NCBI GenBank assembly: GCA_017459805.1 | Contig: JAFUCE010000049.1 | Location: 2,464 to 66,463 of the forward strand | Length of the DNA: 64,000 nt | Reading direction: 5' to 3' | Source: Eggerthellaceae bacterium | GTDB lineage: Bacteria > Actinomycetota > Coriobacteriia > Coriobacteriales > Eggerthellaceae | Shown here: positions 1 through 64,000 of the stretch, piece after piece | Position numbering within the stretch: position 1 is the stretch's first letter | Layout: each line of letters starts with the position of its first letter | Translations under genes and position numbers: made by a program | Notes under the pieces: model-generated | What the model was told of the DNA's origin: nothing | The model's database searches: none | Seen by the model: only the letters and a program-made list of their open reading frames with translations

Positions 1-238
1 TCTGGCCAAGCAGCTGGCTTGCCAAACTGCCAATGTTGTTAGTGTTTACACTCTGGCCGCCTGCGAGCTGTGCAAGAGCAGTAACAACCTGACTGGCTTC
101 TTCCTTGGAAACATTGTTGTTGTTCGTAATGTTGCCGATGGTTGAATAAGGATGTTCAACCATGTTGGACAGCAAGCTGGGATTTGAAGTTACACTGCTG
201 AGCACTTGCTGCAAAATTGCGTCGGTCATACCTGCCAT
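1..238 (-). CDS. hypothetical protein, N-terminal part only (gene runs off the window start)
   Basis: Absent from the ORF track because it is truncated. The reverse strand shows AAGGAG-N5-ATG (ATG = 236-238), then an open frame MAGMTDAILQQVLSSVTSNPSLLSNMVEHPYSTIGNITNNNN... to position 1. No family recognised. Confidence 0.45.
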   Translation of the reverse strand, partial: MAGMTDAILQQVLSSVTSNPSLLSNMVEHPYSTIGNITNNNNVSKEEASQVVTALAQLAGGQSVNTNNIGSLASQLLGQ

Positions 239-506
239 GTTCTCTCCTTAGAACGTTGAGGCCCTTGTTATGCGCGCCCCTGTTTACGATGTGCCTATTG
301 TACGCCTGAATAACACTAAACATGCTTACAAATATGTAACGATTTTTTGTACCCTCCTGCGCAAAAAATTGAAACAATTCCTGCAGCAAAGGCCAAAATG
401 CCGCTTAAGTCGCAGCGAGACAAAAATTCTGTGTGGGTTACATGCGTGGCGCGAAATGGCTTTATACTGCTTAAGTAAGCGAATACCATCGCGAAAGGCA
501 ATTCTT

Positions 507-1931
507 ATGGGCGGATTTTTTGGGGCAGCTTCCAAGCGTGACGTAGTCATGGACGTCTTCTTTGGTGTCGATTACCATTCCCACCTGGGCACACGCCGTG
601 CGGGGCTCACCTTTACGAGCGGCACGGGCGGCTTCAACAAGGAAATACACTCTATCGAAAACACCCCCTTCCGCACCCGTTTTGAGGAAGACATTGCGCG
701 CTTCGAAGGCACGAGTGGCATCGGTTGTATTTCCGATACGGATCCCCAGCCCCTGCTTATCAGAAGTCACCTCGGTGTGTTTGCCATAACCACGGTGGGC
801 GCCATCAACAACGCCAAGGAACTGGCCGACGAATATCTGGCCGATAAATCCACCCAGTTTATGGCACTCAGTTCTGGTGCCATTAATTCAACGGAACTGG
901 TTGCTGCGCTCATTAACGAAAAGGCAAGTTTTGTTGAAGGCATTCAGTTCGCACAGGAAAAAGTGGAGGGCTCGCTCACGCTGCTCATCATGCCTGAAAA
1001 TGGCGAGATTATTGCCGCGCGCGACAAGCAAGGCCGCCTTCCCGTGCTCATTGGTAAGGATGAAGACGGCTTTTGCATTTCCTTTGAAAGCTTTGCTTAC
1101 CACAAGCTGGGTTATGCAGACCACTACGAATTGGGCCCAGGCGAAATTGTGCGCATAAGTCCTGATGGCCTCGAAAGCCTTGCGCCCGCAAGCGACAACT
1201 TAAAAATATGCGCCTTCCTGTGGGTGTACTACGGCTACCCCAACTCAAACTATGAAGGCGTCAACGTGGAAGTCATGCGCTATCGAAATGGCGCTATTAT
1301 GGCACGCGACGAACAACACCGTGGCATCCTGCCCGAACTTGACTACGTCGCAGGTGTACCCGACTCTGGTATTCCGCACGCCATAGGCTATGCCACCGAA
1401 AGCATGGTGCCCTTTGCGCGCCCCTTCATTAAGTACACGCCCACGTGGCCGCGTTCCTTTATGCCAGGCAATCAAGACGTACGCCGCCGCGTGGCAACCA
1501 TGAAGCAGATTCCCGTACCCGAACTCATTACGGACAAGCGCCTCTTGTTCGTGGATGACAGCATCGTGCGCGGCACGCAATTGCAAAACACGGTGAACTT
1601 CCTCTATGAAAGCGGCGCCCGCGAAGTACATATGCGCAGCGCCTGCCCACCCATCATGTTCGGCTGCAAATACCTATCCTTCAGCCGCAGCCAAGATGAC
1701 ATGGAACTTATTGCGCGCCGCACAGTGCAGACACTCGAAGGTGACGAAGGCCAAAACCACCTGGACGAATACGCCGACCCCACCACCGAACGGGGGGCAT
1801 GCATGCTCAAAACCATCTGCGAAGAACTGGGCTTCGATTCACTTGCCTACCAAACCCTTCCTGGCATGCTCGAAGCCGTTGGCATTGACCCTGCCACCAT
1901 CTGCACCTATTGCTGGACCGGCAAAGAATAA
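507..1931 (+). CDS. amidophosphoribosyltransferase-like protein (class-II amidotransferase fold + PRTase domain) lacking the N-terminal nucleophile Cys
   Basis: Track ORF 270-1931. I chose the start at ATG 507 (MGGFFGAASKRDVVMDVFFGVDYHSHLGTRRAGL...). PRPP-binding loop LLFVDDSIVRGTQL. C-terminal Cys pairs (CPPIMFGCKY, CTYCW) resemble the Fe-S class of PurF. Confidence 0.8.
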   Translation: MGGFFGAASKRDVVMDVFFGVDYHSHLGTRRAGLTFTSGTGGFNKEIHSIENTPFRTRFEEDIARFEGTSGIGCISDTDPQPLLIRSHLGVFAITTVGAINNAKELADEYLADKSTQFMALSSGAINSTELVAALINEKASFVEGIQFAQEKVEGSLTLLIMPENGEIIAARDKQGRLPVLIGKDEDGFCISFESFAYHKLGYADHYELGPGEIVRISPDGLESLAPASDNLKICAFLWVYYGYPNSNYEGVNVEVMRYRNGAIMARDEQHRGILPELDYVAGVPDSGIPHAIGYATESMVPFARPFIKYTPTWPRSFMPGNQDVRRRVATMKQIPVPELITDKRLLFVDDSIVRGTQLQNTVNFLYESGAREVHMRSACPPIMFGCKYLSFSRSQDDMELIARRTVQTLEGDEGQNHLDEYADPTTERGACMLKTICEELGFDSLAYQTLPGMLEAVGIDPATICTYCWTGKE

Positions 1932-1959
1932 TCCCGCTGCTCTTCCAAACAGCGGGATT
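1930..1959. terminator. stem-loop between convergent genes (possible bidirectional terminator)
   Basis: AATCCCGCTG (1930-1939) and CAGCGGGATT (1950-1959) form a perfect 10-bp stem with a 10-nt loop, directly after the stop at 1929-1931. There is no clear U-tract. Confidence 0.5.
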
Positions 1960-1994
1960 GCATACAATCAAGCTTGTTGAAATCCGCAATTACC

Positions 1995-2594
1995 TTAGGC
2001 GGCCTGAGCAAGATCGGGGCCTGCCATAACGTCTGATTCGGTGGGTGCATCGAGTGCGGACCAGTCGGTCGGAACGCCTTCTTCACCTTCGACGTAGGTT
2101 TCGAGCCCGAACTGATAGGCAACGTTGTCAACGATAGCTTCGGTTATCAGGGTGTCCTGGCCAGCATAGTACACGCCATTTTCGTATTGAGCCCAATAGG
2201 TCGAAAAGTCATCAGCATTTTCGACGGTCGTGCCATCCGTGAAAGTAAAAGATTGGATGAAGCCATATTCGTTCAACTGATAAGCAGACAGGTCGCCGGC
2301 TTTTACCGCAGCGTCAAGCAAGTTAACGACCGTGCAGTCGTCGGCATAGGCATAGCTTTTATTCACCATGACCTGTGCCTTGCCCGCATCGTCAACGTTG
2401 ACGATTTGCAGGCTTGCCATACCTGATGCTGCAGGGGCTTCGCCCGCAGCCGAAGAAGCTTGCGCGCTTGCGGCAGTATCATCCGCAGCCGAAGAAGCAG
2501 ATGCCCCCGCCGTTGCTCCGCCCTGCGCACAGCCCGCCAGGGCCACACTCAGCGCGGCAGCAAAAAGAAATGTGAGTACTGTTTTCTTGTTCAT
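1995..2594 (-). CDS. secreted lipoprotein (possibly DUF4430-like domain, unverified)
   Basis: Track ORF 1995-2705. Start moved to ATG 2592-2594 (MNKKTVLTFLFAAALSVALAGC...), preceded by GGAAAGGTGG. Signal peptide with lipobox LAGC, an Ala/Ser-rich linker, then a ~130-aa globular domain. Confidence 0.65.
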   Translation of the reverse strand: MNKKTVLTFLFAAALSVALAGCAQGGATAGASASSAADDTAASAQASSAAGEAPAASGMASLQIVNVDDAGKAQVMVNKSYAYADDCTVVNLLDAAVKAGDLSAYQLNEYGFIQSFTFTDGTTVENADDFSTYWAQYENGVYYAGQDTLITEAIVDNVAYQFGLETYVEGEEGVPTDWSALDAPTESDVMAGPDLAQAA

Positions 2595-2845
2595 ACGAAC
2601 CACCTTTCCAGGGCCAATTCGAAAACAGGTGTTCCGACTTCGGGCTCGCGCGTGTGCTGCGGCCACCTTACGGTTACTGGTATAGCGCAGGATTTTCACC
2701 CGCATTTCCCTTTTGCGTTCGTACAGCCTTATTGCTGCTCGAATTAGCCAACGCAGCCATTATAGATGAAATGACAAATCCATAAGCGAGGCGCACCGTT
2801 TCCAGTGCGCCCAAAATGATAAATTGTACCTGGTTTAATTTATCG

Positions 2846-3601
2846 TTAGAAGCTTGTCCAACCTCCGTCAACGGGTAGGATAACGCCACTTACAAAACTG
2901 GACTGATCGCTTGCCAAATAGAGTGCCGCGTCCGCAATAGCCGTTGCAGGACCTGGGTCGGGCGAAAGCGCGATAACAGGGCTTACTTTGGTATAGCCCT
3001 CTACATTGGGCTGACCCATAGATGTAGCAATTTCAGTAGCAATGCTGCCAGGAGCAATAGCATTTACGCGAATACCGTCTTTAAGATACATGTAGGCAGT
3101 ACTGCGCGTCATAGCATTCACAGCAGCTTTGCTTGCTCCATAGACCACACCTGCAGCCTGGTGCTGTGCACCAATAGATGACACATTGATGATATTGCCA
3201 CCGGTGCCCTGCGAAAGGAAAACCTGGACAGCCTTGCGCATAGCCGCAAAGGGACCGTAGACATTTACTGCAAAGACCTTCTCATACTTTTCGTCAGTAG
3301 CGTCACCAATGGCAGCCATGTCATCCATAACGCCCGCATTGTTCACAAGCACGTCAAGCTTGCCAAATTCAGACACAGCGAAGTCAATCATACCTTCAAC
3401 GTCTTCAATATTAGACACATCACCTTCAAAAGCAAGCACCTTGCCAGCAGCGCCTTCCAGGCTCGTCACGAGTTCATCTAGGCGATCCTTGCGACGCGCT
3501 ACTGCCACAACAGAAGCTCCGTTTTGCACAAAGAGTTCAGTAATTGCCTTACCCATACCCGATGAAGCGCCTGTTACTACTACCGATTTTCCTGTAAGCA
3601 T
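2846..3601 (-). CDS. SDR-family oxidoreductase (classical short-chain dehydrogenase)
   Basis: TGASSGMGKA (TGxxxGxG), NNAG and YGASKAA (YxxxK) motifs. 251 aa. Strong RBS AAGGAGG upstream of ATG 3599-3601. Confidence 0.9.
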   Translation of the reverse strand: MLTGKSVVVTGASSGMGKAITELFVQNGASVVAVARRKDRLDELVTSLEGAAGKVLAFEGDVSNIEDVEGMIDFAVSEFGKLDVLVNNAGVMDDMAAIGDATDEKYEKVFAVNVYGPFAAMRKAVQVFLSQGTGGNIINVSSIGAQHQAAGVVYGASKAAVNAMTRSTAYMYLKDGIRVNAIAPGSIATEIATSMGQPNVEGYTKVSPVIALSPDPGPATAIADAALYLASDQSSFVSGVILPVDGGWTSF

Positions 3602-3714
3602 ATATCCTCCTTAGTACAAATATCTATTGCTTGTATTTCATGAAACAAGGTGAAGGTTTCCGATATGTTACAGAATTTGCTACATGACCAATACCTCGGT
3701 GAAAGGCTCTCAGC

Positions 3715-3749
3715 AAAAAAGGTGCATCCAAAACGAATACACCTTTTCA
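3715..3749 (-). terminator. rho-independent terminator after the SDR/GcvT-like operon
   Basis: On the minus strand AAAAGGTG-N15-CACCTTTT is followed by TTGCTG (U-tract), about 35 nt downstream of the stop at 3784. Confidence 0.65.
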
Positions 3750-3783
3750 TGAATCTTTTTTACTTATCAACAAGAACTAATGC

Positions 3784-4602
3784 CTAGAATGCTGTCCACC
3801 CACCATCGACGTCGAGCACGGCACCATTTACGTAATGTGCTTCATCACTAATAAGGTAGAGAATGGCATTAGCGATATCTTCAGGGAAGCCGGTTAAATT
3901 ATTGCCGTCTGCGTCCAAACCAAGCGCCACAGCACCGCGCACATTATAAAGTTCGTTACCTTCTTCATCCATAATTTCGCGGTCGGGCCACTTTTCCATT
4001 GCGTTACCCAAAATATCTGTAACGCACGCTCCAGGATTTACCACATTGGTGCGCACGTTACGGAACCTATAGCTGTGTGCCAGATTGCGCGCCAAACCTA
4101 GCACGGCGTGCTTCGAAGTAATATAAGCAGCACCCGCCGAAGAGCCTATTTCACCACCAACAGACCCAACAATAACTATGCTTGCTGGAAGCCCTTCATG
4201 GTCCCACAGCAGCGGTAAGCAGTCGCGGCACATGCGGAAGCACGAATTCACGTTTACGTCCATGACATAGTCGTAAAGTTCGTCGTCGGTTTTGTGTGCT
4301 GGGCACATAAGGTCTAACACACCAGCAATATAGAGAAGTGCATCCAGCTTACCAAATTCCTGGGTGGCATAATCTATGGCGGCCTGACGCACCGAAGCAT
4401 CGTTGACGTCGCCAGGAACAAAGTGCAACGTACCGGGGCCGCCCTCAAGACCTTCGTCTTCAATAAGTTCTTCCATGGCTTCTTCGTTGAGGTCCAGTAC
4501 CACTAAGTTAGCACCTTGCTTGTAAAGAGCAGTTACTGTTGCAGCACCCATACCGCACGCGCCACCCACAACTAATATATTGCGTCCTTCGTTTGTACTC
4601 AT
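3784..4602 (-). CDS. SDR-family oxidoreductase
   Basis: Track ORF 3784-4629. Start moved to ATG at 4600-4602 (MSTNEGRNILVVGGACGMGAA...), preceded by GGGAAGGGTGA. Rossmann motif GGACGMG and catalytic YITSKHA. Confidence 0.85.
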   Translation of the reverse strand: MSTNEGRNILVVGGACGMGAATVTALYKQGANLVVLDLNEEAMEELIEDEGLEGGPGTLHFVPGDVNDASVRQAAIDYATQEFGKLDALLYIAGVLDLMCPAHKTDDELYDYVMDVNVNSCFRMCRDCLPLLWDHEGLPASIVIVGSVGGEIGSSAGAAYITSKHAVLGLARNLAHSYRFRNVRTNVVNPGACVTDILGNAMEKWPDREIMDEEGNELYNVRGAVALGLDADGNNLTGFPEDIANAILYLISDEAHYVNGAVLDVDGGWTAF

Positions 4603-4619
4603 CTTTTCACCCTTCCCTA

Positions 4620-5612
4620 CTAACACCACTTCGGTTCTACTACAGTTGCAGGCGAGTCGTTCGGGCCAATAGTAACCTGAGTTCCAAGAGGCACCTTTTT
4701 CGCATCGACAATGCCAAAACCTATGTTCTTATCTACCGTATAGCCATAAATCATCTGCCTACAAATACCTACAGGTACACCACGCTTACGAATTATTTCG
4801 TTTTGGCCAATGTCTTCATAGCTTTCCCGTTCAATTTCTAAACCTACAAAGGCACGCGCAGGACCTTCAACAGCAGCTTCGAGAGCTTCTTTTCCCACAA
4901 AGTCTTTGTCCATATGAACAGACCAGCCTAAATTAGCTTCAAAGGGAGTAAGACCTTTGTAGTCCTGCCGCAGAGCAAGACCTTTTTCCATAGGAAGGGA
5001 ACGTACATACACCTCAAGCGTAGTAAGCCGTGGCGCACCATATTCACTAGCTGCTGCAGCAATAGCATTCGCTACCGCTTCACTATCTGTACGCGCACAG
5101 TACACCTCAAAACCAAGCTCACCAGTAAAGCCGCCTCGGTCAACCGTAACCGCAGCGCCGGCTAGTGTTGTTTCAAGAAGCTGGAAACGCTTTAGACCAT
5201 CCACCGAATCGGAAACAATTTTGTTCATAATGTCTGCAGACTTTGGCCCTTGAACTGCATACATATCGAATTCTTGGGTGCGGTCGCTATATTCAACAGC
5301 AAATGCGTTTTTGTGACTGTCGAACCAAGCACACATCTGCGGACCGTACAAAGTTGAAAGCCACCAGGTGTCTTCGGTTTTATGCATAACAACCAAGTCG
5401 TCGATTATGCCACCCTCTTCATCGAGCATGGTGGTGTAGCGCCCCTGCCCAACTGGTGTGCCAGCTATCTTGTTAACCAGAACCCAGTCAAGAAATTTTT
5501 CAGCATCGGCACCACTCAGTTCAACTAAATCGTGTGTCCAGCGAAACCAACCAGCATTCGTACGCACGGCTTCAGATTCCGCGCGAGCAACTTTGTCTTC
5601 TTTAAACAGCAT
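4620..5612 (-). CDS. aminomethyltransferase (GcvT) family folate-binding protein, N-terminally short (330 aa)
   Basis: GcvT-like blocks are present: ...ELSGADAEKFLDWVLVNKI..GQGRYTTMLDEEGGIIDDLVV..., YAVQGPKS, DRGGFTGELGFEVY, TPFEANLGWSV. RBS GGAGG lies 5 nt before the ATG. Only 11 nt separate it from the upstream gene. Confidence 0.8.
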   Translation of the reverse strand: MLFKEDKVARAESEAVRTNAGWFRWTHDLVELSGADAEKFLDWVLVNKIAGTPVGQGRYTTMLDEEGGIIDDLVVMHKTEDTWWLSTLYGPQMCAWFDSHKNAFAVEYSDRTQEFDMYAVQGPKSADIMNKIVSDSVDGLKRFQLLETTLAGAAVTVDRGGFTGELGFEVYCARTDSEAVANAIAAAASEYGAPRLTTLEVYVRSLPMEKGLALRQDYKGLTPFEANLGWSVHMDKDFVGKEALEAAVEGPARAFVGLEIERESYEDIGQNEIIRKRGVPVGICRQMIYGYTVDKNIGFGIVDAKKVPLGTQVTIGPNDSPATVVEPKWC

Positions 5613-5623
5613 TGTTAAACCTC

Positions 5624-6853
5624 CTACAGTGCGCGGTCGTCAATCTTGCGGCCAACAGTAATAATGAAATCGTCGTCATCTTCATCAATCCATACCGACC
5701 ACTCAGGCGATACAAGTGTGTGACACGCGCCATTCCACTGCGCTTCATAACCAAGTGTTATTTCGTCAAGCGGGGCCATTTCAAAACGCCCCGTGAAGGT
5801 ATCTTGGTCAACACGAATTTCAACACCTTCCCCGTCGAATGCTTCCCATTCAAACGGGACAAGCTGACAACCCAACATGGCGCCAATATAAGCACCCATT
5901 ACGCGCGGATCGTTGTCGCCAATTTCGCGGGGAATTTCCAACCAGTTACGCAAACCTTCACGAGCAAAGGGGTCTATAAAGGAATTCTTGCCAGCCGTTG
6001 AAAAGACTATTTTTAGTAGGCGCTCAAATTCTTCGTCGTCGTCGGCCATGTCGCGAATAGCAATAAGCGGGAAGCTTATAGACCAAACCCAACCCATCTG
6101 GGCAACCCAGTTGTATTGCCACTCTAAAGAGTTTTCTTCGCCAAAGGCGTTGGTATATTGCCCGCTACGAAGACCTTGTGCGTGCTTCACACGGCGCTCG
6201 GGTGGCGTGTCATGTACGGGGTCGTGCGCAGCACCACGGTGATCAAGCCACCCTTGTGGTTCTAGCCCATAATGGTCCAAACGCTCTGCTACCACACGGC
6301 AATGCGGGTTACCGCAACCGCGTGCTTCGCACATATTTAACTGAACGTCATTGGTTATAGCACCGTGCTCTCCCCCGGCGGCAATGTCGAAATTGGCCGT
6401 AAACATACCGGTTGTCATATTGCACATTTCGGAACCAACAATATCCCATGGACACGTATCGAGTTCCTTTTCAACACGATTTTCTGTAAATTGAATAACG
6501 CGACCGGCCATATCTTCAGCTTCGTCACCATAGTCGCCCCAAATTGCACCAATCCACGCTGAACGCTTCACCAATTCTGGAATATTCCACTCGTCATAAA
6601 AAGCATTGAGGTATTCATGCAGCTCGTCTTCGCCACCAGCACAAGCAGCGCAGTTCATCATATTGGCAATTTCGGTTATTTTTTCGGTTCTGTCTTCCCA
6701 GCTGTCATTTAAAACACGCATAAGTTGAAAAATATTTGCAGAAAAGCCTGCAATGGTACGCAGGCAATAACTGTATGCCTCTTTTTCAGGAATTATTTTG
6801 CCAAAGGCCGTTTCAACTCCTCTATGCGTACTTACATGATTAAGTATTGCCAT
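5624..6853 (-). CDS. hypothetical Cys-rich protein (409 aa), family not recognised
   Basis: Track ORF 5624-6880. Start moved to ATG 6851-6853 (MAILNHVSTHRG...), preceded by AAGGAG. Cys motifs CAACAGG, DTCPWD..EMC and CEARGCGNPHC. Acidic C-terminus. It is the first gene of the operon containing the GcvT-like and SDR genes. Confidence 0.7.
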   Translation of the reverse strand: MAILNHVSTHRGVETAFGKIIPEKEAYSYCLRTIAGFSANIFQLMRVLNDSWEDRTEKITEIANMMNCAACAGGEDELHEYLNAFYDEWNIPELVKRSAWIGAIWGDYGDEAEDMAGRVIQFTENRVEKELDTCPWDIVGSEMCNMTTGMFTANFDIAAGGEHGAITNDVQLNMCEARGCGNPHCRVVAERLDHYGLEPQGWLDHRGAAHDPVHDTPPERRVKHAQGLRSGQYTNAFGEENSLEWQYNWVAQMGWVWSISFPLIAIRDMADDDEEFERLLKIVFSTAGKNSFIDPFAREGLRNWLEIPREIGDNDPRVMGAYIGAMLGCQLVPFEWEAFDGEGVEIRVDQDTFTGRFEMAPLDEITLGYEAQWNGACHTLVSPEWSVWIDEDDDDFIITVGRKIDDRAL

Positions 6854-7076
6854 AACTTCTCCTTTCGTTATGCAAGACAAGGCCTAGCGAATTAGGCACC
6901 TTTGCAGTTTCGCGCGTTTTTAAAGGGCTGCCTAGCCAACACAGCGCTGTTAAAAATGAGCAAGATACCCTACAATTTAGTGGGTGCATACTACGCTATA
7001 ATTGATATATTTCAATGTAATTATTTCCTCAAGTGGCACTCTTGCAAAAACTTACCCGTATAAAAGGAGGGTAACC

Positions 7077-8621
7077 ATGCTTCTTTCAGCCGATATTCTT
7101 TTCGACAATCTGCCTGAAAGCTTCCACGCACGCATGGTGGGGCCACATAGTCTTACTCTTGACTTGCAACGTCCTGTTTTGTGCGAAGGGGATGAAAAAA
7201 GTTTTCTGTCAAATCATCTTTATTTCGCCCATGCCGACAGGCTTCCTGCACGTATCCATGCAGAAAAAGACGCTGTTGTAGTATGTGTAGGCAACAGTGC
7301 TCATCTTGCTCATTACCAGCAACGTTGCTGCGTAATTTCGCTTCCACGTGAAATTGATTTCTTTCATGCATTTAATGTTTTGCAAGGAATCTTCGACACC
7401 TTCGACACCTGGGAGTCCGACCTGGCTTCCATTCTTGAGCAAGACAGCGACATAACGCGTATGCTTACACGCAGTGAAAAACTATTTGGCAATGCCCTAT
7501 ATGCCATCGACGAAGATTTTCATATTTTAGGCGCGTCGCCCTTAGCCGCAGAATTACAGGAAAACAGCGCATTTACCAGCGAAGATGGCACTTCGCTGCG
7601 TCTTGGGTCTTTCGACCAATTTCTTGAACTGCATGATTTATCTATGGACGAACGTGAGCCCATGCTCATTTCACTACTTGACCAAAGCACTCTTAACTAC
7701 AACCTGCACGAAAATGAACAGTATCGAGGTTGTCTGACACTTCATTACAAACAGCGTCCTTATCGTGCAAGCGACAAACCCCTTCTTGCCTTCTTGGGGG
7801 AAATGGTGTTGCGTGCAGCCTTGCAACTATCGTCAAAAAATGTGGGCGAGCACCACTCTATTGCCCAAGCGCTCCAGGGGCTCGTTGAGGGTATTCCTCT
7901 TGATTCCACGTCACAGCAATTATTGGAAAAAGCTACTTCAGACGGTAATTTTATATGCATGCGCCTTAAACTATCAAATAAGCTTGAACAGATTCCTTTG
8001 GGCTATTTGCGCAACACGCTTGAAAGCACATTTTCTAAAAGCTCTGTCTTTGAATATCATCATAATTCGATTGTTGCCGTCATAGACCTAAACAATCTAG
8101 ATGCGGAAAACTATCTTGAAAATATATGCGAAAGCATTCAACCATTTACGGGCACTATGGGCATGAAAGCAGGACTTTCAGATACCTATAACAATCTTCT
8201 CTACACACATCATATGTTTTTGCAGGCAAATATAGCCCTGGATAACGGCGTTCTTTTTAGTCCACATGAAAACATTTTTCATTTTCACGACTTCGCGCTG
8301 CGCGAAATAATAATGAATGCCACGAATGAACTTCCTCTCGATCTGCTTATGCCTTCAGGGCTTCACAAGCTTATTGAACATGACCAGGCATCCGACACAA
8401 GCTATATCGAAACCTTGCGTACCTATCTTAACAACAACACAAGCATTGCAAAAACAGCAGCTCAGCTCTATGTTCATCGCTCAACTCTTATGGAAAGACT
8501 TAATCGCATAAAGCGGGAACTTGGCCTGGATCTAGACAGCCCAGATACACGACTACACCTTCAAATAATACTGAAAGCGCTCGAATTGCACGACAGTCTA
8601 ACGGCGCAAAGTGCAGAATAA
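7077..8621 (+). CDS. PucR-family transcriptional regulator
   Basis: Track ORF 7002-8621. Start moved to ATG 7077, preceded by AAAAGGAGGG. The C-terminal HTH TAAQLYVHRSTLMERLNRIKRELGLDLDSPDTRLHLQIILKAL is typical of the PucR C-terminal domain. Transcribed divergently from the 5624-6853 operon. Confidence 0.85.
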   Translation: MLLSADILFDNLPESFHARMVGPHSLTLDLQRPVLCEGDEKSFLSNHLYFAHADRLPARIHAEKDAVVVCVGNSAHLAHYQQRCCVISLPREIDFFHAFNVLQGIFDTFDTWESDLASILEQDSDITRMLTRSEKLFGNALYAIDEDFHILGASPLAAELQENSAFTSEDGTSLRLGSFDQFLELHDLSMDEREPMLISLLDQSTLNYNLHENEQYRGCLTLHYKQRPYRASDKPLLAFLGEMVLRAALQLSSKNVGEHHSIAQALQGLVEGIPLDSTSQQLLEKATSDGNFICMRLKLSNKLEQIPLGYLRNTLESTFSKSSVFEYHHNSIVAVIDLNNLDAENYLENICESIQPFTGTMGMKAGLSDTYNNLLYTHHMFLQANIALDNGVLFSPHENIFHFHDFALREIIMNATNELPLDLLMPSGLHKLIEHDQASDTSYIETLRTYLNNNTSIAKTAAQLYVHRSTLMERLNRIKRELGLDLDSPDTRLHLQIILKALELHDSLTAQSAE

Positions 8622-8644
8622 AAAACGGCCGGACATGCCGGCCG
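8620..8644 (-). terminator. rho-independent terminator between convergent genes
   Basis: CGGCCGG (8626-8632) and CCGGCCG (8638-8644) form the stem. On the minus strand it is followed by TTTTTT (8620-8625). Confidence 0.65.
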
Positions 8645-8665
8645 CTACGAACAGAGCTCAGGGTT

Positions 8666-8881
8666 TTAATCGCCAAGCGCCTTAAGGCGTTCATCGATAG
8701 CATCAAGATTGTCTGCTAATTCCTTAGCCTGAGGGAAGCTTGCCAACTTGCGCAAGGTCAGACCCATAACCATTTTCATCTGAGGGTCGGTAGTAAAGCC
8801 AGGTGAATATTCGCTAATAATAGCAGCGGCTTCCGGGTTTTTTGCCAAAACTTTGCACTTGTCGTCAACTGAAAGACCCAT
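8666..8881 (-). CDS. small hypothetical protein (71 aa)
   Basis: Track ORF 8666-8926. Start moved to ATG 8879-8881 (MGLSVDDKCKVLAKNPEAAAII...), preceded by AAAAGGAGAAC. No family recognised. Confidence 0.5.
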   Translation of the reverse strand: MGLSVDDKCKVLAKNPEAAAIISEYSPGFTTDPQMKMVMGLTLRKLASFPQAKELADNLDAIDERLKALGD

Positions 8882-9042
8882 GATGTTCTCCTTTTCTCTT
8901 GTGCAGCATTTCGACTGCAGTGACACGATAAGTATGGCTTCCGCGCCCTGGACTGTCAGCCCTCAAAACTCAGGTAATATACGTAAAGGACCCCTGCATT
9001 TTGCAGGGTTATAAGCTATCAGTTATTCATACACCACTTCAG

Positions 9043-9612
9043 CTAGCAGCGTATAATGCGCGTTTCAGTTACTACTATTCCAACGGAAAGGTCGTGGGAT
9101 TCAAGTGCGGGTACCGTATCGCTCAGCTGCGCTGTGCGGCACAGCCCTACCGATGTGCCAGAAAAGCCTGCCAAGAAGCTGTCGTAGAATCCCCCACCGT
9201 AACCCATGCGGAAACCCTGCGCGTCAAAACTTAAGCCGGGTACCAGGCAAAGGGCATGCACAAACTGTGCGGGGTCAATCTCGTAGCTGGGATCTTCGGG
9301 CGGCTCTTCCACCCCAAGCGAGCTAAGGACCAAACCGTCGAAGGAGTCGACCTTATACCATTTCATATCTCGCGTACCTGGTACGCAACGCGGCAAGACG
9401 ACCGTCTTGCCCGCTGTCCAAGCAGCGCGAATAATGTCACGCGTTTCGATTTCGGCACCAAAGCTTAAGTATGGAAGCAGTAAATCGCACGCGGTAAATG
9501 CTGGCAAGGCCAACACACGCTCGGTAATAGCTGCATCAATGCGTGCACGCTCGTCTTCGGGAATTGCGGCACGCAGTTCCTTAAAGTGTTTGCGCCATTC
9601 TTGCTTATTCAT
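9043..9612 (-). CDS. 5-formyltetrahydrofolate cyclo-ligase
   Basis: Family pattern WRKHFKELRAAIPEDERARID..I..RV, ..VVLPRC.., EP...., PGLSFDAQGFRMGYGGGFYDSFL. 189 aa. Starts 8 nt after the upstream MFS gene stop. Confidence 0.85.
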   Translation of the reverse strand: MNKQEWRKHFKELRAAIPEDERARIDAAITERVLALPAFTACDLLLPYLSFGAEIETRDIIRAAWTAGKTVVLPRCVPGTRDMKWYKVDSFDGLVLSSLGVEEPPEDPSYEIDPAQFVHALCLVPGLSFDAQGFRMGYGGGFYDSFLAGFSGTSVGLCRTAQLSDTVPALESHDLSVGIVVTETRIIRC

Positions 9613-9620
9613 AAGCCCGC

Positions 9621-11558
9621 CTAGCGTACATAACGCTCTATCACATCCAGGGCAGCAATAATATTGCGCCGCGAAAGACTTCCCACCACACGCCCATCAC
9701 TGGTAACTGGCAACTTCTTGATGCGTTTTTCCGAAAGCAGCTTGAACGCATCTTCGGCTTCGGCACTTATCTCGATAGATTCCACACGCGTGGTAGCAAT
9801 ACGCATCACATCCAAGTCGAGCAAATCGCCCAAACGCTCGAGGAAGTCTTCACTTTCCACGAAGCGGAAATAGTTAAAACTATCTATATAGGCACCATCA
9901 GTCTTAGAAAGGTATTTCAAAATATCACCATCGGAAATGAAGCCACAAAGCTTGCCCGCTGCGTCCACAATAGGCAGACCGCTTGTTTCCGTTTCGCGCA
10001 AGAGCGCAATGGCATCGCGCACGCTCGCATCTGAACCCAACACCGGTGCCTGCGGGTTCATGACATCAGCCACGTACCACGGGCGGTCCACGCCAGGCAC
10101 TCCCGCAAGGTCAACCGAAGTACCCGCTTTGCCTTCCGAAGCGCCTGCAGCACCAGCTGTCTTTCGGTCGCGCACGAAGATAAAGATGGTCGCCGTTACC
10201 CCAAGTAGGATGACACACATACCCACAAAGGCAAGGTGAGTCCCCGTATTGGTGACTTCAACGGCGCTCGCCCCTGCAGGCGCGAAATGGGGCGCAAGAC
10301 CGGTAAGACTAACGATAAATGCCGTACCAAAAGCAACGCCTACCTGCATAAAAGTTGAATACACCGCATTGCCATGCTGAAGCACGCTATTGTCCAGCGA
10401 ATTCATGCCCCAGGTATCCATAGGAGTAATCAAAAACTGGATGCCGATGGAAAGCACGGTGTAGACCACAGCCACCCAAATGATGTTGGTGTCCACGCCA
10501 AAGAACACCACGGCAACTGACATGAGCGCCATCGTGCTTGATCCGCCCAGCACCAAACCACGCACCCCATAGCGGTCGAACAAGCGCCCTGCCAACAGGC
10601 TACATCCTGCCCCCAAGACTGCACCGGGCAGCATACTAAGCCCCGTAACCGTTGCGCTGTGTCCAAGCACATTCTGAATGTAAATTGGCAGCACAACGCC
10701 CGACCCAACCAAAGCAGCTTCAAGAAAAGCAACAATCAAAACCGTGGTGCGGAAGTTACGCGTGACAAGCGTTTGCACCCGCAGCACTGGCGTTTCCATA
10801 TGGAGCTGGCGATAGGTAAAGGCAGCCAACACCACCACACCGATTACAATCAGAACCACGGGAATGGCAATGTTTGCACTGCTCGTAGAAACCGAAATAC
10901 CATAAAGAAGGCTTACCATACCGAAAGCCATCAGCGCCACCGAAGGCAAGTCGAAAGGCACTTCTTCAAAGCCTTCGAAATTTTCAAGCGCCTTGTAAGC
11001 AAACAGCACAAGCCCCGCGGAAAGCACGGCCACAATAACAAAAAGGAAGCGCCAGCCCACGCTATCCACCAATACGCCCGAAAGGCTGGGGCCCACGGCG
11101 GGGGCAAAACTAATAATAAGGCTCACGATGCCCATGCCTGCCCCGCGGTGTTCACGCGGGAAAATAAGGAGCACGAGCGTAAATACCATAGGCATAACCA
11201 CACCCGTGGCAGAGGCCTGTAACATGCGCCCGAGCAACAAGAGGGGGAAATTCGGCGCGAGAGCTGCAACAGCACTCGCAAGTGCAAATAATGCAATGCC
11301 GCCCACAAACAACTTTCGCGTGGAAAAACGCCCCAGCAAGTACGCGTTTAAGGGAATGACCACGGCTTCAACCAGGGCATAACCGCTGGTCAACCATTGA
11401 ACAGTGGTCGCATTGACGTTCAAGTCCGCCATAATGGCAGGCAGGGCAGGCGAAAGCAGGGTCTGGTTAAGCACCACCAAAAGCGCGCCTATCATGAGCA
11501 CGACTATCATCATTTTTTGTTGGCGAGTTAAACCCACGTAAGCTCCATGCTTTAGCAC
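9621..11558 (-). CDS. MFS transporter (DHA2-like, ~14 TM) fused to a C-terminal CBS-domain pair
   Basis: The N-terminal two thirds are hydrophobic with the MFS N-terminus LTRQQKMMIVVLMIGALLVVLNQTLLSPALPAI. The C-terminal ~150 aa show tandem CBS-like modules (VMNPQAPVLGSDASVRDAIALLRETETSGLPIVD..., VMRIATTRVESI...IKKLPVTSDGRVVGSLSRRNII). The start is uncertain: GTG 11558, or GTG 11537 preceded by GGAG. Confidence 0.85.
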   Translation of the reverse strand: MLKHGAYVGLTRQQKMMIVVLMIGALLVVLNQTLLSPALPAIMADLNVNATTVQWLTSGYALVEAVVIPLNAYLLGRFSTRKLFVGGIALFALASAVAALAPNFPLLLLGRMLQASATGVVMPMVFTLVLLIFPREHRGAGMGIVSLIISFAPAVGPSLSGVLVDSVGWRFLFVIVAVLSAGLVLFAYKALENFEGFEEVPFDLPSVALMAFGMVSLLYGISVSTSSANIAIPVVLIVIGVVVLAAFTYRQLHMETPVLRVQTLVTRNFRTTVLIVAFLEAALVGSGVVLPIYIQNVLGHSATVTGLSMLPGAVLGAGCSLLAGRLFDRYGVRGLVLGGSSTMALMSVAVVFFGVDTNIIWVAVVYTVLSIGIQFLITPMDTWGMNSLDNSVLQHGNAVYSTFMQVGVAFGTAFIVSLTGLAPHFAPAGASAVEVTNTGTHLAFVGMCVILLGVTATIFIFVRDRKTAGAAGASEGKAGTSVDLAGVPGVDRPWYVADVMNPQAPVLGSDASVRDAIALLRETETSGLPIVDAAGKLCGFISDGDILKYLSKTDGAYIDSFNYFRFVESEDFLERLGDLLDLDVMRIATTRVESIEISAEAEDAFKLLSEKRIKKLPVTSDGRVVGSLSRRNIIAALDVIERYVR

Positions 11559-11805
11559 TGTCTACATAAAAGGAGCGCCCTGCCGAGCGCCACATTAGGT
11601 ATCGTCTAGGTATCCTAGCAAGGAATACTTCCGCACGTAAGAACATATAAAAGAAGTTGATAGAGTCCACACATTGGCTCTTGGGCCCCAAACGGGCGAC
11701 CCGTCTCGCTCGATACGATACAATACGGTATACATTCTCGTGTAGCTAACTGCATTTCACGTGCGGCTATGCGCCTTTCACGAGCGTACACAACAGGAGC
11801 TTGCC

Positions 11806-12951
11806 ATGTCGAAGCATTCCTACGCAACATACCAGTCTTCGATTATCACGAAGCCGAAGCGTGGCGCAGGACGCATCCTTGGTCGTATTTTTGGCACGCT
11901 GCTTTTCCTTATAGTCTTTGGCGCTGTATGCTTGCTGGCATTTCTCACCCTTACCGAATACCAACCTGCGGCAAGTGAACAACTTGAAATTGGCGGGAAA
12001 ACGCTACGCACGCTTAGCACCGACGAAGAAATGACAATCCTTACCTGGAATATTGGTTACGGCGGCCTAAGCGACCAAACCGACTTTATCATGGACGGCG
12101 GCAAGGATGTCATCGGTTCGAGCGAAGAACGCGTCAAACAAAACATGAAGGATATTATTGCCGAAGCACAAGGCCTCGAACCTGACATTGCTCTGTTCCA
12201 GGAAGTAGACATCGACTCTTGGCGAAGCTATGGCATCAATGAAGCACGCATGCTGACCAATAGCCTTCCCAACACGAACAGCGCCTTTGCCTACAATTAC
12301 AAGACCGCTTTCGTCCCCATTGGAATACCGCCGTATGGCAAAATTGAAAGCGGCATCCAAACTATAAGCTCCTTCCCTATTAATAGTGCGGTACGCAGTT
12401 CGCTTCCTCAGTCGGATGGCTGGCCCCTAAGCACGGTCTTTCTTAAGCGTGCGCAGCTTATTACTCGCATTCCCGTGGAAGGCAGCCGGCATGAACTGGT
12501 TATTATCAACGAACATCCCGATGCCTACGTCAGCGAAGAAATCCACCGCAAGCAGATGGACGCCATCATCGAAACCTTGCAGAAGGAAGCCAGCAAAGGA
12601 AACTGGGTTATTGCGGGCGGCGACTGGAATCATCATTTTTCAAGCATAGATGTCTCGAACTATCCCCTTCTCCGTGAAGACAGCTGGCAGCCTGGCCATA
12701 TTGATGTCAAAGAATTTGGCGAGGGCTGGCAATTTGTCATGGACAACACAACGCCCACAAGCCGGCTTCTTGATGCACCTATCTCTGACGAGGCGGGCAA
12801 TCCCACACGCGAAGTATTCCAGGGTTACATGATTGATGGCTTTATTGTTTCAAGCAATGTGCGTGTAGAGTCGGTTGAAACCCGTAATTTGCGCTTTAAG
12901 GCAAGCGATCATAATCCTGTGGTAATAAAAGTGTTGCTCGAAAAAGACTAG
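11806..12951 (+). CDS. membrane-anchored endonuclease/exonuclease/phosphatase (EEP) family protein
   Basis: Track ORF 11761-12951. Start moved to ATG 11806, preceded by ACAGGAG. N-terminal TM helix. EEP motifs ILTWNIGYGG, ALFQEVD and SDHNPVV. Confidence 0.75.
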   Translation: MSKHSYATYQSSIITKPKRGAGRILGRIFGTLLFLIVFGAVCLLAFLTLTEYQPAASEQLEIGGKTLRTLSTDEEMTILTWNIGYGGLSDQTDFIMDGGKDVIGSSEERVKQNMKDIIAEAQGLEPDIALFQEVDIDSWRSYGINEARMLTNSLPNTNSAFAYNYKTAFVPIGIPPYGKIESGIQTISSFPINSAVRSSLPQSDGWPLSTVFLKRAQLITRIPVEGSRHELVIINEHPDAYVSEEIHRKQMDAIIETLQKEASKGNWVIAGGDWNHHFSSIDVSNYPLLREDSWQPGHIDVKEFGEGWQFVMDNTTPTSRLLDAPISDEAGNPTREVFQGYMIDGFIVSSNVRVESVETRNLRFKASDHNPVVIKVLLEKD

Positions 12952-13024
12952 ACAGCAGCGTTTAAAGCTCCATAATATTCAAAAGCAATTTACACACGTA
13001 GAAGGTTAAACAGGTTTAAGCCAA

Positions 13025-15085
13025 ATGATATGCCCTCATTGCGGACAGGAAACCGCCGACAATTCAATACGTTGCGATAACTGCGGTCAGGCCTTGCATA
13101 CGGGGGTTAATTGGGGCGTACGCAAACCCAGCAATGCCTATCACGCGCAGTATAGTTCCGACACCGAAAAGCTTACCAATTATGTCGCGGTCACACCGGC
13201 GCTTAAAAAAGCAAAGCCTCAGGGTCTCAAAATTGCAGCTGGTATTGCTGCGGCGGTCTTGGTAGCCATTGTTGGTTTCGCTGGTTTTACGGCAGCGCAA
13301 AACACCAGAAACAGCTTGGAAAGCAGCGCCAGTTTCATCGCTCACGAAGAGCGCCTGCATGATGTCATTCTTTCCGTTGACGCCCCCGATCTTGACGACG
13401 CGGGCAGCCTCATCCCTCTACAAATTACTGGTGCCGACTCGGGCAATAACGCCTACGAGGCGCTGGTCTACATCAAGCCCGATGGTACAGGCATTTCTCT
13501 TCCTGCAGGCAACTATGGTGTGCACCCCGTGGCGTCCCCAATTACGGCACATGGCGGACTGTTTACCTACAGTGATGCCAACAAATGGTTCAATATAGAC
13601 CCCGAACTTGAAGAAGGCGCAGTCGTCGATGCGAGCGCCGATGTTCAGCTGGTGTTTGAGCCAGCCGACCCTGCTGCCATCACCGAAGACGCCATTGCTG
13701 CTGCCAAAAAATACGCCACTGAAGGCGGTGGCAAAACCGCCGAAGAAGTGGATGGGCTTCTTGCGGGAATTCAAGACGCCATTGCTGCAGCTAAGCGCGG
13801 CGGCCCCTTCTCGAATGTGCAGACCTACCGCGGGCGGACCTACGCAGGCGACATACGCACCAACACAGGCTATATACCGGTATCGGGCGTTCCTGACATC
13901 TACCCAATTATTACCCGTACTGACTGTTTCCTGTTTACGGGCAATATGCTCTATTACGCCGACAATTCCCCCAACAACACGGGCAGCAGTATCGCCCTTC
14001 ACAGCCGCAATATGTCTACGGGACAAGAAAGCGTTATTGCTACCGACCTTTCAAGCCAGACCAGGCCGCAGTATACCGATGGTCGCATTATCTATACGGC
14101 CACCACCTGGGGAAGTGCAATCACGGTTATCGATACTGGTTCGGGCGAATCGTGGTCTCTGAGCGAAAGACTTCCTGGTGGGTTTAGCAAACTTGTAGGG
14201 GCACGCGATGGTGCAGCTTATGTGGCAACAGCGGATGACAGCATGCCGCAAATCTGTGTCGCACCCCTCGGTGAAGGCGAGCAAAACATCGTGAGCTTTG
14301 GCGAAGAGCCAGGCACGGTGTATGGCATCTTTGACGACACGGTGCTCGTTACCGTTTCAGGCTGGGACCAGAGTAAAGTTGTTGGCTATTCGCTTACTGG
14401 TGAATACCTGTGGCACCAAGATGTTGAAGGTAACACACAGCTCAGCAATACGAACTATACCTACAACGAAGGTATCCTCTGTGCGGTGAGCAGCGGCGGA
14501 AAAGCTATTGTCCGCGTTGACATGAAGGATGGCAGCAACCGCGTCTTCGACAGCAACGTAGCCTATCTTTTCAGCGTCATGTATCCGCGCGGAAACAGCA
14601 TCTACTTTGCGGGGAGCGACCGCTACGCAAACTACGATGACCAAGGCACAGCCATGGCAACCTATACGACCTACGAAATCAATGCCGAAAGCGGTGAAAT
14701 TGCGGACCTGGGTTCCTACGAAGCACCCCAAGATGAAGACCTTGCTGCGCAGCAGAACAATATGTATTGGAACAACTCGAACTACTGGGGCTACACGGGC
14801 ACTGGCACCGACACCACGAACACCTGGGGCTATACGGGCGACGGAACAGCTGGCACGGGCACCGACGGCACCGCAAACACCTGGGGCTACACGGGTACTG
14901 ACACTACAAATACCTGGGGTTACACCGGCACCGACACCACGAACACCTGGGGCTACACTGGCACTGACGGCACGGCGGGTGGATACGGCACCAACCCCTA
15001 TGCAGGTGACTGGGACGCCAATGGAGGCTATGTAGGTGGTGGCATGGGTGGCTATGACGCCACGGGCAACTACGTCAGCCAGTAG
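13025..15085 (+). CDS. zinc-ribbon membrane protein with large extracellular domain and C-terminal WGYTGTD repeats
   Basis: N-terminal CPHCGQ...CDNCGQ zinc ribbon, one TM helix (IAAGIAAAVLVAIVGFAGF) and a ~450-aa domain of unrecognised family. The Gly/Thr/Tyr-rich tail carries five copies of NTWGYTGTD. Confidence 0.75.
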   Translation: MICPHCGQETADNSIRCDNCGQALHTGVNWGVRKPSNAYHAQYSSDTEKLTNYVAVTPALKKAKPQGLKIAAGIAAAVLVAIVGFAGFTAAQNTRNSLESSASFIAHEERLHDVILSVDAPDLDDAGSLIPLQITGADSGNNAYEALVYIKPDGTGISLPAGNYGVHPVASPITAHGGLFTYSDANKWFNIDPELEEGAVVDASADVQLVFEPADPAAITEDAIAAAKKYATEGGGKTAEEVDGLLAGIQDAIAAAKRGGPFSNVQTYRGRTYAGDIRTNTGYIPVSGVPDIYPIITRTDCFLFTGNMLYYADNSPNNTGSSIALHSRNMSTGQESVIATDLSSQTRPQYTDGRIIYTATTWGSAITVIDTGSGESWSLSERLPGGFSKLVGARDGAAYVATADDSMPQICVAPLGEGEQNIVSFGEEPGTVYGIFDDTVLVTVSGWDQSKVVGYSLTGEYLWHQDVEGNTQLSNTNYTYNEGILCAVSSGGKAIVRVDMKDGSNRVFDSNVAYLFSVMYPRGNSIYFAGSDRYANYDDQGTAMATYTTYEINAESGEIADLGSYEAPQDEDLAAQQNNMYWNNSNYWGYTGTGTDTTNTWGYTGDGTAGTGTDGTANTWGYTGTDTTNTWGYTGTDTTNTWGYTGTDGTAGGYGTNPYAGDWDANGGYVGGGMGGYDATGNYVSQ
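14786..14970 (+). repeat. in-frame imperfect tandem repeat encoding (T)NTWGYTG(T/D)G/D units
   Basis: TGGGGCTACACGGG-type cores recur five to six times between 14786 and 14970 at variable 33-48 nt spacing. Confidence 0.8.
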
Positions 15086-15156
15086 TAAAACGCTTATTGG
15101 GCTTTCTGGCCCCTATCTTACTGACCACTACCTTGTTGGCCCCTTTTTTGTTGGCC

Positions 15157-15519
15157 CTACCCCAAAGTCTTTGTAGCAACGATAGCAACGCCCGTGTTAG
15201 CGGCATTTTCGATAAGCGTTTGTCCAGCCTGAATAGGGGCTTTTAAACTCAAGTCGCGAATCTCTTCCATCACGTCAAAAATCTTTGCTTTTGGAATGGG
15301 TCGTGCTGTCTTGACGCTTAAGGGTTCAAGCACTCCTTCAACCCACACCACCGCGCTAATATTGCGCTCGGGGTTGACGGCCTCCTGTTTGGCGTATTCG
15401 ATGCCGCGGTTACAGGTATGCCCAGAAACGTCCTCCACTTCGCCAGCTGCGTTGAGGCGCACCTCAAGCATGCAGCCCATGGGGCAACTGACGCAGGTGA
15501 AATATTTAACTTCAGCCAT
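15157..15519 (-). CDS. DUF1667 domain protein (small Cys-rich subunit associated with GlpA-like FAD oxidoreductases)
   Basis: Track ORF 15157-15540. Start moved to ATG 15517-15519 (MAEVKYFTCVSCPMGCMLEV...), which overlaps the upstream stop by 8 nt (ATGGCTGA). Confidence 0.8.
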   Translation of the reverse strand: MAEVKYFTCVSCPMGCMLEVRLNAAGEVEDVSGHTCNRGIEYAKQEAVNPERNISAVVWVEGVLEPLSVKTARPIPKAKIFDVMEEIRDLSLKAPIQAGQTLIENAANTGVAIVATKTLG

Positions 15520-18331
15520 TGCTTTGCACCCCCTCTGCATGCACCGAAATACGCTCTATAGTGGCAAGATCATCAAGCTTAATGGTCATCTGTTCCATTT
15601 CGGCTGGCACCGCAATACGCGCTTTCTTACGTTTTAGTTCAAGCGTATCGCCTGCGGCCGTAATACCTTGAATCTCAAAGCTTGGCTTTTCAAGGGGTTT
15701 GCGCACGCGGAAGAACAGTGTCACTTCACCACCTGCTTCGATACTTGCCCGCAAAATGCGCTGAGGCACCACATAGCTCACCCCATTGCCTGCTTCAACG
15801 GCAATATCGGACGAAGCAGCTCGTGTGCCGCCCTTGCCCAAGGCATAAGCTGCGGCCGCAAGCCCAGCGCGGTCGCCTTCAGCTGACGCGAAGTCAACCA
15901 CATCATGTACATGCAAGGCGTTACCGCAGGCAAAAATCCCGGGTACATTAGTCGCAAGCGTATCATCAACTATGGCACCACCCGTTGCCGAAGACACTTC
16001 GACGCCCGCCGTTTTGGCCACTTCATTTTCAGGAAGCAAGCCAATGGAAAGCAGGAGCGTGTCGCACTCTATGCGCTCTTCCGTACCTGGAATAGGAGCG
16101 CGCGTGCCAAGTTCAGCGTCGGCTATCCACACAGCCTCAAGGCGCTTCTCTCCTTCGAGGCGTACCACGGTCTTAGAAAGCAGCAGCGGAATATCGTAGT
16201 CGTCCAAACACTGCACGATATTTCGACGCAAGCCAGCAGGCCACGGGCTTGTCCCCAGTACGCAAAGCACTTCGGCACCTTGCAGGGTCAAGCGGCGCGC
16301 CATAATAAGACCGACGTCGCCTGTGCCTTGAATAACAATGCGCCTTCCTGGCAAGCAGCCTTGAAGGTTCATAAAGTTCTGGGCGCTCCCGGCGGAAAAC
16401 ACACCTGCGGGGCGCGTGCCCGCAATATTGATTGAACCCGAACCGCGCTCGCGCGAACCCGTGGAAAGCACGACGGCCTTTGCCGCTATTTCGCGCAAGC
16501 CTTCTTTGTTGCTTGCCACCACCGTATGAGCCCCGCCCGCTTCGGCGGCCGCATCTATGCGCAAAACGCTCGTGTTAAGCAAGAGCTCAACCGCGTCATT
16601 AAGGCTGCCAAGCTCACGTGCGGCATATTCAGGACCAGTCAGTTCTTCGGCAAAACGATGAAGACCGAAGCCACTGTGGACGCATTGCTTGAGGATGCCG
16701 CCCAGTTGTGCTTCGCGGTCGATAAGCAATACGCGCTTCGCTCCTGCCTGTGCCGCCGCATTCGCAGCCGCGATGCCCGCCGCGCCACCACCAACGACAA
16801 CAGCATCGTAAATGGCATTCTGACCAGCGATTTCTGACTGTGCCAGGCCTTCAGGGGCCTCTGCTTTCTTGGCAGCTACATAGTCAATGTAGTCACTGCG
16901 CGCTTCCACCACCAGGGGTGAGTTGGCTCCTCTACGGTCAACCTGAGTGGGCTCAAGCCCCGTCTCGCGCACAAAAATCTTCATGAGTTCGGGGCTGCAG
17001 AAACCACCGTGGCAACGACCCATCATGGCCCCACAACGCCACTTGAGCGCATCAAGCGACAGGCATGGCAGTGGACCGTGAAGTACGTCAACGATGTCGG
17101 CCTCAGACACCGTGCAGCAACGGCAGACCAGATGTCCTTCAGCTGGGTTAGCAGCAATGGCGGCCTCCCGTGCTTCGTCGTCCATCATGGCGAAAAGCAT
17201 CTTAGGCTTATTGTGCGGGTTGAAGTCGGCGCGCGGCTGGGCACCAAGGAAGGCAGCAATTTGCACGCCCAAGTCCTCCGCCACCGCAGGAGCACTTGTA
17301 AGACCAGGAGACTCAAAACAAGCGATATTAAAAAAGCCTGGGGCGTCGTCGGGCTCACCGATTTCGAAGTCGCCCGTATTACCCGTCGCACGCAGACCAG
17401 CAAAGTTCGTAATAACACCACGCATAGAACAATCAGGCCAGGTCTTTTTTGCCGCCTCGAGTATTTCTTCAAGCCCGCTACGTTCCGTCGCAAGGCTCGA
17501 CTTTGAATCCTGGGCATGAGCGTTGGGGCCAATAAGCAAATTGCCATGAATCGTTGGCGAAACCAAAACACCCTTACCATTTGCCGTGGGTGCTTGAAAC
17601 ATCGTGTGTGTAAACAAGGGGCCATAGTCGGTGTCGAGCAAGCAATAATCGCCGCGGCGCGCCGTAATTTCGAGCTTACGCTTACTTACCATATTATTGA
17701 TTTCGTCAGCATAAACGCCGGCAGCATTGACGATTGCACGGGCATGCAAAACACTGCCCTGCTCGAGCACAACGCGGAATGCGTCGCCCTCTTTTTCGAC
17801 GGAAGCAACCCGTGCATTGAATTCAAAGGTTACCCCGTTTTGTGCGGCGTTTTCACCGGCGCGGAGGGCCACATGGTAGGGGTCGCAAATACCACCCGTG
17901 GGCGCCAGTAGGGCACCTAATGCTTCGTGGGAAACGTTGGGCTCCAGCTCAAACAATTCATCGCGGCTCAGTTCACGCACGCCCTCGATACCGTTTTCGT
18001 GGCCACGCGCGACCAAATCGCGCACGGTGGCCAACTCCTCTTCCGAATAGGCAACAACGAGCGAGCCGTTGTTAATAATGGGGAAGCCCAACTCATTGGA
18101 CCATTGTGGGTAGAGCTCAGACCCGCGTTTGTTGTAGCGCGCCTTCGCCGAGCCCGGCTTCGGGTCAAAGCCTGCATGAATAATGCCGGAATTAGCACGC
18201 GTTGCACCGCTGCAAATGTCGTTGCCCGCCTCAAGCACCACGATAGATGCGTCCCAGCGCGCCAACTCACGTGCCACACAGCAGCCTGCTACACCAGCAC
18301 CAATAACAATAATGTCGTAGTCTGTCTGCAT
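15512..18331 (-). CDS. fused FAD-dependent oxidoreductase: GlpA-like glycerol-3-phosphate-dehydrogenase-type domain with BFD-like [2Fe-2S] module + pyridine nucleotide-disulfide oxidoreductase domain
   Basis: 939 aa with two dinucleotide-binding motifs (DIIVIGAGVAGC near the N-terminus, DAVVVGGGAAGIAAA near residue 510). A BFD-like Cys motif (CRCCTVSEADIVDV) sits between them. These are usually two separate genes upstream of a DUF1667 gene. Confidence 0.85.
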   Translation of the reverse strand: MQTDYDIIVIGAGVAGCCVARELARWDASIVVLEAGNDICSGATRANSGIIHAGFDPKPGSAKARYNKRGSELYPQWSNELGFPIINNGSLVVAYSEEELATVRDLVARGHENGIEGVRELSRDELFELEPNVSHEALGALLAPTGGICDPYHVALRAGENAAQNGVTFEFNARVASVEKEGDAFRVVLEQGSVLHARAIVNAAGVYADEINNMVSKRKLEITARRGDYCLLDTDYGPLFTHTMFQAPTANGKGVLVSPTIHGNLLIGPNAHAQDSKSSLATERSGLEEILEAAKKTWPDCSMRGVITNFAGLRATGNTGDFEIGEPDDAPGFFNIACFESPGLTSAPAVAEDLGVQIAAFLGAQPRADFNPHNKPKMLFAMMDDEAREAAIAANPAEGHLVCRCCTVSEADIVDVLHGPLPCLSLDALKWRCGAMMGRCHGGFCSPELMKIFVRETGLEPTQVDRRGANSPLVVEARSDYIDYVAAKKAEAPEGLAQSEIAGQNAIYDAVVVGGGAAGIAAANAAAQAGAKRVLLIDREAQLGGILKQCVHSGFGLHRFAEELTGPEYAARELGSLNDAVELLLNTSVLRIDAAAEAGGAHTVVASNKEGLREIAAKAVVLSTGSRERGSGSINIAGTRPAGVFSAGSAQNFMNLQGCLPGRRIVIQGTGDVGLIMARRLTLQGAEVLCVLGTSPWPAGLRRNIVQCLDDYDIPLLLSKTVVRLEGEKRLEAVWIADAELGTRAPIPGTEERIECDTLLLSIGLLPENEVAKTAGVEVSSATGGAIVDDTLATNVPGIFACGNALHVHDVVDFASAEGDRAGLAAAAYALGKGGTRAASSDIAVEAGNGVSYVVPQRILRASIEAGGEVTLFFRVRKPLEKPSFEIQGITAAGDTLELKRKKARIAVPAEMEQMTIKLDDLATIERISVHAEGVQSNG

Positions 18332-18336
18332 AAGTC

Positions 18337-21573
<3,237 letters not shown>

Positions 21574-21660
21574 TGCGCGCTACCCTTCTCTTCAGCTTTC
21601 AACTCTTCCTATTATATGGGTGTCTCATTAAGGGACGAAGCCAAAAATGAAACAAGTGCT

Positions 21661-21688
21661 AAAAAAATGCCCCGTAAAAACGGGGCAC
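21661..21688 (-). terminator. rho-independent terminator after the YegP-like gene
   Basis: On the minus strand GCCCCG-TTTTTA-CGGGGC is followed by ATTTTTTT, 5 nt after the stop at 21692. Confidence 0.8.
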
Positions 21689-21691
21689 CCT

Positions 21692-22060
21692 CTAAACGCT
21701 AACTTCAACAGGACCAGTGCAATTCTTACGAACCGAAGCAATGCCGTTCAGGCAACTCTTCTTGGCCTTGTAGCCTTCGCCGCTTGCAATAATCTGGCCG
21801 TTAACCGCCTTGAGGCGGAAACGGAACTCACCTTTACGGTCCAAGTACACCTCGAACTTCGGGTTGTGTTCGTGAGCAAAGCCCTTGGCAGTTTGGTCTT
21901 CCAGGGCAGCAATGGGGGCATTCTTCTGAATGCTACGGATGCCATTCTTGCAGCTTGCCATTGATGCATAAACCTGCGACGTAACAATGACTTCACCATT
22001 ACCAGCCTTAAGGTCAAACTTCACGCCACCTTTGGCGGGCTTGATAACGAACTTTCCCAT
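21692..22060 (-). CDS. YegP-family protein (tandem DUF1508 domains)
   Basis: Track ORF 21692-22135. Start moved to ATG 22058-22060 (MGKFVIKPAKGG...), preceded by AAAGGAG. Two repeats: KF.I....G.KF.LKA.NGE.I..S..Y.S...C.NGI.S..KN and KFEVYLDRKGEFRFRLKAVNGQIIASGEGYKAKKSCLNGIASVRKN. Confidence 0.8.
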   Translation of the reverse strand: MGKFVIKPAKGGVKFDLKAGNGEVIVTSQVYASMASCKNGIRSIQKNAPIAALEDQTAKGFAHEHNPKFEVYLDRKGEFRFRLKAVNGQIIASGEGYKAKKSCLNGIASVRKNCTGPVEVSV

Positions 22061-22189
22061 ACTCATCTCCTTTTTAGAGGGAGTTTCAAAAATGCAGCTT
22101 GTCCATAATAACGCCTTTTGAACAAAAGAATGCAAAAGAAAAGAATCTCTTCACGTATAGAAAAGGCAAAAGGGTAGAAACGCGGGCGC

Positions 22190-22993
22190 TTAAGCAAAAC
22201 TCATGGAAAGCGGAGTAAAGCCCTTCATGGTGATGGTGTATTCGTCACCTACTTGAGGGAAGTCGGCCTGCATGAAGGAACCTGAAAGCACGATATCGCC
22301 CGCTCGCAAACAATCGCCGAACTCGAGCAGCTTATTAGCAAGCCAGAGCACCGAATTTACGGGTGAGCCCATAACTTCAGCACCAGTAGCAGTCCCAACA
22401 ACTTCGCCATTCTTTTCCAAAGTCATACTGATGGCGCTTGGTTCTATTTCGTTCAATTCACGCGTAGATGAACTAATCATGAAGCGCGCGGCACTGGCAT
22501 CGTCAGCGATGGTGTCGCGCACCGTAAAGGTCCAGTCGTGGAAACGCGTGTCGCACACTTCAAAGCAAGGAACCACATAAGAGGTGGCACGCATGATGTC
22601 TTCTTCTGTGATGGGCCCCGTGCTCAGGTCTTCACCCATGATGAATGCTAGTTCGCCTTCAACAAAGGGGTTAATAAGTTCGTCAAGCTTGCAGGTGCCG
22701 CCTTCGGGAATAAGCTTGTCTTCGAGCAAGTAGCCGAAGTCGGGCATCGAGCATTCGAGCATCCGCATCATGCCTTCACTGGTAATGCCAATCTTGCGGC
22801 CCACCACGCGCCCGCCGTTGGCAAGGCGTAGTTCAAGACCAAGTTGCTGGATGGCATAGGCGTCGGCGGTTGTAAGGACTGGGTAAACCCTGGAAAGCAG
22901 TTGAACATGCTCGCCCGTTGTTTCCGCTTCGTAAAGCTCTTGGGCGATACGCTCATGCATTTCTGTGCTTAATCCATAGGTGGCCATAATCAT
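22190..22993 (-). CDS. 2-keto-4-pentenoate hydratase / 2-oxohepta-3-ene-1,7-dioate hydratase family protein (MhpD/HpcG-like)
   Basis: AYAIQQLG...GGRVVGRKIGITS...PFVEGELAFIMG pattern, 265-267 aa. The start is either ATG 22993 or ATG 22987. Confidence 0.75.
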   Translation of the reverse strand: MIMATYGLSTEMHERIAQELYEAETTGEHVQLLSRVYPVLTTADAYAIQQLGLELRLANGGRVVGRKIGITSEGMMRMLECSMPDFGYLLEDKLIPEGGTCKLDELINPFVEGELAFIMGEDLSTGPITEEDIMRATSYVVPCFEVCDTRFHDWTFTVRDTIADDASAARFMISSSTRELNEIEPSAISMTLEKNGEVVGTATGAEVMGSPVNSVLWLANKLLEFGDCLRAGDIVLSGSFMQADFPQVGDEYTITMKGFTPLSMSFA

Positions 22994-23037
22994 GCTTTCT
23001 CAAACGTCGTACTCTTGAGCCTTCGTGCTGTTTTTGC

Positions 23038-23511
23038 TTAGCTGCTTGCCGTGCTGCTGTCTTGCGCTTCGTTTTGTGCGTCAGCTTGCACTTCGGTTTG
23101 TACGTTCTTCTGTGCGTCATTTTGCGCCAGACGAGCTTCAAGGCTTTCGGGTGTACCCCAGCCCTCAGGAACAAGCTGGTCTTCAGGAAAACCGGAAGCC
23201 GCGCGCATCTTAATGCATTCGGCAAGCGTTTCTTCCAATAGTTCACTGCTGCGCGTCTTGGCTTCTTGTTCAATGCGCGCCACATTTTCCAGGTAGAGCT
23301 TGGCAGCCTGTTCAGCCGCTATAAAGTAGTTATTTGCTTCAAGGGATGCCTGGGCAAGCGAGCCCACTTCACGCGCGCTAATCTGACGGTTTTCAAGTTC
23401 CGCCTTCATCACTTCATTGTCGCGCGTCAAAACTTCGTTTTCTTCTGAAATCTGAACCATCAGTTCCAGAAGTTCACGCCTGTTCAACTTTTTTAAACTT
23501 TTTGCATCCAT
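23038..23511 (-). CDS. coiled-coil hypothetical protein
   Basis: MDAKSLKKLNRRELLELMVQISEENEVLTRDNEVMKAELENRQI... has heptad-like character. The Q/A/E-rich tail carries AQNDAQKNVQTEVQADAQNEAQ. No family recognised. Confidence 0.6.
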   Translation of the reverse strand: MDAKSLKKLNRRELLELMVQISEENEVLTRDNEVMKAELENRQISAREVGSLAQASLEANNYFIAAEQAAKLYLENVARIEQEAKTRSSELLEETLAECIKMRAASGFPEDQLVPEGWGTPESLEARLAQNDAQKNVQTEVQADAQNEAQDSSTASS

Positions 23512-23615
23512 GTGCTTACTAATTTGGCTTTTAAGGAAGCCGTTCCTTTCGCTAGATTAACTTATCTATTATACAACGTGCTTGTGTTCCTTATGCGGAG
23601 CGCTTATACCGTAAA

Positions 23616-23903
23616 CTAATCGTTTGAAAGAATGTCAAGCGCTGCGCGATAGCCACCTGCCCCATAATTGAGCGCCTTGGACACTCGCGCAATGGTTGTG
23701 GCCGAAGCACCTGTCTCTTCTTCTATGGCAACATAGGGCTTCCCTGCGTCAAGCATACGCGCGACCGCCAAACGCGAAGAGGTCTCGCGGATTTCGCGTA
23801 TGGTAAACAGGTCCTCAAGCAGGTTGAAAGCGGTGTCGGTATCCTTCACTTCAACCAAAACCTTGAGCAAATCTTCCACTTCAGCCGTACGCAAATCGCT
23901 CAT
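23616..23903 (-). CDS. YerC/YecD-family TrpR-like DNA-binding protein
   Basis: 95 aa: ...DLFTIREIRETSSRLAVARMLDAGKPYVAIEEETGASATTIARVSKALNYGAGGY. The ATG lies 1 nt after the upstream stop, and RBS AGGAG sits inside the upstream gene end. Confidence 0.8.
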   Translation of the reverse strand: MSDLRTAEVEDLLKVLVEVKDTDTAFNLLEDLFTIREIRETSSRLAVARMLDAGKPYVAIEEETGASATTIARVSKALNYGAGGYRAALDILSND

Positions 23904-23904
23904 T

Positions 23905-25515
23905 CTAAACTCCTATTCGGTGCAAACCGTATTCTATAGAATCAACCAGAGCGTTCCATGATGCTTCAATAATGTTTTCGCTTACGCCCACAGTTCCCCA
24001 GTTTCCTTCGCCATCCGAGGTCGTAATAATAACGCGCGTCACCGCACCCGTACCTACATTTTCGTCTAGGATGCGAACCTTAAAGTCAACCAATTCCATG
24101 GCTGCGACCTGCGGATATGACTCGCCAATCGCCATGCGCAGTGCTGTATCAAGCGCTTCAACAGGGCCCGTGCCTTCACCAGTTGCCACCGTGCGTACAT
24201 CGCCCACACGAATTTTTATGGTTGCTTCGCTGGTGGCGTCCTTGGCCCAACTGCCCGTATCTTCGCGGTCATCCACAATCACGCGGAAACTTTCGAGCGT
24301 AAAATGCGATTTTAGCTTGCCCAGGTGGCGAAGCATCAAAAGATACAGCGATCCATCGGCCACTTCGTAGGCATAGCCTTCAGCTTCACGCTGCTTAATG
24401 TCATCCAATATGCGCTGGCAGAGGGCTTCATCGTGCTCTATTGAAAGACCGAAGCTTTCTGCCTTGCGAACGAGCGATGCCCGCCCTGAAAGTTCGCTTA
24501 CCACCCAGCTTGATGTGTTGCCAACAAGCGCAGGATCAACATGTTCGTAAGCCCCTTCCAGGCGCGCCTGGGCACTTGCATGAAGTCCGCCCTTATGTGC
24601 AAAGGCGGCCTTGCCCGTGTAGGGCGTCTGGGCAGGAAGGGTGACGTTGCAGCTTTCAGCAACAAAGTGTGCGACATCGGAAAGCTGCGACAAATCGGGC
24701 ACACAGTTATAGCCCATCTTGAGTTGCAGATTGGCAATCACGTTTAAAAGGTCGGCATTGCCCGCGCGCTCACCGTAACCGTTAATGGTACCCTGCACCT
24801 GGCGCGCCCCAGCGCCCACGGCATCAAGGGTATTTGCCACAGCGCAACCCGAATCATTATGGCAGTGAATGCCCAGCATAAGGTCGGGAAAAGCTTTGTG
24901 AACGGCTGTTGTTACAGCGCTCACACTTGCGGGAAGCTGACCACCATTAGTTTCACACAAGCAGACACGGCTCGCACCCGCCTCCTGCGCTGCCCGCACC
25001 ACTTCGAGCGCATATTCGGGATCGGCATCGTAGCCGTCAAAGAAATGTTCAGCATCAAAGATGACTTCGCGCCCCTCTTGGACACAAAAGCTAATCGAAT
25101 CCGTAATCATGCGGAGGTTTTCTTCGAGGCTCGTACGCAAGGCATGCTGAACCTGCGAAGCGTGCGCCTTCCCCACCAAGGTAATAACAGGAGCGCCACT
25201 TTCAATGAGAGCCTGAAGGCCAGCATCGTTGCGCGCCAAGCTTCCCTTATGACAGGTTGAGCCAAAAGCAGCAATACGAGCATGCGTCAGCGGCAACTGC
25301 GCAACGCGCTTGAAGAACTCGATGTCCTTGGGATTAGAAGTTGGATAGCCGCCTTCAATGATGTCGATGCCAAAATGGTCAAGGCACTCAACTATGCGCA
25401 ACTTATCTTCCAGGGAAAGCGTAATGCCTAGGCCCTGTTCGCCATCGCGCAAGGTCGTGTCGTAGGTTTCAATGTTTGTAATTTCAACCACAGCAATCCC
25501 CAAGTCACGCGTCAT
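23905..25515 (-). CDS. cimA: citramalate synthase / 2-isopropylmalate synthase family (long CimA-type with LeuA-dimer C-terminal domain)
   Basis: ETYDTTLRDGEQG, HCHNDSGCAVANTL and the C-terminal regulatory domain (...VRILDENVGTGAVTRVIITTSDGEGNWGTVGVSENIIEASWNAL). 536 aa. CimA versus LeuA cannot be settled by eye. Confidence 0.8.
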   Translation of the reverse strand: MTRDLGIAVVEITNIETYDTTLRDGEQGLGITLSLEDKLRIVECLDHFGIDIIEGGYPTSNPKDIEFFKRVAQLPLTHARIAAFGSTCHKGSLARNDAGLQALIESGAPVITLVGKAHASQVQHALRTSLEENLRMITDSISFCVQEGREVIFDAEHFFDGYDADPEYALEVVRAAQEAGASRVCLCETNGGQLPASVSAVTTAVHKAFPDLMLGIHCHNDSGCAVANTLDAVGAGARQVQGTINGYGERAGNADLLNVIANLQLKMGYNCVPDLSQLSDVAHFVAESCNVTLPAQTPYTGKAAFAHKGGLHASAQARLEGAYEHVDPALVGNTSSWVVSELSGRASLVRKAESFGLSIEHDEALCQRILDDIKQREAEGYAYEVADGSLYLLMLRHLGKLKSHFTLESFRVIVDDREDTGSWAKDATSEATIKIRVGDVRTVATGEGTGPVEALDTALRMAIGESYPQVAAMELVDFKVRILDENVGTGAVTRVIITTSDGEGNWGTVGVSENIIEASWNALVDSIEYGLHRIGV

Positions 25516-25648
25516 AGACTAAGCATAAGCACTGGTGCTTTACGGCTGTCCCGCCCAGGTGCAAGATTCACCCTGGTGCACAAACCGCACGGCGCACAAC
25601 ACGCACGAGCGCCAAAAGCAAGTGCAGCGTCAAACGCTTCGGCTGCCA

Positions 25649-26575
25649 CTAGACAGACGGAACTGGATAGAGCCATTCTGAATACTCAGGATGGTCCCCT
25701 GCAACCATTTCGAAGAAGCGATCCTGTAACGCCTTCGTAATGGGCCCGCGCTTGCCAATTTCGCGTTCGTCAATGCTTGCCACTGGCGTAACTTCTGCTG
25801 CAGAACCCGTAAAGAACACTTCGTCGGCCATATAAAGATCGGCACGCGTAAGGCTTTCTTCGATAACAGGAATGTCCAGGTCAACGGCCAGTTGAATGAC
25901 TGTGTCGCGCGTAATGCCCGGCAGAATACCATCGGAAATAGGCGGCGTGGAAATAATTCCATCACGTACGATAAAGATGTTTTCGCCCGTTCCTTCGCAT
26001 ACGTAGCCCGCTTCGTTGAGCATAACGGCTTCAGCATAGCCATGAGTTTTTGCCTCGAGCTTTGCAAGGATGGAGTTCATATAACTTGCCGTTGCTTTCA
26101 TGGCAGGCGGAATAGCATTGTTGGAACGTTGGCGCCATGAACTCGTGCCAGCCGTAATGCCGTTTTCAAGGGCTTCTTCACCCAGGTATGCACCCCAGGG
26201 CCACACGGCAACAACCACATCGATAGGAGCATCGGTCGGATCAACGCCCATCGTGCCATAACCCCTATAGATAATGGGGCGGACATAGCATTCTTCGAGC
26301 TTGTTAGCCTGAATGGTTTCGACCACGGCCGCCGTAAGCTCTTCTTCGGTATAGGGGCACGAAATCTGTGCGATTTTACAACCGTTCACCAAGCGCTTCA
26401 TGTGGTCAACCAGGCGGAAGACGGCACTCCCATTTTTACCCTTATAGCAGCGGATGCCTTCGAAAACACCCGATCCATAATGCAGAGAGTGGGAAAGGAC
26501 ATGCGTGGTTGCATCTGCCCAGGGAATAAGTTCCCCGTTCTTCCAAATAAATTCACCTTCTACGATAGCGGCCAT
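25649..26575 (-). CDS. ilvE: branched-chain amino acid aminotransferase
   Basis: Track ORF 25649-26851. Start moved to ATG 26573-26575 (MAAIVEGEFIWKNGELIPWADATTHVLSHSLHYGSGVFEGIRCY...), preceded by AAGGAG. Class IV aminotransferase pattern, 308 aa. Confidence 0.9.
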   Translation of the reverse strand: MAAIVEGEFIWKNGELIPWADATTHVLSHSLHYGSGVFEGIRCYKGKNGSAVFRLVDHMKRLVNGCKIAQISCPYTEEELTAAVVETIQANKLEECYVRPIIYRGYGTMGVDPTDAPIDVVVAVWPWGAYLGEEALENGITAGTSSWRQRSNNAIPPAMKATASYMNSILAKLEAKTHGYAEAVMLNEAGYVCEGTGENIFIVRDGIISTPPISDGILPGITRDTVIQLAVDLDIPVIEESLTRADLYMADEVFFTGSAAEVTPVASIDEREIGKRGPITKALQDRFFEMVAGDHPEYSEWLYPVPSV

Positions 26576-27019
26576 GATAGCGCTCCTTATCTGTCTCCTA
26601 GATAATAGAGGACGTGTGTCCACGTCCCTCATATGCGATTTTGCTATTGTACTCCAAGCAACTAAAGTGTGACAGTTTTTCCTTGTAAGCGGCAAAACTG
26701 TGCAGACTACGTGAAGGACGCCCACCCCCACGAAGCGCAACGGTGCTGCCCGCCTGTCAGCCACGAGACGCCCGCAAGACTCATTGGCTGTGCTACACGA
26801 GGTAAAAGCGAGGCATATACGATAGCTTTTTGAAAGCTTTGCGCTGTGCAAAGAGGTGTACCCGAAGACCTAGAGTTTTTTACGGATTCGGGTATGAGAT
26901 ACAGCAGCCAAACAAAACGACCTCACCTGAAATCCTTACATAGTCGCCTTCTTCGGCAAGGCAGCCCCAAGGGATTTATACCCCGCCCTTGGGGCACGAC
27001 TCTCTATTGAGGAGGACCG

Positions 27020-30000
27020 ATGTTTCAAAAGCGCAGCAACAAGGAATCACGCAAACATATCCTGGCCCTTATATGTACCCTGTCCTTCGCTCTTCTTGCA
27101 GGGCTTTTAGGAGTTTCGCCCGAAATGGCCAGGGCCGAAGTTCCGCTTAACTACGGCAACCCGTTTGAAAACGGAGATTTTGTTCAAAAGGGCGCCCAAT
27201 ACACAGGGGGCTATACGGTTGCCGGTGTCCAATACTCTGCAACTGGTTCATGGATATTGCCAAAAACGGGCGAACCCTTTGAATACCCCGCAGACCTTAC
27301 GGCAGCAGGACAAAATGGCCACCCCACCTATGGGCAATGGGGCGGCGGTGACTTCTTTTTCTGGAACTTTGAGCTTTCGGAAAATACGAGAAACATCAAG
27401 TTGTCGGAAGTGGTACTGGAAGAACCCTACGGAAACGGTAATAAAGGCGTGCGGGCATATTGCACCCAGCACGACAACAGTGACGTTGTCGACATACCGC
27501 GCCTCGGTGGTTTGAATCTATATCCCCAGGCTTCCTATTGGGAAGGAAACATCTTCCATGGCGTTTTCTACATCCTTATGCGCAATACGGCAGGCATGGG
27601 TGTGGCAGACCAATATGGCTGGGACCAGGCAACCGCCATCAAGCAACTGGTCTATGCCGACTGGATTGTTTTGGATGGAAAGGCCAAGGTCGTCAAAACG
27701 TCCGCCAACGAAGGCATCAGCAAAAACAATGCCTGCTATTCCCTGGAAGGCGCAGAATTCGGGGTTTTTGCAAGCGAGGACGATGCTAACAATAATCGTA
27801 ATCGCATAGGAGAAAAACTGATAACCAATACTGCGGGCGTCAGCAACGAAATCGAACTTGAACAGGGCGACTATTGGATGGCAGAACTAAAAGCACCCCA
27901 GGGTTTTGCACCTGAAGCACCTAAGAAGTTTCATGTCGAAGCAGAAAGAACAACCGAGGTTCAATTTGCCGACAAACCCCTTCATAATCCCATCGACATC
28001 GTGCTCAACAAGATTGATGCAGGTACAGGAAACGGCATGGCGCATGGATCAGCTTCGCTATCTGGGGCAGAGTTTAGCGTCAAGTATTTTGACGGCACAT
28101 ATAACGCGAATAATCTTCCTGAACGAGCCACACGCAGCTGGGTTCTGAAAACAGATAGAGAAGGTAAGATCGCGCTCGACACCAGCCACAAGGTTTCGGG
28201 CGACGCCTTCTACCTTAATTCGGCTGGCAAAGCTGTTTTTCCTCTTGGCACGGTAACAATTCAGGAAACCAAAGCTCCCAAGGGCTACCTTCTCAACAAC
28301 AAAGTCTATCTCAGCGTCATAAGCGGCAATGGTGCCACCACGGATACCGTGCAAACTTTTAACGCCCCAACGGTACCCGAAACCATCATTTCAGGAGGGC
28401 TTGCCGTAAAAAAGCTTGATGCACAAACGGAAAGCATACAGGGTGATGCTCGCTTTAAGGGAGCCGAATTCACCATTAAACTTTCAAGCGCTGAAAACGG
28501 TTTCATCGAGATTGACAAACAGCAATACAAACCTGGTGATGTCGTAAAAGTGCTCACGACGGATGAAAATGGCGAAGCCCAAACAGGAGCGCATGATTTG
28601 CCCTACGCTCAATACACCGTTACCGAAACTAAGGCACCTGAAGGCTACCTTCTCAACACAAGTTGGAAATACACTTTCACGGTTACCGAAGACGGCAAGA
28701 TCTACAATGCGGACTTTAAGGAAAAGACTCCTGACCAGGTGATAAGAGGCGGCGTTGTCGTCGGTAAGGTCGACCGTGAAAACGGCAGCTACACGCCCCA
28801 AGGCGCAGCGACGCTTGAAGGAGCCGAATTTGAAATAAGCAATGAATCGAAAAATGCGGTACGCGTAAACGGTAAGGACTATGAACCGGGAAGCACCGTT
28901 ATGACCCTGGTAGTTTCCAAGCAAGACAGCAAGGTCTTAGCTTCGAGCGGCGAAGGAGTTCTTCCCTACGGCACCTACCGTATTCGCGAAACCAAGACGT
29001 CAGACGCTGGTTATCTGTACGACAGCATTTCGAAGGCCTGGACACGCCAATTTAGTATCCGTGAGCAGGGTGACTTCTTCGATTTCACGCAGGAATATAG
29101 CGAGTACGTAACGAACGAATATCTTAACGCGGGCGCACAAAGCGATAAATACGCCTCTGCCGAGCCGCAGCTTGTTATACGGGCGAACTTAAGCTTTGTG
29201 AAGACGCAGGAAGGGAACAACCGCGCGCTTGGCAACATTCCCTTCAAGATTACTTCTCTTACCACGGGTGAGTGGCATATTGCTACGACCGACCCCAACG
29301 GTGAATACAGCACCGACTTTGTCCCGCATTCACAAAACACCAACGCCAACGATGCTGCCTACGATGCTGAAACGCAAAAAATCGATGTTGAAAAACTATC
29401 GGTCGAAAATGGTATATGGTTTCACGGCAGTGCAGATATTCAAACCTTGATTATCGACGACAAGCGCGGGGCGCTCCCCTACGACAGCTACCTCATAGAA
29501 GAACTTTCCTGCAAAGCTAATGAAGGCTTGGGGCTCGTACGTGACATCTTGGTCGTGTATCGCGACCAAAGCATTGCGCCCCGCACCTATATCGATACCG
29601 AAGGTCCGCGCATTGCCACCTTGCTGACCTCGGAGGGCAAACGGGCGGCTACGGCTTCAAAAAAGACCCCCTTTACCGACATGGTCTACTACAGCAACTT
29701 AGAGATAGGAGCCAGCTACACGATGAAGGCTGAACTTCATGCCTGGGATGCCGAAGGCAAGGATTTAGGGGTAGTAGCAACTGCTGAACAGGAGTTCAAG
29801 GCCACGGGAACAGGAAGCGTGGACGTGGTTTTTGACGAGATTGATACGAGCAATCTTGTTGGTGGCAAGTTGGTCTGTTTCGAATATGCTTTTGACGCGC
29901 AGGGTAGCGCGGTGGCACAACATGAGGACCCAGACGATGAAGCACAAACTCTTGTTGTCGAACCTGAACCTGAACCTGAACCTGAACCGGAACCGGAACC

Positions 30001-30724
30001 GGAACCGGGGCCAGAACCAGAGCCAGAACCAGAGCCGGAGCCGGAACCAGAGCCCGAGCCTACGCCTGAGCCAGAACCAGAGCCAGAGCCAGAGCCAATA
30101 CAGCCATCCATTGGCACACTAGCAAGCGACAAAGAAACGGGCACGCATGACACGCATGCAAACAGTGAGGATGTCCTTGTCGACCGCATTCATTTTGAAA
30201 ATTTCACGGAAGGTGAAACCTATGCGATTTACGGGCGTGCCATTGATTCCGAAACGGGAGAAGACCTCGGCATTGCATCGAGCATGAGCTTTGTAGCGCC
30301 CGCGAGCACAGGAAGCGTGGATCTTGAATTTAGCGCCGACACGAGCGGGCTCGCAGGTAAGACAATCGTCTTTTTTGAAGAAGCCTATGAAGGAACAGTG
30401 TCGACTCCAGTAATTAATGCCAGCAGCTCATCGACCCAAGAAGCAAGCAGCAGTACCCCACAAAATAAAGCTGAGCCCATTGCTGTCCACAAAGATATCA
30501 AGAGCAAAGACCAGAGTATTCATGTGCTTGAGCCCGATACCCCAAACCCGGCCCCCAGCAAAACGCCGACTCCTGTCAGTAGAGTCATGGCAAAAACAGG
30601 TGACTTTCTTTCCGCACACCCCTTCATTGCGCTTGCCCTTGCTGCAGCTGCGACTAGCCTTGTTGCTACAAAGATGCGCAACCTGCGCCGCTGGCAAGCA
30701 CGCCAACGCAGCCGCAAATTGTAG
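27020..30724 (+). CDS. cell-wall-anchored surface adhesin: signal peptide, possible thioester-type N-domain, multiple SpaA/Cna-B-like prealbumin-fold repeats, two VaFE-like repeats, (EP)n linker, LAxTG-like sorting signal
   Basis: RBS GAGGAGG and signal peptide ...[11 protein letters not shown]. The GAEF...Y.(I/V).E.KAP.GY module recurs at least four times. VCFEYAF and VFFEEAY motifs are present, along with a ~46-aa EP-rich linker. The C-terminus is VMAKTGD, a hydrophobic helix and a [17 protein letters not shown] tail. Confidence 0.9.
29960..30096 (+). repeat. GAACC(N)-type hexanucleotide microsatellite encoding an (EP)n linker
   Basis: gaacctgaacctgaacctgaaccggaaccggaaccggaaccg...gagccagagccagagcca, with synonymous variation between units. 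Confidence 0.9.
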
Positions 30725-30864
30725 TGTTGCAGGTGGTCGAAGAGTCAGCGAGGTTTAATTTCGCAAAACAATACGCCCGCTCTTGGCGCAGTGCCCGTAC
30801 TTGGGTACGGGCCAAGCCATAGCTAGGGCGTAGTGTGAAGCGAAATTAAACCGCAGCGTCGACA

Positions 30865-30892
30865 GTTCCGCCGTTCGTAAGAACGGCGGAAC
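30865..30892 (-). terminator. strong stem-loop 3 nt after the glnN stop
   Basis: GTTCCGCCGTTC-GTAA-GAACGGCGGAAC is a perfect 12-bp stem. There is no U-tract, which is common in Actinobacteria. Confidence 0.6.
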
Positions 30893-30895
30893 CTA

Positions 30896-32986
30896 TTAGG
30901 CGTAGAAAAGAATGTCGTTGTAGGTAGGCACGGGCCAATACTTATAGTCAACAATGCGTTCGAGCGTGTCGATTTCGGAGCGCACCTCTTCCATGGCAGG
31001 CACGACTTCCTTTGCATAGCAATTGGCCTTCTTTTGGCTGTCCTTAATCTTGAGTGCCTTGGCATGCAAATCGTTCAACTTACGATGTGCAAGGTCAACC
31101 TTATGCAGGCCAGTGAGCAGGCGGTCAAGCACCACTTCTTGGTCACGCAGGTTTGCCTTCGGGCTTGCCTCACGCACCGTCGTAATGCCTTTGGCAATCT
31201 TGGTCGCATAGGCATTGATAGCCGGAATAAACATGCGGCGCACCATACGCTCCATCACATTGCTTTCAATATTGATGGTCTTGTTGTACTTGTCCAACTT
31301 CACTTCATAGCGGCTGCGCAATTCCACTTCGGAAAGCACACCCATCTCTTCAAAGAGCGCAATGGACTTGGGTGCCACCAGTGCTGGCAGGGCTTCAGCG
31401 GTGTTGGCGTGATTTGCCAGACCGCGCTTCTTTGCTTCCTTGACCCAGGCTTCGTCATAGCCGTTACCATTAAAGATAATGCGTTGGTGTTTTGTGAGTG
31501 CCTTCTTAATGTAAGCCAGAGCTGCCTCTTCAAACTTGGCACCCTTAAGACCTTTCATGGCGTCAGCAAAGTCCTTACATTCCTTGGCCATGGCGGTATT
31601 AAGGACGGTATTGCAGTCCGAAAGATTAACTTGTGCACCTGGCATGCGGAACTCGAACTTATTACCGGTAAAAGCAAAGGGACTCGTGCGGTTGCGGTCC
31701 GAATTGTCAATCAGGAAGCTGGGCAGCACGTCAACGCCTAAGTCGGTGCGCACTTCAGCTGCCTTCTTATAGGGCTTGTCGTTAATAATGGAGTCCACAA
31801 TAGCACCCAGTTCGTCACCTAAGAAAATGCTCACGATAGCTGGAGGTGCTTCGTTACCGCCCAGGCGATGGTCGTTGCCCGCGGAAGCCACGCTCATGCG
31901 TAACAGCTCTTGGTAGTCATCCACCGCAGCAATAACGCAGGTCAAAAAGACCAAGAAGCGCAGGTTTTGCATAGGCGTTTCACCTGGCTCAAGGAGGTTA
32001 TGCTCGCTCGTTGAAATGGACCAGTTATTGTGCTTGCCCGACCCGTTGATGCCGCGGAAGGGCTTTTCGTGCTGCAGGCATACCAACCCATGATGGCTCG
32101 CAAGCAGGCGCATCTTTTCCATGACGAGCAAGTTTGCGTCTATGGCGCGGTTTGCTTCCGTGTACACACAGGCCAATTCATGTTGGCAGGGCGCCACTTC
32201 ATTATGCTTAGTCTTTGCAGCAATCCCCAGAGCCCAGAGCTCGTCATCGAGCTCCTTCATGAATTCGTTAACAGTAGGCCGAATAGCACCGAAGTAGTGT
32301 TCTTCAAGCTCTTGACCCTTGCAGGGGTCGGCGCCGAACAACGTACGACCGCACAGCATCAGGTCTTGCCGCAGGGCATAGTCCTTTTCGCTAATAAGGA
32401 AGTATTCTTGTTCGCCGCCCACATTGGTATGCACGCGGTGCCCGTCTTCACCAAAGAAGGCCAACACGCGATTGGCTTGTTCAGACAGCACGCCCATGGA
32501 ACGAAGGAGTGGCGTTTTCTTGTCGAGCGCTTCCGTCGTATAACTTGCAAAGGCCGTCGGAATACAGAGAACCTCGTCTTTGATGAAGGCGTAGCTCGTT
32601 GGATCCCAGGCAGTATAGCCACGCGCTTCAAAAGTAGCACGCAGGCCACCGTTAGGAAAGCTCGATGCGTCCGACTCGCGTTTAATGAGTTCCTTACCCG
32701 AAAACTTTACGATAGCCGTGTCGTCACTCACGGGGTCGAGGAAGGCATCGTGCTTTTCGCTCGTAATGCCCGTCAGTGGTTGGAACCAATGTGTGTAGTG
32801 CGTAGCCCCATGTTCCAACGCCCAGTGCATCATGCCGTCGGCAACGGCATCAGCAATCTTGGAGTCTATGGGGCGCCCTTCATGAATGGTGTCCATGAGG
32901 GACTTGAATACCTTTGCGGGAAGGTACTCTTTCATGGCGCGTGGACCAAATACCAGTGTTGCGTAGTTTTCAACAATTTCGGGCAT
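30896..32986 (-). CDS. glnN: glutamine synthetase type III
   Basis: 696 aa with the typical GSIII N-terminus (MPEIVENYATLVFGPRAMKEYLPAKVFKSLMDTIHEG...HWALEHGATHYTHWFQPLTG) and catalytic core. RBS GGGAG. Confidence 0.9.
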   Translation of the reverse strand: MPEIVENYATLVFGPRAMKEYLPAKVFKSLMDTIHEGRPIDSKIADAVADGMMHWALEHGATHYTHWFQPLTGITSEKHDAFLDPVSDDTAIVKFSGKELIKRESDASSFPNGGLRATFEARGYTAWDPTSYAFIKDEVLCIPTAFASYTTEALDKKTPLLRSMGVLSEQANRVLAFFGEDGHRVHTNVGGEQEYFLISEKDYALRQDLMLCGRTLFGADPCKGQELEEHYFGAIRPTVNEFMKELDDELWALGIAAKTKHNEVAPCQHELACVYTEANRAIDANLLVMEKMRLLASHHGLVCLQHEKPFRGINGSGKHNNWSISTSEHNLLEPGETPMQNLRFLVFLTCVIAAVDDYQELLRMSVASAGNDHRLGGNEAPPAIVSIFLGDELGAIVDSIINDKPYKKAAEVRTDLGVDVLPSFLIDNSDRNRTSPFAFTGNKFEFRMPGAQVNLSDCNTVLNTAMAKECKDFADAMKGLKGAKFEEAALAYIKKALTKHQRIIFNGNGYDEAWVKEAKKRGLANHANTAEALPALVAPKSIALFEEMGVLSEVELRSRYEVKLDKYNKTINIESNVMERMVRRMFIPAINAYATKIAKGITTVREASPKANLRDQEVVLDRLLTGLHKVDLAHRKLNDLHAKALKIKDSQKKANCYAKEVVPAMEEVRSEIDTLERIVDYKYWPVPTYNDILFYA

Positions 32987-33055
32987 AAGATGCTCCCTTT
33001 TTCAGTAATTATCTGCTCATATCATAGTATAAATGCGAACCTCTCCCGCAGCATA

Positions 33056-33085
33056 AACAAAAAGCCCGTTCGAAGAACGGGCTTT
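33056..33085 (-). terminator. rho-independent terminator after rpsI
   Basis: On the minus strand AAAGCCCGTTC-TTC-GAACGGGCTTT is followed by TTGTTTAT, about 25 nt after the stop at 33110. Confidence 0.85.
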
Positions 33086-33109
33086 GAAAGTTTGCAATAT
33101 CCGCCAGCT

Positions 33110-33502
33110 TTAACGCTTCGAGAACTGCGGACGCTTGCGGGCCTTCTTCAGACCGTACTTCTTGCGTTCAACCATGCGGCTGTCGCGCGTCAGGAAACCT
33201 GCCTGCTTAAGGTCGTTACGGTATTCACCAGCTTCCAAAAGAGCGCGAGCAATGCCGTGGCGCAAAGCACCTGCCTGCCCAGAAACTCCGCCGCCATTGC
33301 AACGTGCAATAACGTCAAAGTGGTCAACCGTGTCCGTTACCTTAAACGGAGCGCAGGCCATGTCGACAAGCTGCTGCCTGCCGAAGTATTCCAAACCTTC
33401 TTTACCGTTAACGGTAACCTTGCCGCTGCCCGGTACCAAGCGTACGCGTGCGATGGCATTCTTCCTACGGCCGGTGCCGTAATACATTGCTTCACCTGCC
33501 AT
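33110..33502 (-). CDS. rpsI: 30S ribosomal protein S9
   Basis: Track ORF 33110-33523. Start moved to ATG 33500-33502 ([22 protein letters not shown]...), preceded by GGAGGG. Ends ...RKRPQFSKR. Confidence 0.95.
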
Positions 33503-33506
33503 AAGA

Positions 33507-33941
33507 CTAGCCCTCCAGTTCAATCTTTACCGGTGCCTGAGCCATATGCGGATGCTCGGGACCTGCGTACACTTTCAGCTTCTTACCCATGGCACGACCA
33601 AGCGTGTTCTTGGGCAGCATGCCCTTAACGGCATGTTCTACCACACGCTCTGGGTGCTTTTCCATAGCCTCTGCAAAGCTTGTCTCCTGCAGACCGCCAG
33701 GGAAACCACTGTGACGGTAATAAGCCTTATCGGCTGCTTTAGTGCCCGTCAGGCGAATCTTGTCGGCATTGATAATGACCACGAAGTCGCCTGTGTCAAC
33801 GTGCGGGGTGTACTGCGGCTTATGCTTGCCCTTCAGAATCGTGGCAGCCTTTGTCGCAACGCGACCAAGCACCTGATCTTCAGCGTCAATCAGGACCCAT
33901 GCGCGCTCAACCTCGCCCGGTTTTGCGTAATAGGTTTTCAC
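33507..33941 (-). CDS. rplM: 50S ribosomal protein L13
   Basis: GTG start preceded by [65 protein letters not shown]... Confidence 0.95.
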
Positions 33942-34360
33942 TTACATTCCTCCAATTCACAGAGCGAAGTTTCAGCTTCACTCCTTTTTGAAACAAGGTG
34001 TCACGCACTTTGTTTCATGATGCGTTTTCAAAAGTGCCGGATACAAACGTGGGTTCGGGATCCTACTCCGAACACGGCTCGTCTGTTCTGGACAACAGAT
34101 AAGCCGCTTAGTTGCATATCCGTGCGTTTACGGGGCTTTTGAAAGCAACTTGTGCAGTATACGCCTGTGTTCTGCGCTTTCGCAAGAAAAAACTCTGTGA
34201 ATACACGCAATTTCGCAGTTTGTCCACGAGTGGCTTTGCCCCTTGTGGCTCGCGAGCACCAAGCCACAGCATATAGGGGTAAGAGAAGGGGGCCTTTACG
34301 CATTCCGGAGTAAGAATTGAGCGTTTGCTTTAGCCCTGCGAGTAGCAAGCTTGCAGGCAT

Positions 34361-35977
34361 TTATGACACATAGCCAGAAATTTGCTCCATAAGCGTGGCA
34401 ACCTTGCTTCCCCAAATAGGTGAAGAACAATAGATGTCGCCCGTAGCGGTGAGTGAAGGTGTCGTTGCGAGGCCCGTCTGAGATGTTGCCATGCCCTTGT
34501 GCCATCCTTCAATGGCTTCCTTCCAACTTCCCCACGAAAAAGCGAGGTTGTACGGGTCGCTGTCAGCCGCGCCCCAACCCCAGGCATTATGCGGCTTGAT
34601 GCAATAGCGCCCACCGCTGGATTCCACAATGCTTACCGCAGCGCACAGGCGCGGGTCGACTTTGTACTTGAAAGCCTGGCGCGCCATTTCACTGCCCTGA
34701 CCCTGCAGGGGTGCGCCATGGGCAACGAAGAAACTGTCGATAGCTGGCCCCCACTTGGCCACGAAGTCTTTTTCGCTTAAGGCAAAATCGAGCCCACAAC
34801 CAAAGGAAATAGCACCATCAAGTTGCACAGTAGCATCTACCGCGTCATACCACGCGCCCGCTAAATCCAATGCTTCAGCTCGTACGGCGTTTGAACGCAA
34901 ATCCCAGGTTTGCGCGTCGGCCTTAAGGTCGTCAACACCGGGGATTTCGGAATCAAGCGGAAGCACGTCTTCAATGGCAAGGATACTTTCGTGGCGCGCC
35001 TGGGACGCAAGCTTTTCAATCTCGAAGGCCGCTGTGTTGCCTTGCGCTACAAGCTCTTCAAAATGGCGCTGCGCATCCTGCTGCTTCTGCTTGGCTTCAT
35101 CAATAGCCTTATCAACTTCTTCAATCTGGGCGTCAATGCTGGCAATCTTTTTATCGTTTTCTTTCGCGCGCTGCTTGGCTTCTTCCTTAGCCTCCGCAAA
35201 ACTGGAGGCTAGTTTTTCGAGCAAGTATTCATTTACTTCAGCTTCTGTTACAGAATACTCACCAGTTACAACAGAGGCCAAGTCGATACCAATGCTCAAG
35301 GAAAGTTCCTGGCTTGTCGTAATAAGCTTGTATAGCGCGTCAGACTGTTCAAGATCGGCCTTTTCGAGTTCCTTTTTAAGGGCTTTGCGCTTTTCTACAA
35401 GGTCTTTGCGCTGCACTTCAAGGGGAGCAAAGGCAGCCTTGGCCTTGTCGATGTCTACCTGTGCTTCATCAAGCAATTGGAAGAAGGGTGAAAGCTGTGC
35501 CTGGAGGTCGGGCAGAGCACCCAACATTCCGGCGCTTAATACAGCGCGCTCGTAAGCGGCGTCATAGATAGCCTGAGCCTCTTCAACTCGGGCCACCTGT
35601 TCGGCCAGGTCAATGTCTTCTTGCGTTTCTTCAAAAAATTCTTCGGCGTCGCCAGTTTCTTCACCAATAATGTCGCTTTCGACCACATCAACGGTCATAC
35701 TTTGGCTCAAGGTATCTGCCTCCGCGGCAGCGGCTGCATCCGCGGCAGCGGCTGCATCCGCGGCTGCGCCCGTGTCTGCCTCCGCGGCAGCGGCCGCATC
35801 CGCGGCTGCGCCCGTGTCTGTCTCCGCGGCAGCGGCCGCACTCGAGCTACTGCTTTCGTCGGCCAAGGCATGCGCGGGCGCCAACGCGAGTATGCCAAGC
35901 AGCGTGCAAAACACGAGTCCAAGCAGGCACAAAGCACCTGCCGCTGAAGACAAGACTGTAGTATATGACTTACGCAC
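34361..35977 (-). CDS. secreted coiled-coil protein with Ala-rich repeats and a C-terminal lysozyme/glucosaminidase-like domain (function tentative)
   Basis: GTG start 5 nt after the SPFH gene stop. Signal peptide ...LALAPAHALA, repeat AAAAAEADTGAAADAAAAA, and a long heptad region. The C-terminus AVSIVESSGGRYCIKPHNAWGWG resembles the catalytic-Glu motif of muramidase/glucosaminidase folds. Confidence 0.65.
   Translation of the reverse strand: MRKSYTTVLSSAAGALCLLGLVFCTLLGILALAPAHALADESSSSSAAAAAETDTGAAADAAAAAEADTGAAADAAAAADAAAAAEADTLSQSMTVDVVESDIIGEETGDAEEFFEETQEDIDLAEQVARVEEAQAIYDAAYERAVLSAGMLGALPDLQAQLSPFFQLLDEAQVDIDKAKAAFAPLEVQRKDLVEKRKALKKELEKADLEQSDALYKLITTSQELSLSIGIDLASVVTGEYSVTEAEVNEYLLEKLASSFAEAKEEAKQRAKENDKKIASIDAQIEEVDKAIDEAKQKQQDAQRHFEELVAQGNTAAFEIEKLASQARHESILAIEDVLPLDSEIPGVDDLKADAQTWDLRSNAVRAEALDLAGAWYDAVDATVQLDGAISFGCGLDFALSEKDFVAKWGPAIDSFFVAHGAPLQGQGSEMARQAFKYKVDPRLCAAVSIVESSGGRYCIKPHNAWGWGAADSDPYNLAFSWGSWKEAIEGWHKGMATSQTGLATTPSLTATGDIYCSSPIWGSKVATLMEQISGYVS
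35716..35840 (-). repeat. GC-rich in-frame tandem repeat encoding Ala/Asp/Thr/Gly-rich units
   Basis: ctgcctccgcggcagcggc(t/c)gcatccgcgg(c)... recurs with period about 45 nt (15 aa): EADTGAAADAAAAA x2, plus partial copies. Confidence 0.8.
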
Positions 35978-35982
35978 TATGG

Positions 35983-36924
35983 CTAGCCTTGTGCCTGGTC
36001 GTCCTGGTTGCCGAAGGCGGCATTTTCTGCCACCAACATCTGTTGGAACATGGAACGGCTCTGGTTAAAGTCGCTTGGCAAAACAACGGTAGTAGCATTG
36101 CCGCGCTTGGCAAAGTCGGTCATCATTTCGGTCCACTGGGTGTAAAGGAAGAGCTCGTTCGCTTCCTGTTCAGACACGCCCGAACTTGCAATGGTGTCAA
36201 GCGATTCCTTGATGCCCTTCGCAATGGCAATACGCTGGGCAGCGATACCGTTACCCGTCTTTTCCATGGCTTCAGCTTCTGCCTGCGCTTCGGTTACGCG
36301 CTTAATTTTCGCAGCGTTAGCTAAGCTTTGGGCCGCCTGTTGCTGGCGCTGCGCGGCGTTGATGTCGTTCATGGACTGTTCGACATCCTTCGGCAGCTGG
36401 ATGCCTGTAATGAGGGTGGAAACCAAGGTCCAACCATAGCCTGCCATGGTCTGCGAAACCGTCGCGTTCACGTCGTTGGCAATGTTGTCCTTCTTTTCGA
36501 ACACTTCGTCGAGCGTGTAATTCGGTATGGACGAACGAAGGGCGTCGGCGAGGTAGTCGCGCATCTGTTCAATAGGCTGGGCCAGCATATAGTAGCTGCG
36601 ATAAATGCCCGATTCCTGCGGTGCGTTGCCCCAATTGTAGTCCACGTGGTACTGCGCCGAAACGTCCAGCACGATGGTCACGTTGTCCGACGTCTTTGCG
36701 TCAATCTGAAAGCCCTCCTTCATGGTACGCAGGGACACACGCGTTACCTTGCGGTCGATGAAGGGAATCTTGGCACGCCAGCCAGGGTTTGCGATGCGAT
36801 GGAACTTACCCAGGCGCTCAATGATAATAGCCTCCTGTTGGCGCACGATAAAGAAGATGCTCCTGCCGAAAAACAGCAAGAACAAGATAATCAGAATGAG
36901 AAACGTAAGTATTCCGCCAATCAT
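35983..36924 (-). CDS. SPFH/band-7 (stomatin/prohibitin-like) membrane protein
   Basis: N-terminal TM helix, then FIVRQQEAIIIERLGKFHRIANPGWRAKIPFIDR... and an Ala/Gln-rich coiled region. RBS AAGGAAA. Confidence 0.9.
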   Translation of the reverse strand: MIGGILTFLILIILFLLFFGRSIFFIVRQQEAIIIERLGKFHRIANPGWRAKIPFIDRKVTRVSLRTMKEGFQIDAKTSDNVTIVLDVSAQYHVDYNWGNAPQESGIYRSYYMLAQPIEQMRDYLADALRSSIPNYTLDEVFEKKDNIANDVNATVSQTMAGYGWTLVSTLITGIQLPKDVEQSMNDINAAQRQQQAAQSLANAAKIKRVTEAQAEAEAMEKTGNGIAAQRIAIAKGIKESLDTIASSGVSEQEANELFLYTQWTEMMTDFAKRGNATTVVLPSDFNQSRSMFQQMLVAENAAFGNQDDQAQG

Positions 36925-37036
36925 GCGTTTTCCTTTCCTTTTGCTTACTCATATAGCATAGCGTACTTCGCACTTTTCCTTGATGCCTTCACCAATCTGT
37001 TACACGAAATGAACGCGGCAAAATGAAACGCGAGCT

Positions 37037-37717
37037 TTATGCCGGTAAGCAGGACTCGACCACCGCTTCAAGCAGGGCCGCGTGAAAGAGCAGGTGGGCA
37101 TTGGTGCTGGCTTTGCTGATAGCCTGCGCTATACCGAAGGCAGTATCGGCCAAGTGCATGTTCACGAACGAGTTGCGCAGACTAATCCAATCGTGTGCAC
37201 TTGCTGCATCCTGGCCTTTCCACGCCTGGTATTCAGCTGCCGTAACGTAGGCTGCGTAATCGAGCTCGCACACTATATGGTCGGCTGGCTCATGCTTTCC
37301 CTGCTGTACCCGCAAACCAAGATCACGAAAAAGCGCATCCACCACAGCGCGCTCGCTTTGGCGCGCGGCAAGCGACCCGCCACTTTGCACCCAGCGAGTG
37401 CCAACGAGCGGAATAATGCGGGGCATGGAATAAAAGAGTCGCGTATGTTCCACGCGCAGGCTATGAGCACGGCTTTCAGCGTCTTGCATTGCTGCATCGT
37501 TAAAGCGCAAGGCAGCGTCAAACAAGCTGTCGGATTCGAGGGCCACCAGTTCAGACAGGTCAATGGCCTGCAGTAAAAACGACTGTGAGGTCAGCCATCT
37601 CGCCCGTTCATGGGTGGGGTAAGAAAATGCGTGTGCAAGCAAAAGGAAGAGGTGCGCCAAGGCATCCGTTCGCGACGTGGCCTGTGCATCAAGTGAAAGA
37701 GTGCGGGCATGTTCCAC
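37037..37717 (-). CDS. TorD/DmsD-family redox-enzyme maturation chaperone (copy 1)
   Basis: GTG start preceded by GGAGGAG. ALAHLFLLLAHAFSYP..., ...EPADHIVCELDYAAYV is the typical TorD-family signature. Confidence 0.7.
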   Translation of the reverse strand: MEHARTLSLDAQATSRTDALAHLFLLLAHAFSYPTHERARWLTSQSFLLQAIDLSELVALESDSLFDAALRFNDAAMQDAESRAHSLRVEHTRLFYSMPRIIPLVGTRWVQSGGSLAARQSERAVVDALFRDLGLRVQQGKHEPADHIVCELDYAAYVTAAEYQAWKGQDAASAHDWISLRNSFVNMHLADTAFGIAQAISKASTNAHLLFHAALLEAVVESCLPA

Positions 37718-37759
37718 GAAACTCCTCCTCTTTTGCAGACGCGCATTCCCTGCGAAGCC

Positions 37760-38590
37760 TTAGGCAAACAAGTACAAACAGCTTTCGATGGCAGCCACCA
37801 AGGTTTCGCGCTGCTCCGCCCCAACGCGTTCAAAAGCTTGTAAAATCTTAGCGCGCAAACGGTCCAGAATCAACGCAGCGCGGTCCCTGCCCTCTTCAGT
37901 AATGGTTACCTCTACTGCGCGGCGAACAAGATGCTTTTCTTCCAGCACATCAAGGACCGAAGCCGCTATACTTCCTCCCGCAGAAACCCCAAGACGTCTT
38001 CGGATCGCTTCTTCGCTTAAACCCTGGGGAAATACACGCAGAGCGCAGAGCACAACAAATTCCGACACCGACATGTCAAGACGCGTGCACTCCTGGACTA
38101 AGTACTGGTTCGCAAAACAAAGGATGCGCAAAGGGTAGCTGGGGATAATACCGGCAGCCACCCGGGATGGGTCCTGTGCCTGGAGGGCGTGAAGCTGGGC
38201 AACGAATTGTTCAAAGCGCGCTTCAGTAATGCGTGCCGTGCTATCTACCAGGGAAAACGCAAAAGCTTCATCTATGGCGTTGATGCGGTTGTGCCCTTTG
38301 AGCGTGGCATGGATAGCAAACTTGCGGCGGTCTTGTTCCAGGCGCCTGCGTTCGACCAATTCCTTTTCTTCCAGAAGCGCAATCGAATGGTCGCAATTGC
38401 CCCAAAGCAGCCCGTAGGATTCTTGGACACCCTGCAAGGAAAAACCCTGGGGCATTTCTGCTATTTCGGTCAGCAGCGCATATTCGAGGGGGCCCATGTC
38501 GCCTATATGCAGGCATACCGCTTCAATGCTGGTATACAAATAATGCAGCACGATATAACTTTTATAATCGTCAAGAACTGGTTCGCCCAT
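37760..38590 (-). CDS. transcriptional regulator with two tandem MarR-like winged-helix domains
   Basis: First wHTH ...LLEEKELVERRRLEQDRRKFAIHATLKGH. Second ...LDVLEEKHLVRRAVEVTITEEGRD. 276 aa. Confidence 0.6.
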   Translation of the reverse strand: MGEPVLDDYKSYIVLHYLYTSIEAVCLHIGDMGPLEYALLTEIAEMPQGFSLQGVQESYGLLWGNCDHSIALLEEKELVERRRLEQDRRKFAIHATLKGHNRINAIDEAFAFSLVDSTARITEARFEQFVAQLHALQAQDPSRVAAGIIPSYPLRILCFANQYLVQECTRLDMSVSEFVVLCALRVFPQGLSEEAIRRRLGVSAGGSIAASVLDVLEEKHLVRRAVEVTITEEGRDRAALILDRLRAKILQAFERVGAEQRETLVAAIESCLYLFA

Positions 38591-38644
38591 GTAAAGCCTT
38601 TGGTCTTTGTACTTGTTATTGTAGCAATTCGGCGGAGGAAAACC

Positions 38645-39961
38645 TTAGGCATGCAACCAGGTATACATTTGATTGCGAATCCGCCCCGCAACTTTTTTAG
38701 CATCGGGTTCGTTTGCACACAGTATGCAAAGGTCCCCCGTTCCTTCACGCGCGGGGAGCCCACAGCGTTTGCACGCATGCGCGGGCCACTGCATGCAAAC
38801 TTGTTCATCAAAGGGCTGTTCAAGATTTTGATAGTCTCGCGACAAGGCGTGCGAAGGGCAGGCCTCAATGCACAAGCCACAATTGGTGCAGCGCCCTGGC
38901 GTATGGCCATAGGTAAACACTCCATCCTTAAGATCATGTTGAATGGTTCCCGTCGGACAAAGCTGCATGCACACTCCGCATGCCTTACAAAGACCTTCAT
39001 CGACCGTTTGCTTTGGCCACGGGAAATGCCCGGGATGATTCGGCTTGTTGGAACGCCACAACTCTTCAAGACGCATGCGCCATAAAGGAACATGTCGACG
39101 CTTTGCCTGCAGTTTCAAGGATGCACTTGCGCGACGTCGACGTTCTGCTTCACGCTTGCGGCGTCGCCCATGAAAGAGGGCACGAACCGACGACTTGATA
39201 GTGTCGGACAGGTCGGAAGAGTGAAGTGCGTCAGACACAGCCGTGGAATTGGATGAGTCGGAGGAGCTGGACGCGTCGGGTACATCTGATGCATCAAGTA
39301 TGTCGGACGCGTCGGGCGCGTCGGTTGCACGGGCGGTGCAGGATTGTTGTTCGCCTGGTTGGAGACCTTCAGCCAAAGCGCCTACAGCGGCAGCATCCCC
39401 TTCATCTTCAGACAAAAACAGCGGACTGCTTTCACGCAGGTTGGCTGCCCGCCCCCAGTCCGCCAATAAAGCAGCCGCTATCTGTTCGTTGCACTGCAGC
39501 GTTGGCCACACCCGTCCATAGAGCTGGCATTCCTTGCAACGATCAACCACAAGCACGCATTGCCGAGAAAAGGCCATTTCCGCCAGAGCGCCTGGCGTAA
39601 TTGCCGCCAAGCAGGCCCCCAGCTGATAGTCCTGGCCAGCATCCATAACCTCCGCATCCCCATAAGGCATAAAACAACGAAGTCGCAAGGGGTTGATATG
39701 TTCCACGCGTCCCAGCAGCTTCCGTTCGCTAAAGCGCGGTGAAGAAAAGGCATCCAGGGGGCATGCCGAAAGGCACTGACCGCAGTTCACGCAATTGTCG
39801 AGATTAAGCTGAGGGATTGGCTCCTGGCTGTCAAAGAAAATCGAGTCGGAAGGACAGGAGTCGGCGCACAAGCTGCATTCAGCCCACACGCTGCGCACAT
39901 GCAAACAGCGGCTCGCATCAAAGCTGATTTCAATACCGATGGCTCGGTCGCCTTTTGCCAC
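38645..39961 (-). CDS. cytoplasmic polyferredoxin (multiple 4Fe-4S motifs) with an internal Asp/Ser/Ala low-complexity insert
   Basis: GTG start preceded by GGGAG and no signal peptide. CxxCxxCxxxCP motifs: CVNCGQCLSACP, CKACGVCMQLCP, CTNCGLCIEACP. Also CSLCADSCP, a CKECQ cluster and a C-terminal CKRC...CILC. The insert reads DAPDASDILDASDVPDASSSSDSSNS. Confidence 0.8.
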   Translation of the reverse strand: MAKGDRAIGIEISFDASRCLHVRSVWAECSLCADSCPSDSIFFDSQEPIPQLNLDNCVNCGQCLSACPLDAFSSPRFSERKLLGRVEHINPLRLRCFMPYGDAEVMDAGQDYQLGACLAAITPGALAEMAFSRQCVLVVDRCKECQLYGRVWPTLQCNEQIAAALLADWGRAANLRESSPLFLSEDEGDAAAVGALAEGLQPGEQQSCTARATDAPDASDILDASDVPDASSSSDSSNSTAVSDALHSSDLSDTIKSSVRALFHGRRRKREAERRRRASASLKLQAKRRHVPLWRMRLEELWRSNKPNHPGHFPWPKQTVDEGLCKACGVCMQLCPTGTIQHDLKDGVFTYGHTPGRCTNCGLCIEACPSHALSRDYQNLEQPFDEQVCMQWPAHACKRCGLPAREGTGDLCILCANEPDAKKVAGRIRNQMYTWLHA

Positions 39962-40040
39962 AAGCGGCTCCCATTCACGTCTGACAAGCGCGCTCTCTAT
40001 TATCTAGCAAACTGAGCTTTTGCAAAAGGCTTTTTAGATA

Positions 40041-40667
40041 CTAAAACTCGTTCAGAAAAACACCCATGAGTGCCGCAAGGGCCCGGTAGTATGGTGTCTG
40101 AGCTTCGCGCTGCACGTCCTCGCAAAAGCCCGGTGCCCACTTCAGCATGTGGTCGTCCATAAAGTCGCCCAACAGTTCAATATTGTCCTTACCCATTTCA
40201 GCAAGATATTCAGGGCCGTTGGCCAAGAAGGCCGCAAAGTCACATTCGTTTTCAATGTAGTCGATGCAGTCGTTGTATTGCTGCTGGCGCTTTACCCCAC
40301 ATTCACGCATGAAGTCAGCAACTTCGTTGGTGTAGCGGTTAATCATTCGAACCGTGTCGCGGCCTTCGGCGCGGAAACGCCAGAGGCCTTCGGTGTTGGT
40401 TACCCGCGGCTTGTCACCCATATACATGTGCGCCCAGTCGATACGCAATTCATGGAGAACTTCTTCGGCATCGCGCCCGCGGTATTCCTGCATCGTGGTA
40501 AGAAAGCTGTCGATGGCATCGTCGGGCAAGGAAAGGGCACGCCAGGTGGTCGCCATGTCGTCTGCCAAGGTTCCTTCGACTATTACCTTTACTATTTGTT
40601 GAGTAGCGGGAGTAAAAGCAACCGAAAACAGTTTGAACATATTACCAAGATAACTTGCTTCAGACAC
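40041..40667 (-). CDS. TorD/DmsD-family redox-enzyme maturation chaperone (copy 2)
   Basis: Track ORF 40041-40691 (TTG start). The preferred start is GTG 40665-40667, preceded by AGGAAGGAAG. YLGNMFKLFSVAFTPAT..., ...CDFAAFLANGPEYL... Confidence 0.7.
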   Translation of the reverse strand: MSEASYLGNMFKLFSVAFTPATQQIVKVIVEGTLADDMATTWRALSLPDDAIDSFLTTMQEYRGRDAEEVLHELRIDWAHMYMGDKPRVTNTEGLWRFRAEGRDTVRMINRYTNEVADFMRECGVKRQQQYNDCIDYIENECDFAAFLANGPEYLAEMGKDNIELLGDFMDDHMLKWAPGFCEDVQREAQTPYYRALAALMGVFLNEF

Positions 40668-40691
40668 GTTTCTCTTCCTTCCTATTTGCAA

Positions 40692-40721
40692 CGGGGGTGC
40701 CAGGACTCCGTGGCACCCCCG
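40692..40721 (-). promoter_or_regulatory. strong intercistronic stem-loop inside the molybdoenzyme operon
   Basis: CGGGGGTGCCA-N8-TGGCACCCCCG is an 11-bp GC-rich stem between the 4Fe-4S subunit gene and the TorD-like gene. No U-tract follows it. Confidence 0.6.
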
Positions 40722-40781
40722 TGCTTAATACATCCTATCTGGGATTGGGAGGTGTACCAGATAGGCATATTATACAAGTAG

Positions 40782-41405
40782 CTACTTCAGGTAGTACATG
40801 TTCGGGCCAGTACCCTCTTCGGGCAGCATGACTTCGTATTCGCGTTCAGCCAAAAGCTTGGACACTTCGCTTTCGGGGTCGTCCAAGTCGCCAAACACAC
40901 GAGCACGAGCCGGGCAACCTTCAACACAAGCAGGAACGTCGCCGTCCTTCACGCGGAAGTAGCACATGATGCACTTCTCGACCGTGTTTTCCTTGTGGTC
41001 GGGTGCCTGCTGGTGGCCAACGGGCCAGTCCAGAGCCGGAATCGGGTCGCCTTCAATATAGGTGCGCACACCAGTGTAGGGGCAGGCCTCAATACAGCTG
41101 CGGCAGCCAATGCATTCGTCCACGTTCTGCATGACGATGCCTGTTTCTTCGTCCTTGTAGGTTGCGCCTGTCGGACAAATGGCAGTACAAGCAGGAGTGT
41201 CGCAATGCATGCAGTGGAAGGGGGTGTAGCTCATCGTGTTTGAGCCGTACTCGCCCGCAGGAGTGTTGGGGCTGTCGCCACCCACGGTAAGAACCGTGTT
41301 CCACCAGGCCTGGTCAGGAAGGTTGTTTTCAAGCTTGCAAGCTACAGAGCAGCTCCAGCAGCCAATGCAACGCTTGGTGTCGGTAACAATTGCATACTTA
41401 GTCAT
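40782..41405 (-). CDS. 4Fe-4S electron-transfer subunit of a DMSO-reductase-family enzyme (DmsB-like, four-cluster)
   Basis: CIGCWSCSVACK, CMHCDTPACTAICP, CIGCRSCIEACP, CIMC...CVEGCP. RBS GGAGGAG. Starts 3 nt after the catalytic-subunit stop. Confidence 0.9.
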   Translation of the reverse strand: MTKYAIVTDTKRCIGCWSCSVACKLENNLPDQAWWNTVLTVGGDSPNTPAGEYGSNTMSYTPFHCMHCDTPACTAICPTGATYKDEETGIVMQNVDECIGCRSCIEACPYTGVRTYIEGDPIPALDWPVGHQQAPDHKENTVEKCIMCYFRVKDGDVPACVEGCPARARVFGDLDDPESEVSKLLAEREYEVMLPEEGTGPNMYYLK

Positions 41406-41408
41406 GGC

Positions 41409-43997
41409 TTACTCCTCCCCTTCACTGACGGCAACTACCTCGAAGGGCTCCTGTCCGCCTTCACCGTTCCAAGGCTCAATCTTGATACGGTTGTCGAAGA
41501 AGGAGCAGTTAACGGCATACGGGTCAGCGTAGTCGGTCGTAATAGCACCCTGGCTACCGAACTTGGTTTCGTTCTCGGCATAGCCCTTGTTGTATACCGT
41601 CATGCCAGGACGCATACCAGTGTGGTAGACGCACTTCATCACGCACTGACCGACGGTGGAGGTAATCAAGATGTCCTGACCGTCTTCCACGCCAGCTGCC
41701 TTTGCGTCATCCGGGTGAACGAACAGGGTCGGTTCAGGCATAACGTCGCGCGCCCAGTCCTTCATGAAGTGGGTCATGTGTACACGGCTGGGGTTACGCC
41801 ATGAAATCATAACCAGCGGGAACTCGGCAGCATATTCGCTATGTTCGCCAGCAATCTTGTTCTCGAAATAGGTGGGCATCAATTCACGTTCGCGGATGGA
41901 TTCGGTATCCAAGCTGGAAGGAGTACGCGGTGCGGGAGTGTCGACGTAGAACATCAGCTTGCCCGTTTCGGTAATGAAGTTCTTGAAGTCTTTGTTACCA
42001 ATGTAGGGCTTTTCAGAAACGTAGCGCATTTCCTTGTTTTCGCGCAGGGTTTCAAGCGTGATGCCGTTTTCAACAGCAGCAGGCACGTCGTCAAAGGTGC
42101 CCTTCCACCAATCTTCGTCTGTTACGTCGCAAACAGCGTCTTCAACACCCAAGTACTTGGAAAGGAAGCGAGCGATTTCGGAGTCAATCTTTGCCTCATA
42201 CATGGGCTCGATGCACTTCTCGGAAATACGCACGTTCTTTTCGTGTGACAGCGGAACAACGTCTTCGTACTCGTAAATGTCGGCAGCTGGGAGGACGATG
42301 TCGGCATAACGAGCGGAGTCGGTCATGAACGGATCGACAACAACGTACTGTTCAAGCTTGTCCAGGAATTCCTTCTTGGTACGGTTGGAGTTCACCGAAC
42401 CACCGATAAGACCACCATGGGTCTGAATCATGGTCTTCAGCGGATACGGTTCACCATTCAGTTCGCCCGAAGACATGATGTTGCAAGCATCGAGCCAGGT
42501 GATGGTGCTAAATGCCTTACCGTTGGAGGGAGCGGTAAGGGCATGACCGAAGAAGTTACCATACATGGAGTCGAAACCACCAACGCTGCGGCCGGGCTCG
42601 CCAAAGTTACCCGTCATAGCAATGAGGGCGGTCAAGCCATAGGCGGCATGCAGGCCGTTTTCGTAAGCACCAGTACCAAAGTTGATGTAGTGAGCAACTT
42701 TGTTCTTGGGCTGCAGCAGGTCATAGAGGTAGTTGAAGTCGTCTTCAGAAATACCCGTGACTTCCATAACCTTGTCGAGCGTCCATTCCTGAACATGTTC
42801 TTTGAACTTGTCCCAGGCGGTCGTGTAGGCTTCGTCGGGGCAGGTCCAAGCAGGATCTTCGCATTCGTCGAAGCAGACGGGCTTGCCTTCTTTTTCGCTC
42901 CATACCATGATGGGATCGATTTCGGTTGGCAGACCAGTTACCCAGAACGGAGGACCTTCATGCAGGGGCTCGTCCTGGTATTCGCTGCCGCGCAGATACA
43001 TGCCATCTTCGTTCTTAATGAGGAACGGAGCGCAGGTGTTGTTCAGCACGAAGTCGGCCGCGAAAGTTTCGTCGTCCATGAACTTCTTGATAAGACCCAG
43101 ATACAGTGCCGTGTCGCAACCGGGCTTGACGGTAATCCACTTGTCAGCCTTGGCAACCGTGGGGCTAAACACGGGGTCGACGCAAACGAGCTTCGCGCCA
43201 GCAGCCTGTGCATTAGCAATGTGCTGCCACATCTGAATCTGTGCGCCAACGGGGTTGGCACCCATCAGCAGAATATAGTCGGAGTTGACAAAGTCCTGCG
43301 GTTCGGACTGGTCGAACCACTGGATGCCACCACGGGTAAGACCGGTGTTGGTAGCAGCGTCGAAAGAATAATGCCAGTAGGTGCAGCCGGTTGCATTGTA
43401 GAGGCGCATGGTAAGACCAGCATTGCCGTTCAATGAACCCTGCGAGCCGCAGCCCTGGTAGTAGGTGTTAGCCAAGGGGCCAAACTCTTCTTCAACTTGC
43501 TTCCACTTGGTGCCAATCAATTCGCCGGCTTCTTCCCACGTAATACGCTCCCATTCGTCCTTACCACGGTTTTCGGGGTGCGGATCTTCCAGGCTATACG
43601 TGGCACGCTTCATCGGGTACTGCACGCGAGCGTCTGAATACGTACGCTGAATACGTGCACGACCCTTCAGGCATGTACGATAGTCATAGTCTGGCTTGGG
43701 GAGCATGTGGCATACGTTACCATCGCGCGTAAAAATGCGGTACTGGCAGAAAGAGCAGCTCCAGCTGCAGGTGCAGTAGAATTCCTGCTCTTCGACTTCG
43801 GGCTTCATGGCGACTTCGCTGCTTGCTTCAAGGTTAGCCATCGAGCTGCTTGCTTCTTCCGCTGCAGAAGCGCTTGCTTCAGCTTCAGCACTGCTGCTTG
43901 CTGCTTGCGGGGAAGAACAAGCTGCCAAGGTGGCCAACGACGTGCTTGCCAAGCCGGCAGCAGCCATGAATCCACGACGGGTCAGTTTTTGTCCCAT
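41409..43997 (-). CDS. molybdopterin (bis-MGD) oxidoreductase catalytic subunit, Tat-exported and probably lipid-anchored
   Basis: The twin-arginine signal MGQKLTRRGFMAAAGLASTSLATLAAC ends in a lipobox-like LAAC. An S/A/E-rich linker follows, then an N-terminal Cys cluster CTCSWSCSFC...C. 862 aa with DMSO-reductase-family architecture. RBS GAGGAGGAAG. Confidence 0.9.
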   Translation of the reverse strand: MGQKLTRRGFMAAAGLASTSLATLAACSSPQAASSSAEAEASASAAEEASSSMANLEASSEVAMKPEVEEQEFYCTCSWSCSFCQYRIFTRDGNVCHMLPKPDYDYRTCLKGRARIQRTYSDARVQYPMKRATYSLEDPHPENRGKDEWERITWEEAGELIGTKWKQVEEEFGPLANTYYQGCGSQGSLNGNAGLTMRLYNATGCTYWHYSFDAATNTGLTRGGIQWFDQSEPQDFVNSDYILLMGANPVGAQIQMWQHIANAQAAGAKLVCVDPVFSPTVAKADKWITVKPGCDTALYLGLIKKFMDDETFAADFVLNNTCAPFLIKNEDGMYLRGSEYQDEPLHEGPPFWVTGLPTEIDPIMVWSEKEGKPVCFDECEDPAWTCPDEAYTTAWDKFKEHVQEWTLDKVMEVTGISEDDFNYLYDLLQPKNKVAHYINFGTGAYENGLHAAYGLTALIAMTGNFGEPGRSVGGFDSMYGNFFGHALTAPSNGKAFSTITWLDACNIMSSGELNGEPYPLKTMIQTHGGLIGGSVNSNRTKKEFLDKLEQYVVVDPFMTDSARYADIVLPAADIYEYEDVVPLSHEKNVRISEKCIEPMYEAKIDSEIARFLSKYLGVEDAVCDVTDEDWWKGTFDDVPAAVENGITLETLRENKEMRYVSEKPYIGNKDFKNFITETGKLMFYVDTPAPRTPSSLDTESIRERELMPTYFENKIAGEHSEYAAEFPLVMISWRNPSRVHMTHFMKDWARDVMPEPTLFVHPDDAKAAGVEDGQDILITSTVGQCVMKCVYHTGMRPGMTVYNKGYAENETKFGSQGAITTDYADPYAVNCSFFDNRIKIEPWNGEGGQEPFEVVAVSEGEE

Positions 43998-44152
43998 ACT
44001 TCCTCCTCTTTCTTAATTGCCCGTGGCAGAAACGCTCCATCATCCAGGTGGCGCCCACGGGCAACTCGTCAAAGCGGATTATACGCGCGTAAGAAAGGCG
44101 CTGCTTGCCAGGGCTTGAAAAACAGCTATTTTTGTTTCATTTTTGATATATT

Positions 44153-44791
44153 TTAGAGGCGGAGGGACAAATGCTTGGCAATAGCTTTACCCTTTGCCGT
44201 CAAAGACACCATACGCACCCGGGCATCGCCCTTGCCGGTAGCCAACTGCACACTCCCCTTGCGCTCAAGAGCTGCCACCGCTTGTGAAACTCTGTTTTGC
44301 GCAAGATTGCTTGCCTCAATGAGCTCCGAAAGCTTCAGGGGCTTTTTGGCCGCAAGCAACAGCACATAAATGCGCACAGCTGAATCCGAAAACTTGCGTT
44401 CGCCCGCGTAATGTTCTGCGCTGCGACACGCTGCCTGCAGAGCAATGTAGTCCTGCACTAAATCATCGACGGCTTTCCGTCCAAACCGTCGCCGTATTTC
44501 AAAGAGCACGTTTTCACCGTGGTTGGACAAGCGATAATGCGAAACGCGATAGTCGCTGCGCTGCACCGCTTCCTGGGCAAGGCCGGCCGCAGACAGACGC
44601 GCGAGAATACGCGATATCCGCGGGCGTCCCAGATGAAGTGCTTCAGATAGTCCACTTGCCGTATTGGCCCTGCCTTGCTTGTCTTGCCCAAGGTAGGCAA
44701 GAAGCATGATGTCGTCGACGTGTAAAGATCCGCCCCGCACAAAAGCATGCACGGCATCGATGCTCGTAAAAAAATGACTTAAATCTTTCAT
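44153..44791 (-). CDS. transcriptional regulator with two tandem MarR-like winged-helix domains
   Basis: First wHTH ...SGLSEALHLGRPRISRILARLSAAGL... Second ...LSELIEASNLAQNRVSQAVAALERKGSVQLATGKGDARVRMVSLTAKG. The start overlaps the upstream stop (ATGA). Confidence 0.6.
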   Translation of the reverse strand: MKDLSHFFTSIDAVHAFVRGGSLHVDDIMLLAYLGQDKQGRANTASGLSEALHLGRPRISRILARLSAAGLAQEAVQRSDYRVSHYRLSNHGENVLFEIRRRFGRKAVDDLVQDYIALQAACRSAEHYAGERKFSDSAVRIYVLLLAAKKPLKLSELIEASNLAQNRVSQAVAALERKGSVQLATGKGDARVRMVSLTAKGKAIAKHLSLRL

Positions 44792-45462
44792 GACGTAGAC
44801 TGCACGTCCTTACGTTGACGCACCAAGCGGGCAATCGCGTAGACCACAAATACCACCGTGTAGACCACAAGGTTAAAACGCGCAGAACCGTTTCCTGCAA
44901 GCGCGCCCGAAGCCAGCAAAAGCACAATGTGGAAGTAGACGAGCCCGTAAAAAAGATACGACCATTTTTGAAGATTTTTCCAAGCGTGGGAGTCCATGCG
45001 CTTTTTCACAAAGCTAAATGATGTCACGCCCAGCACAAGGACAAGGGCAAACAGCACCAGCGATATGACGATAGATGCTGCAAGCGTAGGCCGCGTGCCC
45101 GGGTGAAGAATACGCGGCAGGAAGATGCCAATATGGACCGCGATATGCATGGCAACTAAAAGACAAGCGGCAATGGAAAGTTCTGCACGAACGCTTTGGA
45201 ACCGGGCGCGAATGGCAGAGTCGTGTGGCAAAACGCCAATAAACATGACTATGGTAAACAAAGCCATCGCAAGCGTACCGCGGCGCATAAGCAAAACTCC
45301 CATACGCGCCGCCGGCCCAGGAATTACCGAAAAGGCGCCCACGGCAAAAAGGATATCGACGGCAATAACGATGGCGTATAAAACCCAGGGGTATTTATGA
45401 ATAGCAGGTGCGGCCACCCAACTCAGCAATACACAAACGAGAAGTGTTACCAGAAACTCCAT
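44788..45462 (-). CDS. six-TM membrane protein, ferric-reductase-like/YedZ(MsrQ)-like (tentative)
   Basis: 224 aa with six hydrophobic helices. Intramembrane His residues (LLVAMHIAVHIG, GLVYFHIVLL) are placed as in di-heme b ferric-reductase-type domains. Confidence 0.5.
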   Translation of the reverse strand: MEFLVTLLVCVLLSWVAAPAIHKYPWVLYAIVIAVDILFAVGAFSVIPGPAARMGVLLMRRGTLAMALFTIVMFIGVLPHDSAIRARFQSVRAELSIAACLLVAMHIAVHIGIFLPRILHPGTRPTLAASIVISLVLFALVLVLGVTSFSFVKKRMDSHAWKNLQKWSYLFYGLVYFHIVLLLASGALAGNGSARFNLVVYTVVFVVYAIARLVRQRKDVQSTS

Positions 45463-45606
45463 GCCTGTATTGTAAACATCTACGCAGAGAAGCTTGGCGT
45501 AGCCAATTAAAATACTTTCATTTTTGATATTTCCTGTCCACGAAATACGTGCGCGCTCAGGCGTGATGGGCCAGCAAACTTCCCGCGCGCGAAATGACAG
45601 GCTGGC

Positions 45607-47919
45607 TTATTTCCAGAAGCGCAGCCGCAGGGCGTTTGACACAACGAACAAAGACGACAGGCTCATGGCAGCAGCTGCAATCATGGGGTTAAGTGTAATG
45701 CCGAACGGCGTTAGCACACCAGCTGCGACGGGAATACAAATGACGTTATAGAACAGCGCCCAGAACAGCTTCTGCTTGATGTTGCGCATGGTGGCCCGGG
45801 ACAAATCAATCGCCGCAGGGACACCTTGCAAGTCGTCGCTTACCAGCACCATGTCGGCAGCTTCAATCGCAACGTCGGTTCCACCACCAACCGCAATACC
45901 AACATCGGCGCGGGCAAGAGCGGGCGCATCGTTGATGCCGTCACCCACCATGGCCGTGGCGCCCACTTCACATAGACGCCGCAGCTGCTCTTCTTTGTCC
46001 TGCGGCAACACGTTCGCAATGACGTGGTCCACGCCCACCTGCGCGGCAATGGCAGATGCCGTTTGTTCGTTGTCGCCCGTAAGCATTGTGCTTTCAATAC
46101 CCATGGCCTTAAGCTGCGCAATAGCGTTTGCGCTGCTTTCCTTGGGCGTGTCTGCCAGCGCGATAAGACCCAGCGCCGTGTTTTCTTCTGCGAAGAACAG
46201 CGGCGTTGCACCCGCGGCGGCACATTTATCCGCATCGGCCTGGAGCGCCTGGATGTCCACTCCGCGCTCGCGCATGAGTACGGCATTACCCGCCAAATAG
46301 TGCATGCCTTCAATTTCAATATCAAGGCCCCCACCAGGGATTTGCGTAAAGCTTTCGGGAAGAATGCTGGCCGCAGCTTCCGCCTGTTCTGGTGCATGCG
46401 CGCGCCCATAGTCAACGATAGCACGCGCCAGGGGATGTTCGGAGCGCGCTTCCACCGCCAGGGCTACCAGTAAAAGCTGCTCGTTATCGATACCCGGTGC
46501 GGGAAGCACAGCACTGACCTCGGGGCTGCCCTGCGTAATGGTTCCCGTCTTGTCGAAAACCACGTGCTGCGTTGCGTGCGCCGTTTCAAGCGCTTCGGCC
46601 GACTTAATCAGAATGCCCTTGCGTGCACCTGCCCCCATGCCCACCATAATGGCGGTTGGCGTTGCCAGACCAAGGGCGCAGGGACAGCTGATAACGAGCA
46701 CGGTAATCGCATGATTGATGGCCGCCTCGAAGCCACCGCCCAGGGCAAGCCACGCTATAAAGGTAAGGAGCGCAATGCCTATAACCACTGGCACAAAAAT
46801 GCCTGCAATCTTGTCGGCCACGCGTTCAATGGGCGCTTTGGTACTGGTGGCATCGTCAACCAGGCGGATAATCTGGGCAAGGGCCGTGTCGTTACCCACC
46901 CGACTTGCTTCCATCCGCAGCCAGCCCGACGTATTGACCGTGGCGCCCGTAAGCGCATCGCCCGCTTGCTTTTCAACAGGGATGCTCTCACCCGTCAGCG
47001 CGCTTTCGTCCACGCTGGCCACGCCATCCAGCACAAAGCCATCGCAGGGAACAGCCGCGCCTGCGCGCACGATGCACACATCGCCCACGCGCACTTCCGC
47101 GGTTGGCACTTCCACTTCTTCCCCATTGCGTTCAACAATCGCTGTCTGGGGCGAAAGGTCAACCAGGGCTTCTATGGCACCGGTGGTCTTGCCCTTGGCA
47201 CGCGCCTCGAAATACTTTCCCACCGTTATGAGCGCCAAAATCATGCCAGCCGAATCGAAGTACAAGTTCATAACGGCTTGATGCGCCGCTTCCATGTTGC
47301 CAGCATGAAGCGCGGCCTGCATACTAAACACGCCCCATGCGCTATAGAGTATGGACGCCGTCGCGCCCAGGGCAACAAGCGCGTCCATATTGGGCGCACC
47401 ATGAATGAGGCTCTTGAACCCGCGTGTAAAGTAGCTGCGGTTTACCACCACAATGGGAATAAGCAGGACCAGCTGCGCCACCACGAAAGCCTGCATATGC
47501 GCGTGTTCATGCAAGTTGAAGGGCGTTGGCCAGCCAAACATATGGCCCATGCAAAGATAAAAAAGTGGCACGCCAAACACGAGCGAAATAATAAGGCGGT
47601 TGCGCATCTTGCGCGCTTCTTCTTCACGCCGCGCGCTTTGCGTATGGGCCGCCGCTACAAAGTCGGCGCCAAGCTCACTTGCTCCGTCGGCGCTGGCACC
47701 CGCGCGCAGCTGGGCACCGTAACCCGCCTTGTTAACCGCTTCGCTGATGGCTTCGGCAACCTGCGCAGCTTCAACACCTTCGGCCAACTCAACTTCCATG
47801 CTGTTTTTCAGCAGGTTCACATTGGCGCTTGCCACACCATCAACCGCGCTGCTCACCTGCTGCACACGTGCCGAACAAGCAGCACAGGTCATTCCACTTA
47901 TGTCAAAAGTTTGCTTCAT
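45607..47919 (-). CDS. copA: copper-translocating P1B-type ATPase
   Basis: N-terminal HMA domain GMTCAACSARV, transmembrane CPC motif (SCPCALGLATP), DKTGTIT phosphorylation site, and GDGINDAPAL. Confidence 0.93.
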   Translation of the reverse strand: MKQTFDISGMTCAACSARVQQVSSAVDGVASANVNLLKNSMEVELAEGVEAAQVAEAISEAVNKAGYGAQLRAGASADGASELGADFVAAAHTQSARREEEARKMRNRLIISLVFGVPLFYLCMGHMFGWPTPFNLHEHAHMQAFVVAQLVLLIPIVVVNRSYFTRGFKSLIHGAPNMDALVALGATASILYSAWGVFSMQAALHAGNMEAAHQAVMNLYFDSAGMILALITVGKYFEARAKGKTTGAIEALVDLSPQTAIVERNGEEVEVPTAEVRVGDVCIVRAGAAVPCDGFVLDGVASVDESALTGESIPVEKQAGDALTGATVNTSGWLRMEASRVGNDTALAQIIRLVDDATSTKAPIERVADKIAGIFVPVVIGIALLTFIAWLALGGGFEAAINHAITVLVISCPCALGLATPTAIMVGMGAGARKGILIKSAEALETAHATQHVVFDKTGTITQGSPEVSAVLPAPGIDNEQLLLVALAVEARSEHPLARAIVDYGRAHAPEQAEAAASILPESFTQIPGGGLDIEIEGMHYLAGNAVLMRERGVDIQALQADADKCAAAGATPLFFAEENTALGLIALADTPKESSANAIAQLKAMGIESTMLTGDNEQTASAIAAQVGVDHVIANVLPQDKEEQLRRLCEVGATAMVGDGINDAPALARADVGIAVGGGTDVAIEAADMVLVSDDLQGVPAAIDLSRATMRNIKQKLFWALFYNVICIPVAAGVLTPFGITLNPMIAAAAMSLSSLFVVSNALRLRFWK

Positions 47920-47946
47920 ATATCTTTAGGCATTATAAGTCTTCGA

Positions 47947-47980
47947 AACAAAAGGGGCTCAAACTACCTGTTCGAGCCCG
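47947..47980 (-). terminator. rho-independent terminator after the Ltp-repeat gene
   Basis: On the minus strand GGGCTCGAAC-AGGTA-GTTTGAGCCC (10 bp including one G-U pair) is followed by CTTTTGTTT. Confidence 0.65.
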
Positions 47981-48020
47981 CCTGTATGCTGGGTTTGCCG
48001 TTCAGGCTGAAAAAGACTTA

Positions 48021-49469
48021 CTAGAGCCCCGCCTTTTCGACTGCTTTTTCAGCCTGCTCTTTCGTGAAACCTTCCTCGAGGAGCATCTCGATCAAGCGAT
48101 CGCGGGAAAGGGGCATGTACTCCAGCCAATCTGCCGCAGCTGCATCGGCCATTTCGTCCCAGTTGGCTCCGCACTTTTCAACAGCGTATGCTGCCTGTTC
48201 TTTCGTGAAGCCTTCCCACTCAAGCTGTTCCTGTAAACCAGTAGGCCCGAAAGGCATGCTCTCAAGATACGACTTGGCCATACTAAGCGCTTGCTCGTTC
48301 CAGTCTGCGCCGCAATTATCGGCCGCATAGACCGCATCTTCGTGGCTAAACTTTTCATACTCGAGTTGGCGAATCACTCCTTCGTAAGAAAAGCCGTTAT
48401 ATGCAAGGTACTCTTTTGCTCTGTTCAGGGCATTTTCGCGGCTCGTTTCAGTTGAAGCCGCACCGCCTGCTGCATCCTTCGCTTCGCCGTCCTTGCTATC
48501 CTGGGTGGCTGCATTATCCTGGGTGGCTGCATTATCCTGGGTGGCCGCATCCTTGGCGTTGTTGTCAGCGCCGGCAGAAGCACCAGTGCCGCTGCCCGTT
48601 GTGGCGCCTGTTTCCCTCTCCATTTCTTCCTTGAGTTCATCGAGCTGTTCCTGGAGCCTGCCCGTTTCATCTTCGGCGGCCAGTTCTTCTAGGGCACCGA
48701 TGAATTCGTCAGGGTTTTCTGCCACGGTGTTAACCGCCATAAGCGAAGTGACTACTAAAACGATGCCAACAAGAATCGCAAGAATAGACAGGACGAGGCC
48801 AATAATACTGGTAATCTTGCCCGCTTTAGCACGACCGTTTTCAGGGTCGGCCGCAAGTACGGGACGCGATTTCACGATACCAACAATAGAGAGAATCAAA
48901 CCCACCAGGCCTGCAAAGATGATGGAGCAAATACCCAAAACCAAAGGAGTGGTACCTGGGTTAGACCCGTTTGCATATTGCGCCGTACCAGGGGCAACGC
49001 CATAGGGCTGGTTAGGGTCGTAGGGTTGCTGCGCATACTGCTGGTTGGGGTCGTAAGGTTGCTGCGCATATTGCTGGTTGGGGTCGTAAGACTGCTGCGC
49101 ATATTGCTGGTTTGGGTCGTAAGACTGCTGCGCGTAAGTTTGATTAGTGTCGTAAAATGTTTGCTGAACTGGTTGCGCATAAGCCTGCTGGTTCGGATCA
49201 GGCGTTGGTTGCGCATAGTCCTGCGTGCCTGCATCGTACGGTGCCTCCTGCGGCATTTGTACTGTCGCGTCCATGGAAGCAGGTGTTTCGCTTACTGCCG
49301 GTTTTGCAGGCGCTGAAAATGGCTGCACCTGTTCGTTGGCGTCACTGAAGGGCTGCGAAGCGTCGGCCTGGGCATTTCCCGAAAGCGCCGACTGCAAGTT
49401 GCCCAAAACACTACCTGCAGAAGTTTCCTCAGATTCGGGGTTTTCTGGTGTTAACTTATCTTCTGGCAT
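48021..49469 (-). CDS. membrane protein with Q/Y/P-rich cytoplasmic repeats and three extracellular Ltp-family repeats
   Basis: N-terminal (QQYAQQ[SP]YDPN)x4, two TM helices, QDNAAT x3, then three Ltp-like modules (ALNRAKEYLAYNGFSYEGVIRQLEYEKFSHEDAVYAADNCGADW; ...EGFTKEQAAYAVEKCGANW; ...EGFTKEQAEKAVEKAG). Confidence 0.75.
   Translation of the reverse strand: MPEDKLTPENPESEETSAGSVLGNLQSALSGNAQADASQPFSDANEQVQPFSAPAKPAVSETPASMDATVQMPQEAPYDAGTQDYAQPTPDPNQQAYAQPVQQTFYDTNQTYAQQSYDPNQQYAQQSYDPNQQYAQQPYDPNQQYAQQPYDPNQPYGVAPGTAQYANGSNPGTTPLVLGICSIIFAGLVGLILSIVGIVKSRPVLAADPENGRAKAGKITSIIGLVLSILAILVGIVLVVTSLMAVNTVAENPDEFIGALEELAAEDETGRLQEQLDELKEEMERETGATTGSGTGASAGADNNAKDAATQDNAATQDNAATQDSKDGEAKDAAGGAASTETSRENALNRAKEYLAYNGFSYEGVIRQLEYEKFSHEDAVYAADNCGADWNEQALSMAKSYLESMPFGPTGLQEQLEWEGFTKEQAAYAVEKCGANWDEMADAAAADWLEYMPLSRDRLIEMLLEEGFTKEQAEKAVEKAGL
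49007..49138 (-). repeat. 33-nt in-frame tandem repeat x4 (encodes QQYAQQ[S/P]YDPN)
   Basis: gctggtt(a/g)gggtcgta(g/a)g(g/a)(t/c)tgctgcgcata(c/t)t units at 49007, 49040, 49073 and 49106. Confidence 0.9.
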
Positions 49470-49541
49470 CTTGTTTCCTTTTCTCCTTTGCCATTACATC
49501 TCTGTTGCAACTATTAAAACATCATACAGCTTCTCGCGCTG

Positions 49542-51695
49542 TTATTCCTTGGCACCCGACTGGATAAGATCCCACATCGGCGAATCCTTTTTGGCGGCTT
49601 CCAGCTCGGCGTCGGTAAGGGTATAGTCCCACCAACCGCGCGCCGAAGCCTGGCTGCCGTCAAGGCGATAGCTCACGCCCAGGTTCACCTTGCCGTTCCC
49701 GTCGATGAAGAAAGTACTCGTAACATCTTTGGCGTTCGAGCCCTTGCCCTGGATGGCACCAATCAAACTGTCGCGTCCCGCAACGCTTTCTGCGGCGCCG
49801 CCGTCATACTTGCTAAGGTTGTCAATGAAGTGCCCGGCGATTTCGTCGTTAATTTTAAGCACATCGTTAAGCTCGTATACGTCGCCCGTTTTGAGGTTCA
49901 CGTTAAGGGTGTAAAGCGCAATAAAGCCGCCCGTCCACGACCCAATGGAATGCTCATCGGAAAACGCAATGCTCACAAAGTCATTGTTGTTAAAGGTAAT
50001 GGCGTAATCGACGTCGGTTTCAAGAATGGCGTCGGCATCCTTTGGCACACCAAAGCCGCCCGATGCATAGGTTTCAAGCAGGCTGCGCGCTTCAGACGTG
50101 GGATTGGTGTAGGTCGTGTCCACAAAGCGCATGGCCGTTTCTTCGATGGCCTTATTGATTTTGTCGAGATCTTTAATATCGCCCTTGAGCTGGGGATATT
50201 CAACTTCAAAGTCGTAGGCGATGGTCTTGTTATAAAAGTCCATCTTTTCGGTGCCTTCGCGGCTATAATCCGCTTCACTGACAGTGTAGGCAACCGACTT
50301 GTCCCACGCGCTGTGGAGTTCGCCGTCGTCGGCATCTATGCCGCCGCCCGTAACGTGTTGGGCACCGTGGTATTCATCCCAGGCGGGGTCGTCCCAATCG
50401 ATTTCACCGTCGTCATCCCAATTAAAAGCGAAGGGGGCGCTGTTGGAATCGCCAGAGCCCGATTCGGGGCCGGAGCCAGAGTCTGGGCCTGAACCCGACC
50501 CACCAGAGCCACCTGGATTATGGTCGCTATAGGGGCCATCGTTGCCCTGCCCGTTTTCACCATCGTTACCCTGCCCATCTTCAAACACATTAAGCGATTC
50601 AATGAGGGGTGAGTCGTAATCCGTTGCATTGGTTGCCAAAATGCGCCCGATAACAAGGGACGCAATAATGGCAAGCACACCAACAATAAGAACGAGCACA
50701 ATGCCGACCGTAGCCTTGTTTGACTTCGTGTATTCAGGCGTTTGCGGCTGGGGCTGCACGGTGAAATCCTGCGCGGGCACATAGCCGGCAGGCTGCTGGA
50801 TTTGTGGTGTGTATGCCTGCGAATAACCTGCGGGCTGCGCCTGAACTTGGGGCTGCACCTGAGCTTGAGCTTGAACATGTGGCTGTGCTTGGGCTTGAAC
50901 CTGAGCCGCAGGAGCTTGCGCTTGCACGGGCTGTTGGACCTGGCCCTGCACCTGGCCTTGGGGCTGGACCCCTGCGCGATACGTTTGCTGATAAGGCTGC
51001 TGCGCATAAGGCTGGGTGCCAGCTGCTTGCGCGTAGGGCTGCTGCGCGTAGGGAGTCTGCATAGGCGCCACGGGCTGCGCTTGTTGCGCAAAAGCTGGCG
51101 CTGGCTGCGTAGGCTGTACCGGTTGGAAGCCCTGCCAATATCCACTTTGTGCAGGAGCCGTTGGAGCCTGCGCTGGGTAGTGCGAAGTCTGCTCGTAAAC
51201 CGCTTGCGTCATGGGCTGCGCGCCAGGTTGTGTCACGGCTTGACCCGCAGGCTGCACGCCAGACTGACCTGCAATCTGACTGGGAGCTTGCCCTGCTGCC
51301 TGCGCCACTGGCTGACCCATCGGCTGCTCAGCTGTCTGCCCCACTGGCTGCACTGCAGCTTGCGCCACGGGCTGGGCCACAGACTGTGCCGCAGGCTGCC
51401 CCGCAGCGTCAACAGGTTCTCCGTCAAGCCAGGCACCCATCAGTTCCTTCAGTTGCTCCTGCGCAACGGCCACCTTACTAACCGAAGCACGTGCGTTCTC
51501 CAAGTCGCTTTTTGCTTTCAGTGATTCGGCTGCAACCTGAGGAAACTCGCTTTCGGCCACATCAGCCACAGCACCGTCGACCACCTCGGTCGCCTCGACA
51601 CTCGCGTCCTCAACAATTTTGGCTTCAGGCGCATCCGTGTTTCCAGCCGCCTCTTCTGACAGTTCTTCTTGCTTCTTCTCTTTGTCTTCAGCCAT
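49542..51695 (-). CDS. membrane protein with long Q/P/A/V-rich cytoplasmic region and extracellular DUF4163/DUF3298-like (RsiV/PdaC-like) domain
   Basis: The low-complexity N-terminal half reads AQPVAQAAVQPVGQ..., QVQGQVQQPVQAQAPAAQVQAQAQ... One TM helix (VGIVLVLIVGVLAIIASLVIG) and a Gly/Ser/Asp/Asn linker follow. The C-terminus FEVEYPQLKGDIKDLDKINKAIEE... and ...YTLNVNLKTGDVYELNDVL matches the DUF4163+DUF3298 pattern. Confidence 0.65.
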   Translation of the reverse strand: MAEDKEKKQEELSEEAAGNTDAPEAKIVEDASVEATEVVDGAVADVAESEFPQVAAESLKAKSDLENARASVSKVAVAQEQLKELMGAWLDGEPVDAAGQPAAQSVAQPVAQAAVQPVGQTAEQPMGQPVAQAAGQAPSQIAGQSGVQPAGQAVTQPGAQPMTQAVYEQTSHYPAQAPTAPAQSGYWQGFQPVQPTQPAPAFAQQAQPVAPMQTPYAQQPYAQAAGTQPYAQQPYQQTYRAGVQPQGQVQGQVQQPVQAQAPAAQVQAQAQPHVQAQAQVQPQVQAQPAGYSQAYTPQIQQPAGYVPAQDFTVQPQPQTPEYTKSNKATVGIVLVLIVGVLAIIASLVIGRILATNATDYDSPLIESLNVFEDGQGNDGENGQGNDGPYSDHNPGGSGGSGSGPDSGSGPESGSGDSNSAPFAFNWDDDGEIDWDDPAWDEYHGAQHVTGGGIDADDGELHSAWDKSVAYTVSEADYSREGTEKMDFYNKTIAYDFEVEYPQLKGDIKDLDKINKAIEETAMRFVDTTYTNPTSEARSLLETYASGGFGVPKDADAILETDVDYAITFNNNDFVSIAFSDEHSIGSWTGGFIALYTLNVNLKTGDVYELNDVLKINDEIAGHFIDNLSKYDGGAAESVAGRDSLIGAIQGKGSNAKDVTSTFFIDGNGKVNLGVSYRLDGSQASARGWWDYTLTDAELEAAKKDSPMWDLIQSGAKE

Positions 51696-51830
51696 GGTCC
51701 CAGGCCTTTCTCGCTCTAAAAATAGACCCCGTTATTCTAGCATTCAGTAACAAACACCTTTTGGCTGCTACACATCTGTTGCCATTTGGAAATGTAGGCG
51801 GTGCCCACCCATTCCAGCTTCAACCCACAT

Positions 51831-52068
51831 CCAAGCGCGACGCCCAACCACCAGCGCACCCACCACACCCAAGCGCCACACCCAACCACCAGCGCACCCA
51901 CCACACCCAAGCGCCCCTGCCTCCGGCCGCCCGCACCACCCAAGCGCCACGCCCAACCACCAACGCACCCACCAGACCCAAGCGCCACACCCAACCACCA
52001 GCGCACCCGCCACACCCAAGCACCCCTGCCTCCGCCCGCATGCGCTTGCCTCCGCCCACCCGCACCAC
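51831..52068. repeat. noncoding C-rich (T-free) 38-bp tandem repeat with a ~109-bp higher-order unit
   Basis: Unit A is ccaagcgc(c/g)ac(a/g)cccaaccacca(g/a)cgcaccc(a/g)cca(c/g)ac, at 51831-51868, 51869-51906, 51940-51977 and 51978-52015. Each A-A pair is followed by a related B unit (ccaagc(g)cccctgcctccg(g)cc(gc)... at 51907-51939 and 52016-52068). It lies in the 519-bp divergent intergenic region. Confidence 0.9.
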
Positions 52069-52214
52069 CGCTTCGCTCCTCTTAGGTTTTTGATGGCGTT
52101 TTTCACCGACTCACTACACCTTTCGCAAGCGTTTCGTGTATAGTGAATTCATCAGTAAAGTCCGAAGGTCGGCGCGCTGCAAGGGGGCGCGCAGCGAGAG
52201 TAGGAGAACCCCAC

Positions 52215-53390
52215 ATGAATGAATTGGAACTGAAGTACGGTTGTAACCCCAACCAGAAACCATCGCGCATTTACATGGAAAATGGCGCGGATTTGCCCAT
52301 CGAAGTTTTGAACGGTAAGCCAGGCTATATTAACTTCATGGACGCCTTTAATTCTTGGCAGCTGGTGCGCGAGGCAGCGGCCGCCACAGGGCAACCAGCA
52401 GCGGCGTCGTTTAAGCACGTTTCGCCTGCAGGTGCCGCCATCGGCCTGCCCCTTTCCGACATCGAAAAGCATATTTACTTCGTGGAAGGCATGGAGCTTT
52501 CGCCTATCGCTAACGCCTACGCCCGCGCCCGCGGGGCCGACCGCCTGTGCAGCTATGGCGACTGGATTGCCCTTTCGCACGAATGCGACGAAGCAACCGC
52601 GCGCATTATCGCGCTGGAAGTTTCCGACGGCGTAATCGCGCCCAGCTACAGCGACGCAGCGCTCGAAATCCTAAAGAGCAAGCGCAAGGGTGGCTACAAC
52701 GTCATTAAGATGGACACCGAATACGTGCCCGCGCCTGTCGAAACGCGCCTCATCTACGGCATTGGTTTTGAACAGGGCCGCAACGAACTGCCCATCGACG
52801 CCAGCTGCCTGGAAAACATCGTCACGGACAACAAGGACCTTCCCGACGCCGCCAAGGACGACTTGGTGCTCGCGCTGATTACCTTGAAGTACACGCAGTC
52901 GAATTCGGTGTGCTACGTAAAGAACGGCCAGGCCATCGGCATTGGCGCTGGTCAGCAAAGCCGCATCCACTGCACGCGTCTGGCAGGCAACAAAGCCGAC
53001 AACTGGCTGCTGCGCCAGCACCCGAAGGTACTGGAACTTCCCTTCGTTGAAGGCATTGCACGCCCCATCCGCGACAACGCGATTGACGTCTACATTTCCG
53101 AAGAACATGACGACGTGCTGCGCGATGGCGCCTGGCAGGAAATCTTTACCGTTCAGCCCGATGTGCTCACGCGCGAAGAAAAGGCCGAATGGTGCGCTTC
53201 GCAAAGTGGCGTAAGCATTGGTTCGGACGCCTTCTTCCCCTTCGGCGACAACATCGAACGCGCCCGCAAGAGTGGTGTGCAGTACGTGGCTGAACCGGGT
53301 GGATCAATTCGCGACGACAACGTGATTGAAACGGCCAACAAGTACAACATGGTCATGGCCTTTACAGGAAGCCGCCTGTTCCATCACTAG
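52215..53390 (+). CDS. AICAR transformylase-domain protein (PurH-like, lacking the IMP cyclohydrolase/MGS domain)
   Basis: Track ORF 52143-53390. Start moved to ATG 52215, preceded by AGGAGA. It begins at the LKYGCNPNQ motif, which corresponds to LRYGENPHQ at the start of the AICARFT domain of bifunctional PurH. 391 aa. Confidence 0.85.
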   Translation: MNELELKYGCNPNQKPSRIYMENGADLPIEVLNGKPGYINFMDAFNSWQLVREAAAATGQPAAASFKHVSPAGAAIGLPLSDIEKHIYFVEGMELSPIANAYARARGADRLCSYGDWIALSHECDEATARIIALEVSDGVIAPSYSDAALEILKSKRKGGYNVIKMDTEYVPAPVETRLIYGIGFEQGRNELPIDASCLENIVTDNKDLPDAAKDDLVLALITLKYTQSNSVCYVKNGQAIGIGAGQQSRIHCTRLAGNKADNWLLRQHPKVLELPFVEGIARPIRDNAIDVYISEEHDDVLRDGAWQEIFTVQPDVLTREEKAEWCASQSGVSIGSDAFFPFGDNIERARKSGVQYVAEPGGSIRDDNVIETANKYNMVMAFTGSRLFHH

Positions 53391-53412
53391 GATGATGTAA
53401 AAACCGGTTTAC

Positions 53413-53447
53413 ACTAGTAGGCTCCGCGTGGGCCTACTAGTTTTTTC
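53413..53447 (+). terminator. rho-independent terminator after the PurH-like gene
   Basis: ACTAGTAGGC-N9-GCCTACTAGT is followed by TTTTTTC. Confidence 0.85.
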
Positions 53448-53525
53448 TACCCCTATAGTCCAGACGCGTTTCAGAAATAAGCTTTCCTCAACAGGTCCCG
53501 CAGGGCCCTACGCGTTCAGCTGCCC

Positions 53526-53978
53526 CTATTTATGGTAGGGTTCCTTGCGCTGGATTTTGAAGGCGCGGTAAAGCTGTTCGAGAAGCACCACGCGTGCCAA
53601 ATTATGCGGCAAAGTAATGGGTCCAAAGCTCAGTCGTTCGTTGGCTCGCTGCTTTATTTCGTAAGTGACGCCTTCGCTTCCCCCGATAACAAAAACCAGG
53701 TGAGAAACACCACCCACGGTCCAGTTTTCCAATTTTTCAGCAAGTTGTTCGCTTGACGTTTCCTTGCCCTGAATGTCGAGGAGCACAACTTGGGTACTGG
53801 GTGACAAAGCGTCCAAGTGGGCGAAGAGCGCCGGAGCTTCATTGCAGGGGCAACTGTCGGGAATCTCTTGCACGTTTACCTTCGCGTAGGCGCTCAGGCG
53901 TTTTAGGTATTCCGCGCAGGCATCGCGCCAGAAGGCTTCCTTCAGCTTGCCTACCGCCAGTATGTCGACTTTCAGCAC
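53526..53978 (-). CDS. rlmH: 23S rRNA (pseudouridine1915-N3)-methyltransferase
   Basis: GTG start preceded by AAGGAG. 150 aa SPOUT pattern ...VFVIGGSEGV...ERLSFGPITLPHNLARVVLLEQLYRAFKIQRKEPYHK. Confidence 0.9.
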   Translation of the reverse strand: MLKVDILAVGKLKEAFWRDACAEYLKRLSAYAKVNVQEIPDSCPCNEAPALFAHLDALSPSTQVVLLDIQGKETSSEQLAEKLENWTVGGVSHLVFVIGGSEGVTYEIKQRANERLSFGPITLPHNLARVVLLEQLYRAFKIQRKEPYHK

Positions 53979-54053
53979 CCTGCTTCTCCTTCATGCGGGC
54001 CGTACATATTGCAATACTCGCAAGCCCCCAGGTAGCGGGTCGAAACCAAGCGT

Positions 54054-55340
54054 CTACTTGATTACGCGAATAAGGGTGGGGTCTGGATCCACGAGCACGT
54101 GGTCAAGCTTAGCGATGTCGTCAAGCGTGGCACGCAGCGCACCTTCGCGAGCTGAGTGCGTAACATAGACAAGCTCGGCCGTGTCTGCTTCGTTTTGTCC
54201 GCGCTGGATAACCGAATGAACGCTCACACCATGTTCGGCGAAAACCGCGCTCATGGCTGCCAAAATGCCGGGGCGCTCTTCCACCTTGAAGCGGATGTAG
54301 GCGCGCGTGACAAGATCGTCAGTGGACACGAAGGGAAGTGTGTCGGCGTAGGTGTTTTCCTGCACAGGAGCCGTGCCCGCCTGCACGTGCCGCGCAATTT
54401 CGAGGACGTCACCCATGACCGCACTCGCGGTAGCATGCGAACCAGCGCCCTGGCCAAAGAACATGGTCTGGCCCACGAAGTCGCCTTCCACATAGATGGC
54501 GTTGTAAACACCATTAACCATTGCCAGCGGATGATCCAGCGGCACCATGGCGGGATGCACGCGCACGTCAATGCCTTCTTCGGTGCGGCTCGCGCTGGCC
54601 AGCAACTTCACGCAATAACCCATGTCAGCCGCGGCGGCCAGGTCGGCCGTGGTAATGCTGCGGATACCTTCGGCGTGAACCTGGTCTTGCGTCACGCGCG
54701 TGTTAAAGGCGATGGAGGCCAGAATCGCAATCTTGGCAGCGGCGTCAAGGCCGTCCACGTCGGCTGTAGGATCGGCTTCGGCGTAACCCTTTTCCTGCGC
54801 GTCAGCCAACACGTCTTCGTAGCTCATGCCTTCAGCGGCCATGCGCGTAAGCATGTAGTTAGTCGTTCCGTTGACGATGCCTAAGATGCTCGTGATTTCG
54901 TTGGCAGTAAGGGAATGCTTCAGCGGGCCAATGATAGGAATGCCGCCGCCAACGGACGCCTCGAGTGCAAGCCAGCATCCATGCTCGGCCGCCAACGCTT
55001 CGATTTCTTCACCGAAGGCAGCCAGCAGGGCCTTGTTGGCGGTAACCACGTGCTTGCCGTTTTCGAGAGCTTCGCACACCACTTCTTTGGCAGTGGTGGT
55101 GCCACCAATGAGTTCGATGACGACATCAATTTCAGGGTCGGTAGTGATGTTGTGCCAGTCGTGCGTGTACAGTTCAGGCACGCCATGCGCTTCGGCGCCT
55201 TCCGATGTACGGGCGCATACGCGCACCAGTTCCACGTCGATGCCATAGCGCGTTTTGAAATCGGCAGTATGCGCGTTGAACACGTCAATGCAGCCGCCGC
55301 CCACGGTACCCGTTCCAACTAAACCAACTTTTACTGTCAT
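54054..55340 (-). CDS. hom: homoserine dehydrogenase (with C-terminal ACT domain)
   Basis: Start taken at ATG 55338-55340, preceded by GGGAG. MTVKVGLVGTGTVGGG..., ...NGTTNYMLT..., ACT-like C-terminus. Confidence 0.92.
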   Translation of the reverse strand: MTVKVGLVGTGTVGGGCIDVFNAHTADFKTRYGIDVELVRVCARTSEGAEAHGVPELYTHDWHNITTDPEIDVVIELIGGTTTAKEVVCEALENGKHVVTANKALLAAFGEEIEALAAEHGCWLALEASVGGGIPIIGPLKHSLTANEITSILGIVNGTTNYMLTRMAAEGMSYEDVLADAQEKGYAEADPTADVDGLDAAAKIAILASIAFNTRVTQDQVHAEGIRSITTADLAAAADMGYCVKLLASASRTEEGIDVRVHPAMVPLDHPLAMVNGVYNAIYVEGDFVGQTMFFGQGAGSHATASAVMGDVLEIARHVQAGTAPVQENTYADTLPFVSTDDLVTRAYIRFKVEERPGILAAMSAVFAEHGVSVHSVIQRGQNEADTAELVYVTHSAREGALRATLDDIAKLDHVLVDPDPTLIRVIK

Positions 55341-55444
55341 CACTTACTCCCATCTATAGATTCGTGCTATATATTACACAATTGCAGGCGAAATAGGGTT
55401 GAGCACCCCTCGTCCAGGTGCTGAACGTCCGTCAAGGACTTGGT

Positions 55445-55551
55445 GGCAAAGAATGACGGAGTTGTACGGATTTTTCCCGTTTTGCTCGTACAACTCTGTC
55501 ATTTCTTGCCACTTTGACTCTTTAAGTCGTACAACTCCGTCATTTTGTGCC
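55445..55551. promoter_or_regulatory. three copies of a ~25-nt element (one inverted relative to the other two) upstream of hom
   Basis: GGCAAAGAATGACGGAGTTGTACGG is at 55445-55470 on the plus strand. Its reverse complements are at 55485-55510 (one mismatch in the core) and 55526-55551 (core identical). The 17-nt core is AATGACGGAGTTGTACG. Confidence 0.7.
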
Positions 55552-55628
55552 AGCAAGTACCGTTTTTCCTTCCAAGTGAGCAGTGGAAGTGGTCGTTGGC
55601 TAGGGGTCGTCCCCTTACAAGCACGACC

Positions 55629-56984
55629 CTATACGTCGCACATCATCAGGTCTTCGTAGCTTTCACGGCGGGTAACAACGCGCGCTTGCCCATCGCGCAC
55701 GAACACGACGGCAGGACGCGGCTGGCCATTGTAGTTGCTCGACATGGAACGGCAGTAGGCACCCGTGTCGAACACGCACACGATGTCGCCCAGCTCAGGC
55801 GTCTGGATGCTGCCATCCAGCAGGACCGCGTCGCCACTTTCGCAGTGCTTACCTGCTAGCGTTACGATTTCTGTACGCGGCTCGCCCGCCTTGTTAGCGA
55901 TAACGGCTTCGTAGTTGGCGTGGTAAAGTGCCGTCCGAATGTTGTCGGACATGCCGCCATCAATGGCCACGTACTTGCGGATGCCGGGCAGCGTTTTCAG
56001 GATGCCCACCGTGTACAAAGTCACGCCCGCCGTACCCACGATGGAACGCCCCGGTTCGCACAAGAGGCGCGGTGGTGTCACACCGTGGTTTTCGCAACTG
56101 CCCAGCAAAGCGCCAATCGTAACTTCGGCCAGCTGGTCGATGGTGGACGGCATATCTTCCACGGTGTAGGCAATACCCATACCACCACCCATGTCGAATT
56201 CGGTAATTTCAAGCCCGTAACGTTCTTTAATGCGCGCTATCAATTCCACCATTACATCAATGGCTTCTGCAAAGGAATGCAGGGCGAAAATCTGCGACCC
56301 GATGTGGCAATGCAGCCCTACCAGGTTCACACCCGGGGCCGCCAGGACGTCTTCCACGCAGTTGAAGGCGAAGTCTTCGCGCATGGTGAAGCCAAACTTG
56401 CTGTCTTCGCAACCCGTCTTGATGTATTCGTGCGTGTCGGCCTCTACACCAGGGGTTATGCGCATATAAACGTCTTGCACCACGCCCAGGCGCTGGGCAA
56501 TTTCGCTGACGCGCGCTAGTTCCAGGCGGCTATCAAGCACAATGCGACCCACGCCTGCCGAAATAGCCTCTTCAAGTTCCTGCGGAGTTTTATTGTTGCC
56601 ATGAACGTAAATACGCTCGGCCGGAAAGCCTGCCGCCAAGGCAATGGCGAGCTCGCCGCCGCCCGAAACGTCCAAGCTGGCACCTTCGCTTGCTACCAGG
56701 CGCACCATTTCCTTGTTAATAAAAGCCTTGGACGCATAGATTATTTCCGAGTTGGCATAGCGCGACTCAAAGGCGCGACGATACTCCTGCAGGCGCTCGC
56801 GAATGTCGGCTTCGTCGTACACGTACAGCGCAGTGCCCTGCTCGCGCGCCAGTTCAACCATGTCCACCCCACCGATGAACAAGTGGTTTTCGCGCACTTC
56901 TGCAGTTGCGGGAAGGACGACGCCCAGGTCCATGGTACTTAAATGGTCGGCCTGTTTACTAAGGTCAGCTGCAGGAAGCGACAT
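55629..56984 (-). CDS. lysA: diaminopimelate decarboxylase
   Basis: 451 aa fold-type III PLP decarboxylase pattern (...YASKAF..., HGNNK, HCHIGSQI, EPGRSIVG, CESGD). RBS AAGGAAA. Confidence 0.93.
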   Translation of the reverse strand: MSLPAADLSKQADHLSTMDLGVVLPATAEVRENHLFIGGVDMVELAREQGTALYVYDEADIRERLQEYRRAFESRYANSEIIYASKAFINKEMVRLVASEGASLDVSGGGELAIALAAGFPAERIYVHGNNKTPQELEEAISAGVGRIVLDSRLELARVSEIAQRLGVVQDVYMRITPGVEADTHEYIKTGCEDSKFGFTMREDFAFNCVEDVLAAPGVNLVGLHCHIGSQIFALHSFAEAIDVMVELIARIKERYGLEITEFDMGGGMGIAYTVEDMPSTIDQLAEVTIGALLGSCENHGVTPPRLLCEPGRSIVGTAGVTLYTVGILKTLPGIRKYVAIDGGMSDNIRTALYHANYEAVIANKAGEPRTEIVTLAGKHCESGDAVLLDGSIQTPELGDIVCVFDTGAYCRSMSSNYNGQPRPAVVFVRDGQARVVTRRESYEDLMMCDV

Positions 56985-57015
56985 GGTATTTCCTTTCCTT
57001 TGGTAAGGAAAGATT

Positions 57016-58167
57016 CTACCACGTGCTCGCGATCAAATAGGCTTTGGCATCGTGGGCTTCGCCGTTTCGCCAGCGGATTTTTACAAAGGTAGGGAAGCAG
57101 TACAGTCGCATGCTTTCACCCTGGAACGAAACGCACCTCGAAAACGCAGTTGCGGGAAGTAAGCGCCAGCGGTCGTCGGCAAGGCCCCAGGCTTCCAGCT
57201 GTTCCATAAGCTGCCCCGCGGCTCCGCTCGTCTTAAAGATTGCTTCTGGCTTATTATCGCCCGGCAAAAGGAAGCGTGCACTCAGCCCAAGGGTCGGCTC
57301 CGCCGTGCCATCTGGTGCAATATTAAATTGGAATTCAATACGGAACGGCAGCCGCGCAAAGCTTTGGCACCACGGAATAATAGTGGTGCCCGCGGTGCTT
57401 ATACCAAGCTGATTCAAATGCGCTTCAAGGAGCGCCGCATCTTGCGCGTAGGCCTGCTGCATTTCTTCAGTGGGGATGCATTCGACACGCAAGCCCATAT
57501 CCGCCCGAGACGGGAACACGCCCGCGTAACACGCAAACCAATCCTGTGGCTTACGTTCCATGAATGCGCGGTAGGCACCCACGGCGTCTGGCCTGCCCGC
57601 AGCTTGGAAAAAGCCGCCCATGGTGTCGTCGTTTCTGTGGTACAGCAAAAGCTGAACGGCAGGGTTGTCCACAAGACCCTTACTTATATCGTGGCTCAGG
57701 GCAAGCTGGCGCCCATCTGTTGCTTGCGTGGCAAACCATTCGAACACTTCGGGATAGAAGATCTGCGGCGCAGGCTCGACAGCTTCCGCCGTCCCCGTGC
57801 GCCGCGGCGCAGACTCGGCAGCTTCCGCCGTCCCCGTGCGCCGCGGGGCGGGCTCGGCAGCCCCCGATGTCCCAGCGCATTGCGGCGCAGGCTCGGCAGC
57901 CCCCGATGTCCCAGCGCATTGCGGTGCGCGCCCAGCAGCAGAAGCAGCCCCGTCCATAAGGCTTTCCCGACTCGTAAGCACATGCAAATCAAACCAGGGC
58001 TCACCTAAAAGAGGCAGCTCAAACCACACTTCGGGAAATGACGAACCGACGAAGCTGCGTTCAAATACGTCATCCGCACGGGATGCGCAATCGCCGAATA
58101 AAGCAGCTTCGCGCCCGTCCAGGGCAGCTTGCGCGTAAATCAAGTTATAAATGATGCCGTAATTCAA
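57016..58167 (-). CDS. hypothetical protein, paralog A of an unrecognised family (see 61623-62810)
   Basis: Shares N-terminal (FPEVWFELPLLGEPWFDLHVL vs FPSVYLEFPLLGDPFLDVTLL) and C-terminal (ADDRWRLL...FPTFVKIRWRNG...AKAY vs ADERWHLS...FPKWVKARWRAG...AKMY) blocks with paralog B. The start is an apparent TTG and is uncertain. Confidence 0.7.
   Translation of the reverse strand: MNYGIIYNLIYAQAALDGREAALFGDCASRADDVFERSFVGSSFPEVWFELPLLGEPWFDLHVLTSRESLMDGAASAAGRAPQCAGTSGAAEPAPQCAGTSGAAEPAPRRTGTAEAAESAPRRTGTAEAVEPAPQIFYPEVFEWFATQATDGRQLALSHDISKGLVDNPAVQLLLYHRNDDTMGGFFQAAGRPDAVGAYRAFMERKPQDWFACYAGVFPSRADMGLRVECIPTEEMQQAYAQDAALLEAHLNQLGISTAGTTIIPWCQSFARLPFRIEFQFNIAPDGTAEPTLGLSARFLLPGDNKPEAIFKTSGAAGQLMEQLEAWGLADDRWRLLPATAFSRCVSFQGESMRLYCFPTFVKIRWRNGEAHDAKAYLIASTW
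57767..57922 (-). repeat. 39-nt in-frame tandem repeats (2+2 copies) inside paralog A
   Basis: The units encode APQCAGTSGAAEP x2 and APRRTGTAEA(A/V)E(S/P) x2. Unit boundaries are at 57767, 57806, 57845 and 57884. Confidence 0.85.
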
Positions 58168-58529
58168 AGCGCTTCGCGTCTTTCATGTCATCGCTTGCTG
58201 CAACTCAACCGCAGCACTTTCATAAGCTTATACCCGATAGTATACGCCCGCCTTGCCTCTGTTCATTTTGGATGCAAGCTAAATTAGTTAAGGGCAAGCA
58301 CTGGGCAGACATTTCCCCCGTTCACGCTCCCGCTGGGCGCACCACATTCACATATGCGTTTTCTTCCTGCTATACAAGCTTCGCGTACTGCCTCTCAAGC
58401 TTCTTTTGGTCTATACTAGAGTCCAATTAATAGAAGGAAACAAAACGGTAAATTTATTCGTTTTTTGCTGGAAAAATAACCACGATAGCGTATAACCAAG
58501 GCGTACAGGCACGAGGAAGGAAAAATCAA

Positions 58530-58841
58530 GTGGATCTTAATCTTGATATTAAAACGGAGGGCACAAAAGCCACTATTGCCGCTGAAGGCAAACTGACGGT
58601 ACAAACATCCCCCGACCTTGAAGCGGCCATCAATGAGCTCGGCGAACAAATCTGCGACATCGACATCGACTTGAAGGAAGTCGACTACATCGCGTCCGCA
58701 GGTCTACGCGTGTTGGTCGCAACAGACAAGCTGGTCCTTTCTCGCGGAGGCACCATGCGGCTGCTCTACCCCAACGACGACGTCAATGAAGTATTTGACA
58801 TGACGGGTCTTTCCGACGTGTTCACCATTGAACGTTCGTAG
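58530..58841 (+). CDS. STAS-domain anti-sigma-factor antagonist (SpoIIAA/RsbV-like)
   Basis: GTG start preceded by GGAAGGA. 103 aa: ...GKLTVQTSPDLEAAINEL...IDLKEVDYIASAGLRVLV..., with a conserved Ser in the D-x-I-x-S-x-G-L context. Confidence 0.85.
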   Translation: MDLNLDIKTEGTKATIAAEGKLTVQTSPDLEAAINELGEQICDIDIDLKEVDYIASAGLRVLVATDKLVLSRGGTMRLLYPNDDVNEVFDMTGLSDVFTIERS

Positions 58842-58886
58842 CCAGTTTCACTTAGTTTAGGTAAAGAGCATCACAGGCTTTGTAAG

Positions 58887-61598
58887 ATGAACAAAGCAGA
58901 AAACATGTTTACATGGAAAGGTCTTATTTCCGACCTTGACCGTCGTACCCGCTTTATGGTGTACCTGGTGTTTACCTTTATGGTTGGCACCATCGTCTTT
59001 TGTCAGCTTGGTTTTCTGCCCTTGGGCGGCACGCGTTTATTTCTTGTGCTTGTGCCAATTGCCCTGACCAGTCTGCTTTTTGGCACCATCGGAGGCACTG
59101 TCCTTGGGGCCATCGGCGGCAGCGCCATGATGCTGCACGCGATTCTTCTCCCCTTCGACTACTACGAAAAATACTTTGCTTCACCCATTAACTCTATTGT
59201 CTTGTTTGCCCTCAGCGGTTTCGTGCTGGGGCTTTTGTTTTATTGGGTTACCCGCATTGGGGAAAAGAACCACAATGCTGGTTTTGCTGCCCTTATTGCC
59301 GCCTGCTTTGTTGGGTCATGGTTTGCGTCAACCTTCTTTCAAGTTAACTCGTATCTTATTGCGGCAGTATTAAACTTAAACATTCCAAAAGAACTGTTTG
59401 ACGTTGTTTCGGGCCTGCGTTCTATTGCGATTCAACTGGTGCTAGACGCCCTCATTATGGTTTTGTTTACCGTTATCGCGGCCCTTATTAACCTCAACCG
59501 CACAAACAAGCCCAAGTATGAACGCCCCTTGCGCGACACCTTCATGGGCTGGCTTATTGTGGTAGTGACTCTGGCGTTTATGGCAACCGCTGCCTTTTCC
59601 TATACCTTTATTACGGGGGCGCTTATCGCGCGTGCGAACACGACCCTGGACAACCACATTAGCTACGTAAAAGACCAACTAACTGAGCGCGATGCGTGGA
59701 TCAACCAGATCCAAGCGCGCGGCGGTCTGAGTGCTGACGACCGTGAAAAAATGATATCCCAGTCCATTGAAGGCATCGCCCACGGTCTGCAGCTAGGCCA
59801 AAATGGCGTCACTATCGTGGCGGAAAATGGCGTGATTGCTTCATCGAACGAAACTGGTATCGTTGGCCAAAGCTTTGAAGACGTGGTAGGTGCGGGCATA
59901 AGCGGCGGATTTAGCGAAAGCGTTTATAACACCGCTCGGCCTTTGGAATACTACTACGGCGGCATCGTTAGTGCGAGCTTGGAAGACGGTTCTGGCGACG
60001 GTAGCGGCGGCGGTGACGAAGGTGACAGCGGCAGCGCGAGCAGCAATGCAAGCGCCATTGCCAACGCCGCAGAAATCAGCTACCTCAAGGCATCGGAGAT
60101 TAGCTACATGCGTGCTCAGCAAGTGGGCAAGTATCAGGTTGCAGCCATTATGCCCGGAACCGACGTGTTCGAATACCGGACGCTTGCCCTAGCACTCATG
60201 ACGCTTGTCTTCTTGATTCAGTTCGTTCTCGTGTTTCTTTTGGCCATGCGCTTGCTCGACCAAGTTGTCGTGCGTCGCATCGACCAAACAAACGAAACGC
60301 TTGAACGCATTACCGAAGGCGACCTTGACCAAATGGTCGAAGTGAAAGACAGCATTGAATTTGCTTCCCTTTCAGCGGGCATCAATTCAACGGTGGGTGC
60401 CCTGAAGGATTCCATTGCCGAAGCCGAAGCGCGCATCGACCGCGAGCTGACAACGGCGCAGGCCATTCAAAAAAGCGCCCTGCCGCAGGTTTTCCCACCC
60501 TTCCCAGAAATTGAAAAGTTCGACATTTTTGCCAGCATGGAACCTGCGCGCGAAGTTGGCGGCGACTTCTACGACTTCTTCCTCCTTGACAACGACCGCC
60601 TCGGCCTCGTTATTGCCGACGTAAGCGGCAAAGGCATTCCCGCGGCATTGTTTATGATGGGCGCAAAAACCGAAATTGAGGCATGCCTTTCATCGAACAT
60701 GAGCTTGGTTGACGCCATTTCCACAGCCAACTATCACCTCTGCCAAGGCAATGATGCAAACATGTTTGTTACGGTGTTTGCTGCTGTGCTCAACTATTCA
60801 AATGGCGAACTGGAATACGTAAACGCTGGCCATAACCCACCCATGCTGCGTCGCGCGGGTACATGGGAATGGCTGAACGAAAAATCAGGGCCATTCATGG
60901 GTGCCTTCGAGACGGCTAAGTATCGTTCATACAGCACGACGATTGCCGAAGGCGACGAGATTCTTTTGTATACCGACGGCGTGACGGAAGCCATGAATCC
61001 ACAAGAAGAATTATATGGCGAAGAACGTCTGGGGGCTTTCCTGGCAGAGCACACTACGCTGCATCCGCGCAAGTTGCTCGAAGCGGTGCGCCGCGACTTA
61101 TATCGCTGGGCAAACGGCGCAGACCAGGCCGACGACATTACCATGCTGTGTGTTGAATATGGTTATGCGCCCGAAGCTTCGGCATCTATTATTTTGCCTG
61201 CCCGCATCGACCAACTCGAGGCAGCGCAGCGCTTTGTCCACAGTGAACTTTCACGGCGCAAATGCCCCATTGCAGTACAAAACAAGATTGACATCTGCAT
61301 TGAAGAACTGTTCGTAAACGTAGCAAGCTATGCCTACCCCGACGCCACCGACGACACCCCGGGGCGCGTGCGCATATCCTACATTTATCATGGCGACCCA
61401 CAGGGAATTACGATTGAGATTTCAGACGAAGGCACGCCCTTCAACCCGCTTGCCAAAGCGGACCCGCAGGCACCCGATAGTATTGCGGAAGCAAAAATTG
61501 GTGGGTTGGGCATCTTTATGACCAAGACCATCGCCGACGATATTACGTATAACTATCACGATAATTGCAACGTTACTTCTTTCACAAAAAACTGGTAG
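58887..61598 (+). CDS. membrane sensor protein fusing polytopic TM region, extracytoplasmic loop domain, HAMP, PP2C/SpoIIE-type phosphatase and a C-terminal RsbW/SpoIIAB-like HATPase (anti-sigma kinase) domain
   Basis: About 8 N-terminal TM helices, a ~200-aa loop, another TM helix and a HAMP-like segment (VVRRIDQTNETLERITEGDLDQMVEV). PP2C motifs GGDFYDFF and LVIADVSGKGIPAALFM. C-terminal N-box EELFVNVASYAY, G1 DEGTPFNP and G2 GGLGIFM. Confidence 0.85.
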   Translation: MNKAENMFTWKGLISDLDRRTRFMVYLVFTFMVGTIVFCQLGFLPLGGTRLFLVLVPIALTSLLFGTIGGTVLGAIGGSAMMLHAILLPFDYYEKYFASPINSIVLFALSGFVLGLLFYWVTRIGEKNHNAGFAALIAACFVGSWFASTFFQVNSYLIAAVLNLNIPKELFDVVSGLRSIAIQLVLDALIMVLFTVIAALINLNRTNKPKYERPLRDTFMGWLIVVVTLAFMATAAFSYTFITGALIARANTTLDNHISYVKDQLTERDAWINQIQARGGLSADDREKMISQSIEGIAHGLQLGQNGVTIVAENGVIASSNETGIVGQSFEDVVGAGISGGFSESVYNTARPLEYYYGGIVSASLEDGSGDGSGGGDEGDSGSASSNASAIANAAEISYLKASEISYMRAQQVGKYQVAAIMPGTDVFEYRTLALALMTLVFLIQFVLVFLLAMRLLDQVVVRRIDQTNETLERITEGDLDQMVEVKDSIEFASLSAGINSTVGALKDSIAEAEARIDRELTTAQAIQKSALPQVFPPFPEIEKFDIFASMEPAREVGGDFYDFFLLDNDRLGLVIADVSGKGIPAALFMMGAKTEIEACLSSNMSLVDAISTANYHLCQGNDANMFVTVFAAVLNYSNGELEYVNAGHNPPMLRRAGTWEWLNEKSGPFMGAFETAKYRSYSTTIAEGDEILLYTDGVTEAMNPQEELYGEERLGAFLAEHTTLHPRKLLEAVRRDLYRWANGADQADDITMLCVEYGYAPEASASIILPARIDQLEAAQRFVHSELSRRKCPIAVQNKIDICIEELFVNVASYAYPDATDDTPGRVRISYIYHGDPQGITIEISDEGTPFNPLAKADPQAPDSIAEAKIGGLGIFMTKTIADDITYNYHDNCNVTSFTKNW

Positions 61599-61622
61599 AA
61601 GAATAGCGAGAGAGGCGCATAC

Positions 61623-62810
61623 ATGAAGGCCCCTTCGCATGAAGATGCGTTTCAAGCTTTACTACTGCAAGCAGCTGGCGAGGGCCGCGGCGAAGTCCTG
61701 TTTGCAGATAGTCTCGAGCGCGTTCAGCAACAGGTTCCACCCTTCCTGGTGGGCGACAAATTTCCTTCCGTGTACCTGGAGTTTCCGCTTTTGGGCGACC
61801 CGTTTCTGGACGTAACTTTACTTTATAGCGAGCTTGCACCTGGTGTGCGTATTGAACACCCTGCTGCAGCGGGATCAGAAGGTATGATGGACTGGTTTGC
61901 GGGCCTGGATAATCACAAAAACTCGGGCGCAAACCCCGGCCCAGCCCCTAACACCAATTCGGGCGCAAACCCCGGCTCATCCCCAAATACCAACTCAGCC
62001 CCTAACCCCAGCCAGGGCAGCAAGAACAACGTAAGCACGAACAACAAAAATGGAGCGAGCGCTTCCGCACTAAGCGGCAACAGAAAAGATCTTGATATTT
62101 GCTGCGGCTTCGAACTGGATACCAAAAACCCTGAACTACCTGCAGCCGCCGTACATTTTCAGCCACGCGCTCACACCGAACTGGTGCGCCCCTTCTGCGA
62201 AGCCGTAGGCGAGCCAGACCGCGCCAAGCTGTATTTAGATATGGCTGCGCGCATGCCAGAAGGCTGGCCGCTTTCGTTTTTCGGCATGTTTCGCGGGCGC
62301 CATGGTTCACCCCTGCGCGTGTGCGGCTACATGGGTGCCGACGAAAAAGCTTTGTGCGCACAGGACCCACAGCGTCTGATGGGCGTGTTCGATAGCCTTG
62401 GCTTTACTGCCTACGATGACACTATGGTGCAAGAGACGTGTACACTCCTAGGCCTTGCTGGCAATGCGGCTGATTTCCAGTTTGACGTATACCCCGATGG
62501 CAGCTTGGGCGACACTTTTGCCCTCGATAATTCATTTGATATTGAAAGACCTGAAAACGTACAAGATAGCTTTGCGAACGGGCCAGCATCACGGGTCATG
62601 CAATTCTTCCAGGAACGCGGCGTGGCCGATGAGCGTTGGCATCTTTCGTCCGACATGACCTTTGCGCGTGCCATTCCTGTGAGCAACGAAGATGGCTCAA
62701 AGAGCAAATATGCTTTCGTTGTATTCCCCAAGTGGGTAAAAGCCCGGTGGCGTGCAGGCGTGCTGCAGCCAGCAAAAATGTACACCTACGTCCACGCCTG
62801 CTTCCTTTAG
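61623..62810 (+). CDS. hypothetical protein, paralog B of the family at 57016-58167
   Basis: RBS GAGAGAGG. It shares conserved blocks with paralog A (see that entry). It has an Asn/Pro/Gly/Ser-rich insert at the equivalent position. Confidence 0.75.
   Translation: MKAPSHEDAFQALLLQAAGEGRGEVLFADSLERVQQQVPPFLVGDKFPSVYLEFPLLGDPFLDVTLLYSELAPGVRIEHPAAAGSEGMMDWFAGLDNHKNSGANPGPAPNTNSGANPGSSPNTNSAPNPSQGSKNNVSTNNKNGASASALSGNRKDLDICCGFELDTKNPELPAAAVHFQPRAHTELVRPFCEAVGEPDRAKLYLDMAARMPEGWPLSFFGMFRGRHGSPLRVCGYMGADEKALCAQDPQRLMGVFDSLGFTAYDDTMVQETCTLLGLAGNAADFQFDVYPDGSLGDTFALDNSFDIERPENVQDSFANGPASRVMQFFQERGVADERWHLSSDMTFARAIPVSNEDGSKSKYAFVVFPKWVKARWRAGVLQPAKMYTYVHACFL
61920..62009 (+). repeat. 36-nt in-frame tandem repeat (2.5 copies) inside paralog B
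   Basis: aa(c/t)tcgggcgcaaaccccggc... units at 61920, 61956 and a partial one at 61992. They encode NSGANPG(P/S)(A/S)PNT. Confidence 0.85.
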
Positions 62811-62942
62811 GCAATATACTGTTCCCGCCGCCTTATAAAACAAGCATCATCCTATTCGCCACATCAGCCAGGTAACATGTACCAAAAGCTCCTACGCGAT
62901 AACAGTAGTTTCCTTTCTCCCATACATATCAATATAAAAGTA

Positions 62943-62986
62943 AGCCTGCTGGAGTCCTTCCTAACTCCAGCAGGCTAGCTTTTTAA
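62943..62986 (+). terminator. rho-independent terminator downstream of paralog B
   Basis: AGCCTGCTGGAG-N10-CTCCAGCAGGCT is a 12-bp stem followed by AGCTTTTTA. Confidence 0.7.
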
Positions 62987-63054
62987 TAAACTATCCTCTT
63001 TCGCCCCATTTTTCTCTCATTTTCAATTTAGCTATCCAAAAACAGCTCCAAATC

Positions 63055-63227
63055 TGTCACAAAAATGGATTAGTACACAAGAGCCAAAAAGTCTGCTTTC
63101 CTAGCCATCGCTTTTACCAGGCATTATAAAGTTGAACCTTTTCCAGGTACAACAGATTGCCTCCAAAAAGGAGCTTTATGAAGTCTTTTGATGCGGTAAT
63201 CTTGTGTACGAATCCATTTTTGTGACA
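63055..63227. repeat. 28-bp inverted repeat pair (27/28 match) flanking a 117-bp AT-rich spacer
   Basis: TGTCACAAAAATGGATTAGTACACAAGA is at 63055-63082. The reverse complement of 63200-63227 is TGTCACAAAAATGGATTCGTACACAAGA. The pair lies in an AT-rich gene-free stretch. Confidence 0.85.
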
Positions 63228-63290
63228 AAACTCAAGCAGATAATTGATAATGGTTACCACGCCCCCCACGCCGATTTAGAAAGATATACA

Positions 63291-64000
63291 ATGACCGACC
63301 CCCGGTTATATATCAGTCATGGTTCTGCCTTGTTTTATTGGCGTACCAATCCACCTATCTATGTCTTGGATGGTCTTAAACAAAAGAATAGAAAACCACG
63401 CGACTGCCCTAAGAGAATAGAAGCTGTTCAGGCTTTACCCTTAAGCGAGAAAGAGTTTGGGCCAGACCCTATTGATGTACTTGTGTCGCCAGGTGAGCCA
63501 CGCGCAGGGCGTCCGCGGCTTAAACATCATTTACAACGAGCAAAACTACCTATCAACACGCTTTGTCCTCTCTATAGCGGCATTCATGTTGCATCGCCCG
63601 AACTGTGTCTTGTGCAAATGTGCGCTACGCGCACATTTGTTGAGGCGCTTGAGATTGGCATGGAGCTATGTGGCACTTATGCCCTACGTCCTGAAGGCAT
63701 CGAAGATAGCGCTGTAAGGAGCTATACGCTTATTAACGCAGCAACTTTTGCAAAACATGTAAACGCCTGGAAGGATTTGCATGGTCTGGCAGCTGCGCGT
63801 AGGGCGGCACGCTACTTGCTAAACGGATCGGCATCACCCATGGAAACAAAGCTATACCTCTTGCTGTGCTTACCGCAAAAATATGGTGGATATAATCTGG
63901 GCAAACCCGAGTTCAATGTTGACGTCGAGGTACCGCAGCAGATGCGCAAATCACTTAAACAAAAAGTGGTCAGACCCGATTTATTTTGGCGCAATGAAAA
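63291..64000 (+). CDS. hypothetical protein, C-terminally truncated by the window end; distal part resembles DUF559/Vsr-like PD-(D/E)XK endonuclease-fold proteins
   Basis: Not in the ORF track because no stop lies inside the window. ATG 63291 opens a stop-free frame of 236 codons: MTDPRLYISHGSALFYWRTNPP...NGSASPMETKLYLLLCLPQKYGGYNLGKPEFNVDVEV...VVRPDLFWRNE. The S-P-x-E-(T/S)...P-x-x-N...R-P-D-L-x-W pattern is typical of DUF559-type proteins. GC content is lower than in flanking genes. Confidence 0.55.
   Translation, partial: MTDPRLYISHGSALFYWRTNPPIYVLDGLKQKNRKPRDCPKRIEAVQALPLSEKEFGPDPIDVLVSPGEPRAGRPRLKHHLQRAKLPINTLCPLYSGIHVASPELCLVQMCATRTFVEALEIGMELCGTYALRPEGIEDSAVRSYTLINAATFAKHVNAWKDLHGLAAARRAARYLLNGSASPMETKLYLLLCLPQKYGGYNLGKPEFNVDVEVPQQMRKSLKQKVVRPDLFWRNE

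Follow-up and report, generated by a model that had tools for sequence, protein, structure and literature searches.

Results

Organization of the locus

The window analyzed here is a stretch of 64,000 nucleotides from an Eggerthellaceae genome, in which the following features were delineated (window coordinates):

9043-9612: 5-formyl-tetrahydrofolate (THF) cyclo-ligase (Pfam 5-FTHF_cyc-lig)
8666-8881, minus strand: 71-amino-acid (aa) protein, small71, convergent with PucR and belonging to the conserved cassette; no Pfam match
8624-8646, minus strand: likely terminator, a GC-rich hairpin with a T-run lying where the 3′ ends of PucR and small71 face each other
7077-8621, plus strand: PucR/CdaR-family transcription regulator, 514 aa (Pfam HTH_30), divergent from the operon
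6854-7076, no strand: intergenic control region from which PucR and the operon diverge
6967-6985, no strand: candidate PucR operator, the imperfect palindrome ACCCTACAATTTAGTGGGT, suggested by a conserved palindrome
5624-6853, minus strand: 409-aa protein of a new family, a predicted tandem V4R/Bet3/H-NOX-like duplication; no sequence match in Pfam, NCBIfam, or PDB
4620-5612, minus strand: GcvT-family (aminomethyltransferase-like) THF-binding protein, N-terminally short, 330 aa (GCV_T and GCV_T_C)
3784-4602, minus strand: SDR1, a classical short-chain dehydrogenase (SDR), 272 aa, the last gene of the operon (adh_short)
3716-3748, minus strand: intrinsic terminator closing the operon, a stem with a U-run
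2846-3601, minus strand: SDR2, a second classical SDR, 251 aa (adh_short_C2), with its own ribosome-binding site

The initial annotation had described a tightly packed operon with a divergently transcribed PucR-type regulator. This organization was confirmed: its five open reading frames (ORFs) were all present on the strands assigned to them, independent gene calls on the public contig agreed, and only 11 nt separate the 409-aa gene from the GcvT-like gene and 17 nt the latter from SDR1. The terminator placed after SDR1 (3715-3749) is also real, as folding yielded a 14-bp stem at approximately 3716-3748 on the minus strand (-18.2 kcal/mol; z = -4.7 versus shuffled sequences) next to a U-run. 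A terminator scan between small71 and PucR returned a hairpin of nine pairs, seven of them G-C, followed by TTTTATT.

The divergent regulator gene exists as described, but its start was misplaced. ATG 7077, giving 514 aa, is the most likely start, whereas TTG 7002 was rejected, because the ribosome-binding site AAGGAGGG precedes ATG 7077, the public gene call is likewise 514 aa long, and homolog alignments start at about residue 25 of the 7002 ORF. The regulator matched Pfam HTH_30 (2.1e-20) and, weakly, GGDEF_2; its NCBIfam matches to CdaR, AdeR, and PmfR were weak and all far under the cutoffs. Alignment of 12 related intergenic regions revealed one conserved block plus the ribosome-binding site. 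In most loci of rumen Coriobacteriia, a palindrome, CCCT[AG]CA-N3-TG[TC]AGGG, precedes the 409-aa gene by 115 to 180 nt. It also occurs in L005/L006, L062, L064, and L074/L076, and ACCCTACAATTTAGTGGGT is its counterpart in the window, where it may serve as the PucR operator.

The small71 gene, strongly conserved, was absent from the initial list of genes. It was found upstream of PucR in every locus reaching that far (53-91% identity), with the conserved motif S.D.K...L.K...A....PGF.T.PQMK.V..LT.RKL.SFPQ and nonconserved Cys. Its homologs form only 85 clusters, all hypothetical, in the same taxa as the module, in which small71 presumably has a role.

Conservation and folate-gene neighborhood of the cassette

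The gene order small71, divergent PucR, 409-aa protein, short GcvT-like protein, and SDR was kept in all fetched loci of sufficient length, which came from gut and rumen Coriobacteriia and Clostridia. The identical order recurred in approximately 90 loci of two phyla, placing the arrangement far beyond chance. The short GcvT-like gene directly followed the 409-aa gene in all 82 of the 82 loci with enough downstream sequence, and distant 409-aa homologs (24-32% identity) were still directly upstream of such a gene, the pairing holding at 32%, 25%, and 24% identity under either PucR or LysR control. The co-occurrence search proposed in the initial annotation thus found the two always paired where sequence sufficed, and the synteny on which its proposal depended is conserved. 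The module was present at approximately 171 loci among 185,579 species genomes, with a patchy distribution across the two phyla resembling that of horizontal gene transfer (HGT). Between phyla, the 409-aa protein was conserved at about 59%, similar to the enzymes, compared with about 36% for the regulator. We found no published account of the cassette, which thus represents a previously undescribed set of five genes in gut and rumen bacteria of two phyla.

Among 21 lineage-representative loci, the only recurrent neighbors were FTHFS, FTCD_C, FolD, a formate/nitrite transporter, GTP cyclohydrolase I, and additional SDRs. Fhs, FchA (FTCD_C), FolD, the formate channel, FolE, and FolC adjoined the module in 8 to 12 loci, and one locus carried a THF riboswitch; the folate link is therefore stronger than could be seen from the window. 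The 5-formyl-THF cyclo-ligase originally pointed out as a nearby partner, 161 nt upstream of small71, is no conserved neighbor: just two other loci carry it at a distance of up to 7 kb from the 409-aa gene, and it therefore lies outside the conserved unit. Fhs, FolD, and FchA catalyze reversible reactions, and in Olsenella loci they and the module accompanied the folate biosynthesis genes FolE and FolC, a context as compatible with supplying C1 units as with removing them. No transporter or further catabolic enzyme was conserved beside the module in the 21 loci, so the full pathway is not visible.

The short GcvT-like protein

Both T-protein domains were present in the GcvT-like protein (GCV_T, 2.4e-47; GCV_T_C, 3.4e-10). 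It reached no NCBIfam equivalog cutoff, with GcvT-family scores of 147 to 171 bits against cutoffs of 236 to 300; the best was GcvT (171 bits; cutoff, 300), and the ranking was GcvT > Tdm > SoxA, DmdA > DesA > LigM. PDB matches to Tdm, DMGDH, DMGO, and SoxA ranged from 1e-19 to 4e-25. By score, the protein was thus closest to true GcvT and to those domains of Tdm, DMGDH, and SoxA that capture formaldehyde. Its IDDL segment aligned with D97 of the E. coli enzyme (Asn at this position in PDB 3a8k), indicating that the catalytic Asp of T-protein is kept. Orthologs are 329 to 341 aa long, with an invariant N-terminus (L2, D6) and an invariant D72. The N-terminal shortening claimed earlier is real but amounts to approximately 25 residues rather than 30 to 40, since residues 10-13 align to T-protein residues 36-37. 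No gcvH-like or MetF-like ORF was detected in 1.36 Mb of loci (±10 kb around the module) with E. coli GcvH and MetF as queries. The gene thus lies outside a glycine cleavage context, as had been supposed, with no gcvH or gcvP near the module in the loci examined.

The 409-aa protein

The 409-aa protein had been called unrecognised, and it indeed matched no characterized family; even at E ≤ 10 there was no Pfam V4R match, and its homologs (269 clusters at 90% identity, 132 at 50%) are all unnamed. A Foldseek search with the AF2 model of its N-domain (pLDDT, 86) retrieved Bet3, PoxR, MopR, DmpR, and H-NOX (TM, ~0.5) at modest E-values of 4e-4 to 1e-2. The two halves of the protein were mutually homologous (hhalign E, 5e-9), and on this modeling the protein is an internal tandem duplication of a V4R/Bet3/H-NOX-type ligand-binding domain, a fold that fits the substrate-binding partner role first suggested for it. 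Domains of the V4R type are known chiefly for sensing and scaffolding rather than as parts of enzymes.

Residues invariant across the family were R55, D110, E111, G117, R126, E128, K129, E130, C134, G140, C144, E176, C185, E190, P308, D315, R317, and F339. The conserved pocket residues are mostly charged, not hydrophobic. The "CEARGCGNPHC" motif contributes to C144...E176-x3-C180-x4-C185, which reproduces the Cys/Glu/Cys/Cys order of the zinc site in DmpR-type phenol sensors (Cys151/Glu172/Cys177/Cys185 in DmpR; PMC7264223). The N-terminal copy is therefore predicted to carry such a metal site, although its presence is uncertain because C180 varies across the wider family; the invariant Cys134 is an extra residue outside the V4R zinc pattern. 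The Cys-rich motif noted at the outset thus resembles a V4R-type zinc site but need not be a redox or activating center, the metal in DmpR being described only as a bound ion. What was reported as an acidic tail is actually a loop of acidic residues (EDDDD) that separates the final two strands. Pfam searches revealed no DNA-binding or output domain.

The two SDRs

SDR1 and SDR2 matched adh_short (4e-42) and adh_short_C2 (2.1e-56), respectively. The nearest PDB relatives of SDR1, each matching at roughly 1e-27 to 1e-31, were borneol DH, BacC, glucose 1-DH, and levodione reductase. The residues VVLDLN after β2 suggest that SDR1 probably prefers NAD, and VAVARR in SDR2 that this enzyme probably prefers NADP. 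Orthologs of SDR1 (56-93% identity) fill the same slot in rumen Coriobacteriia and L005/L006. SDR2, preceded by the ribosome-binding site AAGGAGG, is 48 to 59% identical to the SDR that lies within the operon in L001-L004 and L056-L086, compared with just 30 to 35% for SDR1, identifying SDR2 by sequence as the ortholog of the SDR in the operon slot of Clostridia and some Eggerthellaceae. Since two unrelated SDR lineages occupy one slot, the SDR step may be loosely specified.

Discussion

Proposed function

We tentatively propose, at a little under an even chance of being correct, that the cassette is a PucR-activated, self-contained unit that strips a C1 unit off a small gut metabolite onto THF. 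The pair of the 409-aa and GcvT-like proteins is best read as a new two-component, H-protein-independent transferase giving a formaldehyde-level C1 unit to THF. The 409-aa protein would bind the substrate in its charged, conserved N-terminal domain beside the Cys/Glu/Cys/Cys metal site and present it to the short T-protein-like enzyme, thereby replacing the lipoyl-H-protein of the glycine cleavage system and taking the place of the oxidase or Zn/Fe domain that DMGDH, SoxA, MABO, or Tdm carries in fused form. The GcvT-like protein, with its retained Asp, would form 5,10-methylene-THF, a product that places the C1 unit at the formaldehyde oxidation level. The SDR might catalyze an NAD(P)-linked reaction of either the substrate or the de-C1 product, either making the carbonyl or iminium that lets the C1 unit leave or re-oxidizing NAD(P)H from FolD. 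Methylene-THF could then be converted to 10-formyl-THF by FolD and FchA and to formate and ATP by formate-THF ligase, with formate exiting through the FocA-type channel. If true, the C1 unit of a gut compound would be converted to formate and ATP. A precedent for this logic is the PucR-family activator PmfR, which controls purU-mabO-folD, where MABO demethylates γ-N-methylaminobutyrate to yield methylene-THF (PMC3891541); the weak match of the window regulator to the PmfR model is in line with it.

Alternative explanations

Some members of the GcvT family are stand-alone methyl transferases, and the short protein does match the DmdA, DesA, and LigM models. A demethylase of this type, in which an O-, S-, or N-methyl group would be activated at the zinc site of the 409-aa protein, much like the role of Zn in MtaB, and passed to N5 of THF on the GcvT-like protein to give 5-methyl-THF, nevertheless appears unlikely. 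Its attraction lies in the phenolic-binding relatives of the V4R-type fold and in the glycoside hydrolases and sugar/glycoside transporters located beside the module (L005/L006) or beside a distant homolog (L092), which fit plant methoxylated aglycones. The scores for LigM, DesA, and DmdA, however, were the lowest of the family and all far under cutoffs, MetF/MTHFR for methyl-THF recycling was absent from every locus, even beside Fhs, FchA, and FolD, and both the retained Asp and the charged pocket argue against it. The analogy with LigM and DmdA drawn in the initial annotation is thus the weaker option.

The reversibility of Fhs, FolD, and FchA, as well as of the T-protein reaction, also allows an assimilatory or biosynthetic module running in reverse, in which methylene-THF generated from formate by Fhs, FchA, and FolD would serve to hydroxymethylate an acceptor bound by the 409-aa protein or, together with the SDR, to modify it reductively. 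The Olsenella loci, with FolE, FolC, and a formate channel that could import formate, and a nearby PanB-family hydroxymethyltransferase in four loci are compatible with this direction. It is rather improbable, as inducible catabolism more typically shows a divergent PucR-type activator and a patchy, HGT-like spread over two phyla, PmfR offers a precedent, and no biosynthetic partner genes are conserved.

Detoxification of formaldehyde or reactive aldehydes, in anaerobes lacking glutathione or mycothiol, would assign capture of formaldehyde to Cys134, transfer to THF to the GcvT-like protein, and related aldehydes to the SDR. In DMGDH, SoxA, and Tdm, the GcvT-like domain serves to trap formaldehyde equivalents on THF. 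The lack of a conserved transporter fits a freely diffusing substrate, and the invariant extra Cys and the adjoining route to formate are also compatible with this reading. This explanation is distinctly improbable: the number of loci is small for a general stress function, the regulator is not of a type known to sense formaldehyde, such as FrmR, HxlR, or NmlR, formaldehyde and THF condense spontaneously, and a C1 aldehyde would hardly seem to call for a ligand-binding protein that is both large and duplicated. It is very improbable that the 409-aa protein is a sensor or co-regulator acting with PucR, like V4R in DmpR and XylR, while the GcvT-like protein and SDR act alone, because, although its closest bacterial structural relatives are all effector-sensing domains, it has no output domain, its gene lies 11 nt from its partner and stays paired when the regulator becomes LysR or moves, and its conservation tracks the enzymes.

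Comparison with known systems

The C1-removing transferase proposed here shares features with several known systems. Like GcvT (aminomethyltransferase, EC 2.1.2.10), its best-scoring family, the cassette enzyme combines GCV_T and GCV_T_C, keeps the putative catalytic Asp, and would presumably form 5,10-methylene-THF. It differs in being shorter by about 25 residues, in scoring under the cutoffs, in lying away from gcvH/gcvP, and in being preceded by a V4R-like protein and followed by an SDR. In dimethylglycine and sarcosine dehydrogenases/oxidases, MABO, and Tdm, one module likewise releases a formaldehyde-level C1 unit that a GcvT-like module traps on THF, and MABO is encoded with folD under a PucR-family activator. 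The cassette partner, in contrast, is not a fused FAD oxidase or a DUF1989 domain but a separate polypeptide of unrelated tandem V4R-like fold, for which a Cys/Glu metal site is predicted, and the redox partner would be an NAD(P)-dependent SDR, in keeping with a strictly anaerobic lifestyle.

LigM, DesA, DmdA, SesA, and BrdA are GcvT-family enzymes that use THF as the C1 acceptor in the catabolism of plant or algal methylated or methylenedioxy compounds (PMC5547118). These are stand-alone proteins of approximately 370 to 470 aa that bind their own substrates, LigM, DesA, and DmdA producing 5-methyl-THF, whereas the window protein has 330 aa and an obligate partner gene. The N-terminal domain of the 409-aa protein resembles the V4R-type domains with which DmpR, PoxR, MopR, and XylR sense aromatic effectors, as well as the wider Bet3/H-NOX fold, including the putative DmpR-like ligand order of Cys (helix) followed by Glu-x-Cys-x-Cys (hairpin). 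Unlike these sensors, the 409-aa protein is encoded among enzyme genes in an operon, carries two tandem copies of the domain, conserves mainly charged residues, and lacks both a Pfam V4R sequence match and an AAA+ or DNA-binding output.

Gene organization of the cassette

All genes named in the initial annotation were present in the list of open reading frames (ORFs), and the families assigned to them were borne out by Pfam and NCBIfam searches. A conserved gene for a 71-aa protein, designated small71, was absent from that annotation. The genes considered here are as follows.

Genes of the cassette and its flank in the window
2846-3601, minus strand: short-chain dehydrogenase SDR2, 251 aa; adh_short (PF00106), 2.2e-51; motifs GASSGMG and YGASK
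3784-4602, minus strand: short-chain dehydrogenase SDR1, 272 aa; adh_short (PF00106), 4e-42; motifs GGACGMG and YITSK
4620-5612, minus strand: GcvT-like protein, 330 aa; GCV_T (PF01571), 2.4e-47, and GCV_T_C (PF08669), 3.4e-10
5624-6853, minus strand: 409-aa protein without a Pfam, NCBIfam or PDB sequence match
Start ATG at 7077, plus strand: PucR-type regulator, 514 aa, divergent; HTH_30 (PF13556), 2.1e-20
8666-8881, minus strand: small71, 71 aa, convergent with PucR
9043-9612, minus strand: 5-formyl-THF cyclo-ligase (Pfam/NCBIfam assignment)
9621-11558, minus strand: MFS transporter with a C-terminal CBS pair, upstream of the cyclo-ligase

The translations of SDR1 and SDR2 both carry the Gly-rich dinucleotide motif and YxxxK of classical SDRs, and the start codon of PucR is preceded by a ribosome-binding site (AAGGAGGG). 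The terminator reported after SDR1 was recovered as a 14-bp stem with a U-run after it (-18.2 kcal/mol, z = -4.7). It lies between the two SDR genes, which represent lineages only ~33% identical to each other: the SDR1 type fills the operon slot in rumen Coriobacteriia and in two further loci (L005 and L006), and the SDR2 type fills it in Clostridia and other Eggerthellaceae. Loci L008, L014, L036, L062, L065, L075, L082, and L084 contain one or two additional SDR genes downstream. The 409-aa protein was 100% identical to its counterpart in a rumen-type Eggerthellaceae metagenome-assembled genome.

Conservation in gut and rumen anaerobes

Loci were gathered by looking up exact protein matches and by scanning 185,579 species genomes with two peptide patterns, a scan that misses divergent members; the window proteins were run by tblastn on 86 loci. 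The synteny was conserved throughout, with small71 pointing toward an oppositely oriented PucR gene, followed by the 409-aa, GcvT-like, and SDR genes in the orientation of small71. A GcvT-like match was missing in only four loci, all of which end within ~100 nt of the 409-aa gene, and small71 was present in every locus whose contig extends to its position. Anaerobes of the gut and rumen from two phyla carry the cassette, namely Coriobacteriia (Eggerthellaceae, Olsenella/Atopobiaceae, Enorma, Adlercreutzia, and Parvibacter) and Clostridia (Blautia, Dorea, Merdimonas, Lachnoclostridium, Oscillospiraceae, Faecousia, and Christensenellaceae). The cassette is widespread in the livestock, poultry, rodent, and human gut, and its cultured carriers include Olsenella sp. 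KH3B4, kh2p3, and An270, Tractidigestivibacter scatoligenes, Lachnoclostridium sp. An131, and Coriobacteriales OH1046; no tblastn match was obtained among 72,556 plasmids in PLSDB. Identity between the phyla was ~59% for the 409-aa protein, ~55% for the GcvT-like protein, ~57% for small71, and only ~36% for PucR, so that small71 follows the enzymes in its evolution rather than the regulator.

In an exhaustive profile search of 1.84 billion proteins, the 409-aa family fell into only 132 clusters at 50% identity. The co-occurrence with a GcvT-like gene extended to distant full-length homologs of the 409-aa protein, which also precede a short GcvT-like gene. In a locus with a homolog of 32% identity (L087), the GcvT-like gene is followed by SDR and PucR genes; in another (L090, 25%), an alpha/beta-hydrolase gene (2600-3424) lies between the GcvT-like gene and the SDR; and in a third (L091, 24%), the pair stands under a LysR regulator. 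The most distant homolog (L092, 22%) had no GcvT-like gene in its 3.3 kb and is placed between MFS/GPH-type transporters, and a GPH-type transporter with an RFRPW motif (1426-3284) flanks it. No description of the cassette, of the 409-aa protein, or of small71 was found in full-text literature searching, and the database names of the homologs of both proteins are all "hypothetical protein".

Predicted fold and putative metal site of the 409-aa protein

The description of the 409-aa protein as unrecognized held at the level of characterized sequence families, but its predicted fold appeared to be related to V4R/Bet3/H-NOX. Ten members of the family gave no Pfam match at E <= 10, including V4R (PF02830), and NCBIfam, PADLOC, PDB phmmer, and PDB profile searches of the protein returned nothing useful; by the PADLOC result, the cassette is not a defence system. 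The full-length AlphaFold2 (AF2) model was mediocre (pLDDT 69), with weak Foldseek matches (E >= 6e-3). The model of residues 1-206 built on a 32-sequence alignment reached a pLDDT of 86 and a pTM of 0.78, and matched PDB entries over 175-190 columns with TM ~0.45-0.55 and a Foldseek probability of 1.0. The best match was TRAPP Bet3 (4e-4), followed by the phenol-sensing domains of PoxR (5fru, 5frz, 5frw), MopR (5kbe, 5kbh), and DmpR (6iy8) at 2e-3 to 1e-2, and H-NOX proteins were also among the matches. This moderate support suggests that the N-terminal domain adopts a V4R/Bet3/H-NOX-like fold, consisting of a helical subdomain and a four-stranded sheet. Comparison of the profiles of the N- and C-terminal halves (95.9% probability, E = 5e-9, 133 columns) indicated that the protein is evidently an internal duplication, in which the putative metal ligands and charged invariant residues are retained in the first copy only.

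The residues invariant in 23 members, the most distant of them at 22% identity, were R55, D110, E111, G117, R126, E128, K129, E130, C134, G140, C144, E176, C185, and E190, together with P308, D315, R317, and F339. C175 and C180 of the "CEARGCGNPHC" motif were not invariant; position 180 is usually Cys and is substituted in some distant homologs. In DmpR, a V4R scaffold with bound phenol, a zinc ion is held by Cys151, Glu172, Cys177, and Cys185 (PMC7264223). In the model, C144 lies in the helix equivalent to that of DmpR, and E176, C180, and C185 lie in the next beta-hairpin, giving the same order of ligands with different spacing. Because of this agreement in placement and order, the Cys motif is most simply read as a putative V4R-type metal site, with C134 of the CPWD motif as an extra invariant Cys outside the ligand pattern. 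A Cys-rich motif of this kind may also denote an Fe-S cluster site; however, only three Cys and one Glu are invariant here, in an order that fits the V4R zinc site. Since Asp, Glu, Arg, and Lys make up most of the conserved residues, the putative V4R-type domain would more plausibly present a polar or charged ligand site, or a protein interface, than a purely hydrophobic pocket. What had been described as an acidic tail proved to be an acidic loop near the C-terminus. In a separate protein of 1125 aa (P0238), 14 separate stretches matched positions 179-231 of the 409-aa family profile, the Cys-motif hairpin region; this protein may be a repeat protein of the hairpin or a low-complexity artefact.

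A natively short GcvT-like protein

Placement of the GcvT-like protein within its family used the ranking of NCBIfam scores as a proxy for phylogeny. It scored highest against the GcvT models TIGR00528 and NF001567 (147 bits, cutoff 235.85, and 171 bits, cutoff 300), followed by the C-domain model of trimethylamine N-oxide (TMAO) demethylase (137 bits) and SoxA (110 bits), both far under their cutoffs, DmdA (110 bits, cutoff 410), DesA (85 bits, cutoff 800), and LigM (70 bits, cutoff 580). Its PDB matches followed the same rank order. The IDDL motif aligns with IDDL of the E. coli T-protein, which contains the catalytic Asp D97, and PDB 3a8k has IDNL there; the corresponding D72 was invariant among 80 distinct orthologs.

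The N-terminal shortening reported earlier is real, although the T-protein alignment puts it at ~25 residues and not the ~30-40 first given. The alignments begin where residue 10-13 meets T-protein residue 36-37, and a stop codon stands directly 5' of the start codon. The short N-terminus is native, since L2 and D6 at its extreme end are also invariant and the 80 orthologs are all 329-341 aa long. T-protein carries a ~35-residue segment before xAVRxxxGxFDxSH, whereas the GcvT-like protein lacks the full segment, which in the E. coli T-protein is implicated in binding of the H-protein. With an E. coli GcvH query, no GcvH-like ORF was found within 10 kb of the cassette on either side (95 sequences including the window, 1.36 Mb), and GCV_H and GDC-P were absent among the 25 neighbour families listed of 130 found.

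small71 and regulation

No Pfam match at E <= 10 was obtained for small71. A biotinyl/lipoyl-type carrier, considered for its "MKM" motif, and an ACP-like carrier were both rejected by reasoning from its helical character, the lack of a Gly/Val-rich barrel pattern, and the misplaced motif; a role for it in providing the absent N-terminus of T-protein in trans was discarded because no similarity was seen. In this contig only, its gene lies 161 nt downstream of the cyclo-ligase gene on the same strand, with the MFS transporter gene upstream of the cyclo-ligase and a weak promoter-like site at 8959-8931, and co-transcription is possible. The cyclo-ligase itself, initially pointed out as lying 2.4 kb away, is not conserved near the cassette in other loci.

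PucR reached only 27-38 bits against the CdaR, AdeR, and PmfR equivalogs, whose cutoffs are 600-800. The sole conserved block in the intergenic alignment was the palindrome CCCT[AG]CA-N3-TG[TC]AGGG, 115-180 nt upstream of the 409-aa gene, which was also found in several Clostridia loci; the copy in the window (6967-6985) is proposed as a candidate PucR operator. No riboswitch controlling the cassette operon was found. The B12 riboswitch of the window, of the AdoCbl-II (cobalamin) class (2622-2719, minus strand; 40.9 bits, gathering score 36.5), belongs to the gene that follows SDR2 (1995-2594, minus strand) and is placed in the interval separating the two. This gene encodes a 199-aa predicted lipoprotein without a Pfam match, which may act at the surface or in uptake under B12 control, and it is not beside the cassette in other loci. 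Further along, a 553-aa ORF (270-1931, plus strand) resembles glutamine amidotransferase/amidophosphoribosyltransferase, with a weak GATase_7 match on the public gene call; its true start probably lies further in because the longest ORF has an unusual N-terminal extension of ~90 residues.

Metabolic neighbourhood

A Pfam census of 121 flanking ORFs in 21 lineage-representative loci yielded as the only recurrent neighbours, among the families listed, extra SDRs (6), FTHFS (4), FTCD_C (4), FolD (4), a formate/nitrite transporter (2), and GTP cyclohydrolase I (2); no conserved transporter or further catabolic gene recurred among them. The genes downstream of the cassette in Olsenella loci are Fhs, FchA, FolD, FolE, a FocA-type channel, and FolC. 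Fhs, FchA, and FolD also precede the cassette in L005 and L006, and in L075 they are found beside it together with a THF riboswitch. This riboswitch (3244-3338, minus strand; 78 bits) adjoins FolD-FchA-Fhs on a complete Christensenellaceae chromosome (OY762278.1). The single downstream genes checked (GGDEF, TetR, M20 peptidase, CAAX protease, and PS decarboxylase) were unrelated. In four loci of different lineages (L046, L055, L060, and L065), a PanB-family gene lies 3-7 kb from the cassette (e.g., L055 3417-4304, minus strand); PanB-family ketopantoate hydroxymethyltransferase is another methylene-THF enzyme. An MFS sugar/glycoside transporter with GH3 and GH2 genes stands directly after the SDR in L005 (11138-17221) and L006 (7902-13985). 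No MetF-like ORF was detected at E <= 1 within 10 kb of the cassette in any locus, again with an E. coli query.

Proposed function and comparison with known systems

The best-supported reading of sequence, predicted fold, and gene context is that the cassette encodes a PucR-activated, two-component THF-dependent C1 transferase that is independent of the H-protein, of which small71 may be a third component. The tandem V4R-like putative metalloprotein would bind and present the substrate, the truncated T-protein paralog would deliver its C1 unit as 5,10-methylene-THF, and the SDR would act on substrate or product in an NAD(P)-linked step; oxidation of the C1 unit to formate would follow, with ATP gained via Fhs. 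The initial analogy with the demethylases LigM and DmdA stood insofar as their models were matched, but the scores were far below cutoff and no MetF-like ORF lay within 10 kb of the cassette. Transfer at the methylene level is favoured over LigM-type methyl transfer, short of proof, by the ranking of the scores, by retention of the Asp, by the lack of MetF over that span, and by FolD, FchA, and Fhs being directly adjacent.

Weak hints at the substrate come from two contexts with glycoside hydrolases and transporters, from one with an esterase, from the multiplicity of SDRs, from the charged pocket, and from the lack of a dedicated transporter. The glycosidases and transporters of L005 and L006 and the GPH-type transporter of L092 may hint that it arrives as a glycoside. 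Speculatively, the substrate could be an N-methyl or aminomethyl amine, a methylenedioxy or methoxy aromatic set free from a glycoside, a compound whose hydroxymethyl group is freed by oxidation and then retro-aldol cleavage, or formaldehyde itself. A fuller proposal, which we regard as conceivable though rather unlikely, is that a lipoate- and H-protein-independent methylene transferase, in which the duplicated V4R-type metalloprotein (possibly with small71) replaces the P and H proteins or a fused oxidase domain, allows strict gut and rumen anaerobes to split off a C1 unit at the formaldehyde level from an abundant, overlooked dietary or host compound and to conserve energy via formyl-THF synthetase. 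If this is true, C1 units would be fermented by a new route, and gut formate would have a new source. Since the cassette is widespread and adjoins the formate-producing folate branch, it may mark an overlooked substrate-to-formate flux feeding methanogens and acetogens, and it may likewise mark an overlooked transformation of a dietary or host molecule.

The principal cobalamin-independent route of substrate-bound C1 units onto folate runs through GcvT-family enzymes, and C1 transfer to THF is known as a class of chemistry; the new elements are the truncated T-protein clade and its obligate, separate V4R-type partner, together with the conserved small71 and the SDR coupling. To our knowledge, all characterized members of the family depend on a lipoyl H-protein, are fused to an oxidase or metallo-domain, or bind their substrate themselves. 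Dependence on a separate V4R-type partner would therefore be a new architecture for GcvT-family chemistry and, if the partner function of the 409-aa protein is true, the first enzymatic role for a wholly unannotated protein family. Demethylating enzymes that carry a GcvT-like domain as a fusion offer the nearest working analogy, and of these MABO comes closest; it is encoded in a purU-mabO-folD operon controlled by the PucR-family activator PmfR (PMC3891541).

Follow-up and report, generated by a model that had tools for sequence, protein, structure and literature searches.

A conserved Eggerthellaceae molybdoenzyme locus with a lipobox-bearing catalytic subunit and a probable MsrQ-like membrane partner

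How would an exported molybdoenzyme receive its electrons when no NrfD- or DmsC-like anchor is encoded beside it? The question is raised by a locus in 64,000 nucleotides of Eggerthellaceae DNA (the whole stretch analysed, hereafter the window), which the original prediction described as an orphan cluster where lipid anchoring of the catalytic subunit replaces a membrane subunit. The best explanation overall, which we hold with somewhat better than even confidence, is an exported, lipid-tethered Mo reductase with an MsrQ-like electron supply. The 224-aa membrane protein encoded in the locus is probably the missing membrane partner of this enzyme.

Genes and products of the locus

A check of the open reading frames recovered all eight genes, on the minus strand and at the coordinates first reported for them. 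The features are as follows, in minus-strand order:

45516-45530, minus strand: upstream element ATATCAAAAATGAAA, copy 1 (15-mer search), membrane-gene/regulator operon
44788-45462, minus strand: MsrQ/ferric-reductase-domain-like membrane protein, 224 aa (homologues, AF2 model, invariant residues)
44153-44791, minus strand: regulator, 212 aa, two winged-helix (MarR/TrmB-like) domains (wHTH matches)
44135-44149, minus strand: upstream element ATATCAAAAATGAAA, copy 2 (15-mer search), Mo-enzyme operon
44017-44064, minus strand: hairpin in the 5' leader of the Mo gene, 10-bp perfect inverted repeat TTGCCCGTGG / CCACGGGCAA
41409-43997, minus strand: Mo-bisPGD catalytic subunit (A), 862 aa (domains, motifs, alignments)
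40782-41405, minus strand: electron-transfer subunit (B), 207 aa, four [4Fe-4S] motifs (Fer4_11, Cys motifs)
40041-40691, minus strand: TorD/DmsD-like chaperone 1, 216 aa (PF02613)
38645-39961, minus strand: cytoplasmic polyferredoxin, 438 aa (multiple Fer4 domains, Cys motifs)
37760-38590, minus strand: regulator, 276 aa (N-terminal SarA/Rot/MarR-like wHTH)
37037-37717, minus strand: TorD/NarJ-like chaperone 2, 226 aa (PF02613)

A seven-gene core (regulator, Mo subunit, four-cluster FeS subunit, TorD, polyferredoxin, regulator, TorD) is kept at 50-92% identity in Slackia, Adlercreutzia, Denitrobacterium and related MAGs; because it is conserved across several genera, the label "orphan" is misleading. 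The predicted lack of an NrfD/DmsC subunit was borne out across the 64-kb window, where no NrfD/DmsC-like ORF was found. Neither a NapGH-like gene nor a gene for a NarI- or EbdC-type heme b γ subunit was found in the window, and the cluster itself contains no ApbE or FMN_bind gene.

The 862-aa subunit matched PF00384 (113.8 bits, cut-off 24) and PF01568 (55.1 bits, cut-off 26.8) but not PF04879, and its fold matched more than 180 PDB chains of the Mo/W-bisPGD (DMSO reductase) superfamily. PcrA, EbdA and NxrA were the nearest structures in the fold search, and PcrA was also the top sequence match (327 bits). The twin-arginine signal, lipobox and S/A/E linker that had been proposed could be read directly: the Tat motif is LTRRGFM (RR at residues 7-8), the lipobox is LAAC, with Cys27 as its Cys, and ~45 S/A/E-rich residues form the linker behind it. 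This agrees with the pattern for a Tat-exported lipoprotein, in which a twin-arginine motif and a hydrophobic stretch precede a lipobox of the form [LVI][ASTVI][GAS]C. RR at residues 7-8 together with a lipobox Cys near residue 30 was found in ~27/36 orthologues; this conservation argues for export, and lipid modification of Cys27 is predicted.

The FS0 motif is C77-x3-C81-x2-C84-x24-C109, with all four Cys invariant and a C-x3-C-x2-C spacing one residue shorter than in the paralogues. When the Mo ligand was sought by alignment, as had been suggested, Asp213 was the predicted residue, an assignment made from a profile alignment with PcrA Asp170 and not from a cofactor-bound structure. Among 79 relatives, 74 have Asp in this column; the DmsA-like Bacillaceae outliers have Ser or Cys. 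DmsABC/YnfEFGH identity was rejected, given the TIGR02166 (DmsA/YnfE) score of 232 bits (cut-off 778), Asp in the ligand column and the lack of DmsC. The search found no close characterised relative or orthologue of the enzyme, which supports the earlier view of an Eggerthellaceae DMSO-reductase-family cluster lacking a characterised counterpart.

The FeS subunit gene follows after 3 nt (41406-41408), as previously noted, and encodes 16 Cys in four cluster motifs with a Fer4_11 match. Its score against TIGR03478 (type II β) was 124 bits (cut-off 481), with all 16 cluster Cys present. No signal peptide was found in this protein, which is presumed to be co-exported with the catalytic subunit.

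Both predicted TorD-like chaperones scored above the curated PF02613 cut-off of 22.2 (68.8 bits for chaperone 1, 46.2 for chaperone 2), and for both the best match was the type II chaperone model. The chaperone 1 type is present in nearly all related A-B-D operons; chaperone 2 (26% identity to chaperone 1) is of the type that travels with the polyferredoxin. The public gene call for chaperone 1 begins 8 codons further in.

The polyferredoxin has 24 invariant Cys, arranged as four CxxCxxCxxxCP motifs and two further 4-Cys sites, and no TM segment was predicted in it. The DAPDASD-type insert singled out in the original prediction is present, but it is a hypervariable, low-complexity acidic linker, which is followed by a basic segment. 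Full-length relatives lie between TorD-like genes in Bacillaceae clusters with a normal NrfD anchor (L033, L066, L068). In the Dadh system, accessory chaperones and ferredoxins are experimentally required (PMC11887054). A role in assembly or maturation is more likely for the polyferredoxin than one in respiratory electron transfer. Such a maturation role may be NapF-like in function only, its TIGR00402 (NapF) score being 41 bits against a cut-off of 102.

The membrane protein and its linkage to lipobox-bearing enzymes

No Pfam match was obtained for the 224-aa protein itself, including PF01794 at E <= 0.01, and NCBIfam gave a weak match to the MamZ C-terminal model (E = 3e-7); PF01794 was matched by 27/38 of its homologues (best E = 1e-8). 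The AF2 model (pLDDT 89) contains the six-helix fold of the ferric-reductase domain within seven helices, so that the six-TM, YedZ-like description holds for the YedZ likeness and the conserved His but not for the helix number. The best Foldseek matches in the PDB were STEAP2, STEAP1, SpNOX and NOX5, with weak E-values (0.04-0.5), TM-scores of 0.39-0.57 and probabilities of 0.98-1.0 for STEAP and SpNOX chains and 0.72-0.77 for NOX5.

Loss of the heme-ligand His, which would have spoken against the YedZ-like assignment, was not the case: H106 and H178, in the third and fifth core helices, are invariant across 38 sequences, as are Q165, R92, W161 and Y169. In an alignment with MsrQ, H106/H178 correspond to MsrQ H91/H164 and Q165 to H151. 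Because Gln165 stands in place of a second His in the fifth helix, a single heme site is conserved; the ligands for an inner heme are missing, and with one conserved His pair there is no full transmembrane two-heme wire. The protein is a candidate electron-entry subunit that would bind heme b. The subfamily profile found only ~1,200 representatives, which marks a distinct compact branch. Longer members carry one TM helix more and an extracytoplasmic FMN_bind domain with a [ST]GAT flavinylation motif, and these fusions point to an outward electron-transfer role for the subfamily.

Gene linkage was assessed in three sets of loci. Homologues of the 224-aa protein directly follow A-B-(TorD) in 12/80 genome loci picked via homology to A and in 3/4 contigs picked via homology to the membrane protein. 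Among metagenome loci picked by the membrane protein only and flanked by 4.5 kb or more in each direction, all 26 of 26 had an operon of Mo-A, FeS-B, (TorD) and the membrane gene. The usual order elsewhere is A-B-D-membrane, the membrane gene being last with no regulator attached; its upstream position in the window is unusual by comparison. Related loci encode NrfD (35/80), DmsC (6/80) or no cis membrane gene (32/80). The membrane gene is not a fixed part of this particular enzyme, because the orthologous clusters of S. heliotrinireducens, Adlercreutzia and Denitrobacterium lack it; there, the partner must be encoded at another locus or the electrons must take another path.

The lipobox was distributed unevenly between these systems: Mo subunits with an MsrQ-like partner carried it in 12 cases and lacked it in one, and those with NrfD only carried it in 4 and lacked it in 22 (Fisher p ~5e-6). 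In the metagenome set, a lipobox was found in 16/17 distinct signal peptides. The pairing of a predicted lipid-tethered Mo enzyme with an MsrQ-like partner recurs across Eggerthellaceae, and a description of this arrangement was not found in the literature. The YedZ-like family is an almost obligate operon partner of Mo-A/FeS-B, and the lipobox tracks the MsrQ-like partner and not NrfD. We therefore read lipidation as accompanying an alternative membrane subunit, contrary to the idea that it replaces one; the promoter element shared by the two operons also counts against replacement.

Promoter elements and regulators

The exact 15-mer ATATCAAAAATGAAA occurs in just two copies in the 64 kb, one upstream of each operon (chance expectation 0.16 matches in 64 kb with two mismatches allowed). 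For the membrane-gene/regulator operon, 41 nt separate copy 1 from a downstream TACAAT -10-like box (45469-45474); for the Mo-enzyme operon, TATAAT (44078-44083) follows copy 2 after 51 nt. Orthologues have a similar element ~50 nt ahead of a TATAAT box, and locus L006 has its own diverged variant, present twice, upstream of the same two genes (membrane and Mo). Folding of the hairpin in the Mo-gene leader gave -35.7 kcal/mol (z = -3.96); it had no match in Rfam.

The membrane gene and the 212-aa regulator gene overlap by ATGA, confirming the translational coupling reported for them, and in orthologous loci a regulator gene of this type lies directly before the Mo gene. The claim of two double-wHTH regulators stood for the 212-aa protein, where matches were found in both halves (MarR_2 40.7 bits, cut-off 27; TrmB 44.2 bits). 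It was weaker for the 276-aa protein, the C-terminal half of which is probably a second wHTH, judging by a MarR_2 match at E = 0.07. This regulator scored 24-25 bits, just under cut-offs of 24.6-27, so its MarR-type membership is only probable. The two regulators are candidates for control of both operons via ATATCAAAAATGAAA.

Proposed electron route, its alternatives and known systems

The enzyme, a member of the Mo-bisPGD (DMSO reductase) superfamily whose subunit plan is unusual, would act as a respiratory-type reductase that faces outward and is induced by its substrate. Its Mo subunit would be assembled in the cytoplasm with the aid of the two TorD-like chaperones and the NapF-like polyferredoxin, and would leave via Tat jointly with the four-cluster FeS subunit. 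The signal peptide would be cut at the lipobox and Cys27 lipidated, so that the enzyme would hang on the outer membrane face by the flexible S/A/E tether. In the 224-aa protein, H106 and H178 would together ligate a single heme b within the membrane's outer half. We infer both the source and the direction of the electrons: the 224-aa protein would be reduced by menaquinol or a cytoplasmic flavin donor, and would pass electrons to the four FeS clusters, then to FS0, the Asp213-ligated Mo centre and the acceptor. The two tandem winged-helix regulators would act on both promoters through the shared ATATCAAAAATGAAA element.

Three other readings were weighed against this route. If the lipid anchor did replace the membrane subunit, a quinol dehydrogenase encoded elsewhere (NapGH- or CymA-like) would feed AB and the YedZ-like protein would be an unrelated neighbour. 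The FeS subunit, with ArrB as its best NCBIfam match, agrees with this, and ArrAB is not known to depend on a dedicated anchor. The orthologous clusters without the membrane gene and the related loci without a cis anchor also agree, as does the Dadh system, where dadhC, the anchor encoded in cis, could be deleted without effect in a heterologous host and NapG/H-like membrane ferredoxins were essential (PMC11887054). We nevertheless consider this reading unlikely, in view of the A-B operons at all the long loci chosen by the membrane protein, the 15-mer common to both promoters in two diverged genomes, the positive correlation between lipobox and MsrQ-like partner, and the lack of a NapGH-like gene in the window.

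It is very improbable that the polyferredoxin is the physiological electron carrier, whether for an enzyme that stays in the cytoplasm or for the MsrQ-like protein, which it would feed from the cytoplasmic side as NAD-binding domains feed NOX-like systems. In favour of this reading, the polyferredoxin has four canonical clusters and two extra Cys4 sites and is strictly conserved among the orthologues, MsrQ-like systems are described in which NAD-binding or NuoF-like proteins act as cytoplasmic donors (PMC8238504), and at locus L087 an MsrQ-like-A-B operon adjoins NuoE/F-like genes. However, across loci the polyferredoxin does not travel with the MsrQ-like gene, it is also found flanked by TorD-like genes where a cluster has a quinol-oxidising NrfD anchor, the conserved RR motif and lipobox of the Mo subunit favour export, and the membrane protein lacks the inner heme ligands. 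The ATGA coupling and the unusual upstream position of the membrane gene could also mean that this protein and its coupled regulator form a sensing pair, in which a heme-based or redox sensor controls the wHTH regulator and has no part in electron transfer. That is very improbable: homologues elsewhere close A-B-(TorD) operons that have no attached regulator, electron transfer is the role suggested by the FMN_bind fusions, and in L006 the membrane gene lies upstream of A with no regulator of the 212-aa type detected between them.

The lipid-tethered reductase with MsrQ-like supply was compared with known systems. It resembles the type II enzymes (PcrAB 4ydd, ethylbenzene dehydrogenase, NxrA/NarG) in its top sequence and fold matches, the alignment of the Asp ligand, Tat export and the type II fit of both chaperones. 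It differs in a TIGR03479 score (212 bits) far below the cut-off of 985, in the C-x3-C-x2-C spacing of FS0, and in a 207-aa, 16-Cys FeS subunit of PsrB/ArrB/NrfC type in place of a ~330-aa, 3Fe-4S-containing β subunit; the type II enzymes have an EbdC/NarI-type heme subunit, whereas here there is none and the catalytic subunit is a predicted lipoprotein. An exported A, a four-cluster B and a TorD/DmsD-type chaperone are shared with PsrABC/DmsABC, and paralogous Eggerthellaceae loci do use NrfD or DmsC; here the proposed partner is instead a heme protein of the ferric-reductase domain superfamily, and the A subunit carries the lipobox that NrfD-type paralogues mostly lack.

As in E. coli MsrPQ (YedYZ), an MsrQ-type heme b membrane protein would supply an exported molybdoenzyme, and the W-x3-(H/Q)-x3-Y-x8-H motif and the TM3 His are common to both membrane proteins. 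MsrP, however, is a sulfite-oxidase-family enzyme that lacks an FeS subunit, whereas the four-cluster subunit of a bisPGD enzyme would accept the electrons here; MsrQ His151 is replaced by Gln, and the 224-aa protein has an extra N-terminal helix. MsrQ-like flavinylation-associated systems (Meheust et al. 2021, PMC8238504; Huang et al. 2024, PMC11334425) likewise include actinobacterial PF01794 cytochromes that feed extracytoplasmic redox proteins, and the FMN_bind fusions of the longer subfamily members are a further likeness. Their reported partners are flavinylated proteins, NAD-binding domains or iron uptake, in contrast to the Mo-A/FeS-B pair here; neither paper contains the words molybdopterin or Eggerthella.

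The suggested link to the catechol dehydroxylases (Dadh, Hcdh, Cadh) of this bacterial family is loose. These systems share a Tat-exported A, a four-cluster B, a "membrane anchor", a TorD-like chaperone, accessory ferredoxins required for activity and adjoining substrate-specific regulators. Their catalytic subunits are ~330 residues larger than the 862-aa subunit (E. lenta Hcdh, 1193 aa; PMC11585353), and the closest Eggerthella/Gordonibacter proteins among those retrieved have ~29-34% identity to it. The regulators DadR/DadS are of another kind (family in PMC9734109) and not MarR-like, and the accessory ferredoxins DadhG/H are NapG/H-like and span the membrane, unlike the polyferredoxin here. 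NapF/NapD offer a parallel in the placing of a cytoplasmic polyferredoxin and a Tat-proofreading chaperone beside an exported molybdoenzyme; the 438-aa polyferredoxin is ~3x larger than NapF and differs in its two lobes, additional Cys4 sites and variable linker, and the chaperones are of TorD/NarJ rather than NapD type.

Gene content of the cluster and affinity of the molybdenum subunit

The eight open reading frames (ORFs) of the original prediction were recovered at 37037-45462, co-directional on the minus strand and matching their description. They are listed here in their 5' to 3' order.

Genes of the molybdoenzyme cluster
44788-45462, minus strand: 224-aa membrane protein, seven helices predicted
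44153-44791, minus strand: 212-aa regulator, winged-helix matches, N- and C-terminal halves alike
41409-43997, minus strand: 862-aa molybdenum (Mo) subunit A, molybdopterin oxidoreductase with PF00384 and PF01568 (Pfam/NCBIfam)
40782-41405, minus strand: 207-aa FeS subunit B, Fer4_11, four cluster motifs with 16 Cys (Pfam/NCBIfam)
40041-40691, minus strand: 216-aa TorD-like protein, PF02613 (TorD/NarJ-like)
38645-39961, minus strand: 438-aa polyferredoxin, multi-Fer4, without hydrophobic segment
37760-38590, minus strand: 276-aa regulator, SarA/MarR-like winged helix (wHTH) clear in the N-terminal half, C-terminal match marginal (E = 0.07)
37037-37717, minus strand: 226-aa TorD-like protein, PF02613, 26% identical to the 216-aa product

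As predicted, the FeS gene starts 3 nt past the Mo-gene stop codon and an ATGA overlap joins the membrane gene to the 212-aa regulator gene. Both regulators had been described as double-wHTH proteins: this was borne out in both halves of the 212-aa protein and in the N-terminal half of the 276-aa protein, the C-terminal match of the latter being marginal. The count of six membrane helices for the 224-aa protein was revised to seven. No NapGH-like, NrfD or DmsC gene was found anywhere in the 64-kb window; the claimed absence of NrfD/DmsC therefore holds there, because the remaining multi-TM ORFs encode an MFS transporter, a copper ATPase and a SpoIIE/HAMP protein. Two large low-complexity Gln/Pro/Ala-rich proteins (48021-51695, minus strand; two and one predicted membrane spans) are encoded between the purine genes and that of the copper ATPase, one of them with three Ltp-type lipoprotein repeats; the pair appears unrelated to the Mo cluster.

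The N-terminus of the Mo subunit is MGQKLTRRGFMAAAGLASTSLATLAAC, followed by a Ser/Ala/Glu-rich linker, and the Tat signal, lipobox and linker previously described were read in it. None of the curated family models attained its cut-off against the subunit; identity as DmsA, TtrA, PsrA or ArrA was rejected, all of these models scoring far under their cut-offs. The best PDB sequence match was the perchlorate reductase PcrA (327 bits, almost full length), and an AF2 model (pLDDT 79) retrieved PcrA, ethylbenzene dehydrogenase and NxrA first, then DorA, TorA and MtsZ enzymes. The invariant D213 lines up, in a profile alignment, with Asp170 of PcrA, the Mo ligand in the PcrA structure. Among 79 aligned related subunits, this column holds Asp in 74, and Ser or Cys in DmsA-like Bacillaceae outliers, the pattern expected of a Mo-ligand column. 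The FS0 motif is C-x3-C-x2-C-x24-C and is one residue longer in paralogues. The closest Eggerthella and Gordonibacter proteins retrieved were only 29-34% identical, and the catechol dehydroxylases Hcdh of E. lenta (1193 aa; PMC11585353) and Gp Hcdh (770 aa) are unlike the 862-aa subunit in size. Literature searches returned no paper characterising an orthologue of the Mo subunit, that of Slackia heliotrinireducens included.

Conservation of the cluster and its promoter regions

Although termed orphan in the original prediction, the cluster belongs to an orthologue group conserved across several genera with the same gene order. The closest named relative of the window organism, an Eggerthellaceae MAG, is S. 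heliotrinireducens (86% identity in the Mo subunit), and Mo-subunit relatives at 46-92% identity were found in many gut and rumen assemblies. The order regulator-A-B-TorD-polyferredoxin-regulator-TorD is kept in S. heliotrinireducens (locus L083), Adlercreutzia equolifaciens (L004), Denitrobacterium detoxificans (L170) and an Eggerthellaceae MAG (L003); A. caecimuris (L007) and a related strain (L008) carry the same gene set, except that the regulator of the 276-aa type was not resolved. The flanks of the module differ by genome, with unrelated housekeeping genes each time. Because the Mo enzyme is conserved across Slackia, Adlercreutzia and Denitrobacterium, a common acceptor is suggested, which would be worth screening for. 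The membrane gene was present, among orthologous loci, only in the window organism and in MAG L006. A. caecimuris (L007:2262-5432) and the related strain (L008:3040-6143) have a further, highly divergent A-B pair (25% identity), a few kb upstream of their orthologous cluster; neither pair has a recognisable adjoining membrane gene, and in L008 only a short 3-TM ORF follows directly.

The 15-mer ATATCAAAAATGAAA occurs exactly twice in the 64 kb. Upstream of the membrane gene (45516-45530) it precedes a TACAAT box by 41 nt, and upstream of the Mo gene (44135-44149) it precedes a TATAAT box by 51 nt. In L006, the sole other orthologous locus with the membrane gene, a diverged form (ATATCGGTAATGAAA) stands at both positions within a 29-nt identical stretch, and orthologues without this gene have a similar element before the Mo gene, at the same distance from the TATAAT box. 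Its position upstream of the -35 region suggests that ATATCAAAAATGAAA is a candidate activator site, at which the two tandem-wHTH regulators would be the obvious candidates to act. In the membrane-gene promoter (45462-45474, minus strand), the -10-like TACAAT box ends only 6 nt before the ATG, so that the membrane gene and the regulator gene may be transcribed without a leader. In the Mo-gene 5' leader, a 10-bp inverted repeat without mismatch (TTGCCCGTGG / CCACGGGCAA; 44017-44064, minus strand) stands just ahead of a strong GAGGAGG ribosome-binding site, and the leader RNA folds at -35.7 kcal/mol (z = -3.96). An Rfam scan of 36900-45700 gave no match to a Moco or other riboswitch; orthologue leaders also contain hairpins, of different sequence.

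The proposed membrane partner, the lipobox and electron supply

The 224-aa protein had no Pfam match and a weak NCBIfam match to the MamZ C-terminal domain; PF01794 was matched by 27 of its 38 homologues, one of which is annotated at source as 'YedYZ heme-binding membrane subunit'. The best PDB matches to its AF2 model (pLDDT 89) were STEAP2, STEAP1, SpNOX and NOX5; a PDB sequence search with the family profile returned nothing meaningful. Only two His are invariant in the family, H106 and H178, and in a profile alignment with E. coli MsrQ they match H91 and H164, the invariant Q165 matching H151, in agreement with the YedZ-like assignment and its conserved predicted heme-ligand His. The positive-inside rule, taken with where these residues sit along the helices, would place the putative heme site in the outer half of the bilayer. 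With 526 representatives at E <= 1e-30 and 1,199 at E <= 1e-3, of 1.84 billion, the subfamily is compact. Its longer members (proteins P0252, P0262, P0272, P0283 and P0288) have one more TM helix and an extracytoplasmic C-terminal FMN_bind domain with a [ST]GAT flavinylation motif, and the family is therefore regarded as an outward electron-transfer module. At locus L089, a short member adjoins an FAD_binding_2 flavin reductase; together with the FMN_bind fusions, this means that the module may serve flavin as well as Mo reductases.

With the Mo subunit as query, 80 genome loci were obtained, and 12 of them hold a homologue of the membrane gene, usually in the order A-B-(TorD)-membrane gene. 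Contigs retrieved through membrane-protein homologues carried the same operon in three of four cases, the fourth homologue standing beside a flavin reductase. When metagenomes were scanned with the membrane-protein profile as sole seed, every locus flanked on each side by 4.5 kb or more (26/26) had same-strand Mo-A and FeS-B genes immediately upstream; loci without A/B genes were mostly on short contigs. At L087:1718-4074, an MsrQ-like-A-B-TorD operon is divergent to NuoF-like (NADH_4Fe-4S) and NuoE-like (2Fe-2S_thioredx) genes, a hint that some members have an electron donor in the cytoplasm. A DUF4405/cytochrome b561-like gene (~158 aa) was seen in 10/80 related loci, all paralogous, including L010:14828-15304, where ~450 nt separate it from the NrfD anchor gene upstream. 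Binding of heme b by DUF4405 proteins was recently shown (PMC11334425), and those complexes may accordingly contain a small cytochrome besides NrfD.

Lipoboxes were counted wherever an RR motif could be recognised among loci L003-L082 and L090-L169 (relatives of 41409-43997).

Lipobox on the Tat signal by type of membrane partner
Genome loci, MsrQ-like partner: lipobox 12, without 1
Genome loci, NrfD only: lipobox 4, without 22
Genome loci, no cis partner (orthologues of the window enzyme included): lipobox 14, without 10
Metagenome set, distinct signal peptides: lipobox 16, without 1

In Eggerthellaceae Mo loci, a lipobox on the Tat signal thus predicts an MsrQ-like partner (12:1) and its absence predicts NrfD (22:4; Fisher p ~5e-6 between the two classes), which suggests a sequence rule for partner type. 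The lipobox is kept in ~27/36 orthologues of the window enzyme. Lipid anchoring had been proposed to replace a membrane subunit; since the lipobox tracks the MsrQ-like partner, lipidation would instead accompany an alternative membrane subunit. On the simplest reading, an AB module docked on the large NrfD/DmsC needs no tether, and one served by a small heme protein is held at the membrane by lipidation.

The explanation that we consider rather probable is that of an exported, lipid-tethered AB reductase supplied by the MsrQ-like partner, with heme, lipidation and electron flow all predicted. Against it count the absence of the membrane gene from most orthologous clusters and the dispensability of dadhC in Dadh experiments (PMC11887054). 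A wider proposal is advanced tentatively, with doubt slightly the stronger: Eggerthellaceae would possess an unrecognised class of respiratory molybdoenzymes, in which a single-heme MsrQ/ferric-reductase-type cytochrome b replaces the NrfD/DmsC/NarI anchor and a co-evolved lipid tether keeps AB beside this small partner at the cell surface, there being no outer membrane. The window cluster would be a member whose partner gene has moved upstream under the same promoter element, and for the orthologues of other genera a common partner would be encoded elsewhere.

All the parts are of known kinds (bisPGD enzyme, four-cluster subunit, TorD chaperones, Tat lipoprotein, MsrQ-like cytochrome); the combination of a lipidated bisPGD AB module with an MsrQ/ferric-reductase-type partner, recurrent across Eggerthellaceae, was not found described. 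Literature searches for a tie between ferric-reductase/MsrQ-like proteins and Eggerthella molybdoenzymes gave nothing relevant. The catechol dehydroxylase papers speak only of a 'membrane anchor', and molybdopterin enzymes go unmentioned in those on MsrQ-like systems. A large subset of Eggerthellaceae Mo reductases appears to consist of lipoproteins served by an MsrQ-like heme protein and not by NrfD/DmsC, which would take the MsrQ-type electron route beyond MsrP, to bisPGD enzymes, and concerns researchers of molybdoenzymes and of gut Actinobacteria alike.

The polyferredoxin and TorD-like genes

Eggerthellaceae encode tens of Mo reductases per genome, acting on drugs, dietary polyphenols, neurotransmitters and steroids. 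Standard hosts failed to express most such enzymes before accessory genes were added, and in the Dadh system the accessory chaperone and ferredoxin genes were experimentally indispensable (PMC11887054). The polyferredoxin and TorD seem to form a pair that acts as a portable module for assembly. In practice, the findings point to the genes that should be co-expressed. Full-length polyferredoxin relatives stand between TorD-like genes in clusters of Bacillaceae and other Firmicutes that have an NrfD anchor (L033, L066, L068). Polyferredoxin and MsrQ-like genes did not co-occur across loci, which rules out an obligate pair. A role of the polyferredoxin in cytoplasmic assembly fits this distribution better than one in the respiratory chain, and would be analogous to that of NapF with NapD. 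The Dadh ferredoxins are membrane-spanning and NapG/H-like (PMC11887054), unlike the window polyferredoxin with its lack of a hydrophobic segment.

The polyferredoxin family has 24 invariant Cys, forming four canonical motifs and two additional Cys4 sites, in two lobes joined by a linker of a few to ~100 residues. The 'DAPDASD' insert was discarded as a functional motif, being part of this variable linker and without conserved sequence. Just past the linker, Firmicutes relatives (L033:9402-10553, L066:11871-13016, L020:13617-14969, L077 and L078) carry an internal twin-arginine-like motif, [ST]RR[DE][LF][FL], which is degenerate in the window polyferredoxin (38645-39961, residues ~256-275: SVRALFHGRRRKRE). 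This motif could be left over from a fusion to a ferredoxin exported by Tat, or could serve the adjacent TorD-like chaperone as a handle.

Follow-up and report, generated by a model that had tools for sequence, protein, structure and literature searches.

A probable young minisatellite between the divergent promoters of purH and an envelope-protein gene in an uncultured gut bacterium

We identified a noncoding tandem repeat array of about 240 bp in the intergenic region shared by purH and a divergently oriented gene for a 717-aa envelope protein. It occupies positions 51831-52068 of the window, by which we mean the whole 64-kb stretch of DNA that was analysed. The array is probably a young, species-specific and unstable minisatellite, or variable-number tandem repeat (VNTR), that acts as a passively lengthening spacer between two divergent promoters. 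It displays the features by which bacterial minisatellites are recognized, namely head-to-tail units in the range of about 10-100 bp, copy number that differs by whole units between close strains (as seen in short-read assemblies), and freedom from coding constraint.

The gene to the left of the array (49542-51695, minus strand) encodes a 717-aa protein whose N-terminus is rich in Q and P, whose translation shows one hydrophobic (transmembrane-like) segment, and whose C-terminal domain weakly resembles PdaC. To the right, purH (52215-53390, plus strand) encodes a short PurH, an AICAR formyltransferase (PRK07106, E = 4.8e-209). The two divergent starts between which the array had originally been placed, 51695 and 52215, are both correct. 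Among named relatives, those closest to this PurH (~76-77% identity) belong to Oscillospiraceae and Pseudoflavonifractor. Same-species contigs carry the sample label XIEF21, which we take to be that of a ruminant gastrointestinal metagenome dataset.

Anatomy and composition of the array

When the sequence is cut at the recurring motif CCAAGC, the array resolves into units in the order A1-A2-B-A3-A4-B', with lengths of 38/38/33/38/38/53 bp. Units A1 (51831-51868), A2 (51869-51906), A3 (51940-51977) and A4 (51978-52015) contain no T on the plus strand, and A2 is identical to the consensus. Unit B on the same strand (51907-51939, CCAAGCGCCCCTGCCTCCGGCCGCCCGCACCAC) has two T residues, and unit B' (52016-52068) consists of B plus an internal duplication of TGCCTCCGCCC. 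The array is preceded by a degenerate lead-in (51801-51830, plus strand, GGTGCCCACCCATTCCAGCTTCAACCCACAT) that resembles a decayed unit and falls within DNA missing from the sister species L028, which is described below. Tandem Repeats Finder reports a period of 38 bp (5.3 copies, 78% matches) and a period of 109 bp (1.9 copies, 94% matches), and a weaker 19-bp sub-period is also present in its output and in the comparison of units. The four A units differ from one another at only five positions. At unit position 12, A1 and A3 carry G and A2 and A4 carry A, as the (A-A-B)x2 order would predict. Each of the four units matches the consensus with at most three mismatches, and no match was found in 100 shuffled sequences. 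The unit dissection and Tandem Repeats Finder confirm the original prediction of four 38-bp T-free A units, arranged as A-A-B/A-A-B' with a super-repeat of ~109 bp.

The composition of positions 51831-52068 is strongly skewed (C 57.6%, A 23.9%, G 15.1% and T 3.4%). The array contains the two longest T-free runs of the 64-kb window (104 and 87 nt), and the next longest (77 nt) lies inside a coding repeat. No stop codon occurs in any of the six frames and the minus strand carries 19 GGG runs, in agreement with the earlier description of six open frames and of GGG runs on that strand. Approximately three T-free stretches of 38 nt are expected by chance per 64 kb. The T-free character of the whole array is therefore mostly inherited from a short T-free seed that was amplified, and it does not constitute independent evidence for selection.

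Two observations leave room for a functional reading. The 109-bp halves of the array differ at 7 of 103 positions (~6%), whereas strains differ by less than 1%, so the array predates the radiation of the strains and has persisted well beyond their divergence. In addition, none of the few differences among units or strains creates a T. C-to-T changes are usually the commonest, and differences without T would fit, as a weak indication, either constraint on the T-free state or mutational bias.

The A units (for example CACCCACCACACCCAAG; 51831-52015, plus strand) are reminiscent of the irregular C1-3A repeats at budding-yeast telomeres. In several assemblies the contig that bears the array has bacterial genes on either side of it, so the likeness is compositional and does not reflect contamination. 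A1 (51848-51855), A2 (51886-51893) and A4 (51995-52002) each contain one copy of the Escherichia coli Chi octamer, GCTGGTGG, on the minus strand. The octamers sit on the G-rich strand, which the GC skew suggests is the leading strand. The remainder of the 64 kb contains two plus-strand copies and one minus-strand copy of the octamer, which is the chance level, and we rejected a cluster of Chi sites as a probable coincidence. Iterons of a replication origin were also rejected, since no initiator gene is found nearby and the GC skew, which is negative over nearly all of the 64-kb window, does not switch sign.

History of the locus in sister species and strains

In four sister lineages (L009-L013, L016 and L017), whose PurH proteins are 91-93% identical to that of the window, all genes lie on one strand in the order DAP decarboxylase, homoserine dehydrogenase, rlmH, purH, a gene for a protein of 612-620 aa and, further along, a P-type ATPase. 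Relative to these collinear lineages, purH alone is inverted in the window. The purH segment, whose left end is at 52149-52214, varying with the sister locus compared, and whose right end is at ~53394, aligns in the forward orientation to L009, L010, L016 and L017, and both flanks, 49569-50837 and 53526-55358, align in the reverse orientation to the same loci. Several samples yielded contigs (9-96 kb) that run across both junctions, and the inversion is therefore not a misassembly. A search for inverted repeats as possible mediators of the inversion gave no convincing candidates. In more distant relatives purH is located in a pur operon or elsewhere. Between the convergent genes purH and rlmH of the window, a perfect hairpin with a 10-bp stem (ACTAGTAGGC...GCCTACTAGT) is followed by T6 at 53413-53441. 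This feature is terminator-like, the DNA there is missing from the collinear sister species, and it lies outside the region (51400-52500) that was scanned for promoters and terminators as described below.

The purH inversion is common to the window and L028 (PurH 92% identical, on a 469-kb contig). The divergent intergenic region measures 256 bp in L028, compared with 519 bp in the window. The two sequences match from the start of the 717-aa gene through a TGcTAGAAT box to ...TTGGAAAyGTAGG, and again from TCCTCTTrrGTTTTTG through a TATAGT box and the purH leader to the start codon. Between these matches the window carries a species-specific block (51800-52076) where L028 has 13 bp (CTCCTTCGTGCCG) instead, a difference of ~265 bp that reflects either an insertion or an expansion in situ. 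Tandem Repeats Finder detected no comparable repeat in the L028 intergenic region. The array cannot be a scar of the purH inversion, because L028 has the same junction without it. Since L028 is inverted and lacks the array, the array would be a later event in a region that was already divergent, and we infer a gain in this species rather than a precise loss in L028.

The surroundings of purH have changed in other ways as well. L028 and L029 have the purH inversion in common; in both, rlmH is also inverted and a gene for a PIN-domain toxin is located between purH and rlmH. In L028 the toxin gene is followed by an ORF of 102 aa that likely encodes the antitoxin, and the upstream context of L029 is different again. 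This clade has a hot spot of rearrangement around purH.

Seven more same-species contigs (L001-L006 and L015) extend to the array, with flanks that are 99.2-99.99% identical to the window. Repeat copy number, singled out at the outset as a feature to compare across strains, does differ, and three alleles are found among these near-identical strains. The arrangement of the window, AABAAB', is present in L001, L003, L005 and L015. L002 and L004 carry ABAAB' (38 bp shorter, with one A of the A1/A2 pair gone), and L006 carries AAB' (109 bp shorter, with A2-B-A3 gone). The deletions coincide exactly with unit boundaries. All of these alleles come from short-read metagenome assemblies, in which repeats can collapse; however, L002 and L004 have the same allele together with the same flank SNPs in two independent assemblies, which argues against random collapse. 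A search for more strains by exact look-up of the rlmH protein added no contig extending to the array.

Two strains have an identical A-to-C change at unit position 4 (CCAAGC to CCACGC) but in different units, B in L005 and A4 in L015, which may be due to repeated mutation, to gene conversion or to an artefact of sequencing. The window also contains in-frame tandem repeats within coding regions, at 49001-49155 (33-bp units), 57763-57924 (39-bp units), 29960-30097, 14869-14968 and 61923-62013. The coding repeat in an Ltp-repeat membrane protein (48021-49469, minus strand) may explain a length difference between strains (482 versus 476 aa, the latter in L002). Instability of repeats seems to be a general property of the genome.

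In the sequences that were scanned, the array occurs at a single locus. No second copy of the 38-mer is present in the 64-kb window, and GTDB genomes, JGI metagenomes and IMG/VR gave only isolated single chance matches of 19-23 nt, with the species itself being absent among the scanned GTDB representatives. Plasmid and phage collections contained no match. The search for further copies of the 38-mer that had been suggested together with the original prediction therefore came back empty in the window and in the GTDB, JGI, viral, plasmid and phage sets. Likewise, the sister loci contain no source DNA for the array. A MAFFT alignment hinted that the array derives from a leftover 3' end of purH, but we rejected this origin because Smith-Waterman alignments to five purH 3' ends scored no better than shuffled sequences. 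No significant inverted repeats and no terminal inverted repeats were found at the array, which consequently lacks the palindromic core of REP/BIME, MITE and MIRU elements.

These results bear on whether the array could be foreign, as a remnant of a mobile element or as imported repetitive DNA, rather than a product of growth in situ. The clean boundary between presence and absence in the comparison with L028 is consistent with an insertion, as is the position near a hot spot of rearrangement that includes the purH inversion and, in L028 and L029, the rlmH inversion and the insertion of a PIN toxin-antitoxin pair. However, the borders show neither terminal inverted repeats nor a target-site duplication, the plasmid, phage, viral, genome and metagenome collections hold no matching DNA, and a nested 19/38/109 structure is the product of stepwise local duplication. 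We therefore consider a foreign origin very unlikely, and the nested periodicity favours growth in situ.

A history of the following kind would account for the minisatellite. In the lineage leading to this species, purH would have been inverted, creating a new divergent intergenic region of ~256 bp, a state that L028 would have kept. Later, and in this species only, a C/A-rich, T-free seed of ~19 bp would have been amplified stepwise (19, then 38, then 109 bp) through slippage during replication or through unequal recombination, adding ~265 bp of extra DNA. The same slippage or recombination is presumably still active and would account for the loss of whole 38-bp units or 109-bp super-units between near-identical strains. 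The resulting array supplies no promoter, constrained ORF or RNA structure, and it lengthens and varies the spacer between promoters that already existed. Any influence on expression would be indirect, for instance through supercoiling coupling or through non-B DNA under divergent transcription.

Coding potential, transcription and flanking promoters

In several assemblies, gene finders call a minus-strand ORF that begins with a GTG at 52068 and has an AGGAG 7 nt ahead of this codon. The array periods of 38 and 109 bp are not multiples of three. Across the three alleles the ORF encodes 82, 97 or 63 aa with unrelated C-termini, and a search of 5.8 billion proteins revealed no relatives beyond the same locus. 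On the basis of this allele-dependent product and the lack of relatives elsewhere we rejected a coding reading, and the noncoding status that was originally assigned to the array is borne out.

A known RNA family was rejected as well. Rfam contains no match to the array at the gathering threshold or at E values up to 10, and neither strand of the array is predicted to fold more stably than shuffled sequences (z = -0.69 and -0.24); the DNA folding by ViennaRNA, as used here, does not model G-quadruplexes (G4). Elsewhere in the window, an AdoCbl-II cobalamin riboswitch is located at 2622-2719 on the minus strand (Rfam RF01689, 40.9 bits, above the gathering score).

The array might instead function as a transcribed element. 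Its plus strand could give a rut-like RNA that loads Rho, or an anti-Shine-Dalgarno sponge acting through the CCUCC of B and B', and its minus strand could give a G/U-rich RNA or a small protein. Rut sites are typically C-rich, G-poor and unstructured stretches of at least 80 nt within a transcript, and the plus strand fits this description in composition and lack of structure (57.6% C, 15.1% G, z = -0.24). Moreover, GCCTCC occurs three times across B and B', and the minus-strand ORF with its AGGAG 7 nt before the GTG is called in several assemblies. However, we found no promoter that would transcribe the plus strand. A scan of 51400-52500 for consensus sigma-70 promoters and terminators detected nothing on either strand, which is a weak test, as the scan also misses two conserved -10 boxes with poor -35 elements. 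A -10 box is impossible inside the array itself, the length and C-terminus of the ORF depend on the allele and the ORF has no homologues, Rfam gives no match, and the array is missing in L028. A role as a transcribed element is, in our judgement, very improbable indeed.

Those two conserved boxes are the best promoter candidates, as judged from their sequence and conservation. The putative extended -10 element of the 717-aa gene, TGcTAGAAT (51734-51742, minus strand, with the -10 box itself at 51734-51739), shows no variation across five lineages or in L028, and it is 91 bp from the array. The putative -10 element of purH, TATAGT (52139-52144, plus strand), is kept in the window, L028, L009, L010, L013 and L017, and is 70 bp from the array. 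The sequence TAnnnT does not occur on either strand of 51831-52068, where the A units lack T on the plus strand and A on the minus strand, so the units are without sigma-A-type -10 boxes.

Downstream of the TATAGT box, the purH leader (52145-52214, plus strand) carries a GC hairpin at ~52168-52197 and the Shine-Dalgarno sequence AGGAG at 52202. The region 52139-52214 has a single mismatch to L028, while the coding DNA of purH is ~86% identical. The GC hairpin and the sequence GAGAGTAGGAG that follows it are kept in five lineages. Neither compensatory changes nor an Rfam match were seen for the leader, which may be an undescribed cis-regulatory element.

The two -10 elements are ~135 bp apart in L028 and 399 bp apart in the window, and by subtraction ~361 and ~290 bp apart in the shorter alleles. 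Because both boxes are outside the array, copy number alters only the distance between two complete putative promoters. L028 has both of these promoters and the leader in the absence of the array, which is thus dispensable for promoter function and cannot be essential. Copy-number-dependent promoter spacing in the manner of classical phase variation, one of the roles first proposed for the array, does not stand up to the position of the -10 boxes, 91 and 70 bp beyond its borders, or to the arrayless L028 with both promoters.

Non-B DNA, protein binding and related repeats

The G4Hunter score of the array has a mean of about -1.16 and a magnitude of 1.2 or more in almost every 25-nt window within 51840-52079, making the array the largest continuous G4Hunter-positive block of the 64-kb window. 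No canonical G3N1-7 motif is found in 51800-52100 on either strand. The minus strand has four G3N1-12 motifs and 57 starts of two-tetrad motifs, and the loops between GGG runs within the A units measure 6, 10 and 13 nt. The G4 potential of the array is moderate, and G4 formation is possible. The longest C run in the array is four. Runs of four or fewer are short for an i-motif at neutral pH, and formation of an i-motif under this condition is doubtful. The original prediction of G4 potential on one strand and i-motif potential on the other is therefore upheld in part: relaxed G3N1-12 motifs and moderate G4Hunter scores are present, whereas the canonical motif is missing and the i-motif is doubtful. 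Because L028 is without the array, a G4 is not needed for either promoter.

A structural role has been considered in which the supercoiling generated by divergent transcription folds the minus strand into a G4 and leaves the plus strand as an i-motif or single strand. Such a structure would absorb supercoils, or block or recruit factors, and its copy number would tune one or both promoters in the manner of a rheostat or insulator. The array is located between divergent promoters, where negative supercoiling would concentrate, its copy number is polymorphic, and the large G4Hunter block with its four G3N1-12 motifs, 57 two-tetrad starts and 19 GGG runs is suggestive. There is also a bacterial precedent for G4 folding in vitro by G-rich tandem repeats (PMC4692102). 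However, the absence of a canonical G3N1-7 motif, the A-unit loops of 6, 10 and 13 nt and the C runs of at most four do not favour such folding, and L028 has the same two putative promoters without any array. The array is moreover known from one locus in one species, hence there is no evolutionary replication. Taken together, this evidence makes a rheostat or insulator unlikely.

The array could also be a series of sites for a sequence-specific DNA-binding protein, whose occupancy would scale with copy number. Copies of the motif CCA(A)GCGC are spaced 19 bp apart, GCGC is present nine times in 238 bp (2.4 expected), and the array is positioned upstream of two promoters. However, there is no dyad symmetry past the GCGC core, and the periods of 19, 38 and 109 bp correspond to non-integral numbers of helical turns. 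The neighbours of the array are purH, rlmH and the membrane-protein gene, with no regulator gene adjacent, and the motif is missing upstream of the same genes in L028 and the collinear sisters and has no other copies in the window. The protein-binding array that was put forward originally is consequently disfavoured by both its symmetry and its spacing, and we regard it as extremely unlikely.

Intergenic tandem repeats that vary between strains have precedents, of which the MIRU-VNTR loci of Mycobacterium tuberculosis are similar to the array in having head-to-tail intergenic units of tens of base pairs and whole-unit differences between strains, presumably through slippage or unequal recombination. 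MIRUs belong to a family that is scattered over dozens of loci in a genome. In contrast, the array was found at one locus only, and it has a T-free strand asymmetry and an A-A-B super-repeat. Tandem repeats in the promoters of the M. tuberculosis genes dop, lpdA and cysG have a 57-bp unit that contains the promoter, such that copy number changes promoter dose (PMC12817950). These repeats resemble the array in having long units (57 versus 38 or 109 bp) upstream of genes and in varying among close strains. However, the units described here cannot hold TAnnnT, and both putative promoters are outside them.

Promoter switches based on simple sequence repeats, such as the TA tract between the divergent hifA and hifB promoters, the 7-bp repeats of hmw and the TAAA repeats of nadA, are likewise intergenic tracts beside genes whose length could alter expression. 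Their units are 1-9 bp long and are located inside or against core promoter or operator elements (PMC12721329), whereas the array has 38-bp units and is 70-91 bp from the -10 boxes, with no overlap of a core promoter. The nearest structural analogues are the GGGNATC repeats of Xanthomonas and Nostoc, which are also G-rich, noncoding tandem repeats with variable unit number and G4 potential. They are heptamers found genome-wide, with four units preferred, are under-represented between divergent ORFs and fold in vitro (PMC4692102). In contrast, we describe a single array with 38-bp units that lies between divergent ORFs and is without a canonical G4 motif, and whose G4 is predicted from its sequence.

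A minisatellite that arose de novo might subsequently have been co-opted as a supercoiling-responsive non-B-DNA element between the promoters that the inversion made divergent, with copy number tuning expression of the envelope protein, purH, or both. We consider such co-option quite unlikely, and any hypothetical regulatory or non-B-DNA role of the array cannot be essential. If co-option is true, the array would be a natural and datable regulatory novelty that came about through repeat expansion in a gut anaerobe. Modulation of both promoters by the array would similarly be a rare, datable regulatory innovation, although nothing that we found requires it. The locus also counsels caution, in that a striking composition (T-free, open in six frames and G4-prone) can arise simply by amplification of a short seed.

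The minisatellite and its relatives form a natural series of three states: a collinear arrangement in four sister lineages, an inverted purH with a short spacer in L028, and a spacer with an expanding minisatellite in three alleles. This series shows when and where a bacterial minisatellite arose, as well as its continuing instability. The alleles are useful for strain typing of an uncultured, Oscillospiraceae-like bacterium of the ruminant gut.

Follow-up and report, generated by a model that had tools for sequence, protein, structure and literature searches.

The closest described counterparts of the signalling genes considered here are HsbR-HsbA of Pseudomonas and CrsR-CrsA of Shewanella, in which a PP2C phosphatase is fused to a kinase/anti-sigma domain, a STAS protein is the partner, and the sigma gene is remote (PMC6482189). 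In both systems, the PP2C and GHKL Ser-kinase/anti-sigma activities reside in one protein whose partner is a STAS antagonist of a single domain; a phosphorelay feeds the receiver domain that serves as input, and the gene for the sigma factor under control, RpoS, lies outside the locus. The RsbU/RsbV/RsbW and SpoIIE/SpoIIAA/SpoIIAB systems of Bacillus likewise comprise a PP2C phosphatase, an RsbW/SpoIIAB-like kinase and a STAS antagonist in which a Ser is conserved. Moreover, STAS proteins with outputs other than sigma factors have been documented (PMC6482189; PMC10120452). Regarding peptide modification, MppC geranylates Trp of a Nif11-leader precursor (PMC12715784).

In the window, that is, the whole 64-kb stretch of DNA analysed here, a STAS/sensor pair resembling these switches lies between two paralogous genes, designated PT-A and PT-B. 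The four open reading frames described in a sequence-only reading of this DNA were all found at exactly the coordinates given there. PT-A (57016..58167, minus strand, 383 aa, TTG start) is the A-type and PT-B (61623..62810, plus strand, 395 aa) the B-type paralog, both predicted peptide/aromatic prenyltransferases. Between them stand, on the plus strand, the STAS anti-sigma-factor antagonist (58530..58841, 103 aa, GTG start preceded by a GGAAGGA Shine-Dalgarno sequence) and a membrane sensor (58887..61598, 903 aa) with HAMP, PP2C and RsbW-like Ser kinase/anti-sigma domains. PT-A and STAS diverge from an intergenic stretch of 362 bp (58168..58529), in which the two transcription units presumably have their promoters; a search for a sigma-70 consensus promoter found none there, so the promoter positions are presumptive. 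The ORF coordinates bear out that PT-B starts 24 nt past the sensor stop codon, and this gap includes a Shine-Dalgarno sequence, GAGAGAGG, ahead of PT-B. A strong, bidirectional, intrinsic-terminator-like hairpin (62943..62976), with a stem of 13-14 bp and a T-run behind it, closes the STAS-sensor-PT-B unit downstream of PT-B. The sole terminator-like match in the STAS-sensor stretch was at 59210-59231, within the coding sequence of the sensor; the scan gave as many matches as expected from shuffling. The short gap, the Shine-Dalgarno sequence, the lack of an intervening terminator and the hairpin after PT-B make it very likely, as judged from the sequence, that PT-B is co-transcribed with the STAS-sensor module.

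The description of this module as a complete partner-switching core proved to be fair wording, with STAS, PP2C and RsbW-like kinase domains all confirmed. The STAS protein matched PF01740 (E=2e-14) and TIGR00377 (74.5 bits against a cutoff of 53.45), and its candidate phospho-acceptor, read from the sequence, is Ser56 within the motif D-Y-I-A-S-A-G-L. In the sensor, Pfam placed HAMP at residues 461-507, SpoIIE/PP2C at 569-757 (PF07228, E=3.6e-51, 174 bits) and HATPase_c_2 at 770-901 (PF13581, E=1.6e-23, 83.5 bits), and the N (E806..N811), G1 (D847xGxxF) and G2 (G872GLG) boxes of the kinase were intact. The hydropathy profile of the N-terminus indicated about eight TM segments and an extracytoplasmic loop at ~243-432 ahead of HAMP, and Pfam gave no Response_reg match in the sensor. 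Thus, whereas HsbR and CrsR have a receiver domain as input, the sensor described here has an 8-TM region, an extracytoplasmic loop and HAMP; its host is an actinobacterial anaerobe, and the module lies among secondary-metabolite genes. It differs from the Bacillus systems in that a single membrane protein combines phosphatase and kinase and that no sigB- or sigF-like gene adjoins; scores against the NCBIfam equivalogs were far under cutoff (RsbW, 29 bits vs 145; SpoIIAA, 36 vs 115).

As had been claimed for the surroundings of the module, no sigma gene was found in the 64-kb window, a situation comparable to that of HsbR and CrsR. An ECF-derived profile scan over all window ORFs gave nothing significant, ten sigma-sized window ORFs yielded no match, and among the Pfam domains listed for a sister contig over +/-10 kb there was no sigma factor. 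The closest sensor ortholog was found at 12661-15264 of a related locus, L054 (E=1e-98 for the N-terminal domain and also for PP2C), and STAS orthologs were present in L054, L060 and L025. The gene order in L054 is PT-A, PT-B, a 153-aa gene, an ECF sigma factor, STAS and sensor, so that the sigma factor gene of this closest orthologous locus lies immediately upstream of STAS. Judged from L054, the candidate sigma factor of the present switch would be of the ECF type, in contrast to the RpoS of HsbR and CrsR.

The paralogs flanking the switch had been considered an unrecognised family, which holds for their sequence and not for their fold. Their true paralogy is evident from a full-length BLASTP alignment (27% identity, E=3e-29), and neither has a match in Pfam, NCBIfam, PADLOC or PDB sequences; even at E<=1 Pfam and NCBIfam returned nothing for PT-A, PT-B or ten divergent family members. 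Neither Trp_DMAT nor PTase_Orf2 of Pfam was matched, leaving both proteins outside these curated prenyltransferase families at the sequence level, and a profile built from 58 family sequences found no prenyltransferase among PDB sequences. AlphaFold models, in turn, confirmed the hunch of a barrel-type enzyme, since both paralogs were modelled with the PT-barrel (ABBA) prenyltransferase fold, showing five beta-hairpins with helix pairs between them. The AF2 models were of good quality (PT-A, pLDDT 85.8 and pTM 0.82; PT-B, pLDDT 87.4 and pTM 0.83), with pLDDT ~97 in both outside repeat inserts. In Foldseek searches against the PDB, the best 50 matches listed for each model were all ABBA prenyltransferases, including Trp-DMATS, PriB, IptA, NphB, EpzP and CloQ; among those listed, the best was NphB/Orf2 (1zb6, E=4e-5) for PT-A and 5-DMATS (6zs0, E=1.3e-6) for PT-B. 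The top ranks had a Foldseek probability of 1.00, with TM-scores of 0.45-0.52 (TMt up to 0.52-0.56) and large rmsd.

The ABBA enzymes compared were bacterial Trp-DMATS (SCO7467, IptA, PriB, CymD), NphB/Orf2, CloQ, EpzP and the cyanobactin enzymes KgpF and PagF. The modelled PT-A and PT-B resemble them in the fold of five alpha-alpha-beta-beta repeats forming an antiparallel beta-barrel, in size (~330-340 aa without inserts) and in conserved Arg/Lys/Tyr/Glu on barrel strands. They differ in having no detectable sequence homology to these enzymes and in occurring as an A/B pair of paralogs; moreover, known ABBA enzymes come from Streptomyces, fungi and cyanobacteria, whereas the present family belongs to strictly anaerobic gut Coriobacteriia and some Lachnospiraceae. 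Nineteen residues are invariant across the A and B subfamilies, all of them retained in PT-A; they include E53, D63, R226, R232, Q286, K373, R375, K385 and Y387 (B numbering), which are on or beside the predicted barrel strands, where Arg, Lys and Tyr could form a putative prenyl-diphosphate site. PT-A and PT-B are predicted to be peptide (Trp) prenyltransferases, with both catalysis and substrate presumptive.

With 429 clusters at 50% identity, this is a small family, most of whose members come from ruminant-gut Coriobacteriia. In a survey of 62 species-level related loci, an A-type gene adjoined the anchor B-type gene in ~20, directly in tandem with nothing between, usually in the order A then B and often overlapping, which indicates that the layout of the window is derived. 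The main genomic partners of the family are RiPP-cluster genes and not signalling genes: NHLP-type peptidase-ABC exporters were found in 16-19 of the 62 loci (TIGR03796, 923 bits vs cutoff 853), radical-SAM/SPASM maturases in 12, a short HlyD-like protein in 11, DUF7005 in eight, ECF sigma factors in six and IPP isomerase in four (153 bits vs cutoff 127). The position of the isomerase gene beside a PT gene in these four loci provides indirect support for the predicted prenyl transfer; in one of them, L053, IDI, DUF7005, precursor and PT form a run on one strand. Half of the loci (31/62) had neither RiPP nor switch genes, many of these being short contigs. The neighbourhoods of the family were, in general, very variable.

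Precursors with a Nif11 leader were identified in at least 14 related loci, and TIGR03798 exceeded its cutoff in two of the five tested (35-37 bits vs 32.3). Trp was present in 17 of 19 precursor cores, and in 15 of the 19 the first Trp was at most five residues from the GG site. These loci resemble the MppC/MppE system of leader-dependent Trp geranylation of a Nif11-leader lanthipeptide, in which a prenyltransferase also belongs to a RiPP cluster (PMC12715784), and the combination of a Nif11-like leader and a core Trp occurs here in related loci beside PT genes. However, the maturase is a lanthionine synthetase in the former and a radical-SAM/SPASM enzyme in the related loci, which also have two PT paralogs and export by an NHLP-type ABC pair, the two systems being likened by description. 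Literature searches found no characterised RiPP lipidation from rumen or gut Coriobacteriia or Lachnospiraceae. In the 64-kb window, no precursor with a Nif11-like leader was found (best E=0.3), and neither was an exporter of the TIGR03796/TIGR03797 type, a radical-SAM enzyme, IDI, DUF7005 or an ECF sigma factor. A sister contig, 98.5% identical, carried a family precursor 6.8 kb downstream of the B-type gene, with the core TWSWCGDFYEPHN after ...SGG. In this sister-strain precursor, codon 11 is a TAA stop in frame, and a transposase-like fragment at the end of the contig lies beside it, so the pathway may be decaying or rewired in this lineage.

Partner-switching genes were found near the family in 10 of the 62 loci, distributed among Atopobiaceae, Eggerthellaceae, Coriobacteriaceae and Olsenella. 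The proposed co-occurrence of the family with STAS and PP2C-kinase genes thus recurs and is at the same time absent from 52 of the 62 loci and, among the 29 loci of at least 15 kb, from 21. In seven of 11 cases the switch genes were within 2.5 kb of a PT gene, closer than expected if they were distributed uniformly over +/-10 kb (binomial P=0.008), the distance being ~100 nt from B to sensor in L062, 156 nt from B to STAS in L025 and ~180 nt from a sensor-N homolog to PT in L033. RiPP hallmarks accompanied eight of the 10 switch loci and 21 of the other 52 (Fisher P=0.024). The central idea of the sequence-only reading, which cast the paralogs as targets regulated by a switch without a sigma factor, was not upheld. 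Three kinds of finding had been named in advance as speaking against it, and each was made in some form: as a rule, the family is located apart from STAS/PP2C genes, its fold was matched with confidence to a characterised superfamily, the ABBA prenyltransferases, and the closest orthologous locus carries an ECF sigma factor.

On balance, it is somewhat probable that PT-A and PT-B are peptide (Trp) prenyltransferases of a RiPP pathway and that the HsbR/CrsR-like switch is the regulator of this pathway. Since the family normally occurs in clusters for modified and exported peptides, the STAS/sensor pair is more likely a regulator of the peptide pathway than a direct switch on PT-A and PT-B. In such a scheme, both enzymes would prenylate the core of a precursor peptide with DMAPP or a longer prenyl diphosphate, the acceptor being most likely a Trp one to five residues past the Gly-Gly cleavage site. 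The kinase domain of the sensor would phosphorylate Ser56 of STAS and hold a sigma factor whose gene probably lies elsewhere in this genome. When a signal from the membrane or the extracytoplasmic side is transmitted via HAMP, the PP2C domain would dephosphorylate STAS, and binding of STAS to the kinase domain would release the sigma factor, which would turn on the peptide-modification genes. Which sigma factor is involved and in which direction the switch acts are our inferences. The classical partners of RsbW-type kinases are group-3 rather than ECF sigma factors, so the link to an ECF sigma factor rests on the adjacency in L054 and on the presence of such factors in the same clusters elsewhere.

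Direct post-translational control, with PT-A and/or PT-B bound either by the kinase domain or by one phospho-state of STAS, much as HsbA acts on the diguanylate cyclase HsbD and SypA on polysaccharide synthesis, appears unlikely. It would account for the window without a sigma factor, for the start of PT-B 24 nt past the sensor and for the recurrence of tight PT/switch adjacency in different arrangements (L062, L025, L033), and it has a precedent in the non-sigma outputs of other STAS proteins (PMC6482189; PMC10120452). Nevertheless, 52 of the 62 loci have no switch gene in the DNA examined, RiPP genes are the dominant partners, and in L054 an ECF sigma factor directly precedes STAS; furthermore, a regulator travelling with its regulon explains the co-transcription equally well. 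A distinctly improbable explanation is that the switch serves an unrelated response, such as one to general or envelope stress, and landed between the PT genes by a rearrangement, which would have split and inverted the ancestral A-B tandem kept in ~20 related loci. The region does appear plastic, with tandem-repeat expansions and the transposase-like fragment at the end of the sister contig, and the variability of the family's neighbourhoods agrees with such an event; against it stand the recurrence of switch genes in several groups, their clustering close to PT genes, their association with RiPP hallmarks and the apparent operon of sensor and PT-B.

It is also doubtful that at least one of the paralogs is a PT-barrel protein without prenyl transfer, for instance a scaffold that binds peptides or lipids without catalysis, an immunity protein or an enzyme of other chemistry. 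The similarity is at fold level only (TM ~0.5, 7-14% identity), no Pfam prenyltransferase family was matched, the invariant set includes several acidic residues and Trp, and the even/odd periodicity of conservation on the strands did not discriminate, all of which would fit such a protein. However, prenyltransferases made up all 50 of the top structural matches listed for each model, a gene for the DMAPP-supplying IPP isomerase adjoins in four loci, L053 among them, and the invariant Arg/Lys/Tyr/Glu set is shared by both paralogs. An extension of the pathway-regulator reading, which must be called a long shot, is that the prenylated and exported peptide is itself the signal perceived by the 8-TM/HAMP sensor, either as a peptide or through the resulting membrane state. 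The autoinduction loop would then be closed by a partner switch instead of a two-component system, forming a lipidated-pheromone circuit similar to that of ComX, although in anaerobic gut Actinobacteria and via STAS, PP2C and an anti-sigma kinase; in a variant, STAS would additionally gate PT-A and PT-B directly.

If the preferred reading of prenyltransferases under a pathway regulator is true, the paralogs constitute a new sequence family of ABBA prenyltransferases, with no name in the databases queried, and two "hypothetical proteins" become predicted enzymes with a named fold. The related loci of rumen and gut Coriobacteriia and Lachnospiraceae would then hold what may be a new class of Nif11 peptides, prenylated and radical-SAM-modified, in which the conserved Trp near the cleavage site offers a directly testable substrate hypothesis. 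Partner switching, possibly with ECF sigma factors, would be tied to the control of peptide natural products, and a membrane-sensor version of the HsbR/CrsR architecture would be added in Actinobacteria.

Both genes of the window also carry in-frame tandem repeats. In PT-A, a 39-nt unit in ~4.2 copies (57763..57924, TRF) encodes a disordered Ala/Pro/Gly-rich insert (residues ~75-127, pLDDT <50) that is missing from its orthologs, which form a subfamily of ~330 aa. In PT-B, a 36-nt unit in ~2.3 copies (61923..62013, TRF) encodes part of a disordered Asn/Ser/Pro-rich insert (residues 100-153, pLDDT <50), which the alignment indicated to be unique to the window copy. The two inserts fall in the same loop.

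All four open reading frames described in the sequence-only reading were recovered, and the partner-switching core was recognised by profile searches. The STAS gene (58530-58841, + strand) encoded a 103-aa anti-sigma-factor antagonist (PF01740, E = 2e-14; TIGR00377, 74.5 bits against a cutoff of 53.45), in which Ser56 was placed in the motif D-Y-I-A-S-A-G-L, a position that we take to be the one phosphorylated in RsbV and SpoIIAA. The adjacent 903-aa sensor (58887-61598, + strand) presented a HAMP domain (residues 461-507), a SpoIIE-type PP2C phosphatase domain (569-757, E = 3.6e-51) and an RsbW-like HATPase_c_2 kinase domain (770-901, E = 1.6e-23) with intact N, G1 and G2 boxes, and its hydropathy suggested about eight transmembrane segments and an extracytoplasmic loop of ~190 residues ahead of HAMP. 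As had been claimed, the module was real and no sigma factor was found in the window. A weak ECF-profile match (320-475, E = 0.03) within a 553-aa protein was rejected as a sigma factor, this protein having a GATase_7 amidotransferase domain as its sole Pfam match.

The paralog B (61623-62810, + strand) started 24 nt after the sensor stop codon and was preceded by a Shine-Dalgarno sequence, and a 13-14-bp hairpin followed by a T-run was found 3′ of B at 62943-62976. The terminator scan returned as many matches as expected from shuffled sequence, and only this long hairpin was taken as evidence; the sole terminator-like match within the STAS-sensor stretch fell inside the sensor coding sequence. 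For these reasons STAS, sensor and B look like one transcription unit, and the co-transcription of B with the module is probable. The other paralog, A (57016-58167, - strand), was oriented divergently from STAS across a 362-bp spacer, in which a sigma-70 promoter scan gave no match.

A (383 aa) and B (395 aa) were 27% identical over their full lengths (E = 3e-29). Neither had a match in Pfam, NCBIfam or PADLOC, nothing was identified among PDB sequences by phmmer or by a 58-sequence profile, and divergent members of the family had no Pfam matches either. Similarities to ataxin-3 (E = 0.03), TM1112 (E~1) and TarM (E = 0.02) were discarded, each being one short stretch of marginal E-value that fold searches did not support, and a defence-system reading of the locus was dropped upon the negative PADLOC result. 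Relatives of A and B formed large sets annotated only as "hypothetical protein" in MAGs of Eggerthellaceae, Atopobiaceae and Coriobacteriaceae, comprising A-type (~330 aa) and B-type (~340 aa) subfamilies. Only 429 clusters, uniform in length, were recovered (E ≤ 1e-3) when 1.84 billion representative proteins were searched exhaustively with a profile, which makes this a small and compact family. Nineteen residues were invariant across both subfamilies, including E53, D63, W91, R226, R232, Q286, D336, R338, K373, R375, W376, K385 and Y387 (B numbering), and both window genes retained all of them. The extra length of the window proteins relative to their relatives was due to in-frame tandem DNA repeats (39 nt × 4.2 copies at 57763-57924 in A; 36 nt × 2.3 copies at 61923-62013 in B), which encoded disordered inserts in the same loop.

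The sequence-only reading had guessed at a barrel-type enzyme, and this guess proved right when AlphaFold2 models, built from 41-sequence alignments, were compared with the PDB by Foldseek. Both models (B, pLDDT 87.4 and pTM 0.83; A, 85.8 and 0.82; both with pLDDT of ~95-98 outside the inserts) showed five beta-hairpins alternating with helix pairs, and the 50 matches listed for each model were all ABBA/PT-barrel aromatic prenyltransferases. For B, these included 5-DMATS of S. coelicolor (E = 1.3e-6), PriB, DMATS1, IptA, AmbP3, FamD1, CloQ, CymD, MpnD and AtaPT; for A, NphB/Orf2 (E = 4e-5), DMATS1, PriB, EpzP and AmbP1/P3. TM-scores were modest (0.45-0.56) and identities were of 7-14%, and therefore the claim is limited to the fold: A and B are predicted members of the ABBA/PT-barrel fold, and not of a prenyltransferase sequence family. 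Many of the invariant residues were charged or aromatic and located on predicted barrel strands, as a lumenal active site would look like in these models. An additional argument for lumen-lining residues, based on alternation of conservation along the strands, was dropped, since the difference in conservation was 0.144 on strands and 0.118 on helices.

The genomic context of this PT-fold family was examined by scanning one genome per species, which yielded 62 loci, mostly from ruminant-gut Coriobacteriia MAGs. Also among them were a Denitrobacterium detoxificans MAG (L060) and isolates such as Olsenella intestinalis KCTC 25379 (L063) and Lachnospiraceae bacterium AC2029. An A-type gene adjoined the anchor B-type gene in ~20 loci, most often as its immediate upstream neighbour in the same orientation, with the two genes overlapping; as this tandem is the usual pairing, the split and inverted arrangement of the window is derived. 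Neighbours were counted by a Pfam census of the two flanking genes on each side and by clustering all genes of the ±10-kb flanks by similarity. NHLP-family bacteriocin ABC exporters occurred in 16-19 of the 62 loci, usually paired; TIGR03796 reached 923 bits (cutoff 853) and TIGR03797 652 bits, short of its threshold of 709. Twelve loci had a radical-SAM/SPASM RiPP maturase, 11 had a short protein similar to the N-terminal part of HlyD from the NHLP system, and eight had DUF7005, typically abutting the PT gene. Less frequent were ECF sigma factors and EAL proteins (six loci each), GGDEF proteins (four) and isopentenyl-diphosphate isomerase (IDI; four, 153 bits against a cutoff of 127). Representative layouts were ECF, HlyD-like, ABC, ABC, PT-A, PT-B (L032); divergent rSAM, HlyD-like, ABC, ABC, PT-A, PT-B (L060); and IDI, DUF7005, precursor, PT on one strand (L053).

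Clustering of small intergenic ORFs revealed a conserved peptide in at least 14 loci, with a Nif11-like leader (...KTPEELLALAKEEGYELSDEELEAVSGG) that ended in a double-glycine cleavage motif; TIGR03798 scored 35-37 bits against a cutoff of 32.3 in two of the five precursors tested. Considering recurrent neighbours, precursors and layouts together, the usual home of the family is a Nif11-leader RiPP cluster. Trp was present in 17 of 19 precursor cores, and in 15 of the 19 the first Trp lay at most five residues from the GG site and was usually followed by Cys (WSC, WC, SWSC, WDC). The gene for IDI, a DMAPP-making enzyme, adjoined a PT-fold gene and a Trp-bearing precursor, which would provide independent support for prenyl-transfer chemistry. 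A precedent is found in MppC, which performs leader-dependent geranylation of a core Trp in a Nif11-leader precursor (PMC12715784). It is somewhat probable that PT-A and PT-B prenylate peptides at Trp within a Nif11-RiPP pathway, and that this pathway is regulated by the membrane partner switch of HsbR/CrsR-like type; the catalysis, the substrate and the sigma target are all elements that we infer. Literature searches returned nothing relevant on ABBA prenyltransferases with partner switching, on prenyltransferases in Coriobacteriia or rumen, or on prenylated SPASM RiPPs in the gut. No account was found there of this unnamed, sequence-orphan ABBA-fold family of anaerobic gut bacteria, of its pairing with radical-SAM/SPASM maturases and Trp-proximal Nif11 precursors, or of its occasional coupling to partner switching, all of which appear to be new.

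The sequence-only reading had further proposed that A and B are the regulated output or targets of the switch, and had counted three things against this idea: a family that usually occurs away from STAS/PP2C genes, a confident match to a characterised unrelated family, and a sigma factor at this locus in related genomes. Each of them was seen in some form, the match being one of fold. Switch components (small STAS, PP2C-kinase sensor homologs and STAS-APH fusions, counted in the available flanks) were found in only 10 of the 62 loci, and in 8 of the 29 loci of at least 15 kb. Moreover, locus L054, which held the closest sensor ortholog (N-terminal domain, E = 1e-98), had PT-A and PT-B followed on the same strand by a gene of 153 aa, an ECF sigma factor, STAS and the sensor, and then by a RelA/SpoT-HD-like gene and a STAS-APH fusion; a Nif11 precursor lay ~3 kb upstream of PT-A. 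Hence, while the module, the missing local sigma gene, the probable co-transcription of B and the barrel stood, the paralogs are unlikely to be the direct output of the switch. RiPP hallmarks were present in 8 of 10 switch loci versus 21 of 52 others (Fisher P = 0.024), and the switch lay within 2.5 kb of the PT gene in 7 of 11 cases, window included (binomial P = 0.008 against a uniform spread). The association is real, yet the switch is an accessory that a minority of these clusters carry, and not a property of the PT family itself. HsbR-HsbA and CrsR-CrsA resemble the window switch in combining PP2C and kinase/anti-sigma functions in one protein with a STAS partner (PMC6482189). Because RpoS, the sigma factor under the control of these systems, is encoded at another locus (PMC6482189), a locus devoid of a sigma gene is not unusual for this class. 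In the simplest reading, the switch would act as a transcriptional regulator of peptide-modification genes through a sigma factor encoded elsewhere in the genome.

In the 64-kb window, no precursors and no homologs of the exporter, rSAM, HlyD-like, DUF7005, IDI, ECF, EAL or GGDEF seeds were found. The sister contig L001, which differed from the window by 186 mismatches across 12,378 shared nt, ran 6.3 kb further and carried, at 17958-18135, a family-type Nif11-leader precursor (profile E = 5e-18) ~6.8 kb downstream of B and outside the window. The RiPP link therefore holds for the window's lineage too. This precursor read MDYSNLDPEL, an in-frame TAA stop at codon 11, EKVKACKTPEDVMKLAADEGYELSDAELSSISGG and the core TWSWCGDFYEPHN; a pseudogene is possible, as is a restart of translation at Met24 that would give a short leader. 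It directly followed a pair formed by an HTH-receiver response regulator and a PF06580 histidine kinase, and a transposase-like fragment lay beyond it at the contig end. Given the TAA stop and the transposase-like end, the pathway in this lineage may be fragmented, decaying or rewired.

Other observations concerned the cluster and its components. In several loci, DUF7005 (PF22541) directly preceded the PT gene, either touching it or with the precursor gene alone in between (L024 9069-9953; L028 3147-4031; L025 4539-5516; L053 8691-9584); it is likely an additional pathway enzyme, and no literature on it was found. A second conserved small ORF (L015 6399-6599; L016 3599-3844; L019 8816-9076; L041 3773-3973) adjoined ECF sigma and exporter genes and read ...F(R/K)E.LL.RCL.VL...DDEL..LAAAG with a short acidic tail behind it; this ORF could encode either another type of precursor, cleaved at Ala-Gly, or a small protein resembling an anti-sigma factor. 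The A-B pair with rSAM, exporter and precursor genes was also present in rumen Lachnospiraceae (Firmicutes; L065 from AC2029, L070 and L064), which implies whole-cluster transfer between phyla sharing a habitat. In L004/L012, from an Atopobiaceae MAG, a type II R-M pair (Eco57I-like methylase and BsuBI/PstI endonuclease, 11004-13384 in L004) was inserted between a PucR-like regulator adjoining PT-B and the STAS-sensor pair, and a 3046-aa NRPS gene and thiolase/ACP genes flanked the locus; a link to these polyketide/NRPS-like genes was set aside, as the context was not recurrent.

STAS-APH fusions near the PT family (L054 15710-17035; L056 4943-6124; L025 12092-13276) joined an N-terminal STAS to an APH/CotS-like phosphotransferase (kinase-fold) domain, and we know of no described role for such a STAS-kinase fusion. 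Within the RiPP cluster of L033, between exporter genes and the PT gene, a 438-aa homolog of the sensor N-terminal membrane domain alone (5705-7021, E = 7e-21), devoid of PP2C or kinase, hints that this domain is itself tied to the peptide, via sensing or immunity. Finally, the low-complexity inserts of A and B, in the same structural loop, are independent of each other, and in-frame tandem-repeat expansion is recurrent in this genome; the response regulator of L001 (15695-16546) bore a long (S/T)P(D/S)-rich repeat tail, and a C/A-rich 38/109-nt array occupied 51825-52039 of the window, upstream of a purH-like gene.
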